Assembly: GCA_029259155.1 (NCBI GenBank)
Contig: JAPDJI010000004.1
Location: 18,339 to 82,338, forward strand
From: Candidatus Methanomethylicia archaeon
GTDB taxonomy: Archaea > Thermoproteota > Methanomethylicia > Nezhaarchaeales > B40-G2
Direction: 5' to 3'
Length of the DNA stretch: 64,000 nt
The notes beneath the pieces were generated by a model. It had not been told where the DNA came from. It saw nothing but the letters and a program-made list of their open reading frames with translations, and searched no databases. A program made the position numbers and the translations under genes. Shown one piece after another: positions 1 to 64,000 of this stretch; positions within the stretch are counted from its first letter, which is position 1; each line of letters starts with the position of its first letter.

Positions 1-631
1 TTAAAGCTCTCCTCACGTTAATGGGGGCGATGAATTCCAAGGTATCTTTACCGTAATGAGTTCGCCTTGCTATAACTATTGCACCCTCTACTGTTCCATT
101 TATCGTAGCTCTAAAACACTTGACGGGGCCGTATGTTCTATCCCCATCGCTAAACCCTTCAATTTCTATTCCTCTAAAATGTTCCAATGTTTCTCTGGCT
201 CTGAGGCTTTTAGTATCGCTTAGCTTTACGTTCAGAGTCCCTGGATAAGGATCGAAACCTAGCTTAGCGATGAACTGTCTTCTGTAACCTTCACGGCTCA
301 CGTAGTAAGCTCCTTCACCCAATCCCGTGAATATCTCTCCTTCAACAGTAAGCTCACCTACCTCTTCCTCAAACAACCTCTTCAACTCCGCATAAACCTC
401 CTTTAAAGCCTCTACGCCTTTCTCTGTCAGCATCACCGTCTGTCCTCTACGTAAAACCTCCCTTTTAACCAATCCCTGCTTTTCAAGCTCTATCAACCTC
501 CTTGAGGCTGTCTGTTGAGAGATACCTAGAGCCTTACCGAAGGCGGCGCTATTGATCGCTACTGGATGCTTAGTTGCCCCCAACACTGCTAGACGGTATA
601 GTGAATCCCAAAGTTCAGGGGCGATGTTCAT
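1..631 (-). CDS. ribK: CTP-dependent riboflavin kinase (archaeal RibK) with N-terminal HTH; the C-terminus runs off the window edge (partial)
   Basis: Hand translation of the minus strand from the ATG at 631 gives MNIAPELWDSLYRLAVLGATKHPVAINSAAFGKALGISQQTASRRLIELEKQGLV... then GTLNVKL...EIEGF...YGPVKCF. This matches the HTH plus archaeal CTP-dependent riboflavin kinase fold. There is no stop before position 1. The ATG overlaps the nfi stop as ATGA. Confidence 0.55.
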   Translation of the reverse strand, partial: MNIAPELWDSLYRLAVLGATKHPVAINSAAFGKALGISQQTASRRLIELEKQGLVKREVLRRGQTVMLTEKGVEALKEVYAELKRLFEEEVGELTVEGEIFTGLGEGAYYVSREGYRRQFIAKLGFDPYPGTLNVKLSDTKSLRARETLEHFRGIEIEGFSDGDRTYGPVKCFRATINGTVEGAIVIARRTHYGKDTLEFIAPINVRRAL

Positions 632-1317
632 TCAGCCACCTCTTTAGCCATTTTTGAAGCTAAAGCGTGAGCAGCTAGGATAGGTTCAGGTAGTCTTTTC
701 CCAGGCAAAGTGGCTTCCAACACGAGTCTCACAGCAGTTTCTAAGCTTATCTTGTGTCCTATGCTTACGTACACAGGTCTGGACCCCTTTTTCGTCCAAA
801 CGGCTGCTCCTATTACTTTTCCGTCTCTTGGATCTATCAAAGGGGCTCTATTTCCTTCAAGAGCCCCCTCTTCACCCCACAGCCTTTTCTTAGCTACTCC
901 TATGGTAGGTAAATCCAATACTACACCTATATGAGTAGCTAAACCGCAACGGTATGGGTGGGCTAAGCCTTGTCCATCGATGAACATGAGCTGTGGCTTA
1001 ACTTTAAGCTTGCTGAAGGCAGCAAAGATCACGGGAGCTTCTCTAAATGATAGGAGGGTAGGTATGTAGGGGAAGCGTTCCTTAAGCACGACGCTACTTT
1101 CCTCCGCTGCCTTCCAGTCACGGTATCTAAGCACGACTATGGCCCCTATCACTCGGCCTTTTCTAAAAGCTGCATCGGCACCGGCTATGTAGGTTAATTG
1201 ACGTGGGAGTTCATCAACCTCTATGGTTTTCGAAGCTATTAGTTGTTGAGCCTTCCTAGCCTTGGAGATATCAAAGTTTTTAGGTACTTTTACACGTCTA
1301 TCGTCAAGGCTGTACAT
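628..1317 (-). CDS. nfi: endonuclease V (deoxyinosine 3'-endonuclease)
   Basis: 229 aa. The length and motifs (DxAF, GxxVxLR, FPYIPxLLSFRE, IDGQG.HP) are typical of Nfi. Confidence 0.8.
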   Translation of the reverse strand: MYSLDDRRVKVPKNFDISKARKAQQLIASKTIEVDELPRQLTYIAGADAAFRKGRVIGAIVVLRYRDWKAAEESSVVLKERFPYIPTLLSFREAPVIFAAFSKLKVKPQLMFIDGQGLAHPYRCGLATHIGVVLDLPTIGVAKKRLWGEEGALEGNRAPLIDPRDGKVIGAAVWTKKGSRPVYVSIGHKISLETAVRLVLEATLPGKRLPEPILAAHALASKMAKEVAE

Positions 1318-2899
1318 TTATCTTAACACCTATAAACACAGGACCTCTAATATCTATCCGGCCACCCTTACTTTGCACATACCTCCTGGCTGTTTCCTCG
1401 ATGTAAATGTTCACGTCGCTAGGTGTGCGCGCAATTTTCACTCTGATATTTACTTCACCGCCAGTGGGGGTTTTTTTCTCTGCTTCGGCAGCTGCTTTAG
1501 CTGCTATTGCGTAAGCGTAACTTAACCCTGAGTCCACACCCTCCTTTCTGGCATCCATTACCTCTGGTTTTTCATCCATCCCTGTGGGTGGTAATCCGAG
1601 AATGTTTCCTTTATATACATAGACCTTATTGAAGGCGGCTGGGCCTGTCAACTTGACGCCTGGGTCATACTCATACACCTTAGCTTCAACCTTCATTCCC
1701 CAAGCTTCTCCTTTAAACGCTTGAAACTCGCAAGGACTAGATGCGTCGCGATATTTCTGTAAAGTATCAGTTATGGAGATGGCTAGGAGCTTGCCTTCAC
1801 GGGTAGAGGGTTCCTCTTCTAAGCGAATCATGGAGGCCAGTTCTTCGTCACTTAGCGACCACTCCTCGTAAAACTGAGGATAGACTAGCTTCCTTACGTC
1901 GTCATAGCCGTAAAGTATCATTGCTATCCTTTCTACCCCGATTCCTAAGTTCAACACTGGGTACTCGAGCTTGTAATGTGCTAGAGCAATAGGGCTGTAG
2001 AGCCCAAAGTTAGCTACCTCTACCCACTCGCCTCGATATTTGACGTAGGTCTCATGCTCTGTCTCAGGCGCATAGTATTTAGCTGTAACCTTCTTCCGCA
2101 CATGTTTAAACTCCTTGAAACCGAACTGTCTAAGCACCGCCTCTGCTAGCTCTATTCCTTCCTCTACGTCCAGCTCCTCATCCATGACTACGCAGGAGGC
2201 AGCATGATGGGTTCTAAGATGAGTCTCATCTTCACGTTGCTCTCTCCTGAACCTTACCCCTACGCTGAAAAGCTTAATGGGTAAGGTCTTTTTGTGTTGT
2301 AAAGCCGATAGGGTGAGGAACCAAGACGTGGTCATGTGAGACCTTAAAGTCAATAAGGTAGGTTCAGGCCTGAGTTCTTTAAACTCAGGGAGTGCCTCGC
2401 TTAGAATTCTCGTCGCTATAACATCGCTTACTGCTAAGGCTTCAGCAATGCGTTCTACGAGGTCGTCTGAGCCTACTTCGCCTTTCTTGTAGGCATGTAA
2501 GACTTCTTGGAGCTTCCTCACTTTTGACTCATCGATCTCGATCCCTAAAGCTTGAAGAAGTTTAAGTTTATCTTTACCTATTCCTATATCAGGCCTGGGC
2601 AGTACAGCAAGATAGTAACATCTATCGAGAATAGCTAGAGCCTCAGGGCCATACTGCTTCTTTACATCTTCCTCCTCCACAATAACCGGGTTAAGAATTT
2701 CTTCGAACCCTAAACGTAGGTAGGCTTCTCGAAACTTTTGGAGGATCTCCATCAATGGATGAGGCTTACCTTTAACGTAAGCTATCAAGGGCTTTCTTCT
2801 AGCGAAACGTTTACCAACAAGCTTCCCGGTCTCAAGCCAAGTTTCCTCAAAGTTCTGCTCGGCTTTTTCAAGTATCTCGGTGAACCTTAACCTAACCAT
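1304..2899 (-). CDS. sepS: O-phosphoserine--tRNA(Cys) ligase (SepRS); the alternative PheRS alpha is less likely
   Basis: 531 aa class II aaRS. Motifs LTLRSHMTTSWF, KLFS.GVRFRREQRED.THL..HHAASCVV, YYAPETE, GEWVEVANFGLYSPIALA and LGIGVERIAMILYGYDDVRKLVYPQFYE match SepRS as I recall them. It lacks the PheRS alpha 'FHQxEG' motif 2 signature. Confidence 0.65.
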   Translation of the reverse strand: MVRLRFTEILEKAEQNFEETWLETGKLVGKRFARRKPLIAYVKGKPHPLMEILQKFREAYLRLGFEEILNPVIVEEEDVKKQYGPEALAILDRCYYLAVLPRPDIGIGKDKLKLLQALGIEIDESKVRKLQEVLHAYKKGEVGSDDLVERIAEALAVSDVIATRILSEALPEFKELRPEPTLLTLRSHMTTSWFLTLSALQHKKTLPIKLFSVGVRFRREQREDETHLRTHHAASCVVMDEELDVEEGIELAEAVLRQFGFKEFKHVRKKVTAKYYAPETEHETYVKYRGEWVEVANFGLYSPIALAHYKLEYPVLNLGIGVERIAMILYGYDDVRKLVYPQFYEEWSLSDEELASMIRLEEEPSTREGKLLAISITDTLQKYRDASSPCEFQAFKGEAWGMKVEAKVYEYDPGVKLTGPAAFNKVYVYKGNILGLPPTGMDEKPEVMDARKEGVDSGLSYAYAIAAKAAAEAEKKTPTGGEVNIRVKIARTPSDVNIYIEETARRYVQSKGGRIDIRGPVFIGVKINVQP

Positions 2900-3566
2900 G
2901 ATTACTCGTCCCCCTAAGCCTCTCCTCCAACCTTCTCAAGTCTTGTCGTAGTCTATTGCGCTGGGTAGCTAAGGCGACATCTCCTCTTGTAACTTCCGTG
3001 AGTCTTCTTACCTGGTCAACTTTGTGTTTAATATCAGGCAATGCGCTTCTATAAAGCTCAAGCTCCCTTAACGCTCCGTAGAAAGCTTCCATGATCTCAA
3101 GCCATCTCTCAGCCTCTTCAATCTTATCTTTCCTAAGCGAATCAATCACCCTTCTCCTAGCCTCTCCCACCACCTCTGTCAAGCCGTATATGTAGGGCTT
3201 AAGAGGTACATTGAGCTCAGCTGGACTTGGCGGGCTCTGCCCTTGGTATACCCTATAAAACGTCAAAGCTTCCACGTACTCCTTTAAGGCTTGGGGTAAA
3301 GGTCCTTCATAGAGGTACTCTATCTGTCCTTCAATTTGCTTCAAAGCCTCATTAAGTAGACTGCTGGCTTTCCTTATCAGTTCATCAGCTTCCTCTAACC
3401 GCTCAGAGTGTATTGAGATCACCGCGTCTCCAGCTGCCTTTATGATCCTTCTCGACGTAGATACTAAGTAGTCCTTTAGCTTCTCTTTTCGTTCAAGGTC
3501 TTCACTCAACTTAGAGAGGAGCTTCCTGAGTTCGACCTTAAGCTCCTTCATCGTCAACCTTACCAC
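2892..3566 (-). CDS. hypothetical all-helical coiled-coil protein (possibly translin/PhoU-like)
   Basis: 224 aa with a charged heptad-like pattern. It overlaps sepS by 8 nt, which suggests an operon. There are no diagnostic motifs. Confidence 0.4.
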   Translation of the reverse strand: MVRLTMKELKVELRKLLSKLSEDLERKEKLKDYLVSTSRRIIKAAGDAVISIHSERLEEADELIRKASSLLNEALKQIEGQIEYLYEGPLPQALKEYVEALTFYRVYQGQSPPSPAELNVPLKPYIYGLTEVVGEARRRVIDSLRKDKIEEAERWLEIMEAFYGALRELELYRSALPDIKHKVDQVRRLTEVTRGDVALATQRNRLRQDLRRLEERLRGTSNHG

Positions 3567-3639
3567 TAGCTTAAGCTACTATGCAGCGTTACGCTGAGGC
3601 AAGCTTAATTTCTTCGCCTCTATCAAGGCGGTGAGGTAG

Positions 3640-3725
3640 CGGGCCCGGCGGGATTTGAACCCGCGACCACTCGGTTAAGAGCCGAGCGCTTTCGGCTTTC
3701 CTCTACCGTGCTAAGCTACGGGCCC
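3640..3725 (-). tRNA. tRNA-Lys (anticodon CUU) with a roughly 12-nt non-canonical intron in the D-arm region
   Basis: Minus-strand read: GGGCCCG TA GCTT AGCACGGTA GAG[GAAAGCCGAAAG]C G CTCGG CTCTTAA CCGAG TGGTC GCGGG TTCAAAT CCCGC CGGGCCC G. Removing the bracketed insert restores the D-stem GCTT/GAGC. Anticodon loop is CU-CUU-AA. Confidence 0.7.
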
Positions 3726-3767
3726 ACTTGGTGGGGTGGGAAATCCCTTATAAAAGCTTTCCATGGT

Positions 3768-4838
3768 TCAACGCACCTTAACGTCAATGACCACTTGCCA
3801 CTCTCTCGGAGCTACTTGTCTGACGAAGCCTCGATGAAGTATACCGTACACTCTTCTACCTGCCTCTCTAATCTTCCTTGCAAGGTAGTCCTCGATATCC
3901 TCAAACGCGTGAGCGAAGGTATAAACATGAATAACCCCTCCCTCTGGCTTTAAAGCAAGACACGCTGCGTCGAGGAAGTCTAGAGCTTGACTTGGATGGT
4001 TCATGATAACTCGGTCAGCTATGCCTCTAAGGATCGTGGAGGCCACTTGACGAGCATCACCATGAACAGCTTCGACCCTGTCTTGAACTTTATTGACTCT
4101 GATGTTTTCTAGTAGAAGCTGGTAGGCTCGAGGATTTATGTCTACGGCATAAACTTTGGCTCCTCGAAACTTAGCGATCTGTATGGCGTAGGGCCCTACA
4201 CCGCTGAAGAGATCTACTACTACTTCTCGGCTATTAACCAGCTCTACCACTCTCCTTCGTTCAGTAGCTAACCTGGGGCTGAAGTAAACTTCCTTTAGAT
4301 CTACTTTGAAAAGGCAACCGTGCTCCTTATGTACAGTTACAGGCTTATCTATACCACCTATGAATTTAAGAGGTCTTACTCTAAATTCCCCCTCCACCGC
4401 TCCTGCTTTCTTGTAGATGGATTTGACGTGAGGATGTATCCTCATGATTCCCTCTGCTATCAACGCTTCTTCTCCTTCAAGCTCTGGCGGGATCTCTATC
4501 ACAACTATGTCACCTATGATGTCGAAGGAACCTGGTAATGATGCCAGCTTATAAGGAGGTAGAAGGTCTTTTAGGGCTTCCATTAGGTCTTTAGGTCTAT
4601 GAGGGGCGGCTTTAAAGAGAGTTTTGACAACCTCTATTTGAGGATACACTGCTTTTAGCTCTTCTAACTCCCTCTCCTTGATTGCCCTGCTCACAGGGAT
4701 TAGGAGATGTTCACCCTCCTTCTTAATGAGGACATCTCTGTTTAAGAGCTCTAACCTTGCTAAACACTTTCTGATCTCCTCTCCTTTCTCTTTGACCACC
4801 TTTACCCCTATGCTCTCAATGAGATGTTTGGTCAACAC
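3768..4838 (-). CDS. trm5: tRNA (guanine37-N1)-methyltransferase Trm5/Taw2 family (Met-10+ like)
   Basis: 356 aa. Has the class I SAM methyltransferase core (VVDLFSGVGPYAI, DINP) with the N-terminal domains typical of archaeal Trm5/TYW2. Confidence 0.7.
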   Translation of the reverse strand: MLTKHLIESIGVKVVKEKGEEIRKCLARLELLNRDVLIKKEGEHLLIPVSRAIKERELEELKAVYPQIEVVKTLFKAAPHRPKDLMEALKDLLPPYKLASLPGSFDIIGDIVVIEIPPELEGEEALIAEGIMRIHPHVKSIYKKAGAVEGEFRVRPLKFIGGIDKPVTVHKEHGCLFKVDLKEVYFSPRLATERRRVVELVNSREVVVDLFSGVGPYAIQIAKFRGAKVYAVDINPRAYQLLLENIRVNKVQDRVEAVHGDARQVASTILRGIADRVIMNHPSQALDFLDAACLALKPEGGVIHVYTFAHAFEDIEDYLARKIREAGRRVYGILHRGFVRQVAPREWQVVIDVKVR

Positions 4839-4847
4839 AAGGCCCCT

Positions 4848-5537
4848 TCAATACAGAGCCTTGTCTGGGAAGCCGTATCTCCCTCTTAGAGGGACAAAGA
4901 CACATCCTCCTAGACTTCTCATCTTAACTTCCCCTTCCTCATCTTTCTCCACGAGGACTAGATCCTGGTAAAAGCCTGGGCCACCCACAGGTATGACAAG
5001 TCTACCTTTAGGCTTCAGCTGGTCTATGAGCGGTTTAGGCACATCGGGTGAGGCGGCAGTTACTATTATGGCATCGTATGGTTTAGCTGGTTCATAGCCG
5101 AGGCTTCCGTCGCCATGAATCACTGTGACTCGATCGGCATAGCCAAGTCGCTTTAGGTTCTCTTCAGCCATCTTGGCCAGCTCCTCTATGAGCTCCACGG
5201 TGTAGACGTGTCCTTTGATCTCTGAGTCTTCTGGGGCTACCATCTCGGCGTAAACAGCAGCCATATAGCCGCAGCCACCGCCAACCTCCAATACTTTGTC
5301 TCCTGGCTTCAATCGGACAGCTTCTATTAGCCAAGCGGTCATGTGTAAGGCGCTGGTGGTCTGTCCATAGCCTATGGGCAGAGGACTATCTATATAGGCG
5401 TGCCTTCTATGCTCAGGAGGGAGAAATTCCTCTCTGGGAACCTTTAACATGGCTTTGGCTATTGCTTGACTTTTAATTACCCCTGCCTCTATCAGCCTCT
5501 TAATGGCTGCTTCGCGCTCCTTCCCAGTACTCGACAA
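4848..5537 (-). CDS. pcm: protein-L-isoaspartate O-methyltransferase
   Basis: 229 aa. Motifs VLEVGGGCGYMAAV, ELIEELA and IIVTAA are typical of PIMT. Confidence 0.85.
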   Translation of the reverse strand: MSSTGKEREAAIKRLIEAGVIKSQAIAKAMLKVPREEFLPPEHRRHAYIDSPLPIGYGQTTSALHMTAWLIEAVRLKPGDKVLEVGGGCGYMAAVYAEMVAPEDSEIKGHVYTVELIEELAKMAEENLKRLGYADRVTVIHGDGSLGYEPAKPYDAIIVTAASPDVPKPLIDQLKPKGRLVIPVGGPGFYQDLVLVEKDEEGEVKMRSLGGCVFVPLRGRYGFPDKALY

Positions 5538-5586
5538 CCTTTCTCCCTGAGAGTGCTTTTAATAAGGGGTTATTTGAGCTTAGGGA

Positions 5587-6021
5587 TTGATGAGGACCGC
5601 TGAAGTTTTTAAGGCAAGGGGGCATCCTAACGTTAAGGCTACTCACAGATCAACGTTAGAGATCACTAAAGACCCTTATTTGTCTCCTAGAGGTGACTGT
5701 ATCGTAGCCATAGCTGCGGAGAAGGCAGCTCGGGACTTATCGTTAGAGTTTAAAAAGTTGGCTTCGAGGGAGGGGAGCGTTATTACTTTGATGATTGAGG
5801 CTGAGGGGTTATCTGACGTAGTGAGGGGCTATGGCTCAGCTATGATGGTTTTTAACGACGAAAGAAGCATTGTGTTCAGGAAGAGCAGCTATATATGCGG
5901 AAGGACGGTGATGGTGAAGGCTGATAAGGCTGCAGCCGATCTAGACAGAAGGTTAGTGGAGCTTCTAAAAGATCCCTCCGTGGAGGTTATGGTTATAATC
6001 GAGGCAGAGTCTGTAGGTTAA
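5587..6021 (+). CDS. DUF371-family conserved archaeal protein
   Basis: 144 aa. The pattern [10 protein letters not shown]...GDCI...AA resembles the DUF371 family. Confidence 0.45.
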
Positions 6022-7055
6022 AACTTAAAGTAGGCCTCTAAAGTAACCCTACCTTTCCCTGCCTTAAACGCTTTAATCGCTCTCTCCACCGCATTCATTA
6101 CCCTATCCTCTGAGAAATCGTGTTCTCTACAGAGGAACCTTACAACTTCTCCTTTATCCGGTTCTCTCCACTCTAGCTTATAATCGGAGGTTACGTCAGG
6201 GCTCAAGAAAAGTTTCTTTATTTCCTTGGGATCAAAAGGAAACTCTACGTCTTTCAGCGTGGAAAGCACGTTTTCAAGCGAGCCTTGTTCCTTTACTAGT
6301 TTAAGGGCTTTCTTAGGCCCTATCCCTTTAACACCCTCAGGGTTATAGTCAGTGCCTACAAGTATACCTACGTCTACCAATTGCTCTCTTGTTATCTCTA
6401 GCTCTTTGAGTAGCTGCTCTAGCTCTATGAGTTCAGGTTTAACCTCTATGTAAACATCCTTCCTGGGTAGCTTCCTCCTCCCCGTGATCGTTACGTTTCT
6501 CACCAATCTTGGGGCCCCAAACAGGAGAGAGTCATAGTCCTGGCTGGCTGCCGCGTATACGTCTCCCTTAGCAGCCATGTAAGCTGCTTGGGCTTCTCCT
6601 TCTGACGGTGCTTGAATCCAAGGTACGCCCATGGTGTCTAGGAGCTTCTTGGCATCTTCAACCATCTCCTCGGTTAATTTGCCTGTTTGTTGAGCATAAG
6701 TTTTAGCTGCTTTAAGGTCTCCTCGAGCTAAGGCTTCTTCATATTTGCGCTCAGCTTCCTCCTTATGCATCTTCCTCCTTAGCACTTCTAGCTCTTTGAT
6801 CTCGGGAGGCTTACCGTCGAAGACGTACACAGGCTTAATGCCCATCTCCAACAGGTTAACGGTCCTATAAAATAAGCCTGATAGGTGGCTGGTTATTCTT
6901 CCTTGACTATCCATGAGGAGGGTGCCATCGGGCTGACGTATAATAGCCAAGAACTGGTGCAACGTATTGTAGGCATCTATAGCTATAGCTCTACCGTTAA
7001 GGTCTTGAAGAGTGATCTCTCTCTTAGGTACAAGATCCTTTAAATCTACGCCCAA
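6018..7055 (-). CDS. fen: flap endonuclease 1
   Basis: 345 aa. Has the XPG N and I domains ([37 protein letters not shown]) and a C-terminal PIP-like tail. Confidence 0.9.
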
Positions 7056-7058
7056 GTT

Positions 7059-7298
7059 TTAGCCCTCTTCAGGTTTCTTTATTAAGGTCACCGATTTTAG
7101 GTTCTTCTTTATCGTGGAGACTCTTACCACATCACTAAGCTCCAATTTAAGTAAAGCTTTAAGGACCTCTCTCTGCGAAACATCGCCGAGCATGGCTTTA
7201 AGCATGGTGTAGAGCTCTTTATCCTTCGCTACCCCTCCTCTCCGCCTAAGTAGATCTACTATTATTTCCTCGAGAGGAATGGACATCCATGCAGACAA
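7059..7298 (-). CDS. hypothetical small helical protein
   Basis: 79-aa ORF lying between fen and cdc48 on the same strand. Confidence 0.35.
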   Translation of the reverse strand: MSAWMSIPLEEIIVDLLRRRGGVAKDKELYTMLKAMLGDVSQREVLKALLKLELSDVVRVSTIKKNLKSVTLIKKPEEG

Positions 7299-7309
7299 GG
7301 TTGGGCCCT

Positions 7310-9535
<2,226 letters not shown>

Positions 9536-9584
9536 CTAACGTTAATGTGAGAAGGCTCAAACTAATACTTAATCCTACCCTCTA

Positions 9585-9851
9585 TTAAACCCTCGTAACC
9601 ATTTCGACTTCAACTTGGCTTACGCCTTTCACCTTAGAGATGGCTTCCTCAACTTGATACGTACCACCTTCCTCTTCTGGGAGGAGGAGCACCAACTTAA
9701 GCACCTTTATCCCAAAGGCTACCTCTTCGACCGCTGATTTCTGAAGGCTTACACCCTCAGGCAAGCTTTTTTGTATATCGTCTTTTAATTGCTCTAAGTT
9801 GATTCCTACGTCCTCAGGCATTACTTTCACTACAGCCATTACTTTGGCCAT
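9585..9851 (-). CDS. ef1b: translation elongation factor aEF-1 beta
   Basis: 88 aa. The sequence MAKVMAVVKVMPEDVGINLEQL...FGIKVL is typical of aEF-1 beta. Confidence 0.85.
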   Translation of the reverse strand: MAKVMAVVKVMPEDVGINLEQLKDDIQKSLPEGVSLQKSAVEEVAFGIKVLKLVLLLPEEEGGTYQVEEAISKVKGVSQVEVEMVTRV

Positions 9852-9861
9852 GCTTCACCAC

Positions 9862-10068
9862 CTAGGGCCCCTCAAAACCACACTTAGGACACTTATATGG
9901 GTTGACCTGTTTTCGACAGTGCCAACACCGCCATATCAAGAAGCCTCCACACTGAGGACAATAAAATTTAGCTCCTTTTACATCTGGTGTTATTGGTCTC
10001 TTGCAGGAGGCGCATAGTGGGAAGTTTATTTCTCTAGACATTCTCCACCGCCGTTGAAGAGTCTTCAC
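9862..10068 (-). CDS. Zn-ribbon RNA-binding protein (COG2888-like, usually paired with EF-1 beta)
   Basis: Has four CxxC pairs (CASC, CPQCGG, CWHC, CPKCG). It sits next to ef1b as in many archaea. The probable start is an internal Met near 10041. Confidence 0.6.
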   Translation of the reverse strand: MKTLQRRWRMSREINFPLCASCKRPITPDVKGAKFYCPQCGGFLIWRCWHCRKQVNPYKCPKCGFEGP

Positions 10069-11287
10069 CTCTAACCTCTGAGCTGGTTTTAAAAGTTTCT
10101 ATGGCTAAACCCATGGCTACTCTAAATAGTAAAGGTGCTAGTCTAGGGGCTTTCAGGAGCTTTTTCATGGTTAATGCCTGGAAATCCATATCTCCCTTTA
10201 TGGCTAATTCTTCTTCTAGCTTGAGTTTTAAAGCGGAGGCGAATAAATGGTCAAGTTCTCGGTCATCTAATGATGATAAGTAAGTCCTTAATCTACTCAT
10301 CCACTTTAATTCCCCACCAATAATCTTTCTCCACCTTCTTTCATACCTGGCAAAGGCTTCTCTATCTCCACGTAGAGCGGCCATGGCTGCTTCTTCTCCA
10401 GCTATTTTAGCGGAGAGCCCTCCGAATACGACTCCTCCTCCTGTAGTAGGCTTAACGTGGCCAGCTGCATCCCCCACAGCTAAGAAGCCTTCTTTGTAGG
10501 TGCGTGGGGCAGGGCCTCCAAGAACCAGCAACCCGCCTGATACTTCCTTAACTTTGACCCTTCTGAGCTTCGTGGATGCCTCTGGATGTTTCTTGATGAA
10601 CCGTTCAAGGAGTGTTTTCGCCATGCCTACTTTAGAGGCTAACCCTACTCTACATCCTTCTCGATGGGGTATGATCCAGGCGAAGAAGCCAGGCGCCCAT
10701 TGTTCACCGAAGAAGAGTTCTACCATGTTCTCCTCTACGTCGGCTCCTTCCACCTCTACTTGGGCTGCAGGGTAGAGCAAGCTAAGCTTAGGAGGGTTTA
10801 ACCCAGCTTCACGCAAAAGTTTAAACCTAGCTCCTTCAGCGTCTATCGTCACTTTTGCTTTAATTTCAACTCTAACTCCGTTAAGCGTAACCTCGATTCC
10901 GGCCACCCTCATCTTTTCCCATAGAATTTTTAATGCTTTAGCTCTACACGCTAATTCGGCACCAGCCTCTATTGCCCTTTTAGCTAAGGTTTGATCAAAC
11001 TTAGCACGGTCGATTACATACGCAACGTCCCTCCTTGCTTCGATCCGAATTTGCAAACCCGATGGAGAATGCAATATAGCTCCTTTGGCGCTCCCCTGTA
11101 TGTAATCTCCATGTAGGTTTAGAAGGCTAAGACCTTTCACACTAACTAAACCAGCGCAATGAACGGGTTTTCCAACAACGCTGTCCTCCTCTAAGATAAG
11201 TACGTTAGCTCCTCTTCTCGCTGCCTCGAAGGAAGCTATTAAACCACTAGGACCAGCCCCTACTACCACTATGTCGTGCTGGCTCAC
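10034..11287 (-). CDS. geranylgeranyl reductase family FAD-dependent oxidoreductase
   Basis: 417 aa. Has the N-terminal GAGPSG Rossmann motif and a GDAAG motif. The size is typical of archaeal GGR. Confidence 0.65.
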   Translation of the reverse strand: MSQHDIVVVGAGPSGLIASFEAARRGANVLILEEDSVVGKPVHCAGLVSVKGLSLLNLHGDYIQGSAKGAILHSPSGLQIRIEARRDVAYVIDRAKFDQTLAKRAIEAGAELACRAKALKILWEKMRVAGIEVTLNGVRVEIKAKVTIDAEGARFKLLREAGLNPPKLSLLYPAAQVEVEGADVEENMVELFFGEQWAPGFFAWIIPHREGCRVGLASKVGMAKTLLERFIKKHPEASTKLRRVKVKEVSGGLLVLGGPAPRTYKEGFLAVGDAAGHVKPTTGGGVVFGGLSAKIAGEEAAMAALRGDREAFARYERRWRKIIGGELKWMSRLRTYLSSLDDRELDHLFASALKLKLEEELAIKGDMDFQALTMKKLLKAPRLAPLLFRVAMGLAIETFKTSSEVRGEDSSTAVENV

Positions 11288-11340
11288 TTAGGCTTCCCTC
11301 ACGTAAACCTTAATGGGAAGTTAATACGTCTTAAGTTTAC

Positions 11341-11700
11341 ATGTTTAAAGATTACAAGCAGGTGATAGCGGTTAGAGAAGACCTTAAGATGAGTAAAGGT
11401 AAGCTGGCTGCTCAAGTAGCTCACGCTGCTGTTATGGCTGCGGAGGAAGCCAGAAAGATGAGAGGGGACTGGTGGCGCATGTGGCTCATCCAGTCGCAGA
11501 AAAAAGTGGTAGTTAAAGTTTCAAGTGAAGAAGAGTTATTTAGACTTGAAGCGGAAGCTAAGCGATTAGGCTTACCGGCTATGGTAGTTAGAGACGCTGG
11601 TTTAACAGAGCTTCCTCCAAATACCCCCACGGCTGTAGGAATAGGGCCTGCACCAAGCCGCCTCATAGATTTAGTCACAGGTAACCTTAAACTACTTTAA
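11341..11700 (+). CDS. pth2: peptidyl-tRNA hydrolase, archaeal type (Pth2)
   Basis: 119 aa. Motifs K.V.VVR.DL.M..GK.AAQ..HA and PTAVGIGP match Pth2. Confidence 0.85.
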   Translation: MFKDYKQVIAVREDLKMSKGKLAAQVAHAAVMAAEEARKMRGDWWRMWLIQSQKKVVVKVSSEEELFRLEAEAKRLGLPAMVVRDAGLTELPPNTPTAVGIGPAPSRLIDLVTGNLKLL

Positions 11701-11701
11701 G

Positions 11702-13024
11702 GTGTACTTTTTGCCCTTATCTTCAGCCTCCTCCTTGGATAAGGAGCTTGGCATGTTATTCTACGCCTCCACTGTAGAAGGGATAGGAGGGAGGATTAAG
11801 TGGAGGTTGGAGGATTTTGTGGTAGAAGAGCTCGCAGCTCCAGGAAGGTTACTAGATCCTCCTTTAGGAGGAGGTTACACCCTTTTCCTTGTAGAAAAGA
11901 AAGGTATAGATACGTTCACGGCTGCAAGGAGATTGGCTAAAGCCTTAAAGGTACCTTTAAACGATGTTTCCTACGCAGGCTTAAAGGACGCTAATGCTGT
12001 AGCTGTACAGCGATTCTCGATCAAGGGAATGATACCCCTAAGCCTAGAAACAACCCCCCTTACTGGTCTGAAGATATTAAAGGTTCAACCTTTCCATAAA
12101 CCCCTAGCTAAGAAGGACCTTTACGGGAATCGTTTCACGGTGACGGTAAGAGCTATACCCCTAAATCCTGGCGAAGCCCTCAGCAAGGTTAGGATGGTAA
12201 TCTATCAGTTAATGAAGCGAAAAGGCTTCCTGAACTATTATGGCTACCAAAGGTTCGGGACCAAAAGACCTAACACCCATATCGTAGGGAGGTATATTGT
12301 CAAGGGTGACTTTGAAGCTGCTGTTAACGAATACCTCTTCCACGCCTATCCTGAGGAAGGTATCATTGTACGCAGGGCAAGAACAGCGGGTGATCTTAGA
12401 GAATCGTTGCGGCTGATGCCTAAAGGAATGGTGTATGAACGCCGAATGCTGAATTACCTTATTCACCACCCCAATGACTATGTTGGAGCCTTGAGGGTAC
12501 TTCCTAAAGCCTTACTGAGGCTTATAGTGGAGGCTTACCAAGCATATCTCTTCAACAAGACGCTAAGCTATAGAGTGCGAGCTATGCGTGACTATCATCT
12601 ACCTATGGAAGGAGATTACGTGGTAACTGAAGATCGCTCCTTTAAGGTTAAGGATACTAGTATGGTCGAGAAGTTCTCCTCGATGGTTGAGGAAGGCTCG
12701 GCATGCGTAGCTATCCCTCTACCTAGTTATGAGCTTAGGCTTCAGCCTCCACTTCCTCCTTTCTTAGAGAAGGTCTTGAAGGAGGAAAAGGTTTCATTAG
12801 AGGATTTTAAAGTCGAAGAGTTCCCCTACGCTAGTCTTCTTTCAAGGCCTAGAAAGATTGTTTGTAAACCTGAAGGCTTTACGATAATTGAGGTAGACAA
12901 AGACGAGCTTAACCCTCCCTTAACTAAGTTGACTTTACGCTTCATTTTAGAGAGAGGAACCTACGCTACATCGCTGCTAAGAGATATATTGAAGCCTATC
13001 GATCCTTCTAGCTCTGGCTTCTAA
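11702..13024 (+). CDS. truD: tRNA pseudouridine(13) synthase TruD/Pus7
   Basis: Has the YAGLKDA catalytic-Asp motif and NYYGYQRFG. The real start is probably the internal Met near 11750. Confidence 0.75.
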   Translation: MYFLPLSSASSLDKELGMLFYASTVEGIGGRIKWRLEDFVVEELAAPGRLLDPPLGGGYTLFLVEKKGIDTFTAARRLAKALKVPLNDVSYAGLKDANAVAVQRFSIKGMIPLSLETTPLTGLKILKVQPFHKPLAKKDLYGNRFTVTVRAIPLNPGEALSKVRMVIYQLMKRKGFLNYYGYQRFGTKRPNTHIVGRYIVKGDFEAAVNEYLFHAYPEEGIIVRRARTAGDLRESLRLMPKGMVYERRMLNYLIHHPNDYVGALRVLPKALLRLIVEAYQAYLFNKTLSYRVRAMRDYHLPMEGDYVVTEDRSFKVKDTSMVEKFSSMVEEGSACVAIPLPSYELRLQPPLPPFLEKVLKEEKVSLEDFKVEEFPYASLLSRPRKIVCKPEGFTIIEVDKDELNPPLTKLTLRFILERGTYATSLLRDILKPIDPSSSGF

Positions 13025-13063
13025 AAAACACCGTGCTTTTTACTTGGAAGCTCCTCAACGTTA

Positions 13064-13660
13064 TTAAAAAGACTGCAACTTTTTAAGAATGTGCCTTACG
13101 GCTTTCCTAACTTCTACATGGACTTCTTTAACGCTTTTACTGGCATCGACGAGGACATAGCCTTTTTCAAGAGCTCTCCTTCTAAGAATTTCCCTAACCT
13201 TTTCTAGGAAGCTTTCTTCTTCGAATACTTCCCTTCTTTCATGCTTTCTCGATAGGGCAAGCCTAGGTTCTAGGTCCAGAACCACCGTTAAAGCCGGTTT
13301 TGGGGCAAAGCTATTAATAGCTTCAATCCACTCCACCTCTGCTCCTTGGGCTCCTTGATATGCTATTGAGGATTCAAAATACCTGTCCGTAACCACTATG
13401 GCCCCTTCCCTTAGGGAAGGAGCTATGACTTTTGCTACGTGCTCGGCCCTATCGGCAGCAAAAAGGAGGGCTTCTATGTTTGCATCAACTCGTCCTTCCT
13501 TAAGTCTCCTTCTAATGAGCTTACCCACCCAGCCGCGGGTCGGCTCCTTGGTCAATATTACCTTAAACCCCTTTCTCTTGAGCCAGGATGACAATAACTT
13601 AGCCTGTGTAGTATTTCCTGCTCCATCGATGCCTTCAAGAGCTATGAGTATACCCTTCAC
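13064..13660 (-). CDS. tmk: thymidylate kinase
   Basis: 198 aa. Has the GIDGAGNTTQ P-loop, a DRY motif and a LID region. Confidence 0.85.
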   Translation of the reverse strand: MKGILIALEGIDGAGNTTQAKLLSSWLKRKGFKVILTKEPTRGWVGKLIRRRLKEGRVDANIEALLFAADRAEHVAKVIAPSLREGAIVVTDRYFESSIAYQGAQGAEVEWIEAINSFAPKPALTVVLDLEPRLALSRKHERREVFEEESFLEKVREILRRRALEKGYVLVDASKSVKEVHVEVRKAVRHILKKLQSF

Positions 13661-13676
13661 GTTTTCATCACCACAG

Positions 13677-14966
13677 CTAGACTGAGATCCTAGTCAACCC
13701 CTCTTGTCCAAAGATCTCCTTACAGGCTTTCTCCACTGCTTCCCTATGTTCATGAAGAGTGTACACCCTAATAACATCGGTGAACTTGGAGAGCGAGGAG
13801 AGCAGCTGCGAAACATCAGTTAACCTATGTATCTCACGCTCCCCCCTCTGTGTCCTTTTAAAAACTAGGATTTCTGCTCCATCTTTTGGGTGGACTGGGA
13901 CTGATAACACTGTAGGAACATCGACCACCACGTAATCCGGATCAACACAGGCCACTGCTCCAACTTCCTCCTCTAACTTTTTCCTTAGACTAGCTTTTCT
14001 GAGCAGACCGGCTAATGGGTCATCGCCTCTATGTACAACTGCCTCGTATGTACTCTTCAATAATTTACGTTGACTGAACATATATGCTAGCCTTCTAGCC
14101 ACCTCGGCTTTCCCGCCTCCTTGAAGTGAAAGAAGCGCGTGAAGCACTGAGTAGTCGTCCATTGAAAGAAACTCTTCTACATCACTAAACTTAGTTAGTC
14201 CTAGTTCTTCATCTGCATAGTTCATGGCCCTAGAGAGCATAACGTTAGCTGCTCTCACCGTCCTATGAAAGTATACAGCGTTGAACAATTCCAGCCTAGC
14301 TATGATGAAAGCTTCTAGGACATAGAAGGCACCTGGATAATCTACGGCTACTGAACCCTCTATCACGTCTATCGAATCTATCAGCCTATGGATATCAACT
14401 TCTCCAAATCCTACACCAGCAAAGTAAGAGTCTCTGACGATGTAATCCATGGTATCAGGTGATAACCTACCAGAAACTACTTGGTTTAAGAAGGCGGTGT
14501 CTTTACTTGTCAGTTTACCTACGCTTAAATCGGCTATCTCTTCTTTTGAGTAACCAGCTTCACTAAGTAAGTCTCCAACTTCACTTTCCTTTATGATCCA
14601 ATTAGTGAGGTCTTCATGGGTTAATCCTTTATGTTCGTTTAAGACCTCCTCGTATACATGGCTAAAAGGGCCATGGCCTAGATCGTGCAACAATCCAGCT
14701 ATCCTAAGTTTCTGAACTTCATCACTGCTTATGTAGCCTAGATAGTTTAGCCTTTCGGCTAGGAGCCCCGATAGGTGCATAACTCCGAGGGAGTGTAGAA
14801 ACCTAGTGTGGCAAGCTCCAGGATATGTAAGGTCAGAGCCTGCAAGCTGCTTAATTCGTCTAAGCCTTTGAACTGGGCTTGAATCTATTAACGCCTTTTC
14901 TACCTCTGTAAAGTATATGTAACCATGTACTGGATCCTTGATCTCTCCTACCCTCTTCAAACGCAT
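13677..14966 (-). CDS. HD-domain phosphohydrolase (dNTP triphosphohydrolase-like)
   Basis: 429 aa. Has the HTRF.HSLGV...HDLGHGPFSH HD motif. It lies next to tmk. Confidence 0.7.
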   Translation of the reverse strand: MRLKRVGEIKDPVHGYIYFTEVEKALIDSSPVQRLRRIKQLAGSDLTYPGACHTRFLHSLGVMHLSGLLAERLNYLGYISSDEVQKLRIAGLLHDLGHGPFSHVYEEVLNEHKGLTHEDLTNWIIKESEVGDLLSEAGYSKEEIADLSVGKLTSKDTAFLNQVVSGRLSPDTMDYIVRDSYFAGVGFGEVDIHRLIDSIDVIEGSVAVDYPGAFYVLEAFIIARLELFNAVYFHRTVRAANVMLSRAMNYADEELGLTKFSDVEEFLSMDDYSVLHALLSLQGGGKAEVARRLAYMFSQRKLLKSTYEAVVHRGDDPLAGLLRKASLRKKLEEEVGAVACVDPDYVVVDVPTVLSVPVHPKDGAEILVFKRTQRGEREIHRLTDVSQLLSSLSKFTDVIRVYTLHEHREAVEKACKEIFGQEGLTRISV

Positions 14967-15039
14967 GGTTCAACTCCTAACCTAGAGACGCTAAGCGATG
15001 CTATAAGTCGCTTCCCACTTAAATGAGTAGCTATGTTGC

Positions 15040-16308
15040 TTAGCTTTTCGTGGATCTAAGCTTCTTTGTAGCGTCCACCCCTACTTTACAGGTTATTCCC
15101 TGCTTACTACTTGAAGGATCGAGGCTTGACCCTCTAGCACCCTTAATCATTATCAAGTCCTCGTCACCCTGCACGTTTAAAGCGATAGCTCTTTCCACTT
15201 CTATTGGATCATCTACGTTTACGTCCCAGTCGACGATCACGACATGCTTAAGACTGGGGTGGCCTGTAAAGGCTGCTAACGCAGCGTTCTTCCCATCGCC
15301 CTCCCATTGTTTCCTTATAGCTACCACGGCGTGAAGCCAGTTGCAGCCGCCAGGTGTTAACCTCACTGCTTTAACTTCAGGTACTACGTTGCTCACAGCC
15401 TCCCAGATAGAGACTTCCCTTGGCATGCCCATGAGTAGCCTATGCTCACACCCTCCTGGGAGGATGGCGTGATATAGAGCTCCTCTCCTCATGCTAACCC
15501 TTAACACCCTGATGATAGGTTGTTGTCTAGCTTCGTCGTAAGTGCCTGTAACGTCGAGAAAGGGCCCTTCCAGTGCCGTCTCTCCGGGCTTTATCACACC
15601 TTCGATCAAGAGCTCTGCATCAGCTGGAACTAATAAGTCCACCTTGTTACACCGGGTCAATCTCAGTCTTCCTCCAAGTAACCTATTTGCTACCCAAAGC
15701 TCATCAACACCTAATGGAGGATTACAGCAAGCCGCGAATAACACCGCTGGGTGTATGCCTACCACTATAGCTACTTGAAGGTCAACTTCCCTCTCCACAG
15801 CTTTCTTGTAAAGGGCATAGAGATGGCGTGGAACCATCCTAATTGCCATTCTTTCCCGGTCAAGTACAAGTAGCCTATGTACTGAGGCGTTTTGGAAACC
15901 CTCATCTATGTCCTTAGCTACGACCATCCCAGCCGTTATGTAAGGCCCGGGGTCCTTTTCATAATACGTCAGTACGGGGAGTTTCTCAAGGCTTGAGCCT
16001 AGATCTACTTCATTAACAGGGGCATCGTCTACCACTACTGGTTCAATAGGGTTCCTTAAAGCCTCGCTCACTACTCTAAAATATGAAGCCTCCCTAACCC
16101 CCAAAGCTCTATAAATTCTCTCTCTAATGCCACATATCCCTCCAACCACTGTTAGCCCCTTGCCTTCAACATCCTGAAGCATCACCACGGGCCCTCCATC
16201 ATATTTAGCTAACAGCGAGGCGGCCTCCAGCCTTGACGATACCTTACCGCTAACATTCACCACTTCCCCTTTAGCCTCGCAATCTTTCAGGAAGTCTCGA
16301 AGGCTCAT
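15040..16308 (-). CDS. UbiD-family (de)carboxylase
   Basis: 422 aa. The length and conserved core suggest UbiD. I could not name a single diagnostic motif from memory. Confidence 0.65.
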   Translation of the reverse strand: MSLRDFLKDCEAKGEVVNVSGKVSSRLEAASLLAKYDGGPVVMLQDVEGKGLTVVGGICGIRERIYRALGVREASYFRVVSEALRNPIEPVVVDDAPVNEVDLGSSLEKLPVLTYYEKDPGPYITAGMVVAKDIDEGFQNASVHRLLVLDRERMAIRMVPRHLYALYKKAVEREVDLQVAIVVGIHPAVLFAACCNPPLGVDELWVANRLLGGRLRLTRCNKVDLLVPADAELLIEGVIKPGETALEGPFLDVTGTYDEARQQPIIRVLRVSMRRGALYHAILPGGCEHRLLMGMPREVSIWEAVSNVVPEVKAVRLTPGGCNWLHAVVAIRKQWEGDGKNAALAAFTGHPSLKHVVIVDWDVNVDDPIEVERAIALNVQGDEDLIMIKGARGSSLDPSSSKQGITCKVGVDATKKLRSTKS

Positions 16309-16376
16309 ATCCTAACTCTCCAGTTTAATATGAGAGAAGGTTGCCCCTTAAAAGGGAGGCTGTTAGGCTAGTAATC

Positions 16377-16455
16377 GGGCCCGTAGCTCAGCACGGACTA
16401 GAGCGGCGGCCTTCGGAGCCGTAGGTCGGGGGTTCGAATCCCCCCGGGCCCGCCA
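16377..16455 (+). tRNA. tRNA-Arg (anticodon UCG), CCA encoded
   Basis: GGGCCCG TA GCTC AGCACGGACTA GAGC G GCGGC CU-UCG-GA GCCGT AGGTC GGGGG TTCGAAT CCCCC CGGGCCC G CCA. No intron. Confidence 0.85.
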
Positions 16456-16723
16456 TTGCGGTGGCAGCTATGTTCCTCTCAAGCACTTGTCGCCCATCGT
16501 GAGGTCTCCAGGTGTTCACGGAAAGTCTTCCTCTGATCTACACATAGGTATTGTAATAGGTGTAATAATTTGTAGAGCGCTGCGTTGCTTTGGAGGTCAA
16601 TAAAGGTATACATGATCATAGGAAAACTATGTTTGCTAGGCAGAATGGTGGGAGGCGACGATAATTTGACGGAGAAGTACTTGTCGACAGGTGAAAATTT
16701 CGTTATACTAAGGTTTAAGTATT

Positions 16724-17413
16724 ATGATAATACGACTTATTCGTGAAAAAATGAGAAAGGTAATCGTAGCATCGACGATTATGCTACTTCTGCTATTTCC
16801 TATAGCAACCGTGCGAGCCACACCAGGCACTATTCAATTAATAGGGAAGGAGTGGGATCATGACAACTTAAAGGTCTACATAAAAGTATCACCTAAATTA
16901 CAGGACTACATTTCTGACGTCCTAGTAGCTCTCAACGATTGGTCTACAGCTTTAGAAGGTGCAAGCGAGAACACGGTAGATAATAGCGAGATAGGTGGCG
17001 AAGTAGATGGCATCTTTGATTTTCAGTTGGTCGACTCTTCTAGAGAAGCTGACATAGTCATTACCCTACATCGTGGCACCTTTGCCGGAGTTTTAGGCAT
17101 GGCTATTTTGCAGGATAAAGATAATGATGGCTACTTCGATAAGGTCAAGATATCTGTAAAAGTAGGAAGTGGTGTAGCTACAAGGGAGGACGTTAGAAAC
17201 GTGCTTCGTCACGAGTTAGGACATGCATTAGGTCTAGGTCATAGCGACGATCCAGGCGACCTAATGTATCCAACCTATGATGCGTCGAGCGTTAATGTGG
17301 ATGTGCTTCCATCATCCCTAGACGTGAATGCTTTGTTACACATATACTATAATGATGGTTTTGGCTTGCCAAACTTACCTCCTGAAATGATCCCACCAAG
17401 CTATTCTGAGTAG
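16724..17413 (+). CDS. secreted matrixin-like (peptidase M10, metzincin) zinc metalloprotease
   Basis: Has an N-terminal signal peptide (the probable start is the Met at 16751) and a perfect HELGHALGLGHSDDPGDLMYP motif (HExxHxxGxxH plus Met-turn). It sits in an AT-rich islet just 3' of the tRNA-Arg. Confidence 0.65.
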   Translation: MIIRLIREKMRKVIVASTIMLLLLFPIATVRATPGTIQLIGKEWDHDNLKVYIKVSPKLQDYISDVLVALNDWSTALEGASENTVDNSEIGGEVDGIFDFQLVDSSREADIVITLHRGTFAGVLGMAILQDKDNDGYFDKVKISVKVGSGVATREDVRNVLRHELGHALGLGHSDDPGDLMYPTYDASSVNVDVLPSSLDVNALLHIYYNDGFGLPNLPPEMIPPSYSE

Positions 17414-17510
17414 CTTCAGTAAGCATCACTCACCTTTATTTTTCCTTGTGAAATCATTGGGAAACAGCATATCTGTAGTCTGTCCTAGTTTTTGAAAAAT
17501 CCAGATAGAT

Positions 17511-17792
17511 CTAGAGGGCCCACTTTAAGAGCTCTTTCACCTGGTTAAAGATAAAGGTCTTATCGGGAAGTTGAACCTCAATTTTCTCAATGGGCATAGA
17601 GCTTAGTAGCTCCTTGGGTGTAAGTGAGCCGAAAGCCTTGCTCCATTCCACTTTGCTTGAGTCCCTGTCTTCAGCCTTAATAAAGCCGTTTATGACCATG
17701 GCGTAGCGAAGCCCCTTGAAGGTAACTACTATCCTTGCTGAAGCTTCACGTGCTCTCTTCGTGATAGCTGCAACCTCGGCCTGGGTTACCAT
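17511..17792 (-). CDS. hypothetical protein, operonic with hisS
   Basis: 93 aa. It overlaps the hisS start by 7 nt. Confidence 0.4.
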   Translation of the reverse strand: MVTQAEVAAITKRAREASARIVVTFKGLRYAMVINGFIKAEDRDSSKVEWSKAFGSLTPKELLSSMPIEKIEVQLPDKTFIFNQVKELLKWAL

Positions 17793-19084
17793 GAGGCCTC
17801 CTCCTTCAAGATCTTTATGGCATCTTCAAGCCTTACCATTTTCTCTAACCTCTTCTCCATGTCTCTGAGCCTTAACATGCCTTGACTTAGCTCCTTCCTG
17901 CCAACTATGAGGGCATACGGTATGCCTTTGGTATCAGTGTACTTAAGCTGGCGGTCAAGCTTTCGAGACATTAGGTCTACTTCAGCTGTTACACCTTCTT
18001 CTCTTAGCTTTGAAGCTATTTTAAGCGCTTCAAGCTTCACATCTTCGCTCACCGCTGCTACAAAGACTTTAGTCCTTGTTTTGATGCTGGGTAGTTTTCC
18101 TTCGATTCTCAAAACTTCCACAAGCCTATCCATACCTAGCGAGATCCCGGTAGCTGGTGTATGCGGCCCCCCCAGTAACTGGATTAACTCGTCGTACCTT
18201 CCTCCACCTGCCACGCTCCCTAGTTTTCCAGTCATACCTTCAACTACTACTTCAAAGATGGGTCCAGTATAGTAATCTAAGCCTCGAGCTAAACTAAAGT
18301 CGAGCATGAGCTTATCGGCATAGCCATAGACCTCAGCTAGGCGGTGAATGGTCTCGATTTCCTTTAACCCTTCAATACCTACGTCATCTCCCTCCACAAC
18401 TCTTCGCGCCTCTTCTGCTACTTCGTCTACCTTACCCTTTATGGATATGAAAGACAACAGTTTCTTTGCCTGCTCCTTAAGCCCTCTAGTTTCAAGCTCA
18501 GCCTTTACCCCCTCGAGACCTATCTTATCCATCTTATCTATCGCTCTGAAGGCATCAAGAAATTTTTCTTCAGGCACCTCTGAGAGACGTGCTAAGGCCT
18601 CTAGGATCTTTCGGTTGTTTATTTTTAGTTCAAACTTCTCCAACCCTAGCCTCCTCAAACATTCAACAGCCACTGCTAAAACCTCGGCGTCAGCCTCCAT
18701 GGATGCTACGCCTACTATATCGGCGTCAGCCTGCCAAAACTCTCTTAACCTGCCGCTCTGAGGCTCCTCATGTCGCCAGGCTCTAGATATGCAGTATCTC
18801 TTGAACGGTTTAGGCAACGTAGGGTTGCTAGCCACTACCCTAGCTAGCCCTACTGTCAAGTCAAAGCGTAACCCCAGCTCTCCTCCCTCTAACCTAAAGA
18901 TCTGTTTTTCAACTTCTTCTCCGCATTTAGCTATCAAGATTTTCCAGAGCTCTAAGACGGGGGTTTCAGCTTCGTCGAAGCCAAAGCTCTCAAAGACTTT
19001 CTTCACGGTATCTATTACATGCCTATACCTCAACGCATCTTCAGGTAGCAGGTCCCTTGTCCCTCTCGGCCTCTTAGGCTCCAC
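17786..19084 (-). CDS. hisS: histidyl-tRNA synthetase
   Basis: 432 aa class II aaRS. Has the HisRS motifs (RGTRD, GGGRYD) and an anticodon-binding domain. Confidence 0.9.
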   Translation of the reverse strand: MEPKRPRGTRDLLPEDALRYRHVIDTVKKVFESFGFDEAETPVLELWKILIAKCGEEVEKQIFRLEGGELGLRFDLTVGLARVVASNPTLPKPFKRYCISRAWRHEEPQSGRLREFWQADADIVGVASMEADAEVLAVAVECLRRLGLEKFELKINNRKILEALARLSEVPEEKFLDAFRAIDKMDKIGLEGVKAELETRGLKEQAKKLLSFISIKGKVDEVAEEARRVVEGDDVGIEGLKEIETIHRLAEVYGYADKLMLDFSLARGLDYYTGPIFEVVVEGMTGKLGSVAGGGRYDELIQLLGGPHTPATGISLGMDRLVEVLRIEGKLPSIKTRTKVFVAAVSEDVKLEALKIASKLREEGVTAEVDLMSRKLDRQLKYTDTKGIPYALIVGRKELSQGMLRLRDMEKRLEKMVRLEDAIKILKEEASW

Positions 19085-19095
19085 GAAGCTTCACC

Positions 19096-19641
19096 TCATA
19101 GCGATACCAGCGCTACTTCATAGTAACATACTTCGCCTTGTCTATTAACAATGGCCAGCACGGGCTCTTTACGTAGCGCTCTGGCAGTCTTTGTCATATT
19201 GTAGATGTTGTTTAGATCTAGAGGCTCACCTTCAATCACGCCGTAAACCAGGTACTTAGCTCCCTCCGAGCCTACTTCAGCTCCTCGCCTGTACACCCTA
19301 AATTCTACGCGGTCACTAAACCCCTCCTTGACCACATACCCCCTCCTTCTCAGGTCCGAGTATACAAGGTATTTAAGCCAGGTTTGAGGATCCTTCTTCA
19401 TCAACCTCTTTGCCACTTCATCGAACTCGAGCTCCTTTCCACTATCATCATAAACCCTTATCCTGCCCCTTTCAAGTAAATGGAGGACTTCGGCTGGGGA
19501 TAGCTTAAGCTTCCCAGATACGTATTCACCGTAATAACCTGTAGAGTAAAGTTCCCGAGCTTCCTCCTCGTCCTCCACTGTGAAGTCGTCCTCCTTGAAA
19601 AGGACCTTTAGCGGTTTTCGTTCCTGCTCCTCTCTGCTCAT
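19096..19641 (-). CDS. endA: tRNA-splicing endonuclease EndA-family subunit; the catalytic His position is substituted
   Basis: Has both an N-domain and a C-domain (YLVYSDLRRRGYVVKEGF...FRVYRRG ... KYLV ... LAIVNRQGEVCYY) matching EndA. Tyr and Lys of the triad are present. The His of the 'HSxYLV' block is replaced (GAKYLV). The start is taken at the internal Met to avoid overlap. Confidence 0.55.
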   Translation of the reverse strand: MSREEQERKPLKVLFKEDDFTVEDEEEARELYSTGYYGEYVSGKLKLSPAEVLHLLERGRIRVYDDSGKELEFDEVAKRLMKKDPQTWLKYLVYSDLRRRGYVVKEGFSDRVEFRVYRRGAEVGSEGAKYLVYGVIEGEPLDLNNIYNMTKTARALRKEPVLAIVNRQGEVCYYEVALVSL

Positions 19642-19684
19642 AGCTTTTAAACTAGGCGTGGCCGCGTGATTTAAACCTTGACCG

Positions 19685-20881
19685 CTAAGCGAAGTCTGGC
19701 AGCTTCTCGAGCTGTCGTAACACATAATTCCTTATCTCTTTAGGTTTAGGTAGTTCTCTGACAAGCTTTCCTTGCTTCAACAGCGGCTTTAGCATGCCTT
19801 CCATGACCTTGCCGCAGCGTGGACAAGTGGGTGGAGGCTCCTCTAAGGGCTTCACGGCTCTCTCCATGCAGTCAAAGCATCGGTAGACCTGTTTCCGTCC
19901 TGGCATTTTCCCTCTCTTCGAGATGGGTTTGCCTTCGACCTCAACTATGTCGAAAGCTAGATCTATGGAAGGTGGAAACATGATAGATGTACCTACACCA
20001 AACACATCTACCACGTCTCTAAGCCTAGCTATCGCGTATTCGTCGAGCCCTGCGCTTAACACTATCTTTACATGGCGATAACCGTGCAGGTTTAAAGTCC
20101 ATCGGGCTTCCTCAACGATTCTCCTAATATCTCCTCTCCTCGACTTTGGGGTGTCGAAACGAACTCCGTAGAGCTTTTCACCAAGAGCTTGGGCAGCCAT
20201 TAAAGCCTCTACCCTTTCATCAAACCAAGTGTCGCATAACGCTATGCGTAGAACGTTAGGTGGCATTACTTCATCGAAGGCTTTCCATGCCTCTACCTGG
20301 TTACCAATGATTATAATCAGCTCATGAGGTATAGTACCTACAGGCTCTTCACCTATTAGCTTTGCTCCCGCTACTCCTGAGACAGCGTCGCACCCTCCGA
20401 TGAAGGCTGCCCTATCGGCCATGGGGGCTATGGCTGGATGTATAGCCCTCACTCCAAAGGAGATTACCATTCTATCTCCGGCTGCTTTTTTACACCTAGC
20501 TGCTCTAGTAGCGATGCTCGAACTATGTCGAAGCAGTCCAAGAATGGGGGTCTCGTAGATCCCAAACTCGCTGTAAGGTCCTTCGACCCTGAGTACGGGT
20601 TCGTATAAGTTGAAGATGGAGCCTTCATCCATGGCGTAAACATCGACTTTTAATCCTTCGAGAAGCTTAACTGCCTCCTCAACGCCAGCAAATACTGCCC
20701 ACTCATAACCTTGAGGAAAGGAGTAAGCGTGGATATCCATGGCCACCTTCGTCTCTGCTATTCCTTTTTTCGCTAAGATCTCCCTCGTCCTAAGGTAGTA
20801 GATGTCAGTAGTTGATCCTCGTTTAATCTCTTCACTGGTTGCTACGAAGAGTTCTCCGTCCACATCCTCGCCCCCCGTCAC
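19685..20881 (-). CDS. nicotinate phosphoribosyltransferase-like protein with C-terminal Zn ribbon
   Basis: 398 aa. Resembles the archaeal NAPRTase family. Has a C-terminal CFDC...CPRCG zinc ribbon. Confidence 0.6.
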   Translation of the reverse strand: MTGGEDVDGELFVATSEEIKRGSTTDIYYLRTREILAKKGIAETKVAMDIHAYSFPQGYEWAVFAGVEEAVKLLEGLKVDVYAMDEGSIFNLYEPVLRVEGPYSEFGIYETPILGLLRHSSSIATRAARCKKAAGDRMVISFGVRAIHPAIAPMADRAAFIGGCDAVSGVAGAKLIGEEPVGTIPHELIIIIGNQVEAWKAFDEVMPPNVLRIALCDTWFDERVEALMAAQALGEKLYGVRFDTPKSRRGDIRRIVEEARWTLNLHGYRHVKIVLSAGLDEYAIARLRDVVDVFGVGTSIMFPPSIDLAFDIVEVEGKPISKRGKMPGRKQVYRCFDCMERAVKPLEEPPPTCPRCGKVMEGMLKPLLKQGKLVRELPKPKEIRNYVLRQLEKLPDFA

Positions 20882-20915
20882 CCTTCAAGGGACATTCACG
20901 CTATAAAAGGAGGAG

Positions 20916-21134
20916 CTATTTCACGCTTCCTCTCCTACGCCTAATAGCCTTAATGAGGCTATAGGCGTGGTACCACATCAATAGGGTACCTACCAGTATA
21001 CCTAGCCCAATTCCCAGTGCCTCGTTTCCCAAGACGTGTTTACCGGCGAAGTAGCCCACCAAAGCAAAGACTAGGAGGTCTAACCCCATGCCAAGGGCGT
21101 ACGCTGCCTCCCGCATGGAGCCTTGGCTTGACAT
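20916..21134 (-). CDS. small two-TM membrane protein (AtpZ/AtpI-like?)
   Basis: 72 aa with a Gly-rich TM pair. It lies downstream of atpK on the same strand. Confidence 0.4.
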   Translation of the reverse strand: MSSQGSMREAAYALGMGLDLLVFALVGYFAGKHVLGNEALGIGLGILVGTLLMWYHAYSLIKAIRRRRGSVK

Positions 21135-21217
21135 ACACCTTAACTAAGTCCTAGAAACCTTAAATAGGTATTCTTAGCCAGCCAACCTGTAGTGGAAATC
21201 TCTGCTGTGGAGGGAGT

Positions 21218-21601
21218 TTGATGGCAACCAAGCTTAAGCCTCTCTCAAGTATAGGTGCAGGTATCTGCCTGTTCATATACGGAGTGCTTATGTTAGGGTC
21301 AAGTATTCTCTTGGCCTCTTCAGGAGCTGGAGGAAGCTTCTTAGTCGTAGTCTTAGTAACAGGCCTCTTCGGCATACTAGCGCTAGTAGCAAGCGTAGGG
21401 CTATTTAATAATGCTAAGTGGGGTAAAATACTAGGTTTCGCGATACCAGCGCTGAGCGTTACTTTCAGCTTAATCTTCGCCGCGGCCACCATGGCTGGGT
21501 CTGGAATCCCCTTCATCGGATTGGCTGGTCTGCTACACGGAATGGCTACGGCCTTCGCTGCTTGGCTAATACTGTCCTCTGGAGCCTGGGCTTTTAAGTA
21601 A
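21218..21601 (+). CDS. hypothetical polytopic membrane protein
   Basis: 127 aa with several hydrophobic helices. Preferred over the overlapping minus-strand ORF 21160..21516. Confidence 0.45.
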   Translation: MMATKLKPLSSIGAGICLFIYGVLMLGSSILLASSGAGGSFLVVVLVTGLFGILALVASVGLFNNAKWGKILGFAIPALSVTFSLIFAAATMAGSGIPFIGLAGLLHGMATAFAAWLILSSGAWAFK

Positions 21602-21647
21602 GGCTCCCTCTTTTCTCTTAAAGTAAAAAAGTTGCTGGAACGTTGTT

Positions 21648-21986
21648 TTATAACATTATCAACATGAACGAGATTACCAGACCATAGATAGCGATAGCCT
21701 CGATGAACACGATGTAGATCAGCGTTCTACCGAAGACCTCAGGTTTCTCCGCCATAGCTCCAATAGCAGCAGCAGAAGCTGTACCCATACCTACACCTGC
21801 TCCTAAACCTGCGAAGCCTATAGCCATTCCTGCTCCTAGCAGTTTACCCATCTCTCCAAAACCGGCATTGCCTTCCGCAGCTGCCTCAGCCGCGGACGCG
21901 AAGCTGATAGTGGCTGTGGCCAATACCGCTAATGCTATTAGCGCGAAAAGCGCCGCCTTCACCGCCTTCATGGTAAACCCCTCCAC
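21648..21986 (-). CDS. atpK: A-type ATP synthase subunit K (proteolipid c)
   Basis: Has a Gly/Ala-rich TM hairpin with an [15 protein letters not shown] glutamate-containing helix. The start is possibly the internal Met (MKAVKAAL). Confidence 0.8.
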
Positions 21987-22022
21987 ACTTTTCCATCCCT
22001 CTGTTTTTAACCTTTGTGGCAG

Positions 22023-23036
22023 CTAATGCAGTATCAACCGTGACATTATATCTTCAGCTGGTAACCCTTCACTTTTACCTATCAGGAGCGCTTTGAGGTT
22101 GCGTACTTCGAAGAACTTAAGGTTGAGGAGGGCCTGGAGGATACCTACGTGAAACCCGTAGTGAAGGAAGATCGCGGCGTTTACCTTAGCTAGCCTCCTC
22201 AATAAGTGAGCTTCAACCTCAGTCAGACTAGTTGCTTTAGGCACCTCTCCCCAAAGGTCTTTTACGACCGTCAAAGCCTCGCTCAGTGTAGGGGCTGACA
22301 TTGCCTTGCTAGCCATTTCAACTGTAAACCTAAACTTATAGGGTAGTAGATAGTTCTTGTAATCCTTAACGCCCATGGACTTAAGCCTCAGGCAAACCAT
22401 GAAATTCTTTAAGTCCACCTCTTCTCCTAATAACCTCCTCACCCAGTCTCTATCTAGGCCTTTAAGCTCCTCCACCGCCTTGCCTAATAGGCCGTAAGCG
22501 TAGCGGTCTACGGCGAGTTCAAGTGGGTAAGGGCTCTTTAGCTCCTCTGCTTCCTTTAAAGCTACGTGTAATCTTCCTTTTAGTTCCTCGTCCTGAACCA
22601 TAAAGATAGCTGTTGAGGTATCCCGCGCCCCTATTAGCTTCTCACAAACTTCAGGGCCGTATCGGCCTACTGGGACTATTAGCCTCAGAGCCTCGGTTTT
22701 AGGTACATTAGAAAACTTAGCTCGTAGTATAGCCTTCAATACCTCAAGCTCATGCTTATACTTGGACAACTCTATGTAAGCCTTGGCTTTACCGCTTACG
22801 AGCCTGGTCAGCTCCTCGAAGAGATCGTTATAGCTCTGCGCGAGCCCCCTATCAACATCCATGACCTCTTCTGCTGAGGCTATATATGGTCCATAGCTTG
22901 TAGAGGCTAAGTACCTCAATGCTTGCTGGTAGCTTATAGCTCTGGCCATGTTTTCGAAGTCTTCAGCCTTAAGCATATAGGAGCGCTTAGCATATACTCT
23001 AGCGAGCGCATAAGCGTACGCATCAGGCCGCCTCAT
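22023..23036 (-). CDS. atpC: A-type ATP synthase subunit C (V0 d-like)
   Basis: The N-terminal YAYALARVYAKRSYML block matches the conserved subunit C/d N-terminus. The length and the position between atpI and atpK also fit. The start is taken at the internal Met (MRRPDAYAY). Confidence 0.65.
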   Translation of the reverse strand: MRRPDAYAYALARVYAKRSYMLKAEDFENMARAISYQQALRYLASTSYGPYIASAEEVMDVDRGLAQSYNDLFEELTRLVSGKAKAYIELSKYKHELEVLKAILRAKFSNVPKTEALRLIVPVGRYGPEVCEKLIGARDTSTAIFMVQDEELKGRLHVALKEAEELKSPYPLELAVDRYAYGLLGKAVEELKGLDRDWVRRLLGEEVDLKNFMVCLRLKSMGVKDYKNYLLPYKFRFTVEMASKAMSAPTLSEALTVVKDLWGEVPKATSLTEVEAHLLRRLAKVNAAIFLHYGFHVGILQALLNLKFFEVRNLKALLIGKSEGLPAEDIMSRLILH

Positions 23037-23079
23037 CCTGCCTCGAACCCTATAAATCCGCAACAGTATATGAGTATTA

Positions 23080-23331
23080 ATGCTGATCTCCTTGGACAGA
23101 GCCATGTACTTCAGAATGGCCTTAAGAGGATTGTTACTAGGCTTAATATTGCCCTTACTGGTGGTCTTAGGTATGGTTTTAGGCTACTCTTTTGGGCAAA
23201 GATTAAGCATCCTACATCAAATCCTCCTATCTCTCATAGGAGGCTTAGTGGGGTTAGCGGTAGGCACCATCATCGTAGTGAAGATGATTGAAAGGATGTA
23301 CTCGGGCTCCAATAAAAGAAGGCGTGGTTAA
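23080..23331 (+). CDS. possible small 2-TM membrane protein, antisense in the atpI-atpC gap
   Basis: 83-aa ORF that exactly fills the 291-bp gap between atpI and atpC. Strongly hydrophobic. Could be spurious. Confidence 0.25.
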   Translation: MLISLDRAMYFRMALRGLLLGLILPLLVVLGMVLGYSFGQRLSILHQILLSLIGGLVGLAVGTIIVVKMIERMYSGSNKRRRG

Positions 23332-25064
23332 GTTAATGATAGGTACCTGATGGGGAAGGTAAAGGGTTCATATTTCTTGCCCGTCCCTTGATAGAACTTG
23401 AGGAACCATTCTACCCAGTGAAGCCTCAGGGATTGCATGAAGGTCGCTAGTAGCTCAAGGGTCATGATGAGGGTGGTGGCGAGGACAAAGATTATCACTG
23501 CCATTCCAGCAGTGCCGTAGCTGCCGACAGCCATCCAGTGTCCAAGATCTTCGATGCCTGCCGCTAACCCGAGCTCGGCTACAGCGTGGTGCACTAGGAA
23601 GAACGCGAAGATCCTAGCGTAGGACACGGTGTTAGAGATGGAGGCTGCTAGGGCTTCTAGGCTTGAGCCGAAGCCTTCGATAGGCTCTTCGAATAACATC
23701 CTCGCTAGTATCATTACTACGAAGGGTAGCAAGAACAGCATTAGCGGGGGTATGGGGAGTGGTATGTGAAGCTCGTTTACGTTAAACGTGAAGAGGTCCT
23801 TTAGGAATGTGTTAATCCTAGTGGTTGGGGTGACGTCATATAGTATGAAGAGGGCGGCTAGCGTACCATACAGCCACAGCCACATTAATGGTCCGAGTAC
23901 TGCGTGTTTTACTTCCCCGCTGGAAGCCTTGTTAATGGCGTCAAGCAATAGACCAAGTATTATCTGGAAGAATGCTATGTATATGCTCATCTTTAATATG
24001 AAGAGTGGGTGGTGGAGTGTGCCTAAAGGTATGGGGCAATGTATCTCGTGTGTTAAGTATTCATAGCCTGCTGGAACCGCAATGACGCCACCATGGTAAA
24101 TTGCCTCATACCACTCATGACTACCGAAGACCACTCCATAGAATAGGTAGCCTATCACGATGGATGAGATAGCGCACATAATTAGAAGCTCGGAGCCTTT
24201 AACTATAGGGTCTAGCAGGTCTGGCACCTTGATCCCTGAGCGCTTAAGCCAGTAGAAGTAGAGTCCTCCTATGAGGAGTAATAGACCGTGTCCTACGTCG
24301 CCGAACATGAAACCGAACCATATCGGGAAGGTTATGGCCATGATTATCGTTGGGTCTATCTCTTTATAGGAGGGATAGCCGAAGGCTGTTACGAAGGGTT
24401 GATAGTTTCGTGTAATGAAGCTTCTATGCTCAATGAGGGTCGGCGGCATCGCGGCTTGCTCTTCATGTGCATGGTGAGCCTTAACCTCAGGCTTAACCTC
24501 TTCGAAGAAGTAGAAGCCTTCAGACGCTTGTTCCACCGTCTTCCGGGTTTCTGCTGCTTTAGCTTCAGGGACCCAGCCTTGAATTATGAATAGCTTACCT
24601 GCCTTACCGCTGGAAGCCTTGACATCGTGAACCCTACGCTCCACCTCAACCATATCTTTAAGTGCATACAATTCCACGCCCTTTTCTTCAGCAAACTTCT
24701 TGAGCTCCTCAGGATCGTCTTTTACCTTTTCATACTCAGCCTTAAGTTCCTCTAGCCTTTTCTGAATTTCGTCCAGTACCTTGAGCGAAGGTCCGAGCTT
24801 AACTGGCACCTCCTTAACCTTAGCCTCTCCCTTAGTGGCGGCTGCCGAAATCAAACTTTCAATTCTCGAAGAGAGCGACACCACCTTCGATACGAACTCC
24901 TCGGAAACACCTACAGGTGTAGCTAAGCCTTCAAACTCCTCCATGGCTGAGCTAAAATCAATGAACTGAATTACGCCTAGCTTACCTAGAGCCCTTATCA
25001 CATCATCGACGTAGTCTTCGAGCACAGCGAAACGTAGCTTAACCATCTTGGTAGGCCTTAACAA
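23328..25064 (-). CDS. atpI: A-type ATP synthase subunit I (a)
   Basis: 578 aa. Has an N-terminal cytosolic coiled-coil domain (M.KL.FAVLEDYVDDVIRALGKLGVIQF) and a C-terminal multi-TM domain with a conserved Arg. Confidence 0.8.
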   Translation of the reverse strand: MLRPTKMVKLRFAVLEDYVDDVIRALGKLGVIQFIDFSSAMEEFEGLATPVGVSEEFVSKVVSLSSRIESLISAAATKGEAKVKEVPVKLGPSLKVLDEIQKRLEELKAEYEKVKDDPEELKKFAEEKGVELYALKDMVEVERRVHDVKASSGKAGKLFIIQGWVPEAKAAETRKTVEQASEGFYFFEEVKPEVKAHHAHEEQAAMPPTLIEHRSFITRNYQPFVTAFGYPSYKEIDPTIIMAITFPIWFGFMFGDVGHGLLLLIGGLYFYWLKRSGIKVPDLLDPIVKGSELLIMCAISSIVIGYLFYGVVFGSHEWYEAIYHGGVIAVPAGYEYLTHEIHCPIPLGTLHHPLFILKMSIYIAFFQIILGLLLDAINKASSGEVKHAVLGPLMWLWLYGTLAALFILYDVTPTTRINTFLKDLFTFNVNELHIPLPIPPLMLFLLPFVVMILARMLFEEPIEGFGSSLEALAASISNTVSYARIFAFFLVHHAVAELGLAAGIEDLGHWMAVGSYGTAGMAVIIFVLATTLIMTLELLATFMQSLRLHWVEWFLKFYQGTGKKYEPFTFPIRYLSLT

Positions 25065-25277
25065 CCTACTCCCCCGCCTTATTTGCTGCTTTAAGGCGCG
25101 GACATAGACGCATAAAATAAGCTATTTAGCTTTTTCTCGCCCTAGGGACCTTAAACCATAGCGACGTTTAGTAGATGTGAAGCCTTACCCATTAACAGAG
25201 CTAAGTATTCATTAAGCTGGGCAAAAATCCTTAATCCAAAAAATTTAAAGCCTCTCTCCAGAGTCTTCCATCATGAA

Positions 25278-25427
25278 CCCCGGGTAGCTCAGAGGTAGAG
25301 CGCTCGGCTGTAGGTGTTGGCCGGCGGGTGAGGGCGTAAATGCGCGCGGTGACCCCTGCTCAGCCGAGCGGTAACCGAGAGCTGTGAAGGCCGGGAATGG
25401 TCGAGGGTTCAACTCCCTCCCCGGGGA
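25278..25427 (+). tRNA. tRNA-Tyr (anticodon GUA) with two introns: 60 nt at 37/38 and about 18 nt in the variable region
   Basis: Exons: CCCCGGG TA GCTC AGAGGTA GAGC G CTCGG CU-GUA-G ^[60 nt] A CCGAG A ^[GCTGTGAAGGCCGGGAAT] GGTC GAGGG TTCAACT CCCTC CCCGGGG A. The spliced product is a standard 72-nt cloverleaf. Confidence 0.7.
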
Positions 25428-25597
25428 TTTTCATGATCTTTAACTCCACCAACCCTGCTTCACTTATGTTATAGGGTAGGTTCATCCTTAGCGTAATCCC
25501 AAGCTACATAGGTGTTTGGAAAACTGCTCCGACATAGCGTTATAGAACTTCTTTACGATAACCTTCAAAGCCACGTGTAAAAAGATGGTGGACTTAG

Positions 25598-26044
25598 TTA
25601 CATTTCTTCGCTTGGTTCTCCCCTAGTTAATTCTTCTCGGCTTATAGAGGCCTTATCAAATACGTCCTCAGCTACATAAATTGGGACTCTAGCCCTCAAA
25701 GCTAAAGCGATGGCGTCGCTAGCTCGACTTTCCAACTCCCTCTCTGCTCCATTTGACTCAATAGTTATGTTGGCCTGAAACCTATCGTCAACTAAAGCAT
25801 ATATTGTGGCTTTCTTGAGGGTAACAGCGGCTTCCTTCATAACCTTCATCAATAGGTCGTGGGTGTTTTCCACTTCACCTACCTCTCCTTCCATTGCTGC
25901 CCTTATCGATGAAGCTTGATAGGGGTCTACTAGGATAGGCATTATTCTTCCATCGCTTTCCTCCAATAGCACAGCTGAGGTTAAGCCATAAGGCGTTTTA
26001 GCTACCACCACATCGAAAACTTTTACTTCAATAAGATTTGTCAT
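25598..26044 (-). CDS. bifunctional nuclease family protein (DUF151/BFN)
   Basis: 148 aa. Motifs ESDGRIMPI and RASDAIALALRA match DUF151/BFN. Confidence 0.6.
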   Translation of the reverse strand: MTNLIEVKVFDVVVAKTPYGLTSAVLLEESDGRIMPILVDPYQASSIRAAMEGEVGEVENTHDLLMKVMKEAAVTLKKATIYALVDDRFQANITIESNGAERELESRASDAIALALRARVPIYVAEDVFDKASISREELTRGEPSEEM

Positions 26045-26087
26045 TCAAACGCTCTCCTAAGACTACAGGTTGGAGCTACACGTGGTT

Positions 26088-26870
26088 TTAACTGTAAAAA
26101 AGCTTTCGCTCAATATCTGCTGTCGGCTTCTTTAAGCTGCACGGTAGGCCACAGGCACATTTACCACATACATCGGCTAATCCTAAGTCAATATACAGTT
26201 TGGCGTTGCTCAAACAAACTTCATAGCACTTTTGTTTATTCAGCTTCGTAGCTGTCAATGCTCCAAACTGGCAATGAGCCACGCACTTGAGACATTCAAA
26301 GCCAAGCTTATGTAGGCAAGCTTCCTCCAAGGGCTCAGTGCGGTGGTTAAGCAGAGCTTCTGTAACGATACTTACGAGTCTTCCGCAACAGCCCTCCTCG
26401 GTTATAAGCATATGGTGTACACCTAAACTACCAAGCCCTGCAACATAAGCAGCATGTTTATGCGACCAATTGCTTATCAGGGCTTCCTCATCGAACTCGC
26501 CAGTTGGAGCTATTGGCTTTGACTTAAAACCTTTCATTTCTAAGGTCTCTGCCAACCAATCGGCTAAGTTTGTTAGCAGCTGATTTGCCTCAAGGTATGC
26601 TAGTGCCCATTCTCTGGAAGCAGGACCAGGGTTAAGGTTGCTTTCTACTATCCATTCCGCGAAGGGTAGGAAGATCACCACTACGCTCCTCGCACTGTTC
26701 ACAATCTCTTCAGGTAAAAGAAAGCCATGCTTTCTCTTCAGCACCCTAAACAGAGGGTCTTGGGCTTCTGCGACGCCTACTAAAGGCTTCCTCCACCACG
26801 AGGTTAAGCTGCCACCTCTATACTCTGAAATGAACTGTTCAACTAATGCTTGAAGGCTATTAGCTTTCAA
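26088..26870 (-). CDS. Cys-rich putative Fe-S protein (QueG/DUF1730-like N-domain?)
   Basis: 260 aa. Has C-terminal CLKCVAHC and CGKCACGLPC clusters. Confidence 0.35.
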   Translation of the reverse strand: MKANSLQALVEQFISEYRGGSLTSWWRKPLVGVAEAQDPLFRVLKRKHGFLLPEEIVNSARSVVVIFLPFAEWIVESNLNPGPASREWALAYLEANQLLTNLADWLAETLEMKGFKSKPIAPTGEFDEEALISNWSHKHAAYVAGLGSLGVHHMLITEEGCCGRLVSIVTEALLNHRTEPLEEACLHKLGFECLKCVAHCQFGALTATKLNKQKCYEVCLSNAKLYIDLGLADVCGKCACGLPCSLKKPTADIERKLFYS

Positions 26871-27235
26871 CTTTGACCCTTAAACCTGGCCTTCAGCCAC
26901 TTGGCAATCCGCTTAAGCGAAGGGTTATGGCTCACATCTATCACAGGCACTTCGGCAGCATCTATCTTCAACACTTCTTGGTAGGTGGGCATGAGAGTGA
27001 ACATGATCGTTGACCAATAAACTCGCCCATCAAAGTACTCCTTAACTAAGCTTTCTGTCGTGAGGGGTAGCGGAAAGTAGCAGAACAATACGCCCTCAGT
27101 CCAGTTGGGTACGATGAGCTGGCCAGCTTTAAGGTAAGCTCCCAGAAACCTGGCTAAGCTATCAGGTGACGGGTATTCTACTATTTCCTTAACCACTATT
27201 TCCTTGAAAGGCTCGTATTTTATCTTGATGACCAA
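26867..27235 (-). CDS. hypothetical protein, operonic with the preceding gene
   Basis: 122 aa. The stop and start overlap the neighbour by 4 nt. Confidence 0.4.
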   Translation of the reverse strand: MVIKIKYEPFKEIVVKEIVEYPSPDSLARFLGAYLKAGQLIVPNWTEGVLFCYFPLPLTTESLVKEYFDGRVYWSTIMFTLMPTYQEVLKIDAAEVPVIDVSHNPSLKRIAKWLKARFKGQS

Positions 27236-27349
27236 CTCCGTCCACCTTAACCAAAACTTGAGGTAAGCCCCTTTAACCTAATAAGCCTACATTAGCCAAG
27301 TCCAGGTTCCAAGAAAAATTTAAGAACAGCCCAGCCTCTCCACCATAAG

Positions 27350-27424
27350 GCCCCGGTAGTATAGTCCGGTCTAGTATATCGGCCTGTCGAGCCGGTGACC
27401 CGGGTTCAAATCCCGGCCGGGGCG
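27350..27424 (+). tRNA. tRNA-Asp (anticodon GUC)
   Basis: GCCCCGG TA GTAT AGTCCGGTCTA GTAT A TCGGC CU-GUC-GA GCCGG TGAC CCGGG TTCAAAT CCCGG CCGGGGC G. No intron. Confidence 0.75.
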
Positions 27425-27592
27425 TTCAGTTTCCATTAATTCCTCATCGATTGAAAGAGGTGCTTCCTCCTTAGACCTTGCTATGGGCTCTCACAAGGAG
27501 CTATGATCTTTCAAACATTCTGATAGAACTACCTCCAAAGCCGATAACTACTCTACTTGAATCCTCGGTGATGTTAACATTCGTCGCTCCAA

Positions 27593-28074
27593 TCAGCTTT
27601 CATCGTTAAGTGGGTTTGAAGGCGTATCGTAACTCCAAAGGATCGTTCTATATTTGTTTAGGATTGATGCTTTGTTGCTTTCCGTCGTGGCTATGACTTT
27701 AAAGTCCATCGAGGTGTCGATGGGTGAAACTATACTGGTTGCGCGATTTTCTCCAAATGATCCTTCCATCCTTTGATATGTAATATATCCATCCCCAACC
27801 GTCCCGGCTACTAAGCTTCCATCGGGCAATACCTTGCCATTACTGATTGCGTGATTCATATTTGAAGCTTCCACTTTAAAGTTCCATTGTAGTGAAAGCC
27901 TAATAACGTGTGGCTCTTTCCTTCCGCATAGATCGATCCGTTCCTTGCTTTCAAGAGCATTGGGAGCCCCTCAGTATATTCATGGCATGCTGCATTTACA
28001 TTCTTGTCAAAGGCTACTAGATGGCCATTCCTGAAGCTGCCGTTCAATAGAGAATAGTTTTCAGCGAAGGTCAT
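27593..28074 (-). pseudogene. disrupted secreted or beta-rich protein gene (two adjacent frame-shifted ORFs)
   Basis: ORFs 27856..28074 and 27593..27874 are contiguous in different frames. Both are N/S/T-rich and lie in an AT-rich tract 3' of the tRNA-Asp. Confidence 0.4.
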
Positions 28075-28610
28075 ACTTCTCAGTCTCTACAGACTTGAGC
28101 GCCTCAAACCTTTCTATTAATGTTTACATCCATGAGCGCTATGTCTGAGTCCTCTAAGGGACCGTAGCGAGTTTCCTTTAGATTCTACTAAGCTTCACTA
28201 CTCTAATTAATGTTGCTCAGTTATCTTAAATAGTAATTACTCCCTGCTAAATAGGTAGACGTTTCCATCATGGCTCCCCGCTGCGAATAAGTAGTTTGAA
28301 GATTTTGAAGAAATTCATCTATAATCTCTCCCTTAATTAAGTTTAGGCCTATGGAGCCGGAGATAGTCTTTATTGCGTCTAGGAGTGGCGGTATGGAGGC
28401 TCCAACAACTGGCCCTAGTGCTTTTAGATATAGGTAGAGAAAAGAATGAAAGAGTATTTGAGCATGTAAATCCTTATTTGCATCTCCCTTAAACAACTCT
28501 TTACTCCGATGTCGTGCTACGGCTTTAAAACCTTTTCACACCGCGGCATCAGGCGTATGGGTATCACTTAGCTAACCAAGCTATGTTAGGCATAGGCTAA
28601 AGAAAGTCTA

Positions 28611-30398
28611 TTAAGCCTCTTGATGACCATCAGTGTAAGTTTCACTATGAGGTCTTAGGGCTTCTTTCATGGCCTTCCAGAGCCCTCTATGGAAGATGTA
28701 TGTTGCGTCGAAGACTAGAATGAGGACGGTAGCAGTTATGAGGAGAGTAGTTAAGATTGAAATGTAGGGGAGGTCTGATACTCCGCTTATACCTGGTGCG
28801 AGAATTATTGATACCCCAAGTAACACTACTGCAAATGATAGATTACGGGTAACTCTTCTCACTCTTCCGCTTTCAGCCCTAAGCCTTGGAAATCTAGTCA
28901 AAGTTTGCGTCATCAACATTCCGGCTACCTTGTCTGTATCCATTAACAGGTCCGCCAGGGGATAGGCTATGATGGCTAAGGCTATAAGTAGAGTGAAGGT
29001 CTCTTTGCCGAGTAGGTGTAGTTGTGGAATGTTTTCATAGAGGAGGAGAACGTATGGTCTAAGCATGGATAGCAGGCTGAGGGCGATGAACATGAGGAAC
29101 ACGTTGAAGAGCATTCCTTTAACCCTGTTCTTAAACTTAGTTAAGTGGACGTGGCTTTGAAGGATGTTCTTAAATGATCCTCCAAGCCCTCTTCTTAAGA
29201 AGGTGGACATGGCCTTTAGGGGAGCAGGTTGTCTCTCCAACATTTTGGCGAAGGTGCTGGGCATACGGTTAATGAGTGGAGGGGAGATTATGGTGGTTGC
29301 CACGCACATGAGCGCTAGTGAAGGGAATACCGTTTCTGGAAGAACCCCTAGCTCTACTCCTTGCTTCGCTATGATGAAGCTGAACTCGCCTATTGGGATT
29401 AACATAGCTGCTACGCCCAGCGAGCTCTCCTCGCTTAGGCCTCCCATCAATCCTCCCATGGAGCATCCGATCACTCGGCTTGCTAATATTATCAGTATTA
29501 GGGGCACGGCTAGTAGTGCTGCTTGGACGGCTTCTTGAAGGTCGATGTAGATGAGCGTACCTATGCTCACGAAGAAGATGGTCATGAAGAAGTCCTTTAA
29601 GGGCGAGACTACGTCCCTAACAAGCTTAGCGTTTGGAGAGTAGGCTATGGTTAAGCCTGCTGTGAAAGCTCCTACCGCCTTCGAGACACCTAACTCACCG
29701 GCCAAGAAGGCTACGAGGAATGCTAAACTGAGCGCTGTCAGTAGTGGGGCTTCGGTCATTTTCATTTTAGCCACTTTATCGAGGACAAAGGGAATGGCTT
29801 TTACTCCTAGCGCTATGGAGAGCACGATGAAAGTTATGGTTTTCGTCAGCGTGACGGCAACTACATCTAATGAGGCTCCACCGCTGGTCGTGGCGTTAAG
29901 TAGGATTATGAGAAGCATTACAGCCATAGCGTCTTGAAGTACAAGAACCCCAACGCTAGTTTCATACTCTGAGCTACCACCTAACCCCATATCTTTAAGC
30001 ATCTTAACTATGATAGCTGTGCTACTGAACATCAAAGCTCCTCCTAGATACATAGAGGACAATGTTGTCCATCCCATAGCTGCGCCGGCTAAGTACCCTA
30101 GGAGAAAAGCTATGGAAGTTTGAAGAAGCCCTATGGTGATTATTGCCGGCCCGAGCCTAGATAGCTTCTCGACCTCGAATTCCACACCTACAATGAATAG
30201 AAGAAGGATTATTCCGATCTCTGCAAATAGGTCGAGTAGTGGGCCCTTCGTTATGAGATTTAGGCCTGAAGGCCCTATCAATGCCCCGACAGCTATGAAG
30301 CCCACGATGGGTGAAAGCTTAGCCTTGAGTGCTAGGGCTCCAGCTACCGCGGCGGTAGCAAATATCAGGCCCACGCCTAGGAAGAAGTCGGCTTCCAA
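28611..30398 (-). CDS. monovalent cation:proton antiporter (CPA2/Kef/NapA-type)
   Basis: 595 aa with about 12 TM helices. Has an N-terminal GxxAGxxLGPSGLNL-type motif. Confidence 0.7.
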   Translation of the reverse strand: MEADFFLGVGLIFATAAVAGALALKAKLSPIVGFIAVGALIGPSGLNLITKGPLLDLFAEIGIILLLFIVGVEFEVEKLSRLGPAIITIGLLQTSIAFLLGYLAGAAMGWTTLSSMYLGGALMFSSTAIIVKMLKDMGLGGSSEYETSVGVLVLQDAMAVMLLIILLNATTSGGASLDVVAVTLTKTITFIVLSIALGVKAIPFVLDKVAKMKMTEAPLLTALSLAFLVAFLAGELGVSKAVGAFTAGLTIAYSPNAKLVRDVVSPLKDFFMTIFFVSIGTLIYIDLQEAVQAALLAVPLILIILASRVIGCSMGGLMGGLSEESSLGVAAMLIPIGEFSFIIAKQGVELGVLPETVFPSLALMCVATTIISPPLINRMPSTFAKMLERQPAPLKAMSTFLRRGLGGSFKNILQSHVHLTKFKNRVKGMLFNVFLMFIALSLLSMLRPYVLLLYENIPQLHLLGKETFTLLIALAIIAYPLADLLMDTDKVAGMLMTQTLTRFPRLRAESGRVRRVTRNLSFAVVLLGVSIILAPGISGVSDLPYISILTTLLITATVLILVFDATYIFHRGLWKAMKEALRPHSETYTDGHQEA

Positions 30399-30529
30399 GG
30401 TTTTCCTTTATGCTAAAGGAAGAGGACGTATATTAAGGTTAAAGATGAAGGCCACTCACTTAGATTAGAAAGTGAGCTTTTTTTCGTAATGCTGATGCTA
30501 AGTTATCTTTTAAGGACGAAGCTTTTAAG

Positions 30530-31966
30530 TTAGATATTGAACTTACTTAGATCAACGATTTTATCTTCGACTCTAGACAGTTCTTCAGCTAAGCAATAAG
30601 CTATATTAAGTGCTTTTTCTCCCACCTTCACTGTCAAAGACCTCTTCTTCACCATTTCTTTCAACTCTTCTTCGTCTATTACCTTAACACCTTGTTTAGG
30701 ACTCCATACGACGTCTATGCATAGATCCACGTACTTGATCTTCCCTGGCTTAATTTCAGGCGGTGTAGATATGTTGTAGTAAACCCCTTTCAGGACCATG
30801 TTTCGAGAGTAATAAACAGTACGAGATACCCAGCATCCTTCCTTAAACAAGGTGATGCCGTAATCCCCTTCCTCTTTTACTTCACCCAACCCGTCATAAA
30901 CTCCTCCTCCCTTAAACCTCCTCTCCACCATAACTTCTCCGTTTTTCACCTCAATGGTCTTGCCTGGTCTTAAGCTGTAAGCCCTCCCGTCAGGTTTGAT
31001 GTGGATTATTTCCATGAACCTGCCAGGCTTTATGGCTTTTTTGAACATATAGTCAGAGGCTTTTACGAAGTTTTCTCTAGATAGAGCTTCATTCAAGGCT
31101 TCAAGGAGATCAACTGTGAGGGAGTATGGTTTACCCCAAGTTTTGAATAAGTGGTGTCTAGGTATAGTGGTACAAACTTCGCTTCTCAATTCATCAAGCT
31201 TTTTTTGTGAGCCTCCAGGGAACATTAGCTCAGCTACTTTATCGCCCTCAAATATCAATGAGGGCGCTTGTTGTTGTTCAGCTATCTTTAGAGCCTCCTC
31301 AGCTCGATGTTTGAGCTCTTCTACTTCTCTCATCAACTCCTCCATACTGGCATATTGAGCGCTCCGCCTCCACCTGAGGCCCCATCCTTCAGGCTTAATC
31401 ATCCTTCCTAGAGCCAACAACTCCATAGCTTTACCTCTTTTCTTGATCCCGGCGCTCAGGGTGATTTCCTGTCCTGGTAATAACTTAGCGTAGCGGCCTA
31501 CCACCCTTAGCCCTAGGGAGAGGATGGGTTTGTTAGGTAAACACTTAACGACTGTAACCAATACTTCCTGCCCAGGGCTTAGATGATGTTTAGGTAGTAG
31601 TCCTTTGTCTTCACCTAAGTTTACCCAGCAGCCTTCGTCCACCTTCTTCTCAGCTACGCCCTTATAAACAGCGTTAACGCATGGTTTAAGTTCCCTTACG
31701 ATGACGTCTGGGAGCTCCTCCACTAGGAGCTCAGTTATTTTCTTAATCCCTTCTGCCTTACCTTCCAATGTTACGCCTTCCTTGCTGGGGAGGTCATAGA
31801 TGTCAATATCAGGAGGTTCCACTAGCTTCTCGAGTTTAAACCTCGACATGATAGTCTCTGAGCACTGCGTAGGGTAGAAGCCTCTGGAGATTAGGAGCTT
31901 CGTCAAAGCTGTAGAATATATCCCCCTAATCCTGAAAAGCAGCGGCGTGGAAAGCACCCCTGTCAT
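30530..31966 (-). CDS. FAU-1/RNase E/G-like RNA-binding protein with C-terminal DUF402
   Basis: The N-terminal LFRIRGIYSTALTKLL block matches FAU-1. The C-terminus (YYNISTPP...KYVDLCIDVVW) resembles DUF402. The start is taken at the internal Met. Confidence 0.6.
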   Translation of the reverse strand: MTGVLSTPLLFRIRGIYSTALTKLLISRGFYPTQCSETIMSRFKLEKLVEPPDIDIYDLPSKEGVTLEGKAEGIKKITELLVEELPDVIVRELKPCVNAVYKGVAEKKVDEGCWVNLGEDKGLLPKHHLSPGQEVLVTVVKCLPNKPILSLGLRVVGRYAKLLPGQEITLSAGIKKRGKAMELLALGRMIKPEGWGLRWRRSAQYASMEELMREVEELKHRAEEALKIAEQQQAPSLIFEGDKVAELMFPGGSQKKLDELRSEVCTTIPRHHLFKTWGKPYSLTVDLLEALNEALSRENFVKASDYMFKKAIKPGRFMEIIHIKPDGRAYSLRPGKTIEVKNGEVMVERRFKGGGVYDGLGEVKEEGDYGITLFKEGCWVSRTVYYSRNMVLKGVYYNISTPPEIKPGKIKYVDLCIDVVWSPKQGVKVIDEEELKEMVKKRSLTVKVGEKALNIAYCLAEELSRVEDKIVDLSKFNI

Positions 31967-32079
31967 CTTTGGAAGGTTAAAGGAGCAGAGCCCTATGTGC
32001 TTAACGCTTATAAACTTGAACGTGTACATGTGGTCTGAATACGACTCATCCTTATAAGCCTCTTAGGAGGTGCTCCTAA

Positions 32080-32364
32080 ATGTCCACGGTTCCTGAAGGA
32101 TTAAACCCTGAACAAAGAATACAACAAGCTATTGCCGTGTTGCAACGCATTGCTGACGATTTAGGGGTTCCACGTAACATTAGGAGAGCTTGTAGCGAGT
32201 CTATTAAGATTCTTCAGTCAAAGAAGGATAGTCCTGCTCTTCGAGCTTCTAATGTCATAAGCGTGTTGGATGAGTGTAGCCAAGACCCTAACATACCGCT
32301 TTTCGCTCGAACCGCTATTTGGCAAGCCGTCTCTCTCCTTGAAGGAATAAGGGATGAGGGGTAA
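32080..32364 (+). CDS. UPF0147-family small archaeal protein
   Basis: 94 aa. Preceded by a GGAGGTG Shine-Dalgarno-like sequence. Confidence 0.45.
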   Translation: MSTVPEGLNPEQRIQQAIAVLQRIADDLGVPRNIRRACSESIKILQSKKDSPALRASNVISVLDECSQDPNIPLFARTAIWQAVSLLEGIRDEG

Positions 32365-32397
32365 GGACTAGGTATAGAACCATCAGGGGTTTAGGAT

Positions 32398-32766
32398 TTG
32401 GGACAGGGACGTAAAGATGACGTGTCGAGAATGGTAGACTTGCTTAGAAGCGGAGCTGTAATGTTAGCTGAGACTTGCCCAGTTTGCCATACACCTCTTT
32501 TTAAGTTGAAGAGCGGCGATGTATACTGTGCTGCCTGCGAGAAAAAAGTCTTAATAGTGAAGGAGGGGGAGGCAGGGGAGTTTAAGGTTCTCCAGCTTTC
32601 TACTATAATGGATTTAGATAGGACAATATTTGCTAAGCTAGCTGAGCTTAACGATATGATCAGGCATGAAAGCGATGTAGATAGGCTCTATGAGCTGGCG
32701 AGATGTTTGATCGCTTGGCTTGAAGCCCTAGATAGGGTCAAGAAGCTCAAGGAGGACCTCAGCTAG
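32398..32766 (+). CDS. Zn-ribbon protein of the UPF0148 / autoantigen-p27 family
   Basis: 122 aa. Has a CPVCHTPLF...CAAC zinc ribbon. Confidence 0.5.
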   Translation: MGQGRKDDVSRMVDLLRSGAVMLAETCPVCHTPLFKLKSGDVYCAACEKKVLIVKEGEAGEFKVLQLSTIMDLDRTIFAKLAELNDMIRHESDVDRLYELARCLIAWLEALDRVKKLKEDLS

Positions 32767-33103
32767 GCAAGCTATATTCTATTTTTAAGCGTTTGGCCCC
32801 TTTAACTTCTATTACTGTCCAAGGATTCTGTCTCCTAAACTTCCACTTGACGGCTATGAACGGCTTTAACCCGAAGGCCTGGCAAAACTCTAGGAGCGCT
32901 TTCACTTCTCCCTCACTTAGGTATATGCGGTTAGCCTTGGTTTCCTTGACTTGATACCCTCTACGGTCTTCTCCCTTAGCGGCCAGTATATCACAAGGTA
33001 GACCTCTGCCACCACTGATGGGTATTCTTACAACATAGAAGCCTTCTTTACGAAGGTTTTCCATTAACTCTACTTCGGCTCTATAACCTTTGCGGAAAGC
33101 CAA
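32759..33103 (-). CDS. hjc: Holliday junction resolvase Hjc
   Basis: Motifs KGYRAEVEL..L...GFYVVRIPISG....CDILAA ... YQVKETK match Hjc active-site blocks. Confidence 0.7.
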   Translation of the reverse strand: MAFRKGYRAEVELMENLRKEGFYVVRIPISGGRGLPCDILAAKGEDRRGYQVKETKANRIYLSEGEVKALLEFCQAFGLKPFIAVKWKFRRQNPWTVIEVKGAKRLKIEYSLPS

Positions 33104-33118
33104 GCCTTGACAACCTCC

Positions 33119-34420
33119 TCAAGGAGTTAGCCTCCATTTATCTCTTGGATATAGGACTACTTCCCTTATGTTTTCACGTCCCGTTATTATCATTAGTAGT
33201 CTTGCTAGTCCTAGTCCCCATCCTGCGTGGGGTGGCATGCCGTAGTCGTAGCATTTAAGGTGGTGTTTGAAGTTTTCTGGGTTTAGTCCTTGTTCTTCTA
33301 GGCGTTTTATTAACTGGTCTTTGCGGTGTATGCGTCGCCCGCCGGAGGCTATCTCGAGCCAGCCGTACATTAAGTCGAAGCTATAGGAAAGCTTAGGATC
33401 ATCCTCCCTAGGCATAATATAGAAAGGCTTAAGATGAGTAGGCCAATCAACGATGAAGAAGGGCTCGTTAAAGAACTCTCCTAGGATTCTTAGAGCAGGA
33501 GTTGAAAGATCTTCACCCCACCCTATTTCTAGCCCTTTCCTTCTTAAGACTTCAAGTGCATCATCATAAGTTAGCTTCTTAAACGGAGGAGCTAGGTCTT
33601 CCAACCTCCTACCAAGTGTTTTTAGTTCATCGGGACACCTCTCCTTCACACCTCTGAAGATGAATGTTAAATACTCCTCGAGAAGCTTCATGACGTCTTC
33701 CTCATCAGCAAAAGCCTCCTCTATGTCTAGAGATAGGAACTCGTTTAAATGATAAGTAGTGTTGGATTCCTCGGCTCTGAAAAACAAGCCTATTTCAAAA
33801 ACCTTCTCTAGCGACCCTGTTAACTCCTCCTTATAGAGCTGAGGGCTTTGCGCTAAGTAAGCCTTAGAACCGAAGTAATCGATGGAGAAAAGCGTTGCTC
33901 CTCCCTCTGTAGCAGTAGCTAATATTCTAGGTGTCACTACCTCTATGAAGCCTCTTGACGAGAAGAATTCCCTTGTCAACTGGATCAAGTGGTGATGTAT
34001 AATGAACACAGCCTTTTCTTCAGGTCTTCTAAGATCTATGAAACGTGAATCTAACCTAGTGTTAAGCTCTGCAGGTATCTTACCTGTAGGGTCCAAGGGG
34101 AGAGGGCTGAGAGCTTCGTTTATAACTTCCACTTTGTATGGAATAACTTCGACCCCTAACTTGGCTTTACTGCTTTTTTTAACTACCCCCTCTACTGCTA
34201 TGACGCTCTCCTTGGTAAGTTTCCCTATGGTCTCAAAGATTTCTTCGGGGATTTCCTTGGCCTTAGCTGTTACTTGAACTACGCCTTCACGATCCCTTAA
34301 GAGAAGGAACCGTATGCCTCCTAGGTCTCTTACCTCGTGAACCCATCCCACTAACCTAATCTTCGTGTCTTCAAGCTCAGCGTTAACCTGAGATGTGTAG
34401 TGTGTCCTCTTAAAGGACAT
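33119..34420 (-). CDS. aspS: aspartyl-tRNA synthetase, archaeal type (possibly non-discriminating)
   Basis: 433 aa class IIb aaRS. Has an N-terminal OB fold, FRAEESNTTYHLNEF, and GGRRIHR. Confidence 0.75.
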   Translation of the reverse strand: MSFKRTHYTSQVNAELEDTKIRLVGWVHEVRDLGGIRFLLLRDREGVVQVTAKAKEIPEEIFETIGKLTKESVIAVEGVVKKSSKAKLGVEVIPYKVEVINEALSPLPLDPTGKIPAELNTRLDSRFIDLRRPEEKAVFIIHHHLIQLTREFFSSRGFIEVVTPRILATATEGGATLFSIDYFGSKAYLAQSPQLYKEELTGSLEKVFEIGLFFRAEESNTTYHLNEFLSLDIEEAFADEEDVMKLLEEYLTFIFRGVKERCPDELKTLGRRLEDLAPPFKKLTYDDALEVLRRKGLEIGWGEDLSTPALRILGEFFNEPFFIVDWPTHLKPFYIMPREDDPKLSYSFDLMYGWLEIASGGRRIHRKDQLIKRLEEQGLNPENFKHHLKCYDYGMPPHAGWGLGLARLLMIITGRENIREVVLYPRDKWRLTP

Positions 34421-34513
34421 CTTCCTCAGCCATTTCGCCTTAAGGCTTGTTAGGCTTAAGTAGGTGGCCGCTTATATAAACCCTCATCTAGTAGGTCGTG
34501 GGAAGGGGTTGGT

Positions 34514-34948
34514 TTGTCGATAGTTAGCGATGCGACCCGCAGGTTTGCCATGGAGTTCTCTTCGCTATTAGGTAAGAGCGTAGAGGTTAGGACTGTACAG
34601 GGTAAGGTCTATGAAGGTAAACTGTTGGCCTATGACCATTCTAACCTAAACTTATGCTTAGCCGATGCTAAGGATGAGTCAGGGAAGATTTTCTCGAGGG
34701 TCTTTATAAGCGGAGGGACCGTGGCTGAAATCATTAGGAAGGAGGAACCCTTTGATCTTAGAGGACTGGCTGAAGCCCTTGAAAAGACGTTTCCCAGAAT
34801 GGTAACGCTACACGAGGAAGCAGGTGTTATAACCATCATGGATAGGGTTAGAATAACTGAACAGGGCGTAGTTGAAGGTTCAGGACCAGTGGCTGAGAGG
34901 GCTAAGAAGATTTTTGAAGAGTTTGTTAGCTCTAAGCGAGCTGGCTAG
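34514..34948 (+). CDS. Sm-like archaeal protein with C-terminal extension (SmAP3-like)
   Basis: Has an N-terminal Sm fold (GKSVEVRTVQGKVYEGKLLAYDHSNLNLCLADA) plus a roughly 70-aa C-domain. Confidence 0.5.
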   Translation: MSIVSDATRRFAMEFSSLLGKSVEVRTVQGKVYEGKLLAYDHSNLNLCLADAKDESGKIFSRVFISGGTVAEIIRKEEPFDLRGLAEALEKTFPRMVTLHEEAGVITIMDRVRITEQGVVEGSGPVAERAKKIFEEFVSSKRAG

Positions 34949-34962
34949 GTGTAAATAACATC

Positions 34963-36600
34963 CTAAGTTTTTTCCTTAATTTTGTTTAAAAGTTCCATGA
35001 CTGACTTGGATAGTTCTTCTATACTTTGTCTGCTCCAAGGTTTTTCATCCATGGAAGTAGCCTTAAAAATCAAGTTTTTGTTTAAACAGGTTTTAAGGAC
35101 AGCAAGGTAAACCGTTGTACCCCATTCTATTGATGGGTCGTGGTGATAGAGCACCGCCTTATAATGAGCCTTACCTATATAGTCAGCTATGTCATTAGCT
35201 ATGCGAGTTGCTAGCTCTTTATCTATGAAGGGTGGCCCCTCATGTTGAGAAGCAGGGTAGACTTCATCTAGCTCTAAGGGCACTATACCTAGAGCTGTAT
35301 AGATACATAAATGCACTCTTCCTAGATCCTCTTCCAACTCTCTGCTTAATCTACTTAAAACGTTCCTGACTTTCTTGTTCCTTGTGTATGGCTTGGAGCT
35401 TGCTGGCGGGAGGAGTAATAAAATGCTGGCTTCGCGAGGAGGTTTGAAACGTTCCTTAACCCTCCTCCTAAACCTTTCAGCTTCGGGGCGAGTTAATGAG
35501 AAATTATCATAAAAGAATAGCCCTCTCCTCTTTGAGAGTGGAGTAAACCTCTCGAAGATCTCTACATACTTGTTTAGCTTTGCGAGAGCTGACTTCATAG
35601 AGGGATGCGTCCTTGCTCTAGCTTCTAGTAGCTCCCAAAGTCTTCCTTCGGCTATCGCCTGCTTAACTCTCCTAATTTCTGCTAAACAGGCGTAAAGGTT
35701 GTGTCTAGCTAAGTTCCTCTCAGCCTCTTCATCGGGCATCTCTCGAAGCTCTTCGGGACTAAGCTTTGAACAAACAGGACATGAACAGGGGAGATAGTCA
35801 AGGTCTTCAAGCCTTAAGGTCCCTCCCTCATACATATACCTTCTCTGCTTAGCGTAAATGGCATAGGAAGCAGAGTCGAAGGTATCACATCCTAGAGCAG
35901 CAGCTAGAGGAAACATCATGGGGTGTCCAGCTCCAAAAAGGTGGAAAGGCTTGGTTATCGGTAGACAAGTTTTAGCCGTCAATATCATGTCGACGAGAAG
36001 ATCGAACATATATTGTTCCATTACCCTCGTGGGGCTTCCTAAAGCATACATATGAAAAGGCAACTTAGCTATTTCTTCAGCACTTCTTTTAACTAGATCT
36101 AGCCAAGTCCCTCCTTGAACAGGGCCTACCCAGAGGGTCTTCTTCTTTTTCTTTACGAGGAATAGTTCTCGAGCTCTACGTAGGGTTTCCTCCACCGTCT
36201 GCTCTGCTTTGGCTCTATTTACCTTGAAGCCTGTGGGCACATCCAATATCACCGCTATGTCTGATCCTATCTTTTCCTGGAACTCAATTACCTCCTCAGG
36301 GGTAGTCTCCACCCTTCCATAGACTAGTAATTGGTAGGCGCCGGAATCTGTCATCACCACGCCTGGGTAGTCCAGCAGTTTATGTACCCCTTTCTCCTCA
36401 GCTTCCTTCTTCTTTCTCCTTAGTAGGACGTAAGCATTCGTTATCACTGACCTAAACCCCATTTCGTAGAGTTCTCTGGGCGTAATGATTTGTTGAACTG
36501 GATTTACGACGGGTAATAGAGCTGGTGTTTCAAAAGTACCTGTCTTGGTTTTTATGTACCCTATCCTCCCAAGTAGGTCATGGTGTTTAACCTCGAACAT
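34963..36600 (-). CDS. tgtA: archaeosine tRNA-guanine transglycosylase
   Basis: 545 aa. Has a TGT core, Zn-site CSCPVC, and an archaeal-type C-terminal extension. Confidence 0.8.
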   Translation of the reverse strand: MFEVKHHDLLGRIGYIKTKTGTFETPALLPVVNPVQQIITPRELYEMGFRSVITNAYVLLRRKKKEAEEKGVHKLLDYPGVVMTDSGAYQLLVYGRVETTPEEVIEFQEKIGSDIAVILDVPTGFKVNRAKAEQTVEETLRRARELFLVKKKKKTLWVGPVQGGTWLDLVKRSAEEIAKLPFHMYALGSPTRVMEQYMFDLLVDMILTAKTCLPITKPFHLFGAGHPMMFPLAAALGCDTFDSASYAIYAKQRRYMYEGGTLRLEDLDYLPCSCPVCSKLSPEELREMPDEEAERNLARHNLYACLAEIRRVKQAIAEGRLWELLEARARTHPSMKSALAKLNKYVEIFERFTPLSKRRGLFFYDNFSLTRPEAERFRRRVKERFKPPREASILLLLPPASSKPYTRNKKVRNVLSRLSRELEEDLGRVHLCIYTALGIVPLELDEVYPASQHEGPPFIDKELATRIANDIADYIGKAHYKAVLYHHDPSIEWGTTVYLAVLKTCLNKNLIFKATSMDEKPWSRQSIEELSKSVMELLNKIKEKT

Positions 36601-36610
36601 CCCTAGCCCC

Positions 36611-37378
36611 TTAGATATAGGCCTGGCTCTCTGCTCTTCTTTCTGCCTCTCTTCTCTCTAAGAACTCCTTTACTTCCTGCTCAATTCTTTCAGCATCCTT
36701 TACTAGCTCTGTATAGTCCACGTTGAGTCCGTAGAGTTCATTAAGCAAAGCTATGGAATTGGCTGCCGCTAAAGGATCAGGCCTACTCATGTTGGCGTAG
36801 GGAAGCAGAGCTACAGCGGGAAAGTCTCTAACCTCGAAGCGGTGGAGCATCATAGCTAGGGGTCCTGTTATTAGAAGACCTTTCTCTATCACTGGGACTC
36901 TTAATCCTCTCGCCTTAACATAAGCTTCTGTGGCAGCACACCTCATTTTATCATCACCTCTCTTAAAACGTTGATCGAGTCCACCTATCAATACAGCTTC
37001 TTCGAACCCACCATCTACAACCCAGTCGACGATCGACCTGAAAAGACCATACTGATCCTTAGAGGGAGGGATAGCTTCAGCTATAAAGAACATGAAGTTT
37101 TCGTGTTCATAGAGCTGAAGAGGTGAGATAAGTCTCTCGCCATCCATCCAGACTAGAGGCGGTAGTGAAGGAGTCTCGATGACCCCTATTGGGCGTGCTT
37201 TAAGGGAGGAGACCAGGTGTTTGAGAGCTATATACCCTGTAAAGCCTACTCCTTGGAATCCTGTTATGAAAACCTTCCATTTTTTGCCTTCAACCTCCTT
37301 CTTCAAAGAGACCTTCACTTTCAAGACCACCACCTGCCTCAATGGGGAAAGTTTATTAACGAACCTCTCTAAACCCAC
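36611..37378 (-). CDS. PAC2-family protein (proteasome assembly chaperone-like)
   Basis: 255 aa. Has an ITGFQGVGFTGYIA N-terminal Gly-rich motif. Confidence 0.55.
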   Translation of the reverse strand: MGLERFVNKLSPLRQVVVLKVKVSLKKEVEGKKWKVFITGFQGVGFTGYIALKHLVSSLKARPIGVIETPSLPPLVWMDGERLISPLQLYEHENFMFFIAEAIPPSKDQYGLFRSIVDWVVDGGFEEAVLIGGLDQRFKRGDDKMRCAATEAYVKARGLRVPVIEKGLLITGPLAMMLHRFEVRDFPAVALLPYANMSRPDPLAAANSIALLNELYGLNVDYTELVKDAERIEQEVKEFLERREAERRAESQAYI

Positions 37379-37402
37379 TGGGCTAAAAAGTATAGAGCGC
37401 TG

Positions 37403-38683
37403 ATGGTCTTGGATAACGGGAACGTTAAGCTAGCCTTCCTCGGTGGAGGAAGAGAAGTAGGCAGATCTGCTGTGTGGGTTAGGGGTGAGAAGGCTTCAAT
37501 ACTTTTAGATTACGGTGTACGGGTCGGTGACCCTGAGCCGCTCTTTCCGCTTCATGTTCCTCCAAAGGAGCTAGACGCTATTGTCCTGAGTCACGCTCAC
37601 CTAGACCACTCAGGCGCTCTCCCCCTACTCTACGTTAGTTACCCCCGTCCCCTCTACATGACTAGCTTGTCTGCCAAGATGCTTGACTTCCTTCTTAAAG
37701 ACTTTATGAACTTATCCAAATACTACATACCTTATGAACAAACTGACGTAAATCGTATGTTTAGGCATATGCGTGCTGTTAAGCCTGGAAGCAAAGTAAA
37801 GGTTGGGAATGTTAAGCTAACCTTTGCCGATGCTGGCCATATCCCTGGCGGTCTGCAAGTATTGGTAGAGGTAGATGGTAAGAGGATCCTGTACACAGGC
37901 GATATAAACACTATTGACACCAGACTCCTAAAGGGAGCTAAACCTTTCAATGAAGAGTTAGACGTGTTAGTGGTTGAAGCTACATATGCCGGTGTAGATC
38001 ACCCTGATAGGGAGGAGCTTGAAAAAGAATTCGTAGAGTCAGTGGTCGAAGTCGTAGAGGATGGAGGAGTGGTGCTCGTACCTGCTTTCTCTGTGGGTAG
38101 AGCCCAGGAAATTTTATGTGTCCTTACTGCTTACTCGTTCAACCACACTATCTACCTTGACGGTATGGCTAGGGCTATAAGCCAAGTTTTCTTAGATCAT
38201 CCTCGCTTCTTCAGGGACTATGGCTTGCTTAAGAAGGCTTTAGAAAAAGCCATATGGATTAATGGGAAGGGGGATAGAAAGCGAGCTTGCCGCAAACCGG
38301 GAGTTATCATAGCACCTGCTGGCATGTTGAAAGGTGGCCCTGCGGTACAGTATCTTAAGAGGATGGCGGAAGATGAGCGCAATGCCGTCTTCTTGGTAAG
38401 CTACCAAATACCTGGAACTCCGGGACACATCTTGCTAAATACAGGTAAGTTTCCGTTCAACAATGAACTTAAGCCTATCAAGGCTTCGATTAAGTGGTTC
38501 GACTTCTCTTCTCATGTAGGAGATAGGCAGCTTTGGGAAGTTTTGAAAGCAGTTAAAGGAAATCCAAGGGTATTTGTTATTCACGGCGAGGATCAAGCCT
38601 GTACAATGTTGGCTGAGAGAGTTTCCTTAGAGCTTGGATTAGAAGCTATGGCACCTAGGAATGGGGAGGTATTCAAGGTTTAA
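37403..38683 (+). CDS. beta-CASP MBL-fold ribonuclease (aCPSF2/RNase J-like)
   Basis: 426 aa. Has the HAHLDHSG motif and beta-CASP motifs. Confidence 0.7.
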   Translation: MVLDNGNVKLAFLGGGREVGRSAVWVRGEKASILLDYGVRVGDPEPLFPLHVPPKELDAIVLSHAHLDHSGALPLLYVSYPRPLYMTSLSAKMLDFLLKDFMNLSKYYIPYEQTDVNRMFRHMRAVKPGSKVKVGNVKLTFADAGHIPGGLQVLVEVDGKRILYTGDINTIDTRLLKGAKPFNEELDVLVVEATYAGVDHPDREELEKEFVESVVEVVEDGGVVLVPAFSVGRAQEILCVLTAYSFNHTIYLDGMARAISQVFLDHPRFFRDYGLLKKALEKAIWINGKGDRKRACRKPGVIIAPAGMLKGGPAVQYLKRMAEDERNAVFLVSYQIPGTPGHILLNTGKFPFNNELKPIKASIKWFDFSSHVGDRQLWEVLKAVKGNPRVFVIHGEDQACTMLAERVSLELGLEAMAPRNGEVFKV

Positions 38684-39492
38684 TGGAGAAGGTTAATCCC
38701 TCAGCACTCATTGTTCCTCTACTTTTCCTCTTTCCTCTTTCAACACTTTTTTTATGGCTACTTCAGCCGCTTGGAGATCTATTCATCGTGGACGAGGCTC
38801 CTACAACCCTCACAAGTACATCTCTACTGATCGGGATCTCTGTGGGCTTAGCCTTGGCTGTATGCTTCCTCAAAGCTGCTCCGCGTAAAATGTTCTTTCT
38901 TAAGGTTCTTCTCTGTGTCAGCTGGTCTCTTCTCTACATGGGACTTTTCACTCTTTACTTTACAGCTCTGTTCTTGAAACTCTGGCCTCTTGACTTAGCC
39001 TTGCTCTATGCTATGCCTTTGGCCTTGGCTTCTTTCATAGTCCTATTTCTCTTAAACCGTAGGCTTGGCGGCTTTTTCTCCCGTTTTTCGGTTGTTCTGA
39101 TGGCTTCCTTGACTGGTCCCTTTTTAGCCATCGTGCTCCCTATACTTTGGTTTATGTTATTGGCATCGATAGCCGTTATTTACGATGTCTTAGCTGCTAA
39201 GAGAGGCTTCTTAGGTACTTTAGCTGAAGGTGTTGTCAAGGAGGGTGTTGTAGGCTTGACTTACCCTACAGGGAAGGTCCATATAGGTTTAGGAGACCTT
39301 ATACTAGCTTCAGCTATTTTCTCTGCTAGTTTATGTTTAAATTGGCTCTTAGCCTCTACGGTCGCGTTTATGCTCCTCCTTGGCATGTACCTTAACGCGC
39401 TTCTCTTAAGATACTGGAAGGTTCTGCCGGGGACGCCGCTAACGATAGGTTTAGCTCTGGTGGTTATGGCTATCTTCTTTATGTTGGCTTAA
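38683..39492 (+). CDS. polytopic membrane protein, presenilin/signal-peptide-peptidase-like (YD ... GLGD motifs)
   Basis: 269 aa with about 8 TM helices. Has VIYDV and IGLGDLILAS in adjacent helices. The start overlaps the upstream stop. Confidence 0.45.
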   Translation: MEKVNPSALIVPLLFLFPLSTLFLWLLQPLGDLFIVDEAPTTLTSTSLLIGISVGLALAVCFLKAAPRKMFFLKVLLCVSWSLLYMGLFTLYFTALFLKLWPLDLALLYAMPLALASFIVLFLLNRRLGGFFSRFSVVLMASLTGPFLAIVLPILWFMLLASIAVIYDVLAAKRGFLGTLAEGVVKEGVVGLTYPTGKVHIGLGDLILASAIFSASLCLNWLLASTVAFMLLLGMYLNALLLRYWKVLPGTPLTIGLALVVMAIFFMLA

Positions 39493-39680
39493 AGCTCCAC
39501 AACGGGACATTTCAACCTGGCAGTCAACTCTTTAGCTTCTTCCTCCTTTACCTTAATAACGAAAAGCTTTTTGGCTCTAAGTTTAAGCTTAACCATCCCT
39601 GCCCTCTTGACTACTCTACATTCCTTTGCTTTCGCTGAGAGAGTTATGAATTGATCCTTATCGAATACTTCAACTGGCAT
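39489..39680 (-). CDS. rpl38e: ribosomal protein L38e
   Basis: MPVEVFDKDQFITLSAKAKECRVVKRAGMVKLKLRAKKLFVIKVKEEEAKELTARL aligns with eukaryotic and crenarchaeal L38e. Confidence 0.7.
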   Translation of the reverse strand: MPVEVFDKDQFITLSAKAKECRVVKRAGMVKLKLRAKKLFVIKVKEEEAKELTARLKCPVVEL

Positions 39681-39706
39681 ATACTCGGCCTCCATACTTG
39701 GCTTAG

Positions 39707-39780
39707 TGGGCCGGCCCGGATTCGAACCGGGGACCAACCGCGTGTGAGGCGGTTATCCTAGCCAACTAGACCACCGGCCC
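39707..39780 (-). tRNA. tRNA-Val (anticodon CAC)
   Basis: GGGCCGG TG GTCT AGTTGGCTA GGAT A ACCGC CU-CAC-AC GCGGT TGGTC CCCGG TTCGAAT CCGGG CCGGCCC A. Confidence 0.75.
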
Positions 39781-40023
39781 GTCAAGGTGGAGGTAGTGGG
39801 GCTTTAATAAAACCTACCTCTTTAAGGCTCTATGCTTCCACCTTAAATTATGGCTTTTGCATCTTCTACACTTCTCGGCTGAGGGAGGGTTGCGGGCGCC
39901 ACACTCCCTACATATCTTAACGAATAGAAGTTTCTGTTGCGCGATTTGTAGTTTTTCAGGATCGGTGATGGGCATCCTTTCTCACCATGGTCTCCTCTAC
40001 TCGAGGAGTAGTTCGATTTAAGC

Positions 40024-40488
40024 TTACTCCTTTATGGTCTCGATAACTATATGGGACGAAGTATGTATAACACCTTCCATTTTTGAGAGCTCCCTTAACA
40101 CGCTCGCCAGTAGGTTTTGCTCTAGAACTAGGACAAGGTCCACTTCACCTGTCACTCTGTACACCTGCTCTATCGGCATCTTCAGTATTTTCTCGTATAC
40201 TTGTTCTCTTAGTCGAGGCTCGATCTTGACGAAGATGAAGGAGTTTGCCCTCTCTACACCTAGAAATTCCAGCGCCTTAGTGGTTAGCTCAATGAAACCT
40301 CGACCTGTCCTCACAAGCTCTTCCTCTCTTAAACGATGTAGATGCATGTTCAAGGCTTGACGAGTGATACCAAGTTCCTTTGCAAGCTCGCTTTGAGGCT
40401 TGTCCACGGTATATACCTTAATTCCACGGCTCATTAAGTATAGCTTGTACAGGATCTCTCGTTGTCGTTGGGTTATTGCCTCCTCCAA
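40024..40488 (-). CDS. Lrp/AsnC-family transcriptional regulator
   Basis: Has an HTH (LAKELGITRQALNMHLHRL) plus a C-terminal RAM domain. Confidence 0.7.
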   Translation of the reverse strand: MEEAITQRQREILYKLYLMSRGIKVYTVDKPQSELAKELGITRQALNMHLHRLREEELVRTGRGFIELTTKALEFLGVERANSFIFVKIEPRLREQVYEKILKMPIEQVYRVTGEVDLVLVLEQNLLASVLRELSKMEGVIHTSSHIVIETIKE

Positions 40489-40622
40489 GCCTCTCCTCCG
40501 TCCTCAGCCTTGACTTATGGTTTTCCGTCAATTAAAACCTTGTCCTACCTCCAAGCCTCTAAGCCTTAAAGGCTAAGCTTTTTTAACCTAGTGGGCGGCC
40601 TGCTACACTCCGTAGAAGAGAG

Positions 40623-40913
40623 GTGGTAGTCATGCCGACTTCAAGTAGGGGAAGTGTACTGGTTGGGGCAAAGCCTGTGATGAATTATGTATTGGCTTGC
40701 TTAACGCTCTTTCATCAAGGTTTTAACGAGGTGGAGATAAAAGCGAGGGGCAGGTCGATAAGCAAGGCTGTCGATGTAGCACAGTTGGTGTTAAACCGCT
40801 TCATGAGCGGAGCTAAGGTGAAAAAGGTGGAAATAGGGATGGAGCGTTTAACAACGAGTGACGGTAGAGCTGTAAATAAGAGTACCATAACCATAATCCT
40901 TTCAAAGGCTTAA
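40623..40913 (+). CDS. albA: chromatin protein Alba
   Basis: [40 protein letters not shown] matches the Alba consensus. Confidence 0.85.
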
Positions 40914-40928
40914 TGACTTGGCTAAGGC

Positions 40929-41534
40929 TTGAAGTCTAGGCCGTTTTCCTCTCTATGGAGTGTTACAAACTTTTTAAGGAACCTGCTTATAAGGGAAAGG
41001 AAGGTGTGTTGGGTAGGGAGGGAGCCCTTGGATATACCAGTGTGCTACTTTTGCCTCAAAAGCGGATTCCTTTGTCAAAGCTGCAGTGACAAGTTGAAAA
41101 GAGGGGAAATTACTCAGCTTGACTTAGAGGTAGCTAGGAGCCTATTAGACCTAGAAGTTCGTTTCCCTCAATTAAAGGACTGTACTTTCTATAAAGCTGT
41201 GGAGGTTCCTGGACTAATTTTCATCATGGTTGGCTGTCGAAGAAGAATCCCTCGCGTCATATGGCGAAAGATCAGTAAGGCGCTAAGTGATGAGAAGAAA
41301 ATGGCGGTTAGGATCATAGAAAAGACGCCCAGCTTAAAGGCTTTTCTTACTCAGATATTATCTCCTGCCCGTATTTCTAGCATCAATACGATATGGCTCC
41401 CTGACGGTACCTGGGAGAGTAACGTTAAGATCTCGCCGGGAGATTTGAGAAAACTTCCTGCCGAGCCCAAGATACTAGAAGCGTTAATTAAGGACCTTAT
41501 TAACGAGAAAGTTACCATAACTCAGGCGGGCTGA
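40929..41534 (+). CDS. hypothetical Zn-ribbon protein (possible degenerate KH/NusA-like C-domain)
   Basis: Has CYFC...CQSC near the N-terminus. The start is uncertain. Confidence 0.3.
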   Translation: MKSRPFSSLWSVTNFLRNLLIRERKVCWVGREPLDIPVCYFCLKSGFLCQSCSDKLKRGEITQLDLEVARSLLDLEVRFPQLKDCTFYKAVEVPGLIFIMVGCRRRIPRVIWRKISKALSDEKKMAVRIIEKTPSLKAFLTQILSPARISSINTIWLPDGTWESNVKISPGDLRKLPAEPKILEALIKDLINEKVTITQAG

Positions 41535-41539
41535 CTTGT

Positions 41540-41929
41540 TTGTCGTCGCTTGAAAATGTTAAAGCGGTCATGATGGTAGATAAGGTGGAGCCTAGCGAGG
41601 TTGCAGGAGTATTTGTTGTATACTTTAAGGGACTTGAAGGCTCCCCGTTGGTAGAAATGAAGTTGGAATTACCTAGACAACTACTCATGTTTAAGAAAGG
41701 AGACAAAGTAACGTTGGAATTAGCTGAATCTCCTATTTCTTGGGGAGAAAAGTCTGATTTGCATTTAAGAGCTAGGATCTTCGGGTTAAAACCTATAGAG
41801 GGTGTTAGTATTCTCTATGCATCAGCTGGCGGCCTTCAGCTTAGGCTGTCGTTCAAAGAAAGTTCTCAGCGTTTCCAATCTTTAAGTAAGGTATATATTG
41901 CTTTCAAGATAATGAAGGAAACAGGGTAA
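41540..41929 (+). CDS. hypothetical protein (possible OB-fold; Rpo8-like not excluded)
   Basis: 129-aa ORF. No diagnostic motif. Confidence 0.3.
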   Translation: MSSLENVKAVMMVDKVEPSEVAGVFVVYFKGLEGSPLVEMKLELPRQLLMFKKGDKVTLELAESPISWGEKSDLHLRARIFGLKPIEGVSILYASAGGLQLRLSFKESSQRFQSLSKVYIAFKIMKETG

Positions 41930-42085
41930 CTCACTTTCGCTCTACTCTCTCACCTTCGCAAACACGTCCACTTTATTGACCCTCACCGGCGCCTATCAAG
42001 TATCTTCTTACCTTCCCAGAGGAAGCTACCTTACCATAAAGGTTAATTAAAACCCCTCTTCAGCGCCACCGAGGTTGAAGAAGCT

Positions 42086-43078
42086 ATGGACACTTGCAAT
42101 GAATGTGGAGGTCTCTTGATATGTAACGACCGGAAGGAATGGGTTTGTAGTAGTTGCGGCCTCGTTTACACCTATGAAGACTACACGCCACCCATATTTG
42201 TTCTTCAAAATGAGGATAGGGGAGGGGTTGAATCAAGGCAGTACGTCTCACCTCTACGCCGTTTAGGGCTTCAAGCACTTGGAAGCTATGTAGGATATGA
42301 AAACTCCTTAGGCTTACTGGATCCTTTAGGTCATCCTTTAAATCCAAGGCTGAGAGAGGCTTTCATTAAACTTAAAAGGCTCCATGATTTTCAGCCAAGA
42401 TCCGGTAGGAGCGGATCCATCGTTCAGGGCGAGAGGGCTCTCTTAAGGGCCTGTTCTCAGCTCAACGTTACAAACGCTGTAGTAAGAAGAGCCCTTCTCC
42501 TTTATAGGAAAGCCGTTAAAACTCAGGCTTGTTCTGGGCTCAGCCGCCCTTCACTGGCCGCTGCTTGTCTTTTCTTAGCCACGGGTACGTGGAAAGATAG
42601 TCGACCAGCTGGCGCTAAAAAGCTCCTTACCACCTTTAATGCTTTAAGGTATAGAGTGACCTTCAACAGTTTGTCAAAGGCTGTAGTGGCTGTGAGGAAA
42701 GCTTTAGGCATAAAAGTAGCTCCTCGAAGGCACCTAGACTATGTACCGTACATAGTAGAAGAATTACTATCTCGTGAAGAGATCCTAGGGAGGTTCGAAG
42801 AGGAGCGCGTTAAGCTCGGGGAATACAAGGTCAAGTTGATCCACTTATCACAACGGCTACTTCAGAAGCTTGATAGAAAACTTCTTGGAGGTAGAGCTCC
42901 ACATATACTTGCAGCAGCTGCAATATATGCGGCTTCTAGGCTGCTATCTCGTCAACTTAACTTAAAGAACTTCATTACTCAACGTGTTCTAAGTGAAGTG
43001 ATAGGGGTTGCGGAGTTTTCCATTAGGGACCATTACTCTAAACTCTTCAAACAGCTTTCCGGAAGGGGGTATGGTTGA
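42086..43078 (+). CDS. tfb: divergent transcription factor B (TFIIB) paralog
   Basis: Has an N-terminal Zn ribbon (CNECGG...CSSCG) and two cyclin repeats (ALLLYRKAV...SRPSLAAACLFLA; HILAAAAIYAAS...TQRVLSEVIGVAEFSIRDHY). The B-reader block (GPEWRxF) is not recognisable. An upstream TTAATTAAA element and a GAGGTTG RBS are present. Confidence 0.7.
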   Translation: MDTCNECGGLLICNDRKEWVCSSCGLVYTYEDYTPPIFVLQNEDRGGVESRQYVSPLRRLGLQALGSYVGYENSLGLLDPLGHPLNPRLREAFIKLKRLHDFQPRSGRSGSIVQGERALLRACSQLNVTNAVVRRALLLYRKAVKTQACSGLSRPSLAAACLFLATGTWKDSRPAGAKKLLTTFNALRYRVTFNSLSKAVVAVRKALGIKVAPRRHLDYVPYIVEELLSREEILGRFEEERVKLGEYKVKLIHLSQRLLQKLDRKLLGGRAPHILAAAAIYAASRLLSRQLNLKNFITQRVLSEVIGVAEFSIRDHYSKLFKQLSGRGYG

Positions 43079-43482
43079 AGTATTCTGCGAAGGAAGTAGC
43101 TGAAGCTATGGCCTCTGAAGGCCTTGAACCCGCCCTCATAAAAAGGGTCTTAATTAACTTAGGTTTCTCTAATGACGAAGCTGTCAGGGCGGTGGCTAGA
43201 GCATGCATAATTATGGGTAGAAAAATTGAACAAGACCGTTCGCAGGATTTTCCTCAATTAGCTGAACTGGTCAAGAAATATGATACTACGTTGTCCTCTT
43301 TAACTAGGGACGTAGAGGAGATTAAGGCGTCATTGACCCTACCGACGGTAAAAGACGTTGAAACTATTGAGCGTAGAGTATCGGTGCTCGAGAGTAAGGT
43401 CAACGCTTTGATCGATTTGCTCTCTGATTACGCCCCTATGATCATCGAAAAAGTCAGGGCTCGGGGGCAGTATGATACGTGA
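43075..43482 (+). CDS. hypothetical helical protein in the pilus-like operon
   Basis: 135 aa. The start overlaps the tfb stop. Confidence 0.4.
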   Translation: MKYSAKEVAEAMASEGLEPALIKRVLINLGFSNDEAVRAVARACIIMGRKIEQDRSQDFPQLAELVKKYDTTLSSLTRDVEEIKASLTLPTVKDVETIERRVSVLESKVNALIDLLSDYAPMIIEKVRARGQYDT

Positions 43483-45632
43483 AGTGTAACGGGAGATGTA
43501 CCGCGTTATTCAAGAGACATGGACATAAACTGGTCATTAAGTGTCCATTAAACTGCTTAGGCGCTGATCTAGCTGATAATCCACTTTGTCGAGCCAAGAC
43601 CATTTATTGGCTCAGTAGGGCGAAGGTAAATGAACTTGTAATTAAGACGTCTTTCCTCACTAAGCTCTATGAGGGAAGAACTGTTAAGCTCCTATCTGAC
43701 TATGCTCGACGGCTCGTTAAGGCAAGAGCTGAAGTATTAGATACGAAGCTCTTAACAAGTTGTCAAGGCGCTCTCGCCTGTTTTGAAGCTAAGAAAGGTT
43801 TTCTCGTGGATCTGTTCTCTCTCCATCCATCTCCAGGCCTTCTCTATACTGATCCCTTAACCGCCTTGCTAAGGGTTGATGAAGAGCTCAAAAAATTATC
43901 GATGTCTCCAGCTCAAGGAAAAGGATGTAAAGAATGTGTCGATGAATATACTGCAGCTCTCAAAAAATTAAGAGGTAGACTTAGATCCTCGGACTTGATC
44001 AAGGAAGGACTTAAGTTAGTTCCCCGTTCTCCTTCCACTACTTTGGTTTATACCGCTTTATTGAAGCCTTCTAGGACTTTAATTTCTCCCTACTCTCGAG
44101 AGAAGGCCCCTTCTTCTATGGCTGTGCGTGGAATTCTCCTTGATGAATACTTGGTACCGCCCTTTAAAATAAAGATCTTTCACCTGAATACACTTGAATC
44201 TCTTTATGTGGTTTCATTAACTCTTAATCCTTGGGAACGCTTAGTGGTCAACGAAGTAGTTAAGAGACTTAACATGTCTTCTACCTATATTCACGGCCTT
44301 GGAAAAAATAGGCTCTCTTTTTTAATTGATGTTAGGAGGCGCGATGTGGAGAACGTGCTAGAGGCACTTTGGTTTGAAGGTTTCGAGCAGACCAAGAATT
44401 CCAGAGCCGTGACTGAAGCTTCGGTGTTTAAGTCTCTTGGTCTTCTCAAACTCGCTCCCTTTCTTCTCGATGAAATGGTTGAAGAGTTCTTCTTGGACAA
44501 GCCTTCCTCCCATATTTACCTGATACATTCAAAGTGGGGCAGGTGTAGGTCCAACGTAATACTTAACGAACGTGATGTAAACAGGATAATTACGCACCTC
44601 AAGATCGATAGTGGCCTTCCACTAGATTATGAGAATCCTTCATTAAAATGCGAACTCATAACTGAGGCTTTCCATGTGAGAGCTTCAGTTGACATTCCTC
44701 CCCTCGCTGTTGATGGGCCTACGCTGGACTTTAGGAAATTGAGAAAGAAGGTTTGGACCCTACCTGACCTCGTAAATAATGGAACTTTAACTCCTGAAGC
44801 TGCTGCTTACCTACTTTTCTGTCTTTTTAGGCGTAGAAACATCACGGTTGTCGGGGAACCAAACACTGGTAAGACGACTCTCATTAACGCCCTAGACCTC
44901 TGTTCCCCTCCTCACTGGAGGAAAATCTACGTCGAAGACGTAACTGAAAGTATTCCGCAGTTAAAATTAGGTAAGCACCAGGTAAGGCTTAAGGTATCTC
45001 CTTTCGAAAGTCGGAGGCAGACTTTCCTTAAGAGCCTTGAAGTACTACGTCTTCTCCACAGATCGCCTGACTTCGTGATACTCTCTGAAATCCAAACTCC
45101 TGAACACTCTAAAGCCCTATTCCAAGCTTTAACTTCTGGCTTACGTGGTCTTCAGACGTGTCACGCCTCAACGCTTGAAGGGCTTTTAAGAAGATGGATT
45201 CTCCACCATGGTATTTCCCCCATCAACCTCTTGGACCTTGACCTCCTCGTTCAGATGAAAACTGTCCTCATCGATGGGAGAGAGGTTAGAAGGATGGTGA
45301 GGCTTAGTGAAGTAAAGGTTTCTGAAGAAGTTTCAGAGGTTTCTGAGGCACTGGCCCCAGTTAAACTGGTAGATGTGTTTACCTGGATCCCTAACTTAGG
45401 TTTAGTCAGGCAGGTTGATCTGTATGAAACACCCACTTTATCCAAGATAAAGGAGCTAGAGTTTCTTTCGAGGAAAAGGTTCGAGGAGGAAATAAGAGCC
45501 TATCAGGAACTTCTACTGAGACTTTCTTCTAGCTCAATTGACCCAGCAACTTGTTCAACCAAGCTTAGCCAACTGTACTTCAGGTATGTAGCCGGACTCG
45601 AGGAGGCTTCAACCATTGTTGAAGACATTTAG
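43479..45632 (+). CDS. type II/IV secretion-system ATPase (VirB11/TadA/FlaI family) with a roughly 400-aa Cys-containing N-terminal extension
   Basis: Has Walker A VGEPNTGKTTLINAL, an Asp box KIYVEDVTE, Walker B PDFVILSEIQTPE, and a His box LQTCHASTLEGLLRR. Confidence 0.7.
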   Translation: MKCNGRCTALFKRHGHKLVIKCPLNCLGADLADNPLCRAKTIYWLSRAKVNELVIKTSFLTKLYEGRTVKLLSDYARRLVKARAEVLDTKLLTSCQGALACFEAKKGFLVDLFSLHPSPGLLYTDPLTALLRVDEELKKLSMSPAQGKGCKECVDEYTAALKKLRGRLRSSDLIKEGLKLVPRSPSTTLVYTALLKPSRTLISPYSREKAPSSMAVRGILLDEYLVPPFKIKIFHLNTLESLYVVSLTLNPWERLVVNEVVKRLNMSSTYIHGLGKNRLSFLIDVRRRDVENVLEALWFEGFEQTKNSRAVTEASVFKSLGLLKLAPFLLDEMVEEFFLDKPSSHIYLIHSKWGRCRSNVILNERDVNRIITHLKIDSGLPLDYENPSLKCELITEAFHVRASVDIPPLAVDGPTLDFRKLRKKVWTLPDLVNNGTLTPEAAAYLLFCLFRRRNITVVGEPNTGKTTLINALDLCSPPHWRKIYVEDVTESIPQLKLGKHQVRLKVSPFESRRQTFLKSLEVLRLLHRSPDFVILSEIQTPEHSKALFQALTSGLRGLQTCHASTLEGLLRRWILHHGISPINLLDLDLLVQMKTVLIDGREVRRMVRLSEVKVSEEVSEVSEALAPVKLVDVFTWIPNLGLVRQVDLYETPTLSKIKELEFLSRKRFEEEIRAYQELLLRLSSSSIDPATCSTKLSQLYFRYVAGLEEASTIVEDI

Positions 45633-46398
45633 TAGTAAAGTTTATGCAAAGTTCACAAGCTCGTGGCTCCACTTATTGAAAAGTACGGTTCCAGCCCTAA
45701 GTGAATGGGGGATTAGGGAAGAAGAGGTGTATAGAGCTTTAAGCCCACTTATCAAGTTCTCGCTTTTATTCACCCTTTTACCTTTAATGGTACTTTGGCC
45801 TTTTGACGCTATCCTGGGGCTAACGTTATCGCTTGCTCTATTCTACCCCTCCATCAAGCTTCCTTCCCTATACGTGGTCAATAAGATTTTAAGGCCTACG
45901 CTCATTGCTGAGAGGTATTCTCCCTTCATAATTAATGAACTCATAATAACTTTCACGGCTTCAGGATCCCTTCATAGGGCAGTGACCTTTGTAGCTGAGG
46001 GAGATTATCCTCATATATCTCAATGTTTCAAGGAAATACTAAGGAGAACCGAGGAAGGAATAGACCTAGAACGTTTGCTTCTCCAGTACGCTAAGAACGC
46101 TCCACCTACCATAGGAGAGTTTCTATTACACTTTATTAAGGCTCCTGTGGAACATAGGTTTTCTGCCTCGGAACTTCAACATAAAGTATGGGAGGTGTAC
46201 CTCGAAGATATCAAGAGGCTTAGGCTGAACATTCTTGTTCTCTTTTCTATGGGCTTCCTGTTGCCTGTCCCTATCATTGCAGCTTTGTTAATAAGAGGAA
46301 CAAGCTACCTAGTACCTCTGATAGTACCTCTGCATACATTACTGCTTTCTCTCACCGTGAAAACCTCACTTAGAGGGAGGGTCATTCCATTAGGATGA
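45616..46398 (+). CDS. TadB/TadC (T2SSF)-like membrane platform protein, half-size
   Basis: 260 aa. The topology is TM-TM, then a roughly 110-aa cytosolic helical domain, then TM. Confidence 0.5.
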   Translation: MLKTFSSKVYAKFTSSWLHLLKSTVPALSEWGIREEEVYRALSPLIKFSLLFTLLPLMVLWPFDAILGLTLSLALFYPSIKLPSLYVVNKILRPTLIAERYSPFIINELIITFTASGSLHRAVTFVAEGDYPHISQCFKEILRRTEEGIDLERLLLQYAKNAPPTIGEFLLHFIKAPVEHRFSASELQHKVWEVYLEDIKRLRLNILVLFSMGFLLPVPIIAALLIRGTSYLVPLIVPLHTLLLSLTVKTSLRGRVIPLG

Positions 46399-47189
46399 GA
46401 CCTGTCGATAAAGTAGCCCTTTTCTTTTCTTTTTTAGCGTCTGTATGCGTCTTCATGGCGATATATGGATATGTTCATGGTGCAGCTGTAGCCATCGTCG
46501 TGGCTACCACTCTCCAACCCTTCCTCTATCTTTTCCTCTGTCTTCTACACCGTACGGAGAGGATTATGTCAAGGGCCGAAGACCTATCTGAGTTAGAGTT
46601 TTTCATGTCAATGGTTGCTGCGAAGCTTCGATTAGGCTTATCGATTGAGGCTGCTTTCCACGAAGCATGCCTTGAATATCGAGGTAGACTCAAAGAACTA
46701 TTGGAAAATGTGGACAGAAAGTTAATGGAGGGCTTGCCATTAAGCCTCGCTCTTTCAGGTTTATCAAGGTCTCTTAGGTCTCGTGAGGCCCGAAGGTTGT
46801 TGATGTTAGCACCTAGGCTTACGGAGTACAGCTCGAAGAAGGCTGGGGTTAACCTCTATCGTTTAGTAACTATGTTAAGGAGAAACAGGAAACTAAAGGA
46901 TAGACTATGGAAGGCTTTAAGAGCTGAAGACCTTAAGGTAAAGCTGCTTTCAATAATCTACGCTGCCGTGCTTGCTTCACTTGCCCATTTAGCTAGGTTA
47001 CTAGGAGAACTGGTAGGTTTTTCTCGACCACTAGATATGCTTTTTACTTTTCTACCGCTTGCCTTTATGTCCATTGTAACCCCCTTCTACGCTACCTTAA
47101 TAGTTCAAGGCGAAAAGCCTCTCCTTAGGTCCATTACGTCTCTCTCGGTTTTTCTCGCTTTCTACGTTCTGCTATATGCGATTGTGTAG
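46395..47189 (+). CDS. second TadB/TadC (T2SSF)-like membrane platform protein
   Basis: 264 aa with the same TM / cytosolic / TM architecture. The start overlaps the upstream stop. Confidence 0.5.
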   Translation: MRPVDKVALFFSFLASVCVFMAIYGYVHGAAVAIVVATTLQPFLYLFLCLLHRTERIMSRAEDLSELEFFMSMVAAKLRLGLSIEAAFHEACLEYRGRLKELLENVDRKLMEGLPLSLALSGLSRSLRSREARRLLMLAPRLTEYSSKKAGVNLYRLVTMLRRNRKLKDRLWKALRAEDLKVKLLSIIYAAVLASLAHLARLLGELVGFSRPLDMLFTFLPLAFMSIVTPFYATLIVQGEKPLLRSITSLSVFLAFYVLLYAIV

Positions 47190-47237
47190 GCGCAGGGGTT
47201 ATATATTCTTCATAGTGAAGGAGGGCGGTGTGCGAGG

Positions 47238-47483
47238 ATGGTATTTAGATTAGTTAAGAGGATTCTGAAGAATCGTACTGCTTCTCCTCTCGTCGAAGAA
47301 GGCATATTGCTGAGCTTAACCGTGGTATCGCTGGCTGTGGTCTTGTCCTTGATAGTAAGTCTTTTTGGAGGTATTGATAATGTCATGGGAGGGGCTAATG
47401 AAGCCATGAACAGTTTCTTCTCATCTGCTCTAAGAAGCCTTGACGACCTAGTTCGACAACTTAACAGTCTCTTTACTGGCTAG
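47238..47483 (+). CDS. Flp/type IV pilin-like protein (class III signal peptide)
   Basis: MVFRLVKRILKNRTA|SPLVEEGILLSLTVVSLAVVLSLIVSLF has a basic leader and then a hydrophobic helix. The E-E-G-I-L-L block resembles the Flp 'EYGLI' motif. Confidence 0.5.
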   Translation: MVFRLVKRILKNRTASPLVEEGILLSLTVVSLAVVLSLIVSLFGGIDNVMGGANEAMNSFFSSALRSLDDLVRQLNSLFTG

Positions 47484-47519
47484 TTTCACATAAAAATCGA
47501 TAGACGGTCAGAGGTCTTC

Positions 47520-48848
47520 ATGTTCAACCTAAACGAACTCATATTAATGAACGTCCTACCTCCTGTCCTCTTAAGACTGAGAGATCCTAATACTAAATCT
47601 CCCTATCATATCTTTGTTTTCGGAATGACGGGAAGCGGTAAGACCAATAGCGTGAAACACATAATATCATCCAAGAGAATCAAGCGCTCCCTATTGATTT
47701 TAGATTGGGCCGGTGAATATGGTGACATCAACCTATTATCTCTAACTCCTAGCGATCTATCTATGGAGAGCTTAGAGCCTACTCAGATCGTTGATGCGTT
47801 TAGTGCAGCTTACCAGTTAACTAGACCTCAAGAAGCATTTATGCTTAGATGCCTTGGCAGTTCATGTAGAATAAGCGAGTTAATAGATCGTATTAGCCAT
47901 GCTCCGTTAAGGAGCGCTAGCGAAGCTGAACTGAGGGAAGCGTTACTTCGGAGACTTGAACCTCTTCAAAGCTTAATGTTATTTGAAGGGGGTCAAGATC
48001 TTGCTGCTCTACTTGAAGGAAAGGTAAGATTAGACCTGAGCTCTCTTCCTTTTGAGGCTAGGAGGCTAGCGGTAAATATCATACTTAGGTTGATCTACAA
48101 CCGAGTGACGTCTTGTGGTAGTCATGGACTTATATTGGTACTTGAAGAGGCGGAAAACGTAATTCCCCCAAGAAGGTTCGAAGACCCTCCTCAAGGAGGA
48201 GAAGTAATAATAAACGAGTTGAGGAAGTGGGGTGTTTCGGTAATAGCTATTGCTCAGTTACCAAGTCAAGTAAGCATGTTTTCTTTTAGAAACTGCGAAT
48301 ACATAATATTGCATCGAGTGCAGTTAACTGCATTGGAGGCAGACTGGCTTGGCTTAACTCCTAACGATGTTATCAAGCTAGCCAAGCTACCCACTGGGCA
48401 AGCTCTCCTAATTCATAGGGGGTTAAAGAGGTGGATCAAGATTGCGCCTTTTAAGGCTTCATCTAGCCGAATTGAGGGGAACCGCCTGCTTACCTATCAT
48501 AAATTTTCTTCTTCTAAAACTGATGAAGTAGGTCAGGTTTCTGTCAGAGCGCCTAAGTCTGACGATGACAGGTTATCAATCATTGAGGGAAAACTTGAGC
48601 TCTTACACGAGAAACTAGACGAGGTAACAGGCCACTTCAAGCTCTTTGGCGAGCTTATTCACCTCCTCCCATACCTCGAAGCTTCAAAGAAGGGCGACTA
48701 CATAGTTATTGGCTCTAAAAGATACCTCAGCCCTGAGGAAGAACAGGTAGTAATTCGCCTCTTAAGTACTGCTGGAATCGTAGATAGCGCCTTGATTAAT
48801 GGGAGGAGGTACTGGGTGGTCAAGCCTAAGCATAGCGGGGCTTGTTAA
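47520..48848 (+). CDS. DUF87/HerA/VirB4-like P-loop ATPase
   Basis: Has Walker A FGMTGSGKTNS, Walker B LILVLEEAENV, and the arginine-finger-type block LRKWGVSVIAIAQLPSQV. Confidence 0.6.
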   Translation: MFNLNELILMNVLPPVLLRLRDPNTKSPYHIFVFGMTGSGKTNSVKHIISSKRIKRSLLILDWAGEYGDINLLSLTPSDLSMESLEPTQIVDAFSAAYQLTRPQEAFMLRCLGSSCRISELIDRISHAPLRSASEAELREALLRRLEPLQSLMLFEGGQDLAALLEGKVRLDLSSLPFEARRLAVNIILRLIYNRVTSCGSHGLILVLEEAENVIPPRRFEDPPQGGEVIINELRKWGVSVIAIAQLPSQVSMFSFRNCEYIILHRVQLTALEADWLGLTPNDVIKLAKLPTGQALLIHRGLKRWIKIAPFKASSSRIEGNRLLTYHKFSSSKTDEVGQVSVRAPKSDDDRLSIIEGKLELLHEKLDEVTGHFKLFGELIHLLPYLEASKKGDYIVIGSKRYLSPEEEQVVIRLLSTAGIVDSALINGRRYWVVKPKHSGAC

Positions 48849-50653
48849 ATGTGTACTCGGAGTTCTTCCCCTATGATAACTTGCGTCCTGGCCAGAAAGA
48901 GCTTATTGATGCTGTACGGATGGCTATCATTAAGGGAGAGAACTTAGCGATCAATGCTCCTAGTGGTTTTGGTAAAACCATATCAACATTAGCCGCCGCC
49001 CTATCAGTGAGGTCTAGGATTTTATGGTTTACACGTACTCATAGGGAGGCCGAGAGGGTAGTTGAAGAAGCTCGCCTCTTAGCCTCTAAAAAAGGGGTTT
49101 CTCTAACTGCATTAGCACTTCAGTCAAGGGCTAGCTTATGCCCTATGAGTCAAGGTTTAACCCCTGAGGAAGCTTCAGTACTTTGTAAAGAACGCAGAAG
49201 CAGCTGTTTGTTTTACCGTAATTTCCTATCTTTCTTTGAGCCTCCGCCCTCCTTACTTTTAACTGCTAGCGAACTGTTCTCTTACTATATTCGTTCCTCC
49301 ATTTGCCCTTACTATGCTCAATTAAGCCTATGTGATGCGGTCGACATAGTGGCAGCGAGCTTCCCCTTCCTAGTCAATCCTTTTGCTAGAAGAATGTTAA
49401 GTTTCAGTCCTGTGGTCGTCGTGGTGATAGATGAGGTTCACGGCATGCCCGATGCTATAGCAGTACATCAGAGCTCTGAGGTAACTGCTAGGTCTCTTCG
49501 CCAGTCATTAGAAGAAGCCAGGCAATTAAATATAGGTAAGGCTTTAACCTCCTTCATAGAGTCTACCATCTCGCTCCTAGAGGACATAAAGGTTGAGGAA
49601 CTACGTAAACCATTAGAAGTGATCGAGCAACTTCAAGGAATTACAAACTATTCCCTCCACGTCATTACTGAATCCCTCTTATATTGGGGCGATGAATATA
49701 GAAGGGCTTTAGCAAGGAAAGGTGAAAGGCCTAGAAGTTCTCTCTATAATTTAGGCTATTTTCTCTCTAGGCTTTTATCTCACAGTGAAGGACAGGTCGT
49801 ATCTTTGGGGCAGGGACAAGCTAAGCTTCTCTGCCTAGACACTAAGCTATCTATGCCTACTGTCAGGTCAACTATCCTTATGAGCGGTACCATGGACCCC
49901 ATCCTCCTAGAGGAACTTGGGGTAAAAGCGTCCTTCATCGATCTTTCAAAGTACGCTTCCTATCGATGCAAAGTCTTCTTACTGGAAGATGTAACAAGCA
50001 GATTCAAGGAAAGGATGAAGAAGATGTATGAGGCTTATGCCAAGTACATAGAGCTTTTAGCATCCCTCCCCGTCAATATGGCCGTCTTTTTTCCAAGTTA
50101 TGAAGTACTAGCAAGAATACGTGAGGAGTTGAAGAGGATCAAGAAACCTATCTTCTCCGAGGAGGAGAAAATGCAAAGCTTGGAGCATGAAGCTATGTTG
50201 AAGGAGTTTAAATCACATGGAGGTAAAGGAGGAGCCATATACTTAGGGGTCTGTGGTGGTAGGGCTAGTGAAGGAGTAGATTTTCCAGGAAAGGAGCTTG
50301 ACGTAGTTTTCATAGCTGGTATACCCTTTGAGGAGCCCTCTCAGTTAGTTGAAGCCAAGCTGAGTTATTATGCTGAAAAACATGGAGAGAAAGGTTATGT
50401 GCTTGCGTATATTGTACCTGCTACGCGTAAGGTTGCCCAAGCGGTTGGAAGAGCTTTTAGAGGGCCTGGAGATACAGGGATCGTTGTCCTAGGAGATAAG
50501 CGTTTCAAGAATTTAATGAAATTTCTACCTCAATGGTTGGGAAGGTTTGAGACCATTAAATGGAGTACAAGATCCTCCATGCTTATAAAGGCGGCTTCTA
50601 TGTTAGGTATAGAGGTATCAGGGAGGGAGACTAACGGAGTGGAAGGAGGATAA
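48842..50653 (+). CDS. xpd: XPD/Rad3-family 5'-3' DNA helicase with Fe-S domain
   Basis: Has FPYDNLRPGQKELIDAV, Walker A APSGFGKT, a four-Cys Fe-S cluster insert (CPMSQG...C...C...CPYY), a DEVH box and C-terminal helicase motifs. Confidence 0.75.
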   Translation: MLNVYSEFFPYDNLRPGQKELIDAVRMAIIKGENLAINAPSGFGKTISTLAAALSVRSRILWFTRTHREAERVVEEARLLASKKGVSLTALALQSRASLCPMSQGLTPEEASVLCKERRSSCLFYRNFLSFFEPPPSLLLTASELFSYYIRSSICPYYAQLSLCDAVDIVAASFPFLVNPFARRMLSFSPVVVVVIDEVHGMPDAIAVHQSSEVTARSLRQSLEEARQLNIGKALTSFIESTISLLEDIKVEELRKPLEVIEQLQGITNYSLHVITESLLYWGDEYRRALARKGERPRSSLYNLGYFLSRLLSHSEGQVVSLGQGQAKLLCLDTKLSMPTVRSTILMSGTMDPILLEELGVKASFIDLSKYASYRCKVFLLEDVTSRFKERMKKMYEAYAKYIELLASLPVNMAVFFPSYEVLARIREELKRIKKPIFSEEEKMQSLEHEAMLKEFKSHGGKGGAIYLGVCGGRASEGVDFPGKELDVVFIAGIPFEEPSQLVEAKLSYYAEKHGEKGYVLAYIVPATRKVAQAVGRAFRGPGDTGIVVLGDKRFKNLMKFLPQWLGRFETIKWSTRSSMLIKAASMLGIEVSGRETNGVEGG

Positions 50654-50663
50654 GCCTCGAGCT

Positions 50664-51224
50664 ATTGTTATTACCGGAACACCTGGGACAGGTAAAACCT
50701 CATTGGGTAAGGGGCTGGCTGAGGCCTTCTCTTTGATGCACGTGGATGTTCCTCTGCTAGTTGAAAAAGAAGGATTGTATAGTGATGTTGATCGCGATAG
50801 GGGATCAAAAGTTGTATCGCTCAGTAAGCTAAGACGCAGGCTACACGGCTTGCTCATGGAGACTGGCGGGCTTGTAGCATCTTCTCACGTTCCTGACGTC
50901 CTACCTAGTAGGGATGTAGACTACGTCCTCGTATTGAGAATTGACCCGAGGGCTCTCCTACACCGTTTACTAAGTAGAGGTTGGCCTGAGGGTAAAGTGA
51001 AGGAGAATGTAGCTTCTGAAGCGTTGGGTATCTGTCTAGCTCAGGCCCTTGACTACTATGGTGAGGTCAAGGTCTACGAGCTCGACGTGACAAATAAGTC
51101 GTTAGAAGACGTATTGGAGGAGGCCACTAAGATGATTAAAGGCGAGGTTAAGAAGACTACTATTGACTGGTTGGCTAAAGCTGAGGAAGATGAAGATCTT
51201 GCTAGCTTATTGGCTAGTTGTTAA
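50664..51224 (+). CDS. Fap7/adenylate kinase 6-like nucleoside kinase; the start codon is uncertain
   Basis: The frame is open from 50613. It encodes (A)[16 protein letters not shown]... (P-loop), [24 protein letters not shown] and ENVASEA. There is no ATG, GTG or TTG upstream of the P-loop; ATT at 50664 is the best candidate. The ORF-track TTG at 50703 would delete the P-loop. Confidence 0.55.
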
Positions 51225-51445
51225 CGCCCTAGCCACTTTAAGGCTCTTTTAGCGGCTAAGTTGATGTCTTCGGCCGTGACCGTCTTTCTACCTGCATGCT
51301 TAGCTAGCTCTACGGCTTCCCCAGCAATATCGAAAGCTATGGTTTCAAGTACCTGTCCAAGCGCTTTGACCGCCTCATCACTAACCCTCTCAGCTCCAGC
51401 TTTACGGATTACTCTATCGATTGGTGCTAAGGGAAGCTCCGGCAT
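51221..51445 (-). CDS. archaeal histone (HMf-like histone fold)
   Basis: [63 protein letters not shown] matches HMfB-type histones. Confidence 0.8.
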
Positions 51446-51547
51446 TGCCTTCCCCCTCATGGAGGATGTTCTAGATCTTCCTCTTTAACTTTTAGCTAGT
51501 GCGAGGAGGGTTTAAATAAGGCTTTAGCTTCGCCTAAGGGGAGGCGC

Positions 51548-51784
51548 ATGGGTAAGGTTAGATCTGGCGTAGTTAAAAGCATGGCTAGACGTCTCCTTAC
51601 ACTCTACGGCGATAGATTTACCTCCAACTTTGAGGAAAACAAACGCCTTGTATCAGAGTTAACTACCATAAGGGCTAAACACCTAAGGAATAGGGTAGCT
51701 GGATATATTACAAGACTAGTTAAAATGAGGAGTTTCAAGGAGGAGCCTAGGGAAGAAGCGGAGCAGAACGCTTCGAGCTCCTAG
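51548..51784 (+). CDS. rps17e: ribosomal protein S17e
   Basis: MGKVRSGVVKSMARRLLTLYGDRFTSNFEENKRLV....RNRVAGYITRL matches S17e. Confidence 0.85.
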   Translation: MGKVRSGVVKSMARRLLTLYGDRFTSNFEENKRLVSELTTIRAKHLRNRVAGYITRLVKMRSFKEEPREEAEQNASSS

Positions 51785-52977
51785 TGGAGCTTCAAGTATA
51801 ATCTTCTTCGAAAAGCTGTATTGAAGAGGGTTTCTACCGTCTTATTGACCTTATCCGCCTTGAGATGAGCCACTATCCTGAACTCTTCTATTTCTATCTT
51901 ATCTGGTCTCTTCCCCAGGAGAAGATTGAGGGCCTCTTTGACGTCTTCCTTGTCCACCGGTGGGAGATGTTCTTTGCACTTAACGGGGCATTTCTCATAA
52001 CAAAGCTGACTGGTGAAGCATAGCCCAGCGCAAGGCAGCCTCTTTCCTGTTTTAAGCATGTATGAGAAAGTTGTGGCACAGCAAGCGCTACGTAGGGGCA
52101 TCAACCCTACCTCTTCGGCTATCTCGATTGCTTTTTTCTTGAGGTTGGAGGAGGGGACGTCGATAAGCCTCCTCCCTCCAACTTCTTTGGGAAGCTTCTC
52201 CTCGATAATGTGGGTGTTTAAACCCATAGTCTTGAGTCTACGCAGTATCCTTTCAGAAACCCTTAAGCCACCTATGACCACTCCCATGGCTCCAGCTCTT
52301 TTTGCCTCATTCATGAGATCTTCCAGCTCATCCTCAACTAAGCCAGGTATAAGTGGTCTTAGGAAAAGGAAGGCAGGGACTCCCTCCCTTCTCAGCTTTC
52401 TTAAGGTGTCAAATCTATCTTCAGGAGAAGGCGCTGAAGGCTCTAGGGCTCTATGGTGTCTCAAGGTGATTACAGTTACCAAGACATTGACTTGAACCCC
52501 TTTCAATCTCGCTAGGTTTTTTACCACCTCGTCGCTGACGCTTGACTTTGTTGATAACTGACAGAGGTTACCGAGCTTTTCACCTACTTCATGAAGGTAT
52601 TCAAGGGTCTTTCCCGTACAGTCTCCGTGAAGGGGCTCACAAACGCTACCGAAAGCTAAGTAGGTCCCCCACACTCCAGGAAGAAATCTTGGGTTCATTA
52701 ATATGGCATATGTCCATTCGGAGCCTGACAAGGCATAGGGATGCGCTCTTCCTCGAGGGAAACCTAGCTCCTCTATGTAACAGTAGAGGCAGGAGAAGGG
52801 GCAACCTACACATGTGTGGACAGTCAAACCGCAAGGCCTTGGAGGCCGCTTTGCATGTCCGTCGCCTCTAGCTTTACGCTGCCTCCAGCTCTCTAGCTCT
52901 TTTTCAAGGGACTTAACTAGTGCTTTCTTTAGGGCTAAAGCCCTCTTAAGCGCTATTAACCCTCCTATCTCGCTCAA
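51781..52977 (-). CDS. radical SAM protein, SplB/COG1533-like ('DNA repair photolyase' family)
   Basis: Has CPFSCLYCY (CxxxCxxC followed by Y). 398 aa with a Cys-rich C-terminus. Confidence 0.55.
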   Translation of the reverse strand: MSEIGGLIALKRALALKKALVKSLEKELESWRQRKARGDGHAKRPPRPCGLTVHTCVGCPFSCLYCYIEELGFPRGRAHPYALSGSEWTYAILMNPRFLPGVWGTYLAFGSVCEPLHGDCTGKTLEYLHEVGEKLGNLCQLSTKSSVSDEVVKNLARLKGVQVNVLVTVITLRHHRALEPSAPSPEDRFDTLRKLRREGVPAFLFLRPLIPGLVEDELEDLMNEAKRAGAMGVVIGGLRVSERILRRLKTMGLNTHIIEEKLPKEVGGRRLIDVPSSNLKKKAIEIAEEVGLMPLRSACCATTFSYMLKTGKRLPCAGLCFTSQLCYEKCPVKCKEHLPPVDKEDVKEALNLLLGKRPDKIEIEEFRIVAHLKADKVNKTVETLFNTAFRRRLYLKLH

Positions 52978-53055
52978 GCTTTCCCGAAAGGCTATTTAGC
53001 CCGTGCCTAATTATGGTTTATGGAATGAAGAGGTTGACCTGCTCTGAGACCTTAG

Positions 53056-53970
53056 TTGATGATGATATGTACCTCCTCTGACCTGGTGATGGATGTGAAG
53101 GTTAAGCTAAGGTTTATGGCAGTATTAAAACCTCTGGCCAAAAACCCTGTCTACGAACTTGAGATCGAAGACGGGGCTACTCTAAGCGTCCTTTTAAAGA
53201 AGCTTATCCAAGAGGAGCGTAAAGAGCTTCTAGCAAGGCTTCTGGATCCCTCAGAGGCCTCTCTACAATCTGACATATTGGTGCTCATAAATGGAATTGA
53301 AATAAGTGCTCTCGAAGGATTAAACACTAAGTTAAGGGATGGTGATGAAGTCGTGTTCTTGCCTACGGTACATGGAGGAAGCTTGGAGTTTGTTGCTCCT
53401 TGGTGGGATGAATTTTACTTTAAGATTCTTAGGCTGGCTGATTTGATCGAGGCTTCAGGCTTTAAACCTGACATCATAGTGGGAGTTGCTAGAGGAGGTT
53501 GGATAGTAGCTAGATTACTCTCCGATTTTCTTGACAACCCTAACGTCGTCAACGTTAAGGTGGAATTTTACCGCGGGGTAGCCGAGACCATGGAGGAACC
53601 TAAAATTTCTCAGCCTCTATCAGCCTCAGTTAAAGGATGCAAGGTGCTTATAGCGGATGATGTAGCTGATACGGGTAAGTCGCTTGAAGTTGTAAAGAGA
53701 CATGTGGAGGAGAAGGGGGCCTCAGAGGTCAAGATAGCTACGGTCTACTATAAGCCGTGGTCTATCATTAAGCCAGACTTTTATGTTGATGAAACAACCT
53801 GTTGGGTGATTTTTCCACACGAAGTGAAGGAAACCATGACTAAGCTCCTAACTAGGTGGTTAAGCGAAGGGATAAGTGTTGAAGAGGCTAAAGAAAAACT
53901 GCTTAAAAGCGGAATCAAACTCGAGGTGCTTGAAGCCCTTCTCCCCAAAGTATTAAGTAAGCTTAGCTGA
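53056..53970 (+). CDS. MoaD/ThiS-like ubiquitin-fold domain fused to a type I purine phosphoribosyltransferase
   Basis: The N-terminal roughly 95 aa have a beta-grasp pattern ending ...DGDEVVFLPTVHGG and continue in-frame into a PRTase with the PRPP motif VLIADDVADTGKS. The probable start is the Met at 53089. Confidence 0.55.
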   Translation: MMMICTSSDLVMDVKVKLRFMAVLKPLAKNPVYELEIEDGATLSVLLKKLIQEERKELLARLLDPSEASLQSDILVLINGIEISALEGLNTKLRDGDEVVFLPTVHGGSLEFVAPWWDEFYFKILRLADLIEASGFKPDIIVGVARGGWIVARLLSDFLDNPNVVNVKVEFYRGVAETMEEPKISQPLSASVKGCKVLIADDVADTGKSLEVVKRHVEEKGASEVKIATVYYKPWSIIKPDFYVDETTCWVIFPHEVKETMTKLLTRWLSEGISVEEAKEKLLKSGIKLEVLEALLPKVLSKLS

Positions 53971-54564
53971 GTGGCGAGGTGCTTGAAGCTCTTTCAGCTT
54001 GAAGACCCTATACTAGGTAAGGTTGTTGTTGCAGCAGCTGGGGTTAGAGTCGTCAGTCCTCTACGTCCTGACGACGTACTTAAGGTGGTTAAAGGTAAGG
54101 GCGGTATAATATGTCAGATATTTGACTACTTAGCGGTGGCTTCGTGGAGGCATCTCCTACACGCCTCGATTTTAGCGTTAAAAGCTTTGAGGGAAGGACG
54201 GATGCTTGCTCGAGATTTAGGGATCGAGATCTTACTTTACGTTGCAGGTGAGAGACAGATTAGGGAGGCCATAAGTAAGGTGGGAATCAAGGAGGATTCG
54301 AGAGGCATAGTGATCTTATACTTCGCGAGGGATAGGGAAGAGGCTGAACGATTATTCGATGAAGTGGTAAAGGAGCTTGGAGGTCTGCTTGATGATTCAT
54401 TAATTGAAATCTCTGAGGATAAGATGGAGGAATTGAAACGGCGCTTCTCTATATGTGAGGAGGAGCTTAAGGCTTCAGTTGCTGAAGGTGAAGATGAGCT
54501 GAAAGCCTTAATTAAATGCGTCTTGAGCAGGGTTGCTGAAATAGATATAAAGAAAGAAGCTTAG
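53971..54564 (+). CDS. cgi121: KEOPS subunit Cgi121-like protein
   Basis: 197 aa. The helical pattern with ILLYVAGERQIREAISKVGI fits Cgi121. Confidence 0.5.
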   Translation: MARCLKLFQLEDPILGKVVVAAAGVRVVSPLRPDDVLKVVKGKGGIICQIFDYLAVASWRHLLHASILALKALREGRMLARDLGIEILLYVAGERQIREAISKVGIKEDSRGIVILYFARDREEAERLFDEVVKELGGLLDDSLIEISEDKMEELKRRFSICEEELKASVAEGEDELKALIKCVLSRVAEIDIKKEA

Positions 54565-55085
54565 CGTCCCAGAAGCTTGACTATCGACACGACCTCTTCA
54601 GGTTTAAGGACAGAGATACCAGTGACATCAGCTAAAACTTCAACCTGGACCACTCTGTCTGGATTGGTTAAATCCACTTTCCTAGAGATTCTCGAAGCAA
54701 TAGCCTCTATAATATCATGGGTCCTTAGAGCAGTGGCCCTTTTATTGACGGTAACTCTAAAGGACTCATCGATGGGTATCTTACGCTCAGCTAGTTCACT
54801 AGCTGCCTTAGAGATCTCTTCTAAGGAGGTTGGCACGACTACCTCTATTGGCGTAAGCTTAAGTACGTACCTAAAGTCCCATGGCCTCTCCTTGGCCATG
54901 GCCTCGAGCTTACGTACAGCCTCAAAGGGATCAAGCTTAGTTTTCACGGTCACAAGACCAGAGGTTCTTGTTTTTTGCGCCTCTGCTTGGTCATCTCCAA
55001 TCTCTCTAAAAAGATACCAAAGTTCGCTGACACAGTCGTTTTCTCTATTTCGATAAGTTGAGATCAGGAGATTGAACCTCTGCAT
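54561..55085 (-). CDS. THUMP domain protein
   Basis: 174 aa. Has FRVTVNKR....DLTNPDRVVQVEV. Confidence 0.55.
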   Translation of the reverse strand: MQRFNLLISTYRNRENDCVSELWYLFREIGDDQAEAQKTRTSGLVTVKTKLDPFEAVRKLEAMAKERPWDFRYVLKLTPIEVVVPTSLEEISKAASELAERKIPIDESFRVTVNKRATALRTHDIIEAIASRISRKVDLTNPDRVVQVEVLADVTGISVLKPEEVVSIVKLLGR

Positions 55086-55165
55086 AGGTCTTCAGCTTAG
55101 CTTTGGTAACTTAAGCTTTAAGCGTTGCCTTCTAATAAGGTGTAAGACTTTTTTACTCAAAAAGT

Positions 55166-55173
55166 TTTAAATA
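55166..55173 (+). promoter_or_regulatory. TATA-box-like element (TTTAAATA) with an upstream purine-rich BRE-like tract
   Basis: It lies about 38 nt upstream of the micro-ORF ATG at 55211 and about 170 nt upstream of the abcE1 ATG. Confidence 0.4.
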
Positions 55174-55210
55174 ATGTGGACTCCCGAAGCCCTTTTCGAG
55201 GTGTAACCTT

Positions 55211-55282
55211 ATGTTTGAAGAGGAATGGGAGGAGGAGTGGGAGGAAGAGTGGGAAGAAGAGGAGTGGGAAGAAGAGTGGTGA
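55211..55282 (+). other. 23-codon micro-ORF MFEEEW(EEEW)n built from a 12-nt GAG/GAA/TGG tandem repeat
   Basis: Read directly: atg ttt gaa gag gaa tgg gag gag gag tgg gag gaa gag tgg gaa gaa gag gag tgg gaa gaa gag tgg tga. Confidence 0.4.
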
Positions 55283-55342
55283 AGGCTCCTCCTTTTTACT
55301 AAAAGTTTTCACTATCATCTAAATCTTTTAGAGGGGTAGAGC

Positions 55343-57145
55343 ATGGCTAGAATAGCGGTCCTTGACAGGGACCGCTGTAAACCTTCGAAGTGCTCGCAGG
55401 AATGTTACAGGTTTTGTCCTAGAGTCAGGATTGGGGATAAAACTATAACGTTTGAGGACCCCTCAGGGAAGCCTAGGATCTCAGAGGAACTATGTTCTGG
55501 CTGCGGCATATGTGTTAAGAAATGTCCATTCAAAGCTCTCTGGATTGTTAATCTCCCCGAGGAATTAGAGGGAGAATGTTCTTTTAGTTACGGTGTCAAC
55601 GCCTTCAGGCTCTATCGACTACCAGTTCCTAAAGAAGGCTCTGTTCTAGGCCTAATAGGCCAAAACGGTGTTGGAAAATCCACTGCACTTCGAATACTAG
55701 CAGGTGAGTTAAAGCCTAACTTAGGTCTTTCCGAAAACCCTCCAAGCTGGGAGGAGGTTATTGATCGATTTAAGGGCTCTGAGCTTCAGGGCTACTTGAC
55801 GAAGCTCTCGAGGAGGGAGCTTAAAGCGGTACATAAACCTCAATATGTTGATAAGATACCTAAGTTTGTTAAGGGGAAAGTCGGATCGCTGCTGGAGAAG
55901 GTTAATGAGAGAGGGATAATCGACCGCGCCATAGAGGAGCTTGAACTAAAAGAAATTTGGGAAAGAGATGTTAGCCAGTTGAGTGGCGGTGAGCTGCAGA
56001 GAGTAGCTATAGCAGCGGCTATATTGAGGGAGGCTGACATCTACTTATTTGATGAACCTTCCAGTTACCTAGATGTTAGGCAAAGGATGAAGGCCGCTAA
56101 GTTCATCAGATCGTTGGTCTCAGAGGGTAAGATTGTGGTGGTCGTTGAACATGACCTGGCCATCTTAGACTACCTATCGGATCATATATGCGTCCTTTAC
56201 GGTAAACCAGGGGTCTATGGAGTAATTTCTCACCCGTACTCCGTTAGGGTGGGGATCAATGTCTATCTTGACGGCTATCTACCCGATGAAAACATGCGGT
56301 TGAGAACTGAGCCCGTTAGGTTTAGAGTTAAGCCTGCCCCTATGGAGCAAAAGTTTGAGGTTCCTCTAATAAAATGGGGAGAGATGTCGAAGAAGCTGGG
56401 TACTTTCACTCTGAAAGTTGAAGGAGGAGTTCTACATAAAGGTGAGGTAGCCTGTGCCTTGGGTCCCAACGGTATAGGTAAGACCACGTTTGTGAAACTG
56501 TTAGCAGGCTCTTTGGAACCTGATGAAGGCTTTGCGCCAACGAGCTTATTTGGGCTTAAGGTTAGCCATAAGCCTCAATACCTCACCGAGCTACCTCTTG
56601 AAGGAAACGTTGAAACAGCTCTAAGGGAGGTTGTAGGCTCTGAGCTTTATTCTTCATGGTTTCAGGCAGACGTTATTAGGCCTCTAGGTGTAGATCAATT
56701 AATGGATAGAGACGTTGAAGAGCTAAGTGGTGGCGAGTTGCAGCGAGTGGCCATAACAGCATGTTTAGGAGCCGATTCTCACGTGTATCTCTTGGACGAG
56801 CCCTCAGCTTACTTAGACATAGAGCAAAGGTTGGCCATGGTTAAGGCGGTGAAGAGAGTGGTAGAAAATAGGGGGGCTGTTGCGTTAGTGGTAGAGCATG
56901 ATGTAATGGTGGCTGACTCTCTCGCTGACGTCATCATACTATTTAGCGGCTTCCCAGGCTTGGAGGGTCACGCCTTCTCTCCCATGGGGTTAAGGAAGGC
57001 CTTCAACTCCTTTCTAAAAGACCTAGACATTACCTTTAGAAGGGACCCACAGACTGGCAGAGCAAGAGTTAACAAACCAGGCTCCTACCTGGACAGGACG
57101 CAGAAGGCTATAGGAGAGTATTACTATGAGCCTCAAGGAGCTTAA
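55343..57145 (+). CDS. abcE1: ABCE1 / RNase L inhibitor (ribosome recycling factor)
   Basis: Has an N-terminal 4Fe-4S ferredoxin domain (CKPSKCSQECYRFCP; CSGCGICVKKCP) plus two ABC cassettes (GQNGVGKST, LSGGELQRV twice). Confidence 0.9.
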   Translation: MARIAVLDRDRCKPSKCSQECYRFCPRVRIGDKTITFEDPSGKPRISEELCSGCGICVKKCPFKALWIVNLPEELEGECSFSYGVNAFRLYRLPVPKEGSVLGLIGQNGVGKSTALRILAGELKPNLGLSENPPSWEEVIDRFKGSELQGYLTKLSRRELKAVHKPQYVDKIPKFVKGKVGSLLEKVNERGIIDRAIEELELKEIWERDVSQLSGGELQRVAIAAAILREADIYLFDEPSSYLDVRQRMKAAKFIRSLVSEGKIVVVVEHDLAILDYLSDHICVLYGKPGVYGVISHPYSVRVGINVYLDGYLPDENMRLRTEPVRFRVKPAPMEQKFEVPLIKWGEMSKKLGTFTLKVEGGVLHKGEVACALGPNGIGKTTFVKLLAGSLEPDEGFAPTSLFGLKVSHKPQYLTELPLEGNVETALREVVGSELYSSWFQADVIRPLGVDQLMDRDVEELSGGELQRVAITACLGADSHVYLLDEPSAYLDIEQRLAMVKAVKRVVENRGAVALVVEHDVMVADSLADVIILFSGFPGLEGHAFSPMGLRKAFNSFLKDLDITFRRDPQTGRARVNKPGSYLDRTQKAIGEYYYEPQGA

Positions 57146-57492
57146 AGTTCCTTGACCACTTTCTCCATAGCTTCTACGGCCTCAGCAGGTATGCTACGTC
57201 TAGTTGATATCAATAGATGTTTGTCCTTGGCTTGGAGTATGAATAACTTCATTTTCTCGTAGCTAACCATAATATGTTTAATATCTCCCCCATACTCTTT
57301 GGTCTTCTCGAATATGCCGCTGATAACGGCTGCGGCCACTCCAGCTATCTGTTCCACGATTTCAGGGGGCCAAGTATACTTGGCTCGAGAACAAACTTCG
57401 AGCACAGAGCCTTCTTTATCAGCTATCACGACGTGCCTTATATCATCATGAATGTTGAATAGTTTATTGCAAACTTCTTTGAGGGTCTTCAA
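57142..57492 (-). CDS. Roadblock/LC7-domain protein
   Basis: 116 aa with a fold-consistent pattern. It is operonic with abcE1 on the opposite strand end. Confidence 0.5.
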   Translation of the reverse strand: MKTLKEVCNKLFNIHDDIRHVVIADKEGSVLEVCSRAKYTWPPEIVEQIAGVAAAVISGIFEKTKEYGGDIKHIMVSYEKMKLFILQAKDKHLLISTRRSIPAEAVEAMEKVVKEL

Positions 57493-57569
57493 AGGTCATT
57501 CCCCATGAAGCTTTAAGCCTATAAACTTATATCTCTTTTGGTAATCAAAAATCAAAGAGGTGTATTTGG

Positions 57570-58670
57570 TTGAAAGTGACTGTGAGCCTTATCAAGGCAG
57601 ATGTAGGTTCCTTAGCCGGTCACCACAGAGTACACGAAGATCAGATGAAGGTTGCCAAGGAAAAATTGGAGGAAGCTAAACGTAAGGGTCTCTTAATTGA
57701 TTACTATGTATTTAATTGCGGCGATGACCTTGAACTCCTCATGACACATACAAAAGGAGTTAACAACCCCGATATCCACGGTCTGGCTTGGGAAACTTTC
57801 AAGGAAGTTACGGCAAAGGTATCTAAACCCCTTAAGCTATATGCCGCTGGCCAGGACCTACTTGTTGAAGCCTTCTCAGGAAACGTTAAGGGAATGGGTC
57901 CTGGCGTAGCTGAGATGGAGATTGAAGAAAGAGTAGCAGAACCCATAGTGGTATTTGCTGCTGATAAGACGGAGCCCGGCGCTTGGAACTTACCATTGTA
58001 TAAGATATTCGCAGACCCCTTTAACACCGCCGGCTTAGTCATAGATCCTTCGCTTCACGGAGGTTTTACCTTTAGGGTTCTAGACATATTAGAGGCTAAA
58101 GTAGTTGATTTGCACTGTCCTGCTGAAGCATACGACCTCCTAGCCCTCATAGGAACTACAGGCAGGTACGTGATTGAACGGGTCTTTAAAACCTCTGATG
58201 GCTTGCTAGCTGCCGTAGCCAGTACTTCAAGGCTCAACTTGATAGCTGGGAGATATGTGGGTAAGGATGACCCAGTGATGATTATTAGGGCTCAACACGG
58301 CTTGCCTGCTCTCGGCGAAGTACTAGCTCCTTTCGCTACCCCACACTTAGTTGCTGGGTGGATGAGAGGTAGTCACTATGGACCCTTGATGCCTGTTAGC
58401 CTGAAGGACGCTAAATGTAGCTACTTTGATGGTCCTCCAAGAGTAGTAGCGTTAGGCTTCCAATTGGCTGAAGGTAAGCTCATAGGCCCCGCTGACCTGT
58501 TCGATGACCCTGCGTTCGACAGGGCTAGGGCTATGGCAGTGGAGATGGCTACTTACATGAGAACTATGGGAGAGTTCATGCCAGCGAGGCTGGGAGCGGA
58601 AGAGATGGAGTACACTACCTTACCTCATGTTCTGGAGAAGTTAAAAGATAGGTTTAAGCCAGCAGAATAG
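57570..58670 (+). CDS. fbp: fructose-1,6-bisphosphate aldolase/phosphatase (class V FBPase)
   Basis: MKVTVSLIKADVGSLAGHHRVHED matches the characteristic N-terminus. 366 aa. A TTG start with an AAGAGGTG RBS. Confidence 0.9.
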   Translation: MKVTVSLIKADVGSLAGHHRVHEDQMKVAKEKLEEAKRKGLLIDYYVFNCGDDLELLMTHTKGVNNPDIHGLAWETFKEVTAKVSKPLKLYAAGQDLLVEAFSGNVKGMGPGVAEMEIEERVAEPIVVFAADKTEPGAWNLPLYKIFADPFNTAGLVIDPSLHGGFTFRVLDILEAKVVDLHCPAEAYDLLALIGTTGRYVIERVFKTSDGLLAAVASTSRLNLIAGRYVGKDDPVMIIRAQHGLPALGEVLAPFATPHLVAGWMRGSHYGPLMPVSLKDAKCSYFDGPPRVVALGFQLAEGKLIGPADLFDDPAFDRARAMAVEMATYMRTMGEFMPARLGAEEMEYTTLPHVLEKLKDRFKPAE

Positions 58671-58685
58671 AGGTTTCTCCCTACC

Positions 58686-59390
<705 letters not shown>

Positions 59391-59454
59391 TCAAATAGCG
59401 TTAGGACAGCTTAAGTATTTAAAGCCTCAGTGTTCACAGGCGTATGTGACCCTT

Positions 59455-60342
59455 ATGGTTAAAGTAGAGCCAATATGTGCTGTCTGCCTGCTCCATAGAG
59501 GTTATGAGGAGGCTGAGCTTTCCACCTCAGATTTAGGCCTAAGGATGAGGGTGATGATAGAGCTCCTGAAAATGGTCAGCGAGAGGTTTTCACCTAATGC
59601 TGTGCCAGCTTGGCTAGGGGCTGAAAGGGATAGACTTATAAGGCGTATTACTGGTTGTCCTGACCCCTACCGTGAGGCTAAGAGGAAGAGTAATGAAGAG
59701 GCCTTAAAACTGCTTCCTAGCGTCAAGAATCTTCTAGCGCCCTTAAAAGATCCCTATGAGAGATTTAGGAAGGCCTGTTTAATAGCAACTGCTGCTAATG
59801 CCTTCGAGTTTGGCATCTTAGGTTATAGCTTCCAGGTCGCGGATGCAGGGTCTTTACTGACCGAGGCTGAACGTAGCCTAGTAATAGATGACACTGAACA
59901 GGTATTCTCGATTCTCAAGGATGGCAAGCGCGTACTATATCTTCTAGACAATGCAGGCGAAGTAGGCTTCGACTTAGTGTTAATAGAGGAACTTAAAGCG
60001 TTAGGTTTGGAAGTTAGGGTGGTAGCTAAAGGCTTCCCGATACTTAATGATGCTCTATTAGAGGATGCCCTCTTCTTCGGCCTTGACAAGGTCGCTGATG
60101 AATTGTTGACCACCGAAAATGATGAAGTGGGCTTCACTCCTGAAAAAGTTCCTTCGTCTCTCCTTGATGCTTACCGCTCATCTCATCTCATTATAGCTAA
60201 AGGTATGGGCAACTATGAAACCCTGACTGAGTACCCGGCTAAACCTTCTATCGTTCACCTCCTTAAAGCAAAGTGTGGACCTATTGCTAGAAGCTTAGGT
60301 GTACCTATAGGTTCATTGGTTGTGAAGTTGAGGAAGGACTAA
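59455..60342 (+). CDS. DUF89 (ARMT1-like damage-control phosphatase) family protein
   Basis: Has an LLDNAGEVGFDLVLI motif. The start is taken at the internal Met to avoid the tpiA overlap. Confidence 0.55.
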   Translation: MVKVEPICAVCLLHRGYEEAELSTSDLGLRMRVMIELLKMVSERFSPNAVPAWLGAERDRLIRRITGCPDPYREAKRKSNEEALKLLPSVKNLLAPLKDPYERFRKACLIATAANAFEFGILGYSFQVADAGSLLTEAERSLVIDDTEQVFSILKDGKRVLYLLDNAGEVGFDLVLIEELKALGLEVRVVAKGFPILNDALLEDALFFGLDKVADELLTTENDEVGFTPEKVPSSLLDAYRSSHLIIAKGMGNYETLTEYPAKPSIVHLLKAKCGPIARSLGVPIGSLVVKLRKD

Positions 60343-60367
60343 ATCTACCTTAAATCATGGATAAGTA

Positions 60368-60443
60368 GGGCCCGTAGCTCAGCTTGGATTAGAGCGGCGG
60401 CCTCCGGAGCCGTAGGTCGGGGGTTCAAGTCCCCCCGGGCCCG
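60368..60443 (+). tRNA. tRNA-Arg (anticodon CCG)
   Basis: GGGCCCG TA GCTC AGCTTGGATTA GAGC G GCGGC CU-CCG-GA GCCGT AGGTC GGGGG TTCAAGT CCCCC CGGGCCC G. Near-identical body to the tRNA-Arg at 16377. Confidence 0.85.
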
Positions 60444-60535
60444 CTTCTTATAATGCGATTGTAAGTAAGCTACTGAAGGGCTCTAAGAGAAGTAGATCCT
60501 GAATAGATGTTTGTAGGAGAGGACGAAGGTCATCG

Positions 60536-62467
60536 CTACATTATATCAACGGGAATTATACCTATCAATTTCATCCCGTTGCAAAGCACAGTTTTAAGCG
60601 TGTACACTAACATGAGCCTGGCCATTCTAACCTCTTCATCTTTTTCATGGATGACGTTTACCTTCTCGTAGTAACTATTGAAAAGTGAGCTTAAGTCGTT
60701 TAAGTAAGTAGCGAGTAGTTCAGGGCGTAGTTCATCGGCTGCCTGTCTTACGATCCTAGGGAAGGAGCAAAGCTTCATTACAATTTCTCGTTCTTGTGGG
60801 TGTCTCAGTTTTGCCGTGTCTACTTCAGAAGGCTTGAAACCGCCTTTCTTAAGGATCCCTAAAGAACGTACATAGGCATAGTTTATGAATGGAAGGCTAT
60901 TTTGCTCAAAGTTGATCACTCGATCCCAGTTAAACATCATAGGCTTCGACGCTGAAACACTCACTAACGCATACCTAACAGCACCTACCCCCAGCTTCTC
61001 GGCTACTCTACGCTTTTCCTCTTCGGAGAGGTTTGGCCAACGCTTGCCCACTTCAATGTACACTCTATTAGCAGCCTCATCCATTATCTGGTCGAGAGTG
61101 ACATAACGGCCTCTCCTACCGGACATTCTATAGCCAGGTAGGTGGACCAGCTCATACGCGTAATGTATATAGTTGTCGGCTAAGTCTCCGTGGCCTAAGG
61201 CATAGAGAGCGATCCTAAGCTGCATCTGCGCTAAACTTTGCTCTGCACCTATGACATTAATCACCTTGTTTGCTCTCTTCAGCTTCCATAGGGCATAGGC
61301 TATATCCCTTGTAGTGTAAAGTGTCGTGCCATCTGCCCTTGTGAGCGTAAGATCGGGTATGACGTGTTCCTCCTTAATTCCAAGTTTTCTCTTGAGGTCT
61401 AGGTTCTTTGCTGTCTCCTCAGCCTTAAACACCAGTGCCTCCATCTCGATAGAGGTGAAAGGTGTCCTGCGAAGTCCATCGAGGATCTCCTCAACAGCAC
61501 CGCTCCATACTGTAAGCTCACTCTCCCAATCCCAAGAATCGAAGCGTATGTTCGCCCTATTCAGTGTCTCCTTAAACCCCTCTAAAGTTAAATTACATAA
61601 CTCTCTAACTGCCTTAACCGCATAGGGCTTTCCTTCCTCATAATCTCGATTTAGCTTAAGTGCCTCGCCCCGTAGGTCGACATCTTTCAAAGAGTCCATG
61701 AGTGCTTCGAAGAGCCTTTCGTCACGCTCCCTTAGCTCTTGCAGCACGCTCATCCATTCACTAAGTTTAGCTCTAGCCTTCGTAGCTTCCTCGTCCTCAC
61801 CTGCGGCCAATGTTTTGAGACGCTGAATCTCCATAAGTGTGTTAGAGATTGAGTAAAGTAAACCCACGAAATGGTCGGGTTTTACTCTGATCTCCACCTT
61901 ATCCTTGACCTTGCTATAGGCAAAGGCTGCTAGCGCCACTTGGAAGCCTACATCATCAACGTAGAAGTGCCTTTCGACCCTATGCCCCCTAGCCTCTAGT
62001 AGTCTAGCTACGGCATCTCCTAGGAAGGAGTTCCTCCCTGTCCCTACGGTTAAAGGATGAACTGGGTTTCCGCTGGTATGCTCAACTATGACTTGAAGCT
62101 TTTCAGAGGCGGGCGTAGATCCGTAATCATCAGGTGCCTCTAAGACTGCTTTAAATAAATCTCTTGCTAACTGAACATGATCGGCTCTAAAGTTCACGTA
62201 GCCAGGTCCTTGAGCAACGACCTCGAGGATAGGGGGGCGAAGAGCCTTTTCGATTTCTGCCGCCAATACTCGGGCTACTTCTATAGGTGGTCTATTCAAC
62301 CTCTTAGCGGCTTCGAAACAGGGATAAGCTAAGTCGCCAAATCTTGGATCTGGTGGGACTTCCAATGATAAGCTTAGCTTGGAAAGCTCTGGAAGTTTAC
62401 GAAGTATAGCTTCTTTTAATGCTTCAAGACATGTAGCTTCGAATACCCCTAGCGGGTCGCTGTACAC
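60536..62467 (-). CDS. argS: arginyl-tRNA synthetase
   Basis: 643 aa class I aaRS. Has a HIGH-like region (SGNPVHPLTVGTGRN) and a C-terminal DALR anticodon-binding domain ending in Met. Confidence 0.8.
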   Translation of the reverse strand: MYSDPLGVFEATCLEALKEAILRKLPELSKLSLSLEVPPDPRFGDLAYPCFEAAKRLNRPPIEVARVLAAEIEKALRPPILEVVAQGPGYVNFRADHVQLARDLFKAVLEAPDDYGSTPASEKLQVIVEHTSGNPVHPLTVGTGRNSFLGDAVARLLEARGHRVERHFYVDDVGFQVALAAFAYSKVKDKVEIRVKPDHFVGLLYSISNTLMEIQRLKTLAAGEDEEATKARAKLSEWMSVLQELRERDERLFEALMDSLKDVDLRGEALKLNRDYEEGKPYAVKAVRELCNLTLEGFKETLNRANIRFDSWDWESELTVWSGAVEEILDGLRRTPFTSIEMEALVFKAEETAKNLDLKRKLGIKEEHVIPDLTLTRADGTTLYTTRDIAYALWKLKRANKVINVIGAEQSLAQMQLRIALYALGHGDLADNYIHYAYELVHLPGYRMSGRRGRYVTLDQIMDEAANRVYIEVGKRWPNLSEEEKRRVAEKLGVGAVRYALVSVSASKPMMFNWDRVINFEQNSLPFINYAYVRSLGILKKGGFKPSEVDTAKLRHPQEREIVMKLCSFPRIVRQAADELRPELLATYLNDLSSLFNSYYEKVNVIHEKDEEVRMARLMLVYTLKTVLCNGMKLIGIIPVDIM

Positions 62468-62785
62468 CTTTTAGACCCCTGGCTTAACCAGTCCACACGT
62501 TCTTAAAATGTTTCAGGTTAAGGTCTTTGGGTAAACGGCCCAATTGGACTTGAACTCACGACTCCTAGCGAGCGCCTCGGCCTCTTTGAGGGCATGAGGC
62601 TGAACACGAAGCACAGCTTTCTGAAGGGTGAGTTTAATACGGTCCTAACGTCAAACGTCAGCGATGCTACGTTTAAGTGGAATAAGGTCGCTGAGGAGCT
62701 AAGCTTCCAGCGATATTGAATATAGGGGGTTTCGGCTTATACCAGCTTCTTAGGAAAGGTGGGGGTTATGGTTCTCTGGCTTCGA

Positions 62786-63838
62786 TCACGCAATTCTCCT
62801 CACAGCTGAGGCTTTGAAGCAAGCTATGAGCCTCGCACCATCCTCGACTCCTAAGTGGTCGACCGAAGACCTAGTGACGTAGGCTTTTAAGTGGAGGCCG
62901 CCAGCCCTGGCCTTGACGAGCATCAGGGGGCCTCGAGGCTCAACCTCTTCCACGATCACCTCGAGCATGTTTCTAGCACTGACATCGTACGCTCCTGGCT
63001 TAAGCAGGACGATATCCTCGGGTCTAAGCGATAGGACCACGAGCTCCCCAAGAGACCCGCCGGCGACGGCCACTACTCTATGGCCTTCCACGTCTACCAC
63101 GAGCTCCCCTCCACCGGCCTCGACCACTCTGCCCCTGTAGATGTTGGTGTCCCCAAGATACCTCGAGGCCTCCATCGACGCCAAGACCTCCCCTACGCTA
63201 CCCTGCTTAACTACTCTTCCTCCCCACATGAACGCGGCCTTAGACGCTAAGGCTGCCACCTCGGCCATGTCATGGGTGACGTGTATCGCCGTAAACTCCA
63301 GCTCCTCGTGGAGCCTCCTTAACAGCCTCCACGCGCCGCTTTTCAAAGCAGGGTCCAGCGCCGCCGTGGGCTCGTCTAGTAGTAGCGCCTTGGGCTCCCA
63401 TACGAGGGCTCGGGCAAGAGCCACTCTCTGTTGCTCGCCGCCGCTTAAGGTCCCAGGCTTCCTGTAGACCAGGTGTTCAATGTCGAACTCAGAGACCACC
63501 CACTTAACCCCCTCCCTGACTTCACGCTCCGATGCCCCCCTACATCTCAGGGGGAACGCTATGTTCTCGTAGACAGTCATGTGGGGCCATAAGGCGTAGC
63601 TCTGCGGCACAAACGCTAACCCCCTCTTCTCGGGTGGCAGCTTGGTCACATCGACACCGTCGACGAAGATTCTCCCTCTATCAGGCCTCCTAAGCCCAGC
63701 AATGCACTCGAGGAGCAGGGTCTTACCTGCGCCACTGGGACCCAACACCACCACGTAGTCCCCACGCTGAGCCTCTAGGTACGCCTCTTCAAGCTTGAAC
63801 TCCCCGAGGTTAAGGTGAAGGTTCTCGACGACTATCAT
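62786..63838 (-). CDS. ABC transporter ATP-binding protein with C-terminal TOBE/MOP-like domain (molybdate/tungstate/sulfate type)
   Basis: Has Walker A GPSGAGKT, a signature LSGGEQQRVALARAL, and Walker B LLLDEP. Its ATG overlaps the upstream permease stop (ATGA). Confidence 0.8.
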   Translation of the reverse strand: MIVVENLHLNLGEFKLEEAYLEAQRGDYVVVLGPSGAGKTLLLECIAGLRRPDRGRIFVDGVDVTKLPPEKRGLAFVPQSYALWPHMTVYENIAFPLRCRGASEREVREGVKWVVSEFDIEHLVYRKPGTLSGGEQQRVALARALVWEPKALLLDEPTAALDPALKSGAWRLLRRLHEELEFTAIHVTHDMAEVAALASKAAFMWGGRVVKQGSVGEVLASMEASRYLGDTNIYRGRVVEAGGGELVVDVEGHRVVAVAGGSLGELVVLSLRPEDIVLLKPGAYDVSARNMLEVIVEEVEPRGPLMLVKARAGGLHLKAYVTRSSVDHLGVEDGARLIACFKASAVRRIA

Positions 63839-64000
63839 CTCCTCCACCTCAACATTCCTCTAAGCACCAGGAAGACCGCCACCGACACGGGGAGAAGGAT
63901 CGCCGTCAACGCCACGGCGTAGGGGAGGCCGTAGGTATTGAACCACTCCACTATCAACACATTTATAGTCTTTGGGTAGTAGGCGATTATGAGCAGTGCT
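63835..64000 (-). CDS. ABC transporter permease, C-terminal fragment (the gene continues beyond the window)
   Basis: The minus-strand frame ends ...YGLPYAVALTAILLPVSVAVFLVLRGMLRWRR* with the stop overlapping the ATPase start. Confidence 0.5.
   Translation of the reverse strand, partial: ALLIIAYYPKTINVLIVEWFNTYGLPYAVALTAILLPVSVAVFLVLRGMLRWRR

Follow-up and report, generated by a model that had tools for sequence, protein, structure and literature searches.

A nine-gene archaeal array as a probable juxtaposition of a TFB-linked Tad/Flp-type filament module and a HerA-like ATPase/XPD helicase pair

For Thermoproteales subclade 4D, Makarova, Koonin and Albers described in 2016 an operon encoding a TFIIB homologue, RPB8, a Cys-rich ATPase and a membrane protein, in which the RPB8 and TFIIB-homologue genes are likewise adjacent, and proposed a transcription-related role for the gene set (PMC4858521). 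In Sulfolobales, CedD is essential to DNA import (PMC11823120, PMC11868833) and, according to the literature, TFB3, a TFB paralog, controls both Ups and Ced.

The array lies at positions 42086-51224 of the 64,000-nucleotide stretch of DNA that was analysed (the window), which comes from a heat-loving, uncultured archaeon. The nearest named relatives of its proteins belong to Candidatus Nezhaarchaeota, not to the Thermofilaceae as a sequence-only reading of this DNA had assumed, and the proteins correspond to "Thermoprotei archaeon" MAG entries. Counting ORFs of at least 80 aa gave nine, all on the + strand; the sequence-only reading was correct about co-direction but had counted ten genes, and it left the 135-aa ORF unnamed. 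The features, including the upstream RNA polymerase gene, are as follows.

41540-41929, + strand: RpoG/Rpo8, RNA polymerase subunit (Pfam RNA_pol_RpbG, E 1.2e-5)
42086-43078, + strand, 330 aa: TFBl, divergent full-length TFB/TFIIB paralog (Pfam TFIIB, NCBIfam TFB)
43075-43482, + strand, 135 aa: s135, small soluble helical/coiled-coil protein; conserved gene just 5′ of the ATPase gene
43479-45632, + strand, 717 aa: T2SSE-family (FlaI/TadA/VirB11-like) assembly ATPase (Pfam T2SSE 45.8 bits, above cut-off)
45616-46398, + strand, 260 aa: TadB-like half-size platform protein, one T2SSF domain, ~3-4 TM segments
46395-47189, + strand, 264 aa: TadC-like half-size platform protein, one T2SSF domain, ~5 TM segments
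47190-47237, + strand: spacer before flp, with TATA-like TTATATATT at 47199
47238-47483, + strand, 81 aa: Flp-type prepilin with a basic leader and one hydrophobic helix
47520-48848, + strand, 442 aa: HerA-fold P-loop ATPase (DUF87, clade B; Pfam DUF87 47.9 bits, above cut-off)
48842-50653, + strand, 603 aa: XPD/Rad3 Fe-S 5′-3′ helicase, constant partner of the clade-B HerA-like ATPase
50664-51224, + strand: Fap7-like adenylate kinase/NTPase (AAA_18 38.6 bits); as an ORF, 50703-51224, 173 aa

Successive junctions measure -4, -4, -17, -4, +48, +36, -7 and +49 nt, and the majority are thus overlaps or gaps of less than 50 nt, as had been claimed. Nine co-directional genes packed this tightly would, on that observation alone, fit one or two long transcripts. 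The TATA-like run at 47199 is suggestive of a separate promoter for the pilin gene, and only suggestive because A/T runs of 7 or more letters occur frequently across the window (6.7 per kb). Comparable runs are found at 42043, 5′ of TFBl, and at 47490, 5′ of the HerA-like gene.

TFBl combines a Zn ribbon and a pair of cyclin folds with a C-terminal HTH, and its family profile can be aligned with human TFIIB over residues 17-322. It scores 54.3 bits on Pfam TFIIB, which exceeds the cut-off, compared with 117-169 bits for canonical TFBs, and 71.8 bits on the NCBIfam TFB model, for which the cut-off is 384. C4, C7, C21 and C24 are invariant among homologues, which identifies the ATG at 42086, as opposed to the start of the 320-aa public call, as the correct one.

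Of the genes that follow, s135 matches no Pfam or NCBIfam family at cut-off and has no TM segment by hydropathy; its homologues are located immediately 5′ of the ATPase gene in the window clade and in loci L086, L087, L101, L104, L107, L108 and L110. The T2SSE ATPase scores 84 bits with the NCBIfam FlaI model and 75 bits with TadA, each far under cut-off. A set of 29 homologues shows no variation in Walker A, the acidic boxes or the His box, and the N-terminal consensus also contains conserved Cys. The N-terminal extension of this ATPase had been put at ~400 aa; it spans ~200-320 aa, with the FlaI model aligning from residue 320. In an AF2 model of residues 1-324 (pLDDT 83, pTM 0.81), residues 1-195 form an extra part that is Cys-rich plus helical; the model gave no specific fold match. 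This N-extension is a family-specific trait of the ATPase.

Both platform proteins score below the Pfam T2SSF cut-off of 25.2 bits (TadB-like, 21.1 bits, E 3.1e-4; TadC-like, 18.9 bits, E 1.6e-3), yet T2SSF is the sole family to recur among 27 orthologues, 9 of which match it (best E 3.3e-7). The position of the TadB-like gene 3′ of the ATPase gene and the synteny of the TadC-like gene are conserved, and in Loki-type loci the two halves are joined as a single ~510-aa protein. The prepilin has one TM segment by hydropathy and a predicted cleavage site, KNRTA↓SPLVEEG, with Glu at +5. The motif [KR]x[GA]↓[SAG][PQN]L[VIL]E[EY][GA]LL is kept in 26 homologues, and the classic G↓NLVEY form is seen in Loki-type copies. 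The 81-aa family has no Pfam match, and the putative pilin assignment is motif-based, with no curated model behind it. No prepilin peptidase is encoded within the 64-kb window; relatives have, next to the cluster, a divergent operon that encodes an A24 prepilin peptidase along with 4-5 pilin-like genes. The TFB paralog, filament machinery, Flp-like pilin, HerA-type ATPase and XPD named in the sequence-only reading are all present. The profile matches it anticipated were obtained for TFIIB, T2SSE, DUF87, DEAD_2 and Helicase_C_2; its two T2SSF calls, although below cut-off, have family-level support, and its pilin call has none from Pfam.

The resemblance to subclade 4D suggests that the filament could have been lost, with the ATPase and membrane proteins now serving transcription alongside TFBl and RpoG, for example in membrane-linked control of the initiation factor. 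The genes reported there, for RPB8, a TFIIB homologue, a membrane protein and an ATPase whose N-domain is Cys-rich (PMC4858521), form the same combination, the RpoG-TFBl-ATPase order is conserved, and the family-specific N-domain of the ATPase has a confidently predicted fold. However, the family described here differs from 4D in retaining two T2SSF-type platform proteins and an Flp-type prepilin whose cleavage motif is conserved; moreover, the ATPase has kept its catalytic motifs, and peptidase and pilin-like genes accompany the cluster in relatives. We regard a purely transcriptional role as quite unlikely.

Synteny was followed across 93 loci using iterated HMMs, with L173 (Conexivisphaerales) and L174 (Promethearchaeota) scanned separately (~95 in all); de-replication at 70% identity gave 45 clusters. 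Loci with the Tad-like cluster come from Nezhaarchaeota, Conexivisphaerales and, among the Asgard groups, Odin, Loki, Sif and Jord, and the core of ATPase, TadB/C and Flp was found in nearly all clusters. Close Nezha relatives keep the entire gene order, flanks included, and hence cannot discriminate between readings. In more distant relatives the array comes apart. Odinarchaeum (L087) has RpoG and TFBl followed by ATPase, TadB, TadC and Flp, with DUF87, XPD and Fap7 absent, and Jordarchaeales L088 has the ATPase and a membrane protein only. Another Nezhaarchaeales genome (L089) lacks DUF87 and XPD. The order in L173 is TFBl, a minus-strand block, ATPase, TadB, TadC, Flp, a clade-A DUF87 gene and then Fap7 on the minus strand.

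TFBl lies within 10 kb of the ATPase gene in ~32 of the 45 clusters and S17e in ~25 of 45, so distance-based TFBl linkage in part reflects an ancient conserved block. TFBl might belong with RpoG and have no functional link to the filament genes, which would simply sit in a slowly decaying block of Alba, KH, RpoG, TFBl, Fap7, histone, S17e and Urm1. RpoG is directly 5′ of TFBl in the window clade and in L087 (Odin), L089, L108, L110, L161 and L168, and flank conservation extends from Nezha to Odin. S17e linkage is nearly as frequent as that of TFBl, which in Loki-type loci adjoins S17e ~8 kb away and in L089 is inverted, with three genes between. Against such independence, TFBl is co-directional with and no more than 500 nt 5′ of the s135/ATPase genes, overlapping or abutting them, in 12 de-replicated clusters, several of them without RpoG detected beside it (L096, L098, L102, L103, L106, L130). 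In L097, L099 and L100 it is convergent and 3′ of TadC. Coupling of this kind occurs in no housekeeping neighbour, and the Thermoproteales association was reported independently (PMC4858521). The chance that TFBl and the filament genes are unconnected is, in our estimation, small.

The HerA-like protein has no N-terminal domain, and its C-terminus comprises a long helix and a small alpha/beta domain. By hydropathy it lacks the 1-2 N-terminal TM helices of its relatives. Foldseek searches with its AF2 model (pLDDT 82.5) returned HerA throughout as top matches (HerA-NurA, 3e-15). In a DUF87 NJ tree, proteins linked to the filament genes (clade A) group apart from those linked to XPD (clade B), and the window protein falls in clade B. 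Its partner matches the Thermoplasma and Sulfolobus XPD structures over full length and has strong profile scores (Helicase_C_2, E 1.4e-37; DEAD_2, E 5.6e-18; TIGR00604, 221 bits), and the four Fe-S cysteines are kept in 8 of 8 DUF87-linked XPDs. The HerA-like and XPD genes overlap and are translationally coupled, and the same overlapping pair stands alone, without filament genes, in L090, L091 and L092. Apart from these pairs XPD is confined to the close Nezha clade and is absent from every other filament locus. DUF87 genes directly follow flp in ~14 clusters or loci; membrane-anchored CedD-like ATPases (180-247 bits) are directly 3′ of flp in ~9 other lineages, and in sister lineages the CedD-like ATPase after flp is of a different clade and comes without XPD. 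Linkage in distant relatives, as predicted by the sequence-only reading, therefore holds for TFB with the filament genes (12 clusters) and for the filament genes with CedD/HerA-like ATPases, and fails for XPD and Fap7.

These results bear on the proposal that the whole array is a self-contained apparatus for DNA uptake or exchange, possibly damage-inducible, in which the TFB paralog would be the switch, the Flp filament would contact or capture DNA, the HerA/CedD-like ATPase would pump it and XPD would process it. The close co-directional packing of the nine genes is consistent with this, as are the control of Ups and Ced by TFB3, the CedD-like ATPases that follow flp elsewhere, and the fact that, among NCBIfam models, the HerA-like protein matches CedD best (E 9e-22), CedD being needed for DNA import in Sulfolobales. 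That match, however, covers the ATPase part alone, at 77 bits against a cut-off of 600, and unlike CedD, with its N-domain and TM anchor, the window protein has neither and belongs to the XPD-linked clade. Its structural neighbours are HerA, not VirB4/VirD4. No NCBIfam Ced model scored above cut-off among the array proteins (CedB, 11.6 bits), in a model set that may omit CedA and a VirB2-like pilin. Finally, the constant partner of the HerA-like clade is XPD, in a pair that also occurs by itself, the other filament loci are devoid of XPD, and Fap7 is convergent in most, which argues against a single ten-gene unit. We consider the self-contained apparatus unlikely, though with some real chance of being correct.

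It is highly improbable that the array belongs to an integrated mobile element or, as also suggested, constitutes a minimal conjugative T4SS. The pairing of VirB11-like and HerA/VirB4-superfamily ATPases is superficially T4SS-like, the T2SSE ATPase gives weak matches to the conjugal-transfer ATPase models TrbB and VirB11, and the HerA-like protein gives only marginal ones to VirB4- and VirD4-like models. The pilin, however, is Flp-type and not VirB2-type, the fold of the HerA-like protein is that of HerA, and GC content is uniform. Neither flank resembles an element boundary: in a Pfam scan, ORFs between 38.7 and 54.6 kb were housekeeping or regulatory and none had a recombinase domain, and the nearest tRNA is 2.3 kb away, behind conserved housekeeping genes. 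Locus and flanks are syntenic across phyla, and no plasmid-borne or att-flanked copy of the cluster was seen in relatives.

The Fap7 kinase call was upheld by AAA_18 and by a Fap7-like kinase model (NCBIfam PRK03839, 80 bits, with the alignment starting at profile position 18). The P-loop is encoded 5′ of position 50703, where the first canonical start lies, and the 14 in-frame codons upstream (50661-50702) include no ATG, GTG or TTG, with ATT at 50664. In most relatives the Fap7 gene lies on the other strand and converges with the cluster (L096, L105, L107-L110, L112, L115, L130, L153, L155 and L173), and it co-travels with histone and S17e in an old housekeeping block. It is a housekeeping neighbour and not a system component.

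We conclude that the array is probably a lineage-specific juxtaposition of conserved modules in an old housekeeping neighbourhood, and not one dedicated ten-gene machine. The filament module is apparently a chromosomal Tad/Flp-type type IV system, and the conservation of its housekeeping context points to vertical inheritance. In this system, an A24 prepilin peptidase encoded elsewhere in the genome would first cut the basic leader at A↓SPLVEE, and the T2SSE ATPase, as a hexamer acting on the two half-size T2SSF proteins (a TadB/TadC-like platform), would polymerise the 81-aa Flp-type pilin, with s135 as a conserved cytoplasmic accessory. TFBl, judging by its operonic coupling, is most likely an initiation factor devoted to the filament regulon, to which it would direct RNA polymerase, and thus a putative filament regulator. 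The soluble HerA-like ring translocase would probably feed DNA to, or receive it from, XPD, which would unwind it 5′-3′, in the manner of HerA with a partner enzyme; HerA-NurA serves as the model for this presumed mode of working.

The arrangement had been thought undescribed. The TFB/RpoG/Cys-rich-ATPase link is known since 2016 from Thermoproteales subclade 4D (PMC4858521), while three elements seem to be new: the Flp pilin, the CedD-like partner and the HerA-XPD pair. As both DUF87 clades occupy the post-flp slot, clade B could be the local orthologue of the filament-linked ATPase, in which case the HerA-like gene and XPD would functionally be part of the filament system here. An ancestral link between filament and DNA translocase is plausible, since a membrane-anchored CedD-like ATPase of the sister clade fills that slot in sister lineages, and a role of the array in DNA uptake is possible.

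Positions 42086-51224 of the window contain nine ORFs of 80 aa or more, all on the + strand, where ten had been counted in the sequence-only reading:

42086-43078, + strand, TFB-like protein (TFBl), 330 aa
43075-43482, + strand, small protein (s135), 135 aa, no family
43479-45632, + strand, T2SSE ATPase, 717 aa
45616-46398, + strand, membrane protein (TadB-like), 260 aa
46395-47189, + strand, membrane protein (TadC-like), 264 aa
47238-47483, + strand, single-TM-helix protein (flp), 81 aa
47520-48848, + strand, DUF87 protein (HerA-like), 442 aa
48842-50653, + strand, XPD, 603 aa
50703-51224, + strand, Fap7-like protein, 173 aa

The tight co-directional packing reported for the array was reproduced, with junctions of -4, -4, -17, -4, +48, +36, -7 and +49 nt. 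TATA-like A/T runs are present in all three spacers, but since such runs occur at 6.7 per kb in the window they are only suggestive of promoters. Searches with Pfam and NCBIfam models recovered the expected TFIIB, T2SSE, DUF87 and DEAD_2/Helicase_C_2 families, and curated models also back the Fap7-like kinase; the two anticipated T2SSF matches fell under cut-off, and the 81-aa candidate pilin had no curated-model support. The array is flanked by housekeeping genes, with an Lrp-family regulator (minus strand), Alba, a KH protein and RpoG on the 5′ side and a histone (minus strand), S17e, a radical-SAM protein (minus strand), a Urm1-PRTase fusion and Cgi121 on the 3′ side. GC content is uniform, and a mobile-element reading of the array was rejected because of composition, flanks and synteny. 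The proteins match a "Thermoprotei archaeon" MAG, and the closest named relatives are Candidatus Nezhaarchaeota, not Thermofilaceae as had been guessed. The initial description of the locus was thus essentially right, with corrections to the ORF count, the taxon and the size of the ATPase extension.

Three further features of the window were recorded. A 304-aa ORF at 53056-53970 fuses a Urm1/ThiS-like domain to a phosphoribosyltransferase domain; the two parts are separate genes in the related locus L086, and a stand-alone Urm1/ThiS gene of ~100 aa is found in L087 (Odinarchaeum) and L089 (Nezhaarchaeales). An Rfam tRNA spans 150 nt at 25278-25427, probably with a long intron, and ARAGORN reports an unusual tRNA at 3639-3725 whose anticodon has 4 nt and for which the Rfam score is weak (31.5 bits).

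Scanning metagenomes with the N2 domain of the ATPase, which is specific to the family, added 80 related loci. Iterated HMMs for 18 window genes were mapped onto 93 loci, and de-replication at 70% ATPase identity reduced the 90 ATPase-bearing loci to 45 clusters. Two loci, L173 (Conexivisphaerales) and L174 (Promethearchaeota), were fetched later and scanned apart from the 93. A contig scan with the full ATPase alignment, keyed on Walker A, returned chiefly bacterial CpaF loci, and only L004-L006 were useful.

Conservation of gene order, proposed earlier as a check on the array, held among close relatives and failed among distant ones. In three Nezhaarchaeota loci with ATPase identities of 42-54%, the whole order is kept; because this includes the flanks, these loci cannot separate function from inheritance. 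Farther away the array is split. L089, from another Nezhaarchaeales genome, encodes the ATPase together with two small membrane proteins and flp, with Fap7 on the opposite strand, RpoG-TFBl inverted and 3-4 kb from the ATPase cluster, and neither DUF87 nor XPD at the locus. The Odinarchaeum locus (L087) contains RpoG-TFBl, one minus-strand gene, a ParA-like gene, a small gene, the ATPase, a T2SSF protein, a membrane protein and flp, with S17e and Urm1 close by; DUF87, XPD and Fap7 are absent from the locus. A Jordarchaeales locus retains the ATPase and one membrane protein only. The best reading of the array is that of a four-part composite, in which a conserved Flp-type filament cluster with its own TFB paralog is followed by a HerA-like/XPD pair that is conserved independently, and then by Fap7.

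The filament cluster has a core of ATPase, TadB-like, TadC-like and small TM proteins that is present in nearly all loci; in a large Loki-type group, L174 among its members, a single fused protein (~510 aa) takes the place of the two membrane proteins. The window ATPase scores 75 bits on the TadA model TIGR03819 (cut-off 373) and 84 bits on the FlaI model, and its next matches outside the family include bacterial CpaF (~30% identity) and archaeal FlaI-annotated ATPases. All of its catalytic motifs are intact. The N-terminal extension, put at about 400 aa in the sequence-only reading, is smaller: the extra part comprises the first ~195 residues and consists of a Cys-rich element, with conserved cysteines in the N-terminal consensus, and a helical bundle. 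Structure prediction, suggested earlier for this extension, gave a confident model (pLDDT 83, pTM 0.81), for which a structure search found no specific relative. The TadB- and TadC-like proteins (260 and 264 aa) are both polytopic and match T2SSF with E values of 3e-4 and 1.6e-3, both under cut-off; T2SSF is the sole recurrent Pfam family among their orthologues, 9 of 27 of which match it (best E 3.3e-7).

The small-protein family carries a Flp-type signature, composed of a basic leader, the motif [GA]|[SAG][PQN]L[VIL]E[EY][GA]LL and a hydrophobic helix. In the window copy the sequence is KNRTA|SPLVEEG, with Glu at +5, and the motif is kept in 26 homologues; the Loki-type copies read G|NLVEY, the classic form. 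No A24 prepilin peptidase or pilin-like block was found within the 64-kb window. In five related loci (L105, L107, L108, L110 and L112) TFBl and the ATPase are separated by a divergent block on the minus strand, and L173 has a similar block of small minus-strand genes in this position. The L107 block (5072-8272, minus strand) encodes an A24 prepilin peptidase (E 6e-11), pilin-like proteins and one ~300-aa protein. Homologues of the peptidase occur in L101, L105 and L112, and reading of the sequences identified four or five small proteins with pilin-like N-termini in the L107, L108 and L112 blocks. The window clade is without this minor-pilin block, and there TFBl abuts the ATPase operon. We concluded that the module is a Tad/Flp-like type IV filament system and not a relic, and that its products probably assemble a filament.

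Two observations concern the Loki-type group. A 138-148-aa protein is encoded between the ATPase and the fused TadBC in L117, L123 (11190-11624), L131, L134, L174 (12204-12620) and others; it is leaderless and starts with a mature-pilin-like N-terminus (MTNLLEKALLTGFG...). Separate Flp genes with G|NLVEY lie upstream in L118, L126, L143, L154, L159 and L170, those of L126 and L159 being on the opposite strand.

Resemblance to bacterial Tad/Flp (type IVc) systems extends to the split TadB- and TadC-like platform proteins, to the very short Flp-type pilin with predicted cleavage after G/A and, in relatives, to neighbouring genes for an A24 peptidase and for several minor subunits that resemble pilins. 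In Odinarchaeum the gene of a ParA/CbiA-family (PF01656) ATPase stands just ahead of the cluster, which may be a further likeness. Unlike Tad/Flp systems, the array has an ATPase that is no nearer to TadA/CpaF than to FlaI (75 versus 84 bits, both far under cut-off) and that bears a unique N-domain; secretin and outer-membrane parts are missing, most pilin copies have EE for EY, and the cluster is linked to a TFB paralog, a feature with no bacterial counterpart.

TFBl keeps the whole TFIIB architecture of Zn ribbon, both cyclin folds and C-terminal HTH. The ribbon cysteines C4, C7, C21 and C24 do not vary among 17 family members (Pfam Zn_Ribbon_TF, only 13.5 bits), two stretches match Pfam TFIIB (54.3 bits), and the family profile aligns with human TFIIB over residues 29-292, including TQKxxxxxxGVAxxTIR. 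Since the first CxxC is invariant, the start was assigned to ATG 42086 and not to that of the public call. The latter (320 aa in L001) begins 30 nt late (window 42086-42115) and loses this CxxC. TFBl was not scored as an orthodox archaeal TFB by NCBIfam PRK00423 (71.8 bits, cut-off 384). In an exhaustive search, canonical TFBs scored 113-136 bits with the TFBl profile; on Pfam TFIIB they reached 117-169 bits, versus 54 bits for the window protein, and TFBl therefore represents a distinct, divergent paralog family; the earlier identification of a full-length but divergent TFB is upheld. Long TFB fusion hits, considered as "Rosetta stones", were canonical TFBs with uninformative extensions and were of use as calibration only.

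TFBl lies within 10 kb of the ATPase in ~32 of the 45 clusters. Its placement takes at least five forms: overlapping or abutting, upstream of ATPase/s135; 1.3-4 kb upstream, beyond the minor-pilin block; convergent, directly after TadC; ~8 kb downstream, beside S17e; and inverted, upstream. This proximity partly reflects an old conserved block, as S17e, used as a control, is within 10 kb of the ATPase in ~25 of 45 clusters. Co-directional coupling at 500 nt or less distinguishes the two genes, as it was observed for TFBl in 12 clusters and never for S17e. TFBl is thus probably a dedicated regulator of the filament cluster.

The HerA-like gene has few homologues, which come from Nezhaarchaeota, Methanomethylicota-like MAGs and Conexivisphaerales. 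Its product had been described as a DUF87/HerA/VirB4-type ATPase. DUF87 matched above cut-off, and an AF2 model (pLDDT 82.5) gave 9x1m, 4d2i and 8xau as top Foldseek matches (E 3e-15 to 1e-13), the first structural matches being HerA-NurA, Sulfolobus HerA, anti-phage HerAs and DndH; VirB4/VirD4 were not among the top 50. Walker A is at residues 35-42, which leaves no room for a HAS-barrel N-domain. The NCBIfam CedD model matches at 77.4 bits (cut-off 600), over CedD positions 223-520 only. A neighbor-joining tree of the DUF87 ATPase core contains two clades. Members of the filament-linked clade have an N-domain of 220-340 aa and score 180-247 bits on the CedD model, and those of the XPD-linked clade, which includes the window protein, score 72-99 bits. 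The majority of proteins in either clade carry one or two N-terminal TM helices; none was detected in the window protein or its closest relatives.

In L090 (10001-13313), L091 (10001-13307) and L092 (10001-13160), a membrane-anchored HerA-like gene overlaps a downstream XPD gene. These stand-alone pairs occupy three unrelated contexts in Nezhaarchaeales and Methanomethylicota-like contigs, with no filament genes beside them. In L006, L105, L107-L110, L112, L115, L127, L147, L153 and L173, the gene next to flp encodes a longer DUF87 protein and is itself followed by a convergent Fap7, XPD being absent after DUF87. A related CedD-like ATPase, usually membrane-anchored, fills the slot after flp in sister lineages.

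The window XPD, which adjoins the HerA-like gene, is orthodox. Its similarity to archaeal XPD structures is full-length; it scores 221 bits on TIGR00604 (just under the cut-off of 247) and matches DEAD_2 and Helicase_C_2, and the four Fe-S cysteines are kept in 8 of 8 DUF87-linked copies; its designation as an XPD/Rad3 Fe-S helicase was correct. A literature search found no published description of a conserved HerA-like/XPD gene pair, the products of which may cooperate. PADLOC returned generic HerA models for the array. Among its models, "typeIV_DinG, CAS-IV-A associated" gave a full-length match to XPD (48842-50653) at 293 bits, stronger than the 164 bits obtained with solved archaeal XPDs; as no cas genes were present in the ORFs scanned at 38.7-54.6 kb, this match was not read as defence.

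The flp and HerA-like genes are in the same frame, with one stop codon and no second in-frame stop between them, in the window (47481-47520), L107, L112, L115, L147 and L153, and in the last four the HerA-like ATG directly follows the flp stop. This layout is consistent with translational coupling. Stop-codon read-through fusing flp to the HerA-like protein was rejected: in-frame placement across a single TAG, seen in several loci, was observed in ~3 of 9 lineages versus ~0.2 per lineage expected by chance, and was attributed to chance.

Among HerA-partner systems, we compared HerA-NurA end resection, HerA-Sir2 and HerA-DUF4297 defence, and DndH. The window protein shares with them the HerA-fold ATPase core (Foldseek top matches 3e-15 to 1e-10) and a gene translationally coupled to that of a DNA-acting partner enzyme. 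The partner differs, being an XPD Fe-S helicase and neither a nuclease nor Sir2. Unlike HerA, the window protein is missing the N-terminal domain ahead of the ATPase core and has a C-terminal coiled coil and small domain, and its relatives are membrane-anchored.

Fap7, the last gene of the array, is an ordinary conserved neighbour. It is convergent with the cluster in most relatives, and co-transcription is therefore impossible there. In the window, the P-loop that such kinases carry at the N-terminus (GxPGxGK[ST]) is encoded in frame but 5′ of the first ATG/GTG/TTG (ORF start 50703), and the protein would include it only with a non-canonical start. The frame is open from 50613, and 50613-50702 holds non-canonical candidate starts only, such as ATT 50664; Fap7 of relatives begins just ahead of the P-loop. 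Either a non-canonical codon is used, or translation reinitiates after the XPD stop at 50651-50653, or the gene is defective.

The closest published arrangement is subclade 4D of Thermoproteales, in which an ATPase with a small Cys-rich N-domain (arCOG05558), a TFIIB homologue (arCOG05559) and RPB8 form one predicted operon with a single unrecognisable membrane protein of 4-5 TM (arCOG05557/13890) and no pilin, and for which a transcription-related role was proposed (Makarova, Koonin and Albers 2016, PMC4858521). A literature search found no further paper citing these arCOGs. The array had been presented as undescribed; no description of the HerA-like/XPD operon was found, but one exists of the combination of TFIIB, RPB8 and Cys-rich ATPase (PMC4858521). 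Window and 4D, the latter by its published description, have in common a T2SSE ATPase whose additional N-terminal domain contains many conserved cysteines, a TFIIB homologue encoded within the predicted ATPase operon with RPB8/RpoG directly adjacent (RpoG-TFBl-s135-ATPase in the window), and a chromosomal location. Unlike 4D, the window has two recognisable half-size T2SSF proteins and a Flp-type prepilin after the ATPase, an ATPase that keeps its C-terminal region, and an added small coiled-coil gene and HerA-like ATPase; TFBl has two cyclin folds, against the one reported for the 4D homologue, and the window family reaches Asgard archaea and Conexivisphaerales. Pyrobaculum/Thermoproteus 4D proteins were not recovered by the ATPase search, the TFBl profile search, a search of 1.84 billion representatives or cluster names, and the Caldivirga locus L007 has an unrelated gene context.

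A second comparison is with Sulfolobales, where Ups pili and the Ced system (CedA, A1, A2, B and D) are controlled by TFB3. TFB3 is truncated, whereas TFBl is full length. The likenesses are a type IV filament with a HerA/FtsK-superfamily ATPase whose best match is CedD, a TFB paralog as likely regulator and, in sister lineages, membrane-anchored CedD-like proteins right after flp. The filament and ATPase genes are adjacent in the window; Ups and Ced are separate loci. Unlike CedD, the window ATPase has neither N-domain nor membrane anchor and belongs to the XPD-linked clade. CedD is essential for DNA import in Sulfolobales (2025), and some orthologues are without a TM domain (PMC11823120, PMC11868833). 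No array protein scored above cut-off on the NCBIfam Ced models (CedB, 11.6 bits), the two membrane proteins had no NCBIfam match, and no VirB2-like pilin gene turned up among the family matches of the array, the pilin being of the Flp type.

These data lend only partial support to the proposal that the array is a self-contained DNA-uptake apparatus. The CedD-like ATPase after flp in sister lineages speaks for it, and for this reason a DNA-translocation role of the filament system stays alive as a minority view; the separate conservation of the HerA-like/XPD pair and the ordinary character of Fap7 speak against a self-contained unit. In its broadest form, the proposal would be of a conserved chromosomal machine for DNA uptake or exchange, from Asgard archaea to Thermoproteota, in which a Flp filament with a Cys-rich T2SSE ATPase is coupled, physically and in function, to a CedD/HerA-type translocase, re-partnered with XPD in Nezhaarchaeota and switched on by its own TFB paralog. 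We consider this joint reading, under which the array would be a competence system built of Tad-like and not VirB-like parts, unlikely. The composite reading is preferred, and the finding as a whole constitutes a comparative-genomic lead well supported by gene content, motifs, folds and synteny patterns.

If a Flp-type cluster common to Asgard and TACK archaea does have TFBl as its dedicated initiation factor, the enigmatic subclade 4D would be explained as the reduced relative of a true pilus, and TFBl would be a clear example from nature of a TFB paralog that works in the manner of an alternative sigma factor. The HerA-like/XPD pair, possibly a new pairing, would add a helicase to the partner enzymes of HerA rings. 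The CedD-like ATPase encoded after flp provides a concrete lead to possible DNA uptake or exchange in archaea without Ups/Ced.

Follow-up and report, generated by a model that had tools for sequence, protein, structure and literature searches.

A reader-degenerate TFB paralog encoded with a type IV filament-like module in Thermoproteota and Asgard archaea

Archaea have alternative TFBs where bacteria have alternative sigma factors, and such TFBs are also source material for the TFIIB-like families of eukaryotes. In bacteria, FliA (sigma-28) is a dedicated sigma factor encoded in the gene cluster of the apparatus that it targets. Sulfolobus TFB3 consists of a Zn ribbon and a coiled coil with no cyclin core, is induced by UV light and is encoded outside the pilus operon; in the Sulfolobales the operons for the Ups pilus, Ced and HerA are under its control, exerted in trans alongside the canonical TFB. 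The TFB2 of Pyrococcus furiosus is reportedly a full-length paralog with poor conservation of the reader that still supports transcription (Micorescu et al., 2008, J Bacteriol 190:157). The TFB2 of the gar1-tfb2 operon is a divergent full-length TACK paralog with a specialised regulon (Kuo et al., bioRxiv 10.64898/2026.09.06.749720).

TFBs have been associated with pilus loci since 2016, and the association as such is not new (PMC4858521). Makarova, Koonin and Albers described a Pyrobaculum/Thermoproteus operon, "subclade 4D", in which a TFIIB homolog and RPB8 accompany a pilin-less ATPase and a membrane protein (Makarova et al., 2016; PMC4858521). Its TFIIB homolog, arCOG05559, has a Zn finger and a single cyclin domain, and the function of the operon is suspected to be related to transcription (PMC4858521; bioRxiv 10.64898/2026.04.22.720090). 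TFIIB homologs of a second group, arCOG01981, occur in many archaeal type IV pilus (T4P) loci and are predicted regulators (PMC4858521). The gene and module analysed here are a further case of this known, uncharacterised association.

The gene lies at 42086..43078 on the + strand of the window, the 64 kb stretch of DNA under analysis, and encodes a protein of 330 residues from an ATG start, with GAGGT 11-15 nt 5' of the start codon. The original prediction of a TFB paralog-type protein with a Zn ribbon and cyclin core is borne out: the protein is a full-length TFB homolog with a four-cysteine Zn ribbon and two cyclin repeats. The Pfam TFIIB repeat is found in two stretches (E 1.4e-14), and the NCBIfam TFB model NF001658 covers residues 3-324, although at 71.8 bits against a cut-off of 384. 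Alignment of the family to canonical TFBs by hhalign is collinear (probability 100, E 3.9e-41). An AF2 model of the protein (pLDDT 75) has as its best PDB folds TFIIB in pre-initiation complexes and the P. woesei TFB core (1ais_B, TM 0.79, rmsd 3.7), with 1vol_A at TM 0.74, and by Pfam and Foldseek the two cyclin repeats are arranged as in the TBP-DNA-bound core. With the full cyclin core present, we rejected a TFB3-like identity. A pseudogene was likewise rejected, as the reading frame is intact and its invariant residues are kept across phyla; two short antisense reading frames, 42084..42347 and 42523..42711, fall within the conserved frame of the TFB-like gene and were taken to be shadow ORFs.

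Conservation was assessed over 21 relatives of the protein at 28-45% identity, in which C21, C24, G66, G269, P272, Y281, R314 and H316 are invariant. The Zn ribbon (residues 4-27, CNEC...CSSCGLV; 42095..42166, +) was placed by cysteine conservation and alignment to the canonical TFB ribbon. All four of its cysteines (C4, C7, C21 and C24) are present, with C4 and C7 nearly invariant, and the AF2 model places strands at residues 10-13 and 19-21. The Pfam Zn_Ribbon_TF model is recorded for relatives, while the window protein falls short of E 0.01. The first cyclin repeat (residues ~108-207; 42407..42706, +) is delimited by a Pfam TFIIB stretch at 112-167, the model helices and the Foldseek matches to 1ais_B and 1vol_A; the alignment shows that the RGRS loop of the canonical first repeat is not kept. 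The second repeat (residues ~216-326; 42731..43063, +), located by PDB alignment and hhalign, starts with a family-specific insertion of ~18 residues, seen as a gap in the hhalign alignment, and its residues 258-324 align with residues 133-193 of P. woesei TFB in a PDB search. The predicted recognition helix of its helix-turn-helix (HTH), VAEFSIRDHY at residues 308-317, contains the invariant R314 and H316 and is family-specific, reading AEY/F-S-I-R-D-H as against the canonical TEVT-I/V-R-N-R. Invariant residues in the ribbon, linker and HTH at such low overall identity argue for purifying selection on the parts that contact RNA polymerase (RNAP) and DNA.

The segment between ribbon and core behaves differently. 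The original prediction held that the whole B-reader/B-linker block was missing; the reader half of that statement stands, while the linker half does not. The reader-equivalent segment (residues 28-63; 42167..42274, +) has the canonical length of 36 residues, and both motif checking and alignment to canonical TFBs found the GPEWRxF ... SRxGxP reader motifs to be absent from it. EWRxF occurs in none of ranks 1-131 among the 150 best family representatives, and about 130 clusters at 50% identity have no reader motif; of the eight canonical TFBs retrieved, four carry EWRxF and the other four a variant of it. The mean frequency of the top residue in the segment is 0.29, compared with 0.45-0.70 in the family's other regions and 0.54 in the reader segment of canonical TFBs. 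No other part of the family is so poorly conserved, and in the AF2 model residues 35-70 have pLDDT <50. These comparisons show a segment under relaxed or lineage-specific constraint. The B-linker motif, LGSYVGY at about residues 63-71 (42275..42298, +), was recovered by hhalign column match: the family motif GLGSYIGY matches the canonical GLSTxIG of the HDKGLSTxIG block. With a conservation of 0.70, the linker is among the best-kept parts of the family (G66 invariant, S67 >=90% conserved in the 21 relatives). Taken together, the data support a paralog-type TFB that has kept the ribbon, linker and cyclin core with its HTH, and whose reader is degenerate.

The protein belongs to a clade of TFB/TFIIB paralogs that is both distinct and widespread, set apart by profile scores (320-426 bits for members, at most 122 bits for canonical TFBs) and by having no EWRxF. 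Word-indexed protein searching gave four, later 25, relatives, and the family became visible only with exhaustive search. Most members are found in Asgard archaea, where they occur in most classes; others come from Bathyarchaeia, a Verstraetearchaeota-like contig and Thermoprotei metagenome-assembled genomes (MAGs). Loci were collected with the patterns AEYS[IV]R[DE]H and RGGR[NA]P, built from a core alignment of ten sequences, which bias the catch to Asgard archaea and Bathyarchaeia. They did not pick up the window's own lineage, which was recovered separately, through contigs encoding relatives (L082-L087).

In the window the gene stands within a recognisable module. Its immediate upstream neighbours encode Alba, a NusA-like KH protein and Rpo8, the last directly upstream (rpo8/rpoG, a homolog of RPB8; 41540..41929, +). 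The assignment of rpo8 comes from Pfam RNA_pol_RpbG (E 1.2e-5), whose 25.7 bits are slightly below the cut-off of 27; the window protein has no PDB match, and a profile of the Thor Rpo8 proteins has a single weak one, to S. pombe Rpb8 (E 0.14). Downstream, a small alpha-helical/coiled-coil protein of 135 residues (43075..43482, +), whose start overlaps the TFB-like stop codon, matches no family above threshold; it has an ortholog of 113 residues at the same position in L082, and in L085 a 60-residue coiled-coil ORF before the ATPase gene has a C-terminal coiled-coil stretch visibly similar to it. The next gene encodes a FlaI/TadA/VirB11-superfamily ATPase of 717 residues (43479..45632, +; Pfam T2SSE, E 4e-12) whose NCBIfam scores (FlaI 84, TadA 75 and VirB11 50 bits) are all far under the cut-offs, and which carries an N-terminal extension of ~320 residues with conserved cysteine clusters that align with the Jord, Frey, Atabey and Bathy homologs. 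Two TadC/T2SSF-like platform proteins follow, one of 260 residues (45616..46398, +; Pfam T2SSF, E 3e-4, below cut-off) with homologs in 30 loci, the other of 264 residues (46395..47189, +; E 1.6e-3) with homologs in 17-21 loci.

The product of the following gene (81 residues; 47238..47483, +) has no Pfam match and resembles the mini-prepilins of the Flp/Epd type, with a basic N-terminus, the sequence KNRTA|SPLVEE with Glu at +5, and one hydrophobic helix. Its motif, [KR][GA][SG]PL[VI]EE[GS][LI]L, was counted 38 times over the window and 87 loci, in every case with the TFB-like gene on the same strand; the conserved length across loci is 70-80 residues. A DUF87 (HerA/VirB4/CedD-like) P-loop ATPase of 442 residues comes next (47520..48848, +; Pfam DUF87, E 2e-12). 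CedD is its best NCBIfam match, with a score of 77 bits where the cut-off is 600. The window protein shares 35% identity (E 2e-32) with the DUF87/TraG-like ATPase encoded after the mini-pilin gene of L085, and in Thor loci the corresponding ATPase is a transmembrane version of 1166 residues. The array continues with an XPD/Rad3-family helicase (48842..50653, +; Pfam DEAD_2 and Helicase_C_2; TIGR00604 rad3, 221 bits), found at the same position in L082-L084, and an AAA_18 putative kinase (50703..51224, +); both are conserved as neighbours only in the window's own lineage. The TFB-like gene heads this array, as first proposed: the genes lie on the same strand and share overlapping start and stop codons from 43075 to 46398 (43075/43078, 43479/43482, 45616/45632 and 46395/46398). 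Of the proposed "pilus/repair" character, the pilus part is supported, and the repair part fares unevenly, with a DUF87 gene after the mini-pilin gene in three lineages and the XPD and AAA_18 genes confined to one.

The same neighbourhood recurs in at least eight class-level lineages. In 53 of 81 loci from Asgard archaea and Bathyarchaeia, the TFB-like gene has an ATPase of the FlaI/TadA-like family no more than 8 kb away, as it does in 35 of the 50 loci that extend for 4 kb or more on either side; the homologs adjoining the TFB-like gene score 220-480 bits. The module comprises this ATPase, a TadC-like platform protein, the mini-prepilin and often the DUF87 ATPase and rpo8, all of which the window has, and it also stands beside the TFB-like gene in the further Thermoproteota contigs L082-L087. 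The array is kept whole in relatives that share 41% and about 30% identity, rpo8 is upstream of the TFB-like gene in L082, L085 and 16 Thor-type loci, and in L082 the TFB-like and coiled-coil genes overlap and the ATPase gene follows without a gap. The TFB-like and ATPase genes are co-directional in Thor, Heimdall, Baldr and Atabey loci, divergent in Jord/Frey and convergent in Borr; in Heimdall- and Jord/Frey-type loci the mini-pilin gene is immediately upstream of the TFB-like gene. Persistence of the linkage through such rearrangement of gene order is a signature of functional coupling. The TFB-like gene is genomically locked to one type-IV-filament-like module across Thermoproteota and most Asgard classes. 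Loki-type loci have no ATPase gene within 8 kb of the TFB-like gene. What they do contain, 5-7 kb away, is a TadC-like gene along with another whose product looks, by eye, like a prepilin peptidase.

A promoter-like BRE/TATA element, AAAGGTTAATTAAAA, was read from the sequence at 42038..42052 (+), ~35-50 nt 5' of the ATG, and may be the TFB-like gene's own promoter element. Related AAAG[G/T]TTAT elements are found in the same place in L082 and L085, and GAAA-N3-5-RGTTARG in Thor and Hermod/Odin-type loci. A G-run with a TATA-like element, GGGGTTATATATT, read in the same way at 47195..47207 (+), precedes the mini-pilin gene; similar elements stand before the mini-pilin gene in L082 and L014 and before the DUF87 gene in Thor loci, all of which is anecdotal. 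The patterns GAAA-N3-6-RGTTARK and GGGG-N0-2-KTYAHAT were derived by eye from the same sequences that were later scanned, so that their enrichment before TFB-like, DUF87 and pilin genes is a lead only. A hairpin in the 5' UTR of the window transcript folds no better than shuffled sequences (z -0.9).

The best explanation of this locus, to which we give a probability of about one half, is that a member of a reader-degenerate TFB clade acts as the dedicated, sigma-like initiation factor of the module. In this role, much like that of a dedicated sigma factor, the protein would give the module an alternative initiation factor of its own: the cyclin core and family-specific HTH would bind TBP and promoter DNA, with a BRE preference that the altered recognition helix may have shifted; the ribbon and linker would recruit RNAP; and the degenerate reader would change start-site reading and promoter opening. 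The points in favour of an initiation factor are the gene's own BRE/TATA-like element, the conservation of ribbon, linker and HTH, the linkage to the module, the association reported by Makarova et al. (2016) and the control of pilus operons in the Sulfolobales by another TFB paralog, TFB3. On the other side, loss of the reader could impair initiation, the RGRS loop of the first repeat is lost, and the Loki-type loci are without an ATPase gene within 8 kb. As the tie to a pilus-like array is conserved across phyla, a dedicated role for that array, as in the original prediction, is a reasonable inference; the stress specificity suggested along with it was drawn only from the TFB3 analogy and is unsupported.

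In the window's lineage the TFB-like gene is translationally coupled, by 4-nt overlaps, to the coiled-coil and ATPase genes, which suits a stoichiometric partner no worse than it suits a regulator. The protein could instead be a structural or adaptor subunit whose partner is the ATPase, the coiled-coil protein or the platform and which connects a repurposed type-IV-filament-like machine to RNA polymerase or DNA. The overlaps join all three genes in the window and the first two in L082, rpo8 is adjacent in both Thermoproteota and Thor, the unusual cysteine-rich N-terminal extension of the ATPase could be a docking site, and for 4D a change of function to one related to transcription has been proposed (Makarova et al., 2016) and repeated (bioRxiv 10.64898/2026.04.22.720090). 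However, some loci have extra pilin-like ORFs and, by eye, a prepilin-peptidase-like gene, and with the conserved mini-prepilin these make the machine look like a working filament system and not a remnant. In several Asgard lineages, moreover, the TFB-like gene and the ATPase operon point away from or towards each other and hence are not co-translated, and the HTH, ribbon and linker are still under selection; we regard an adaptor as rather unlikely. Loss of the reader motif from a protein that keeps its docking parts would also suit an inhibitory decoy, which binds TBP/DNA and RNAP with no functional reader and represses or gates transcription through non-productive complexes, much as TFS4, a TFS paralog, turned into an RNAP inhibitor after losing catalytic or functional residues. 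The close tie to a single module points to a specific and not a global role, Sulfolobus TFB2 drives division genes, and P. furiosus TFB2 is said to support transcription despite its poorly conserved reader, all of which makes a decoy improbable.

Two further explanations concern the identity of the protein. Being a divergent full-length paralog that arose early in TACK, the TFB2 of the gar1-tfb2 operon, a fast-evolving paralog driving cell-cycle transcription in Sulfolobus, might have its ortholog in a Thermoproteota window such as this one, but no Gar1-domain gene adjoins the TFB-like gene in the window or in L082-L087 and the family is mostly Asgard, whereas descriptions of TFB2 make it a TACK duplication; orthology is highly improbable. 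Nor is it credible, save as the slimmest of chances, that the protein is the organism's only general-purpose TFB in a coincidental neighbourhood. A tblastn search of the 64 kb window with an approximate Pyrococcus TFB query found no second TFB, and none turned up in the 10 kb that lie past the window's start. Against this stand the low score with NF001658 and the missing canonical reader motif noted above, the recurrence of the neighbourhood across classes, the separation of T4P-linked arCOG05559 from general arCOG01981 by Makarova et al. (2016), and some MAGs with two copies of the TFB-like gene, each with its own ATPase (L003/L005 and L004/L013).

A bolder version of the dedicated-factor reading is possible, and we hold it tentatively. 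The clade may be an ancient third TFB lineage that predates the split of Thermoproteota and Asgard archaea and was co-inherited with rpo8 and an unrecognised, near-universal Asgard/TACK filament of the Flp type, possibly a DNA-translocating (VirB4/CedD-like) machine, of which it would be the cognate initiation factor with a BRE code of its own (for example G-run plus TATA) or the tether to RNA polymerase. If true, this would overturn both the view of a pilin-less remnant confined to Pyrobaculum and Thermoproteus and the view that Asgard archaea are largely without type-IV-filament systems. A reader-less but otherwise intact TFB beside one machine and rpo8 would be a rare general factor with a fixed, identifiable target, and would offer a handle on how the B-reader constrains initiation and on how promoter specificity is reprogrammed through the TFB HTH. 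The description of 4D is also corrected, in that the loci contain a conserved mini-prepilin, often together with a VirB4/HerA-like ATPase, and occur commonly in Asgard genomes, which bears on the surface or DNA-transfer structures of the closest relatives of eukaryotes.

Among the described systems, 4D shares with the window a predicted operon that joins a TFIIB homolog to a FlaI-like ATPase and a short TadC-like membrane protein, an extra N-terminal domain with conserved cysteines on the ATPase, and RPB8/rpo8 in or beside the operon. It differs in being described without a pilin or secreted protein, whereas loci of the window family have the mini-prepilin and often the DUF87 ATPase; small ORFs of the mini-prepilin type may have been missed in the earlier census. 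By its description, arCOG05559 has one cyclin domain, in contrast to the two repeats of the window protein, and is restricted to Pyrobaculum and Thermoproteus, while the family extends to Asgard archaea, Bathyarchaeia, the Verstraetearchaeota-like contig and other Thermoprotei MAGs. The arCOG01981 proteins have, like the window protein, a Zn finger together with a pair of cyclin domains and are encoded inside T4P loci, but they form a general TFB group in which PMC4858521 separates no reader-less clade and no link to one ATPase family. The TFB2 of TACK archaea is also a divergent full-length TFB paralog in Thermoproteota; it is syntenic with gar1 and not with rpo8 and the ATPase, and stems from a TACK-level duplication, in contrast to an Asgard-abundant family. 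The likeness to Sulfolobus TFB3 is that of a TFB paralog tied to pilus, DNA-import and HerA functions. P. furiosus TFB2 is said to combine ribbon and core with no conserved B-finger/B-reader sequence, as here, but reportedly as a Thermococcales-specific duplicate with no link to a pilus-like locus. With FliA/sigma-28 the resemblance, an analogy only, is that of a subunit for promoter recognition whose gene accompanies those of the surface-filament machine that it serves.

The open reading frame at 42086..43078 (+) encodes, as originally predicted, a protein of 330 aa from an ATG start codon; read from the sequence, a GAGGT lies 11-15 nt and a AAAGGTTAATTAAAA element ~35-50 nt 5' of this ATG. 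The protein gives two Pfam TFIIB repeat matches (E 1.4e-14), and the NCBIfam TFB model covers residues 3-324, end to end, at 72 bits versus a curated cut-off of 384. A sequence search of the PDB returned the cores of P. woesei TFB and human TFIIB (E ~5e-6). The AlphaFold2 model, built with 17 family sequences as input, has a pLDDT of 75, with a confident ribbon and two cyclin domains, and values below 50 for residues 35-70. The top PDB folds for this model are the TFIIB chains of Pol II pre-initiation complexes, followed by human TFIIB in its ternary complex with TBP and TATA DNA and by P. woesei TFB-TBP-DNA complexes (TM 0.79 to 1ais_B and 0.74 to 1vol_A). An identical protein is present in the databases as 'hypothetical protein' DRN06_03290, from a 'Thermoprotei archaeon' MAG.

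In hhalign, the profile of 21 relatives is collinear with one made from seven canonical TFBs (probability 100, E 3.9e-41). The family retains the Zn ribbon (CxxC...CxxCGLV), and the segment from ribbon to linker is 36 residues long in family and canonical TFBs alike. The GPEWRxF and SRxGxP motifs, both known from the canonical TFBs retrieved, were not found in the reader segment of the protein; among the best 150 representatives (clusters at 50% identity) the earliest occurrence of EWRxF is at rank 132. This segment is the conservation minimum of the family, with a mean top-residue frequency of 0.29 versus 0.45-0.70 in other regions, whereas the same segment of canonical TFBs (0.54) is near their other regions (0.57-0.71). 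The linker G-L-G-S-Y-I-G-Y (ALGSYVGY in the window) aligns to the canonical G-L-S-T-x-I-G and ranks with the family's best conserved stretches. The C-terminal HTH recognition helix is retained with a family-specific sequence (VAEFSIRDHY versus canonical TEVTIRNRY), in which R314 and H316 are invariant among relatives. The original prediction, that both B-reader and B-linker had been lost, is therefore a real finding whose description is half right: the reader is degenerate, but the linker is kept. All parts that contact RNA polymerase (ribbon and linker) and those of the promoter complex (both cyclin repeats and the HTH) are kept under selection, and the reader is the only TFB part to have been freed.

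Directly 5' of the TFB-like gene lies rpo8/rpoG (Pfam E 1.2e-5). A NusA-like KH protein of 201 aa (40929-41534 (+); archaeal NF005013, 169 bits, a little short of the 175-bit cut-off) is encoded between Alba and rpo8, so that the TFB-like gene ends a small cluster of transcription and chromatin genes. Start/stop overlaps link it with four downstream genes; the overlapping array holds a 135-aa coiled-coil protein, joined to the TFB-like gene by such an overlap, a 717-aa ATPase of the FlaI/TadA/VirB11 superfamily and two TadC/T2SSF-like membrane proteins. After these comes an 81-aa mini-prepilin ORF (47238..47483 (+)) with no Pfam match, whose N-terminus reads as a class III signal peptide, KNRTA/SPLVEE (KNRTA/SPLVEEGILLSLTVV...), with Glu at +5 and one hydrophobic helix. 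A DUF87 P-loop ATPase follows directly (47520-48848 (+)), its top NCBIfam match being the Ced-system DNA-import ATPase CedD (77 bits versus a cut-off of 600), and then XPD and an AAA_18 kinase. Elsewhere in the window, a 304-aa protein (53056-53970 (+)) has a ubiquitin-fold domain resembling ThiS/Urm1 fused to a phosphoribosyltransferase, and a homolog of CGI-121 (KEOPS) is encoded after it. At 25278-25427 (+), a 150-nt match to the Rfam tRNA model, uncalled by ARAGORN, is probably a tRNA carrying a long intron, and an atypical tRNA call at 3639-3725 (-) has a 4-base anticodon (agcg).

An exhaustive search returned 575 representatives at E<=1e-3 and 157 at E<=1e-10 (clusters at 50% identity), most of them full-length. 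Members score 320-426 bits against the family profile and canonical TFBs at most 122 bits. Database names, where given, read 'hypothetical protein' or are generic TFIIB-family ones; these members derive from Helarchaeota, Odin-, Baldr-, Jord- and Hodarchaeales, Verstraetearchaeota/Methanomethylicota and Thermoprotei MAGs. Scanning one genome per species gave 274 stretches encoding the gene, the best 80 of which, a list biased by the search patterns used, are nearly all Asgard (Borr, Sif, Atabey, Jord, Frey, Baldr, Odin, Hermod, Heimdall, Thor and Loki-type), plus Bathyarchaeia. Some single MAGs, Borr-type and other Asgard, carry two copies (loci L003/L005, L004/L013 and L019/L041); in the Borr-type pairs both copies come with TadC-like genes of their own, and the ATPase is seen at 3 of 4 loci, the fourth ending before it.

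At 53 of 81 loci a homolog of the window's ATPase (220-480 bits) is encoded no more than 8 kb from the TFB-like gene, as it is at 35 of the 50 with at least 4 kb on both sides; 40 loci have TadC-like genes, 32 the mini-pilin and 17 rpo8. A direct search for the mini-pilin motif [KR][GA][SG]PL[VI]EE[GS][LI]L gave 38 occurrences beside TFB-like genes, in lineages ranging from Thermoproteota to Thor and Heimdall, every time on the strand of the TFB-like gene and immediately 5' of it in Heimdall- and Jord/Frey-type loci. Related Thermoproteota contigs agree with this: around a 41%-identical ortholog the entire array is kept, from Lrp-Alba-KH-Rpo8 through DUF87-XPD-AAA_18. The Verstraetearchaeota-like contig (L085) encodes Rpo8, the TFB-like protein, three pilin-like ORFs and a small coiled-coil ORF, then the ATPase, a pair of membrane proteins, the mini-pilin and, in the same position after it, a DUF87/TraG-like ATPase (13412-14996) with 35% identity to that of the window (E 2e-32). 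Thor loci encode Ig-like surface proteins and a DUF87 ATPase of 1166 aa with transmembrane segments (L057 13469-16966); this ATPase is more distant and lies 2.6 kb further downstream, past an oppositely oriented adhesin-like gene. These DUF87 ATPases hint that the module may translocate DNA. In Loki-type loci no ATPase was found within 8 kb, and a 507-aa TadC-like gene and, by eye, a prepilin-peptidase-like gene lie at a distance of 5-7 kb, where the DNA examined ends. Gene order varies by lineage (co-directional, divergent or convergent), and a linkage that survives such reshuffling is a sign of functional coupling, not of frozen synteny. The TFB-like gene is coupled to one filament-type module and rpo8. 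Just 5' of it, Thermoproteota relatives and ~18 Asgard/Bathyarchaeia loci carry Lsm (Lsm_C) and archaeosine tRNA-guanine transglycosylase genes (L082, from the window's lineage, 1185-3256; L085 4268-6352), an adjacency that suggests very old synteny.

In distant lineages a run of four or five G stands directly 5' of a TATA-like box (GGGGTTATATATT, GGGGGTTAAAT, GGGG[AT]GTTCATAT): before the mini-pilin gene (window 47195-47207; L082 12993-13003; L014 6884-6894) and, in Thor loci, ~75 nt 5' of the DUF87-TM gene. This candidate non-canonical BRE is a weak lead, the pattern having been derived from these very sequences. Several relatives have a conserved 9-bp hairpin in the 5'UTR of the TFB-like gene, after the promoter-like element and before the start codon (L020 7941-7990; L023 7940-7991; also L029, L030, L031, L036, L040, L055 and L068), with a Shine-Dalgarno-like AAGTGAT in its 3' arm and compensatory changes at 4 of 9 pairs, which may exert translational control of the mRNA; the hairpin in the 5'UTR of the window's gene does not outscore shuffled sequences (z -0.9).

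Judged from anatomy and context, the TFB-like protein would most likely be an initiation factor dedicated to this module, a plausible but unproven role. With its altered HTH it may prefer a different BRE, and the degenerate reader would affect how start sites are read or promoters opened. Precedents are P. furiosus TFB2, which initiates although it has no conserved B-finger, and two Sulfolobus paralogs: TFB3 controls the Ups pilus, Ced and HerA operons and TFB2 controls division genes; orthology to TFB2 is a less likely reading of the protein studied here. The main rival to a dedicated initiation factor is a stoichiometric partner of the machine, which is favored by the translational coupling in the window's lineage. 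An inhibitory decoy is less likely. So is the sole general TFB; no second TFB was found within the 64-kb window or 10 kb beyond its start. The stress specificity that was originally suggested is neither supported nor contradicted by these results.

The gene belongs to a known but uncharacterised kind. In Thermoproteales, 'subclade 4D' of the archaeal type IV pilus systems comprises an ATPase that carries an additional N-terminal domain containing Cys, and a TadC-derived protein of 4-5 TM, and has no pilins; in Pyrobaculum and Thermoproteus the TFIIB homolog arCOG05559 is in the same operon, with RPB8 inside or adjacent, and TFIIB homologs of arCOG01981 (which have a Zn finger plus a pair of cyclin domains) are seen at many T4P loci (Makarova, Koonin & Albers 2016, PMC4858521). 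Our literature searches found no other paper that mentions arCOG05559, and none tying Asgard, TFIIB, RPB8 and an ATPase operon together. A 2026 survey describes 4D as pilin-less, its TFIIB-like factor as specific to Pyrobaculum/Thermoproteus, and type-IV-filament systems as widespread, Asgard archaea excepted (bioRxiv 10.64898/2026.04.22.720090). In several loci, 3-5 opposite-strand ORFs (~100-300 aa) with pilin-like N-terminal hydrophobic helices lie between the TFB-like gene and the ATPase (L085 7959-9747, L086 7875-9455 and L087 6578-8634, all (-); also Hermod/Odin-type loci), and are possible minor pilins in a system published as pilin-less. What the present analysis adds is the breadth of the family across Asgard and Thermoproteota, the conserved mini-prepilin and DUF87 ATPase in loci published as pilin-less, and the recurrent linkage to rpo8. 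Compared with the published description of 4D, the window locus shares the operon, the Cys-rich N-terminal domain of the ATPase and RPB8, but differs in its two cyclin repeats and its mini-pilin.
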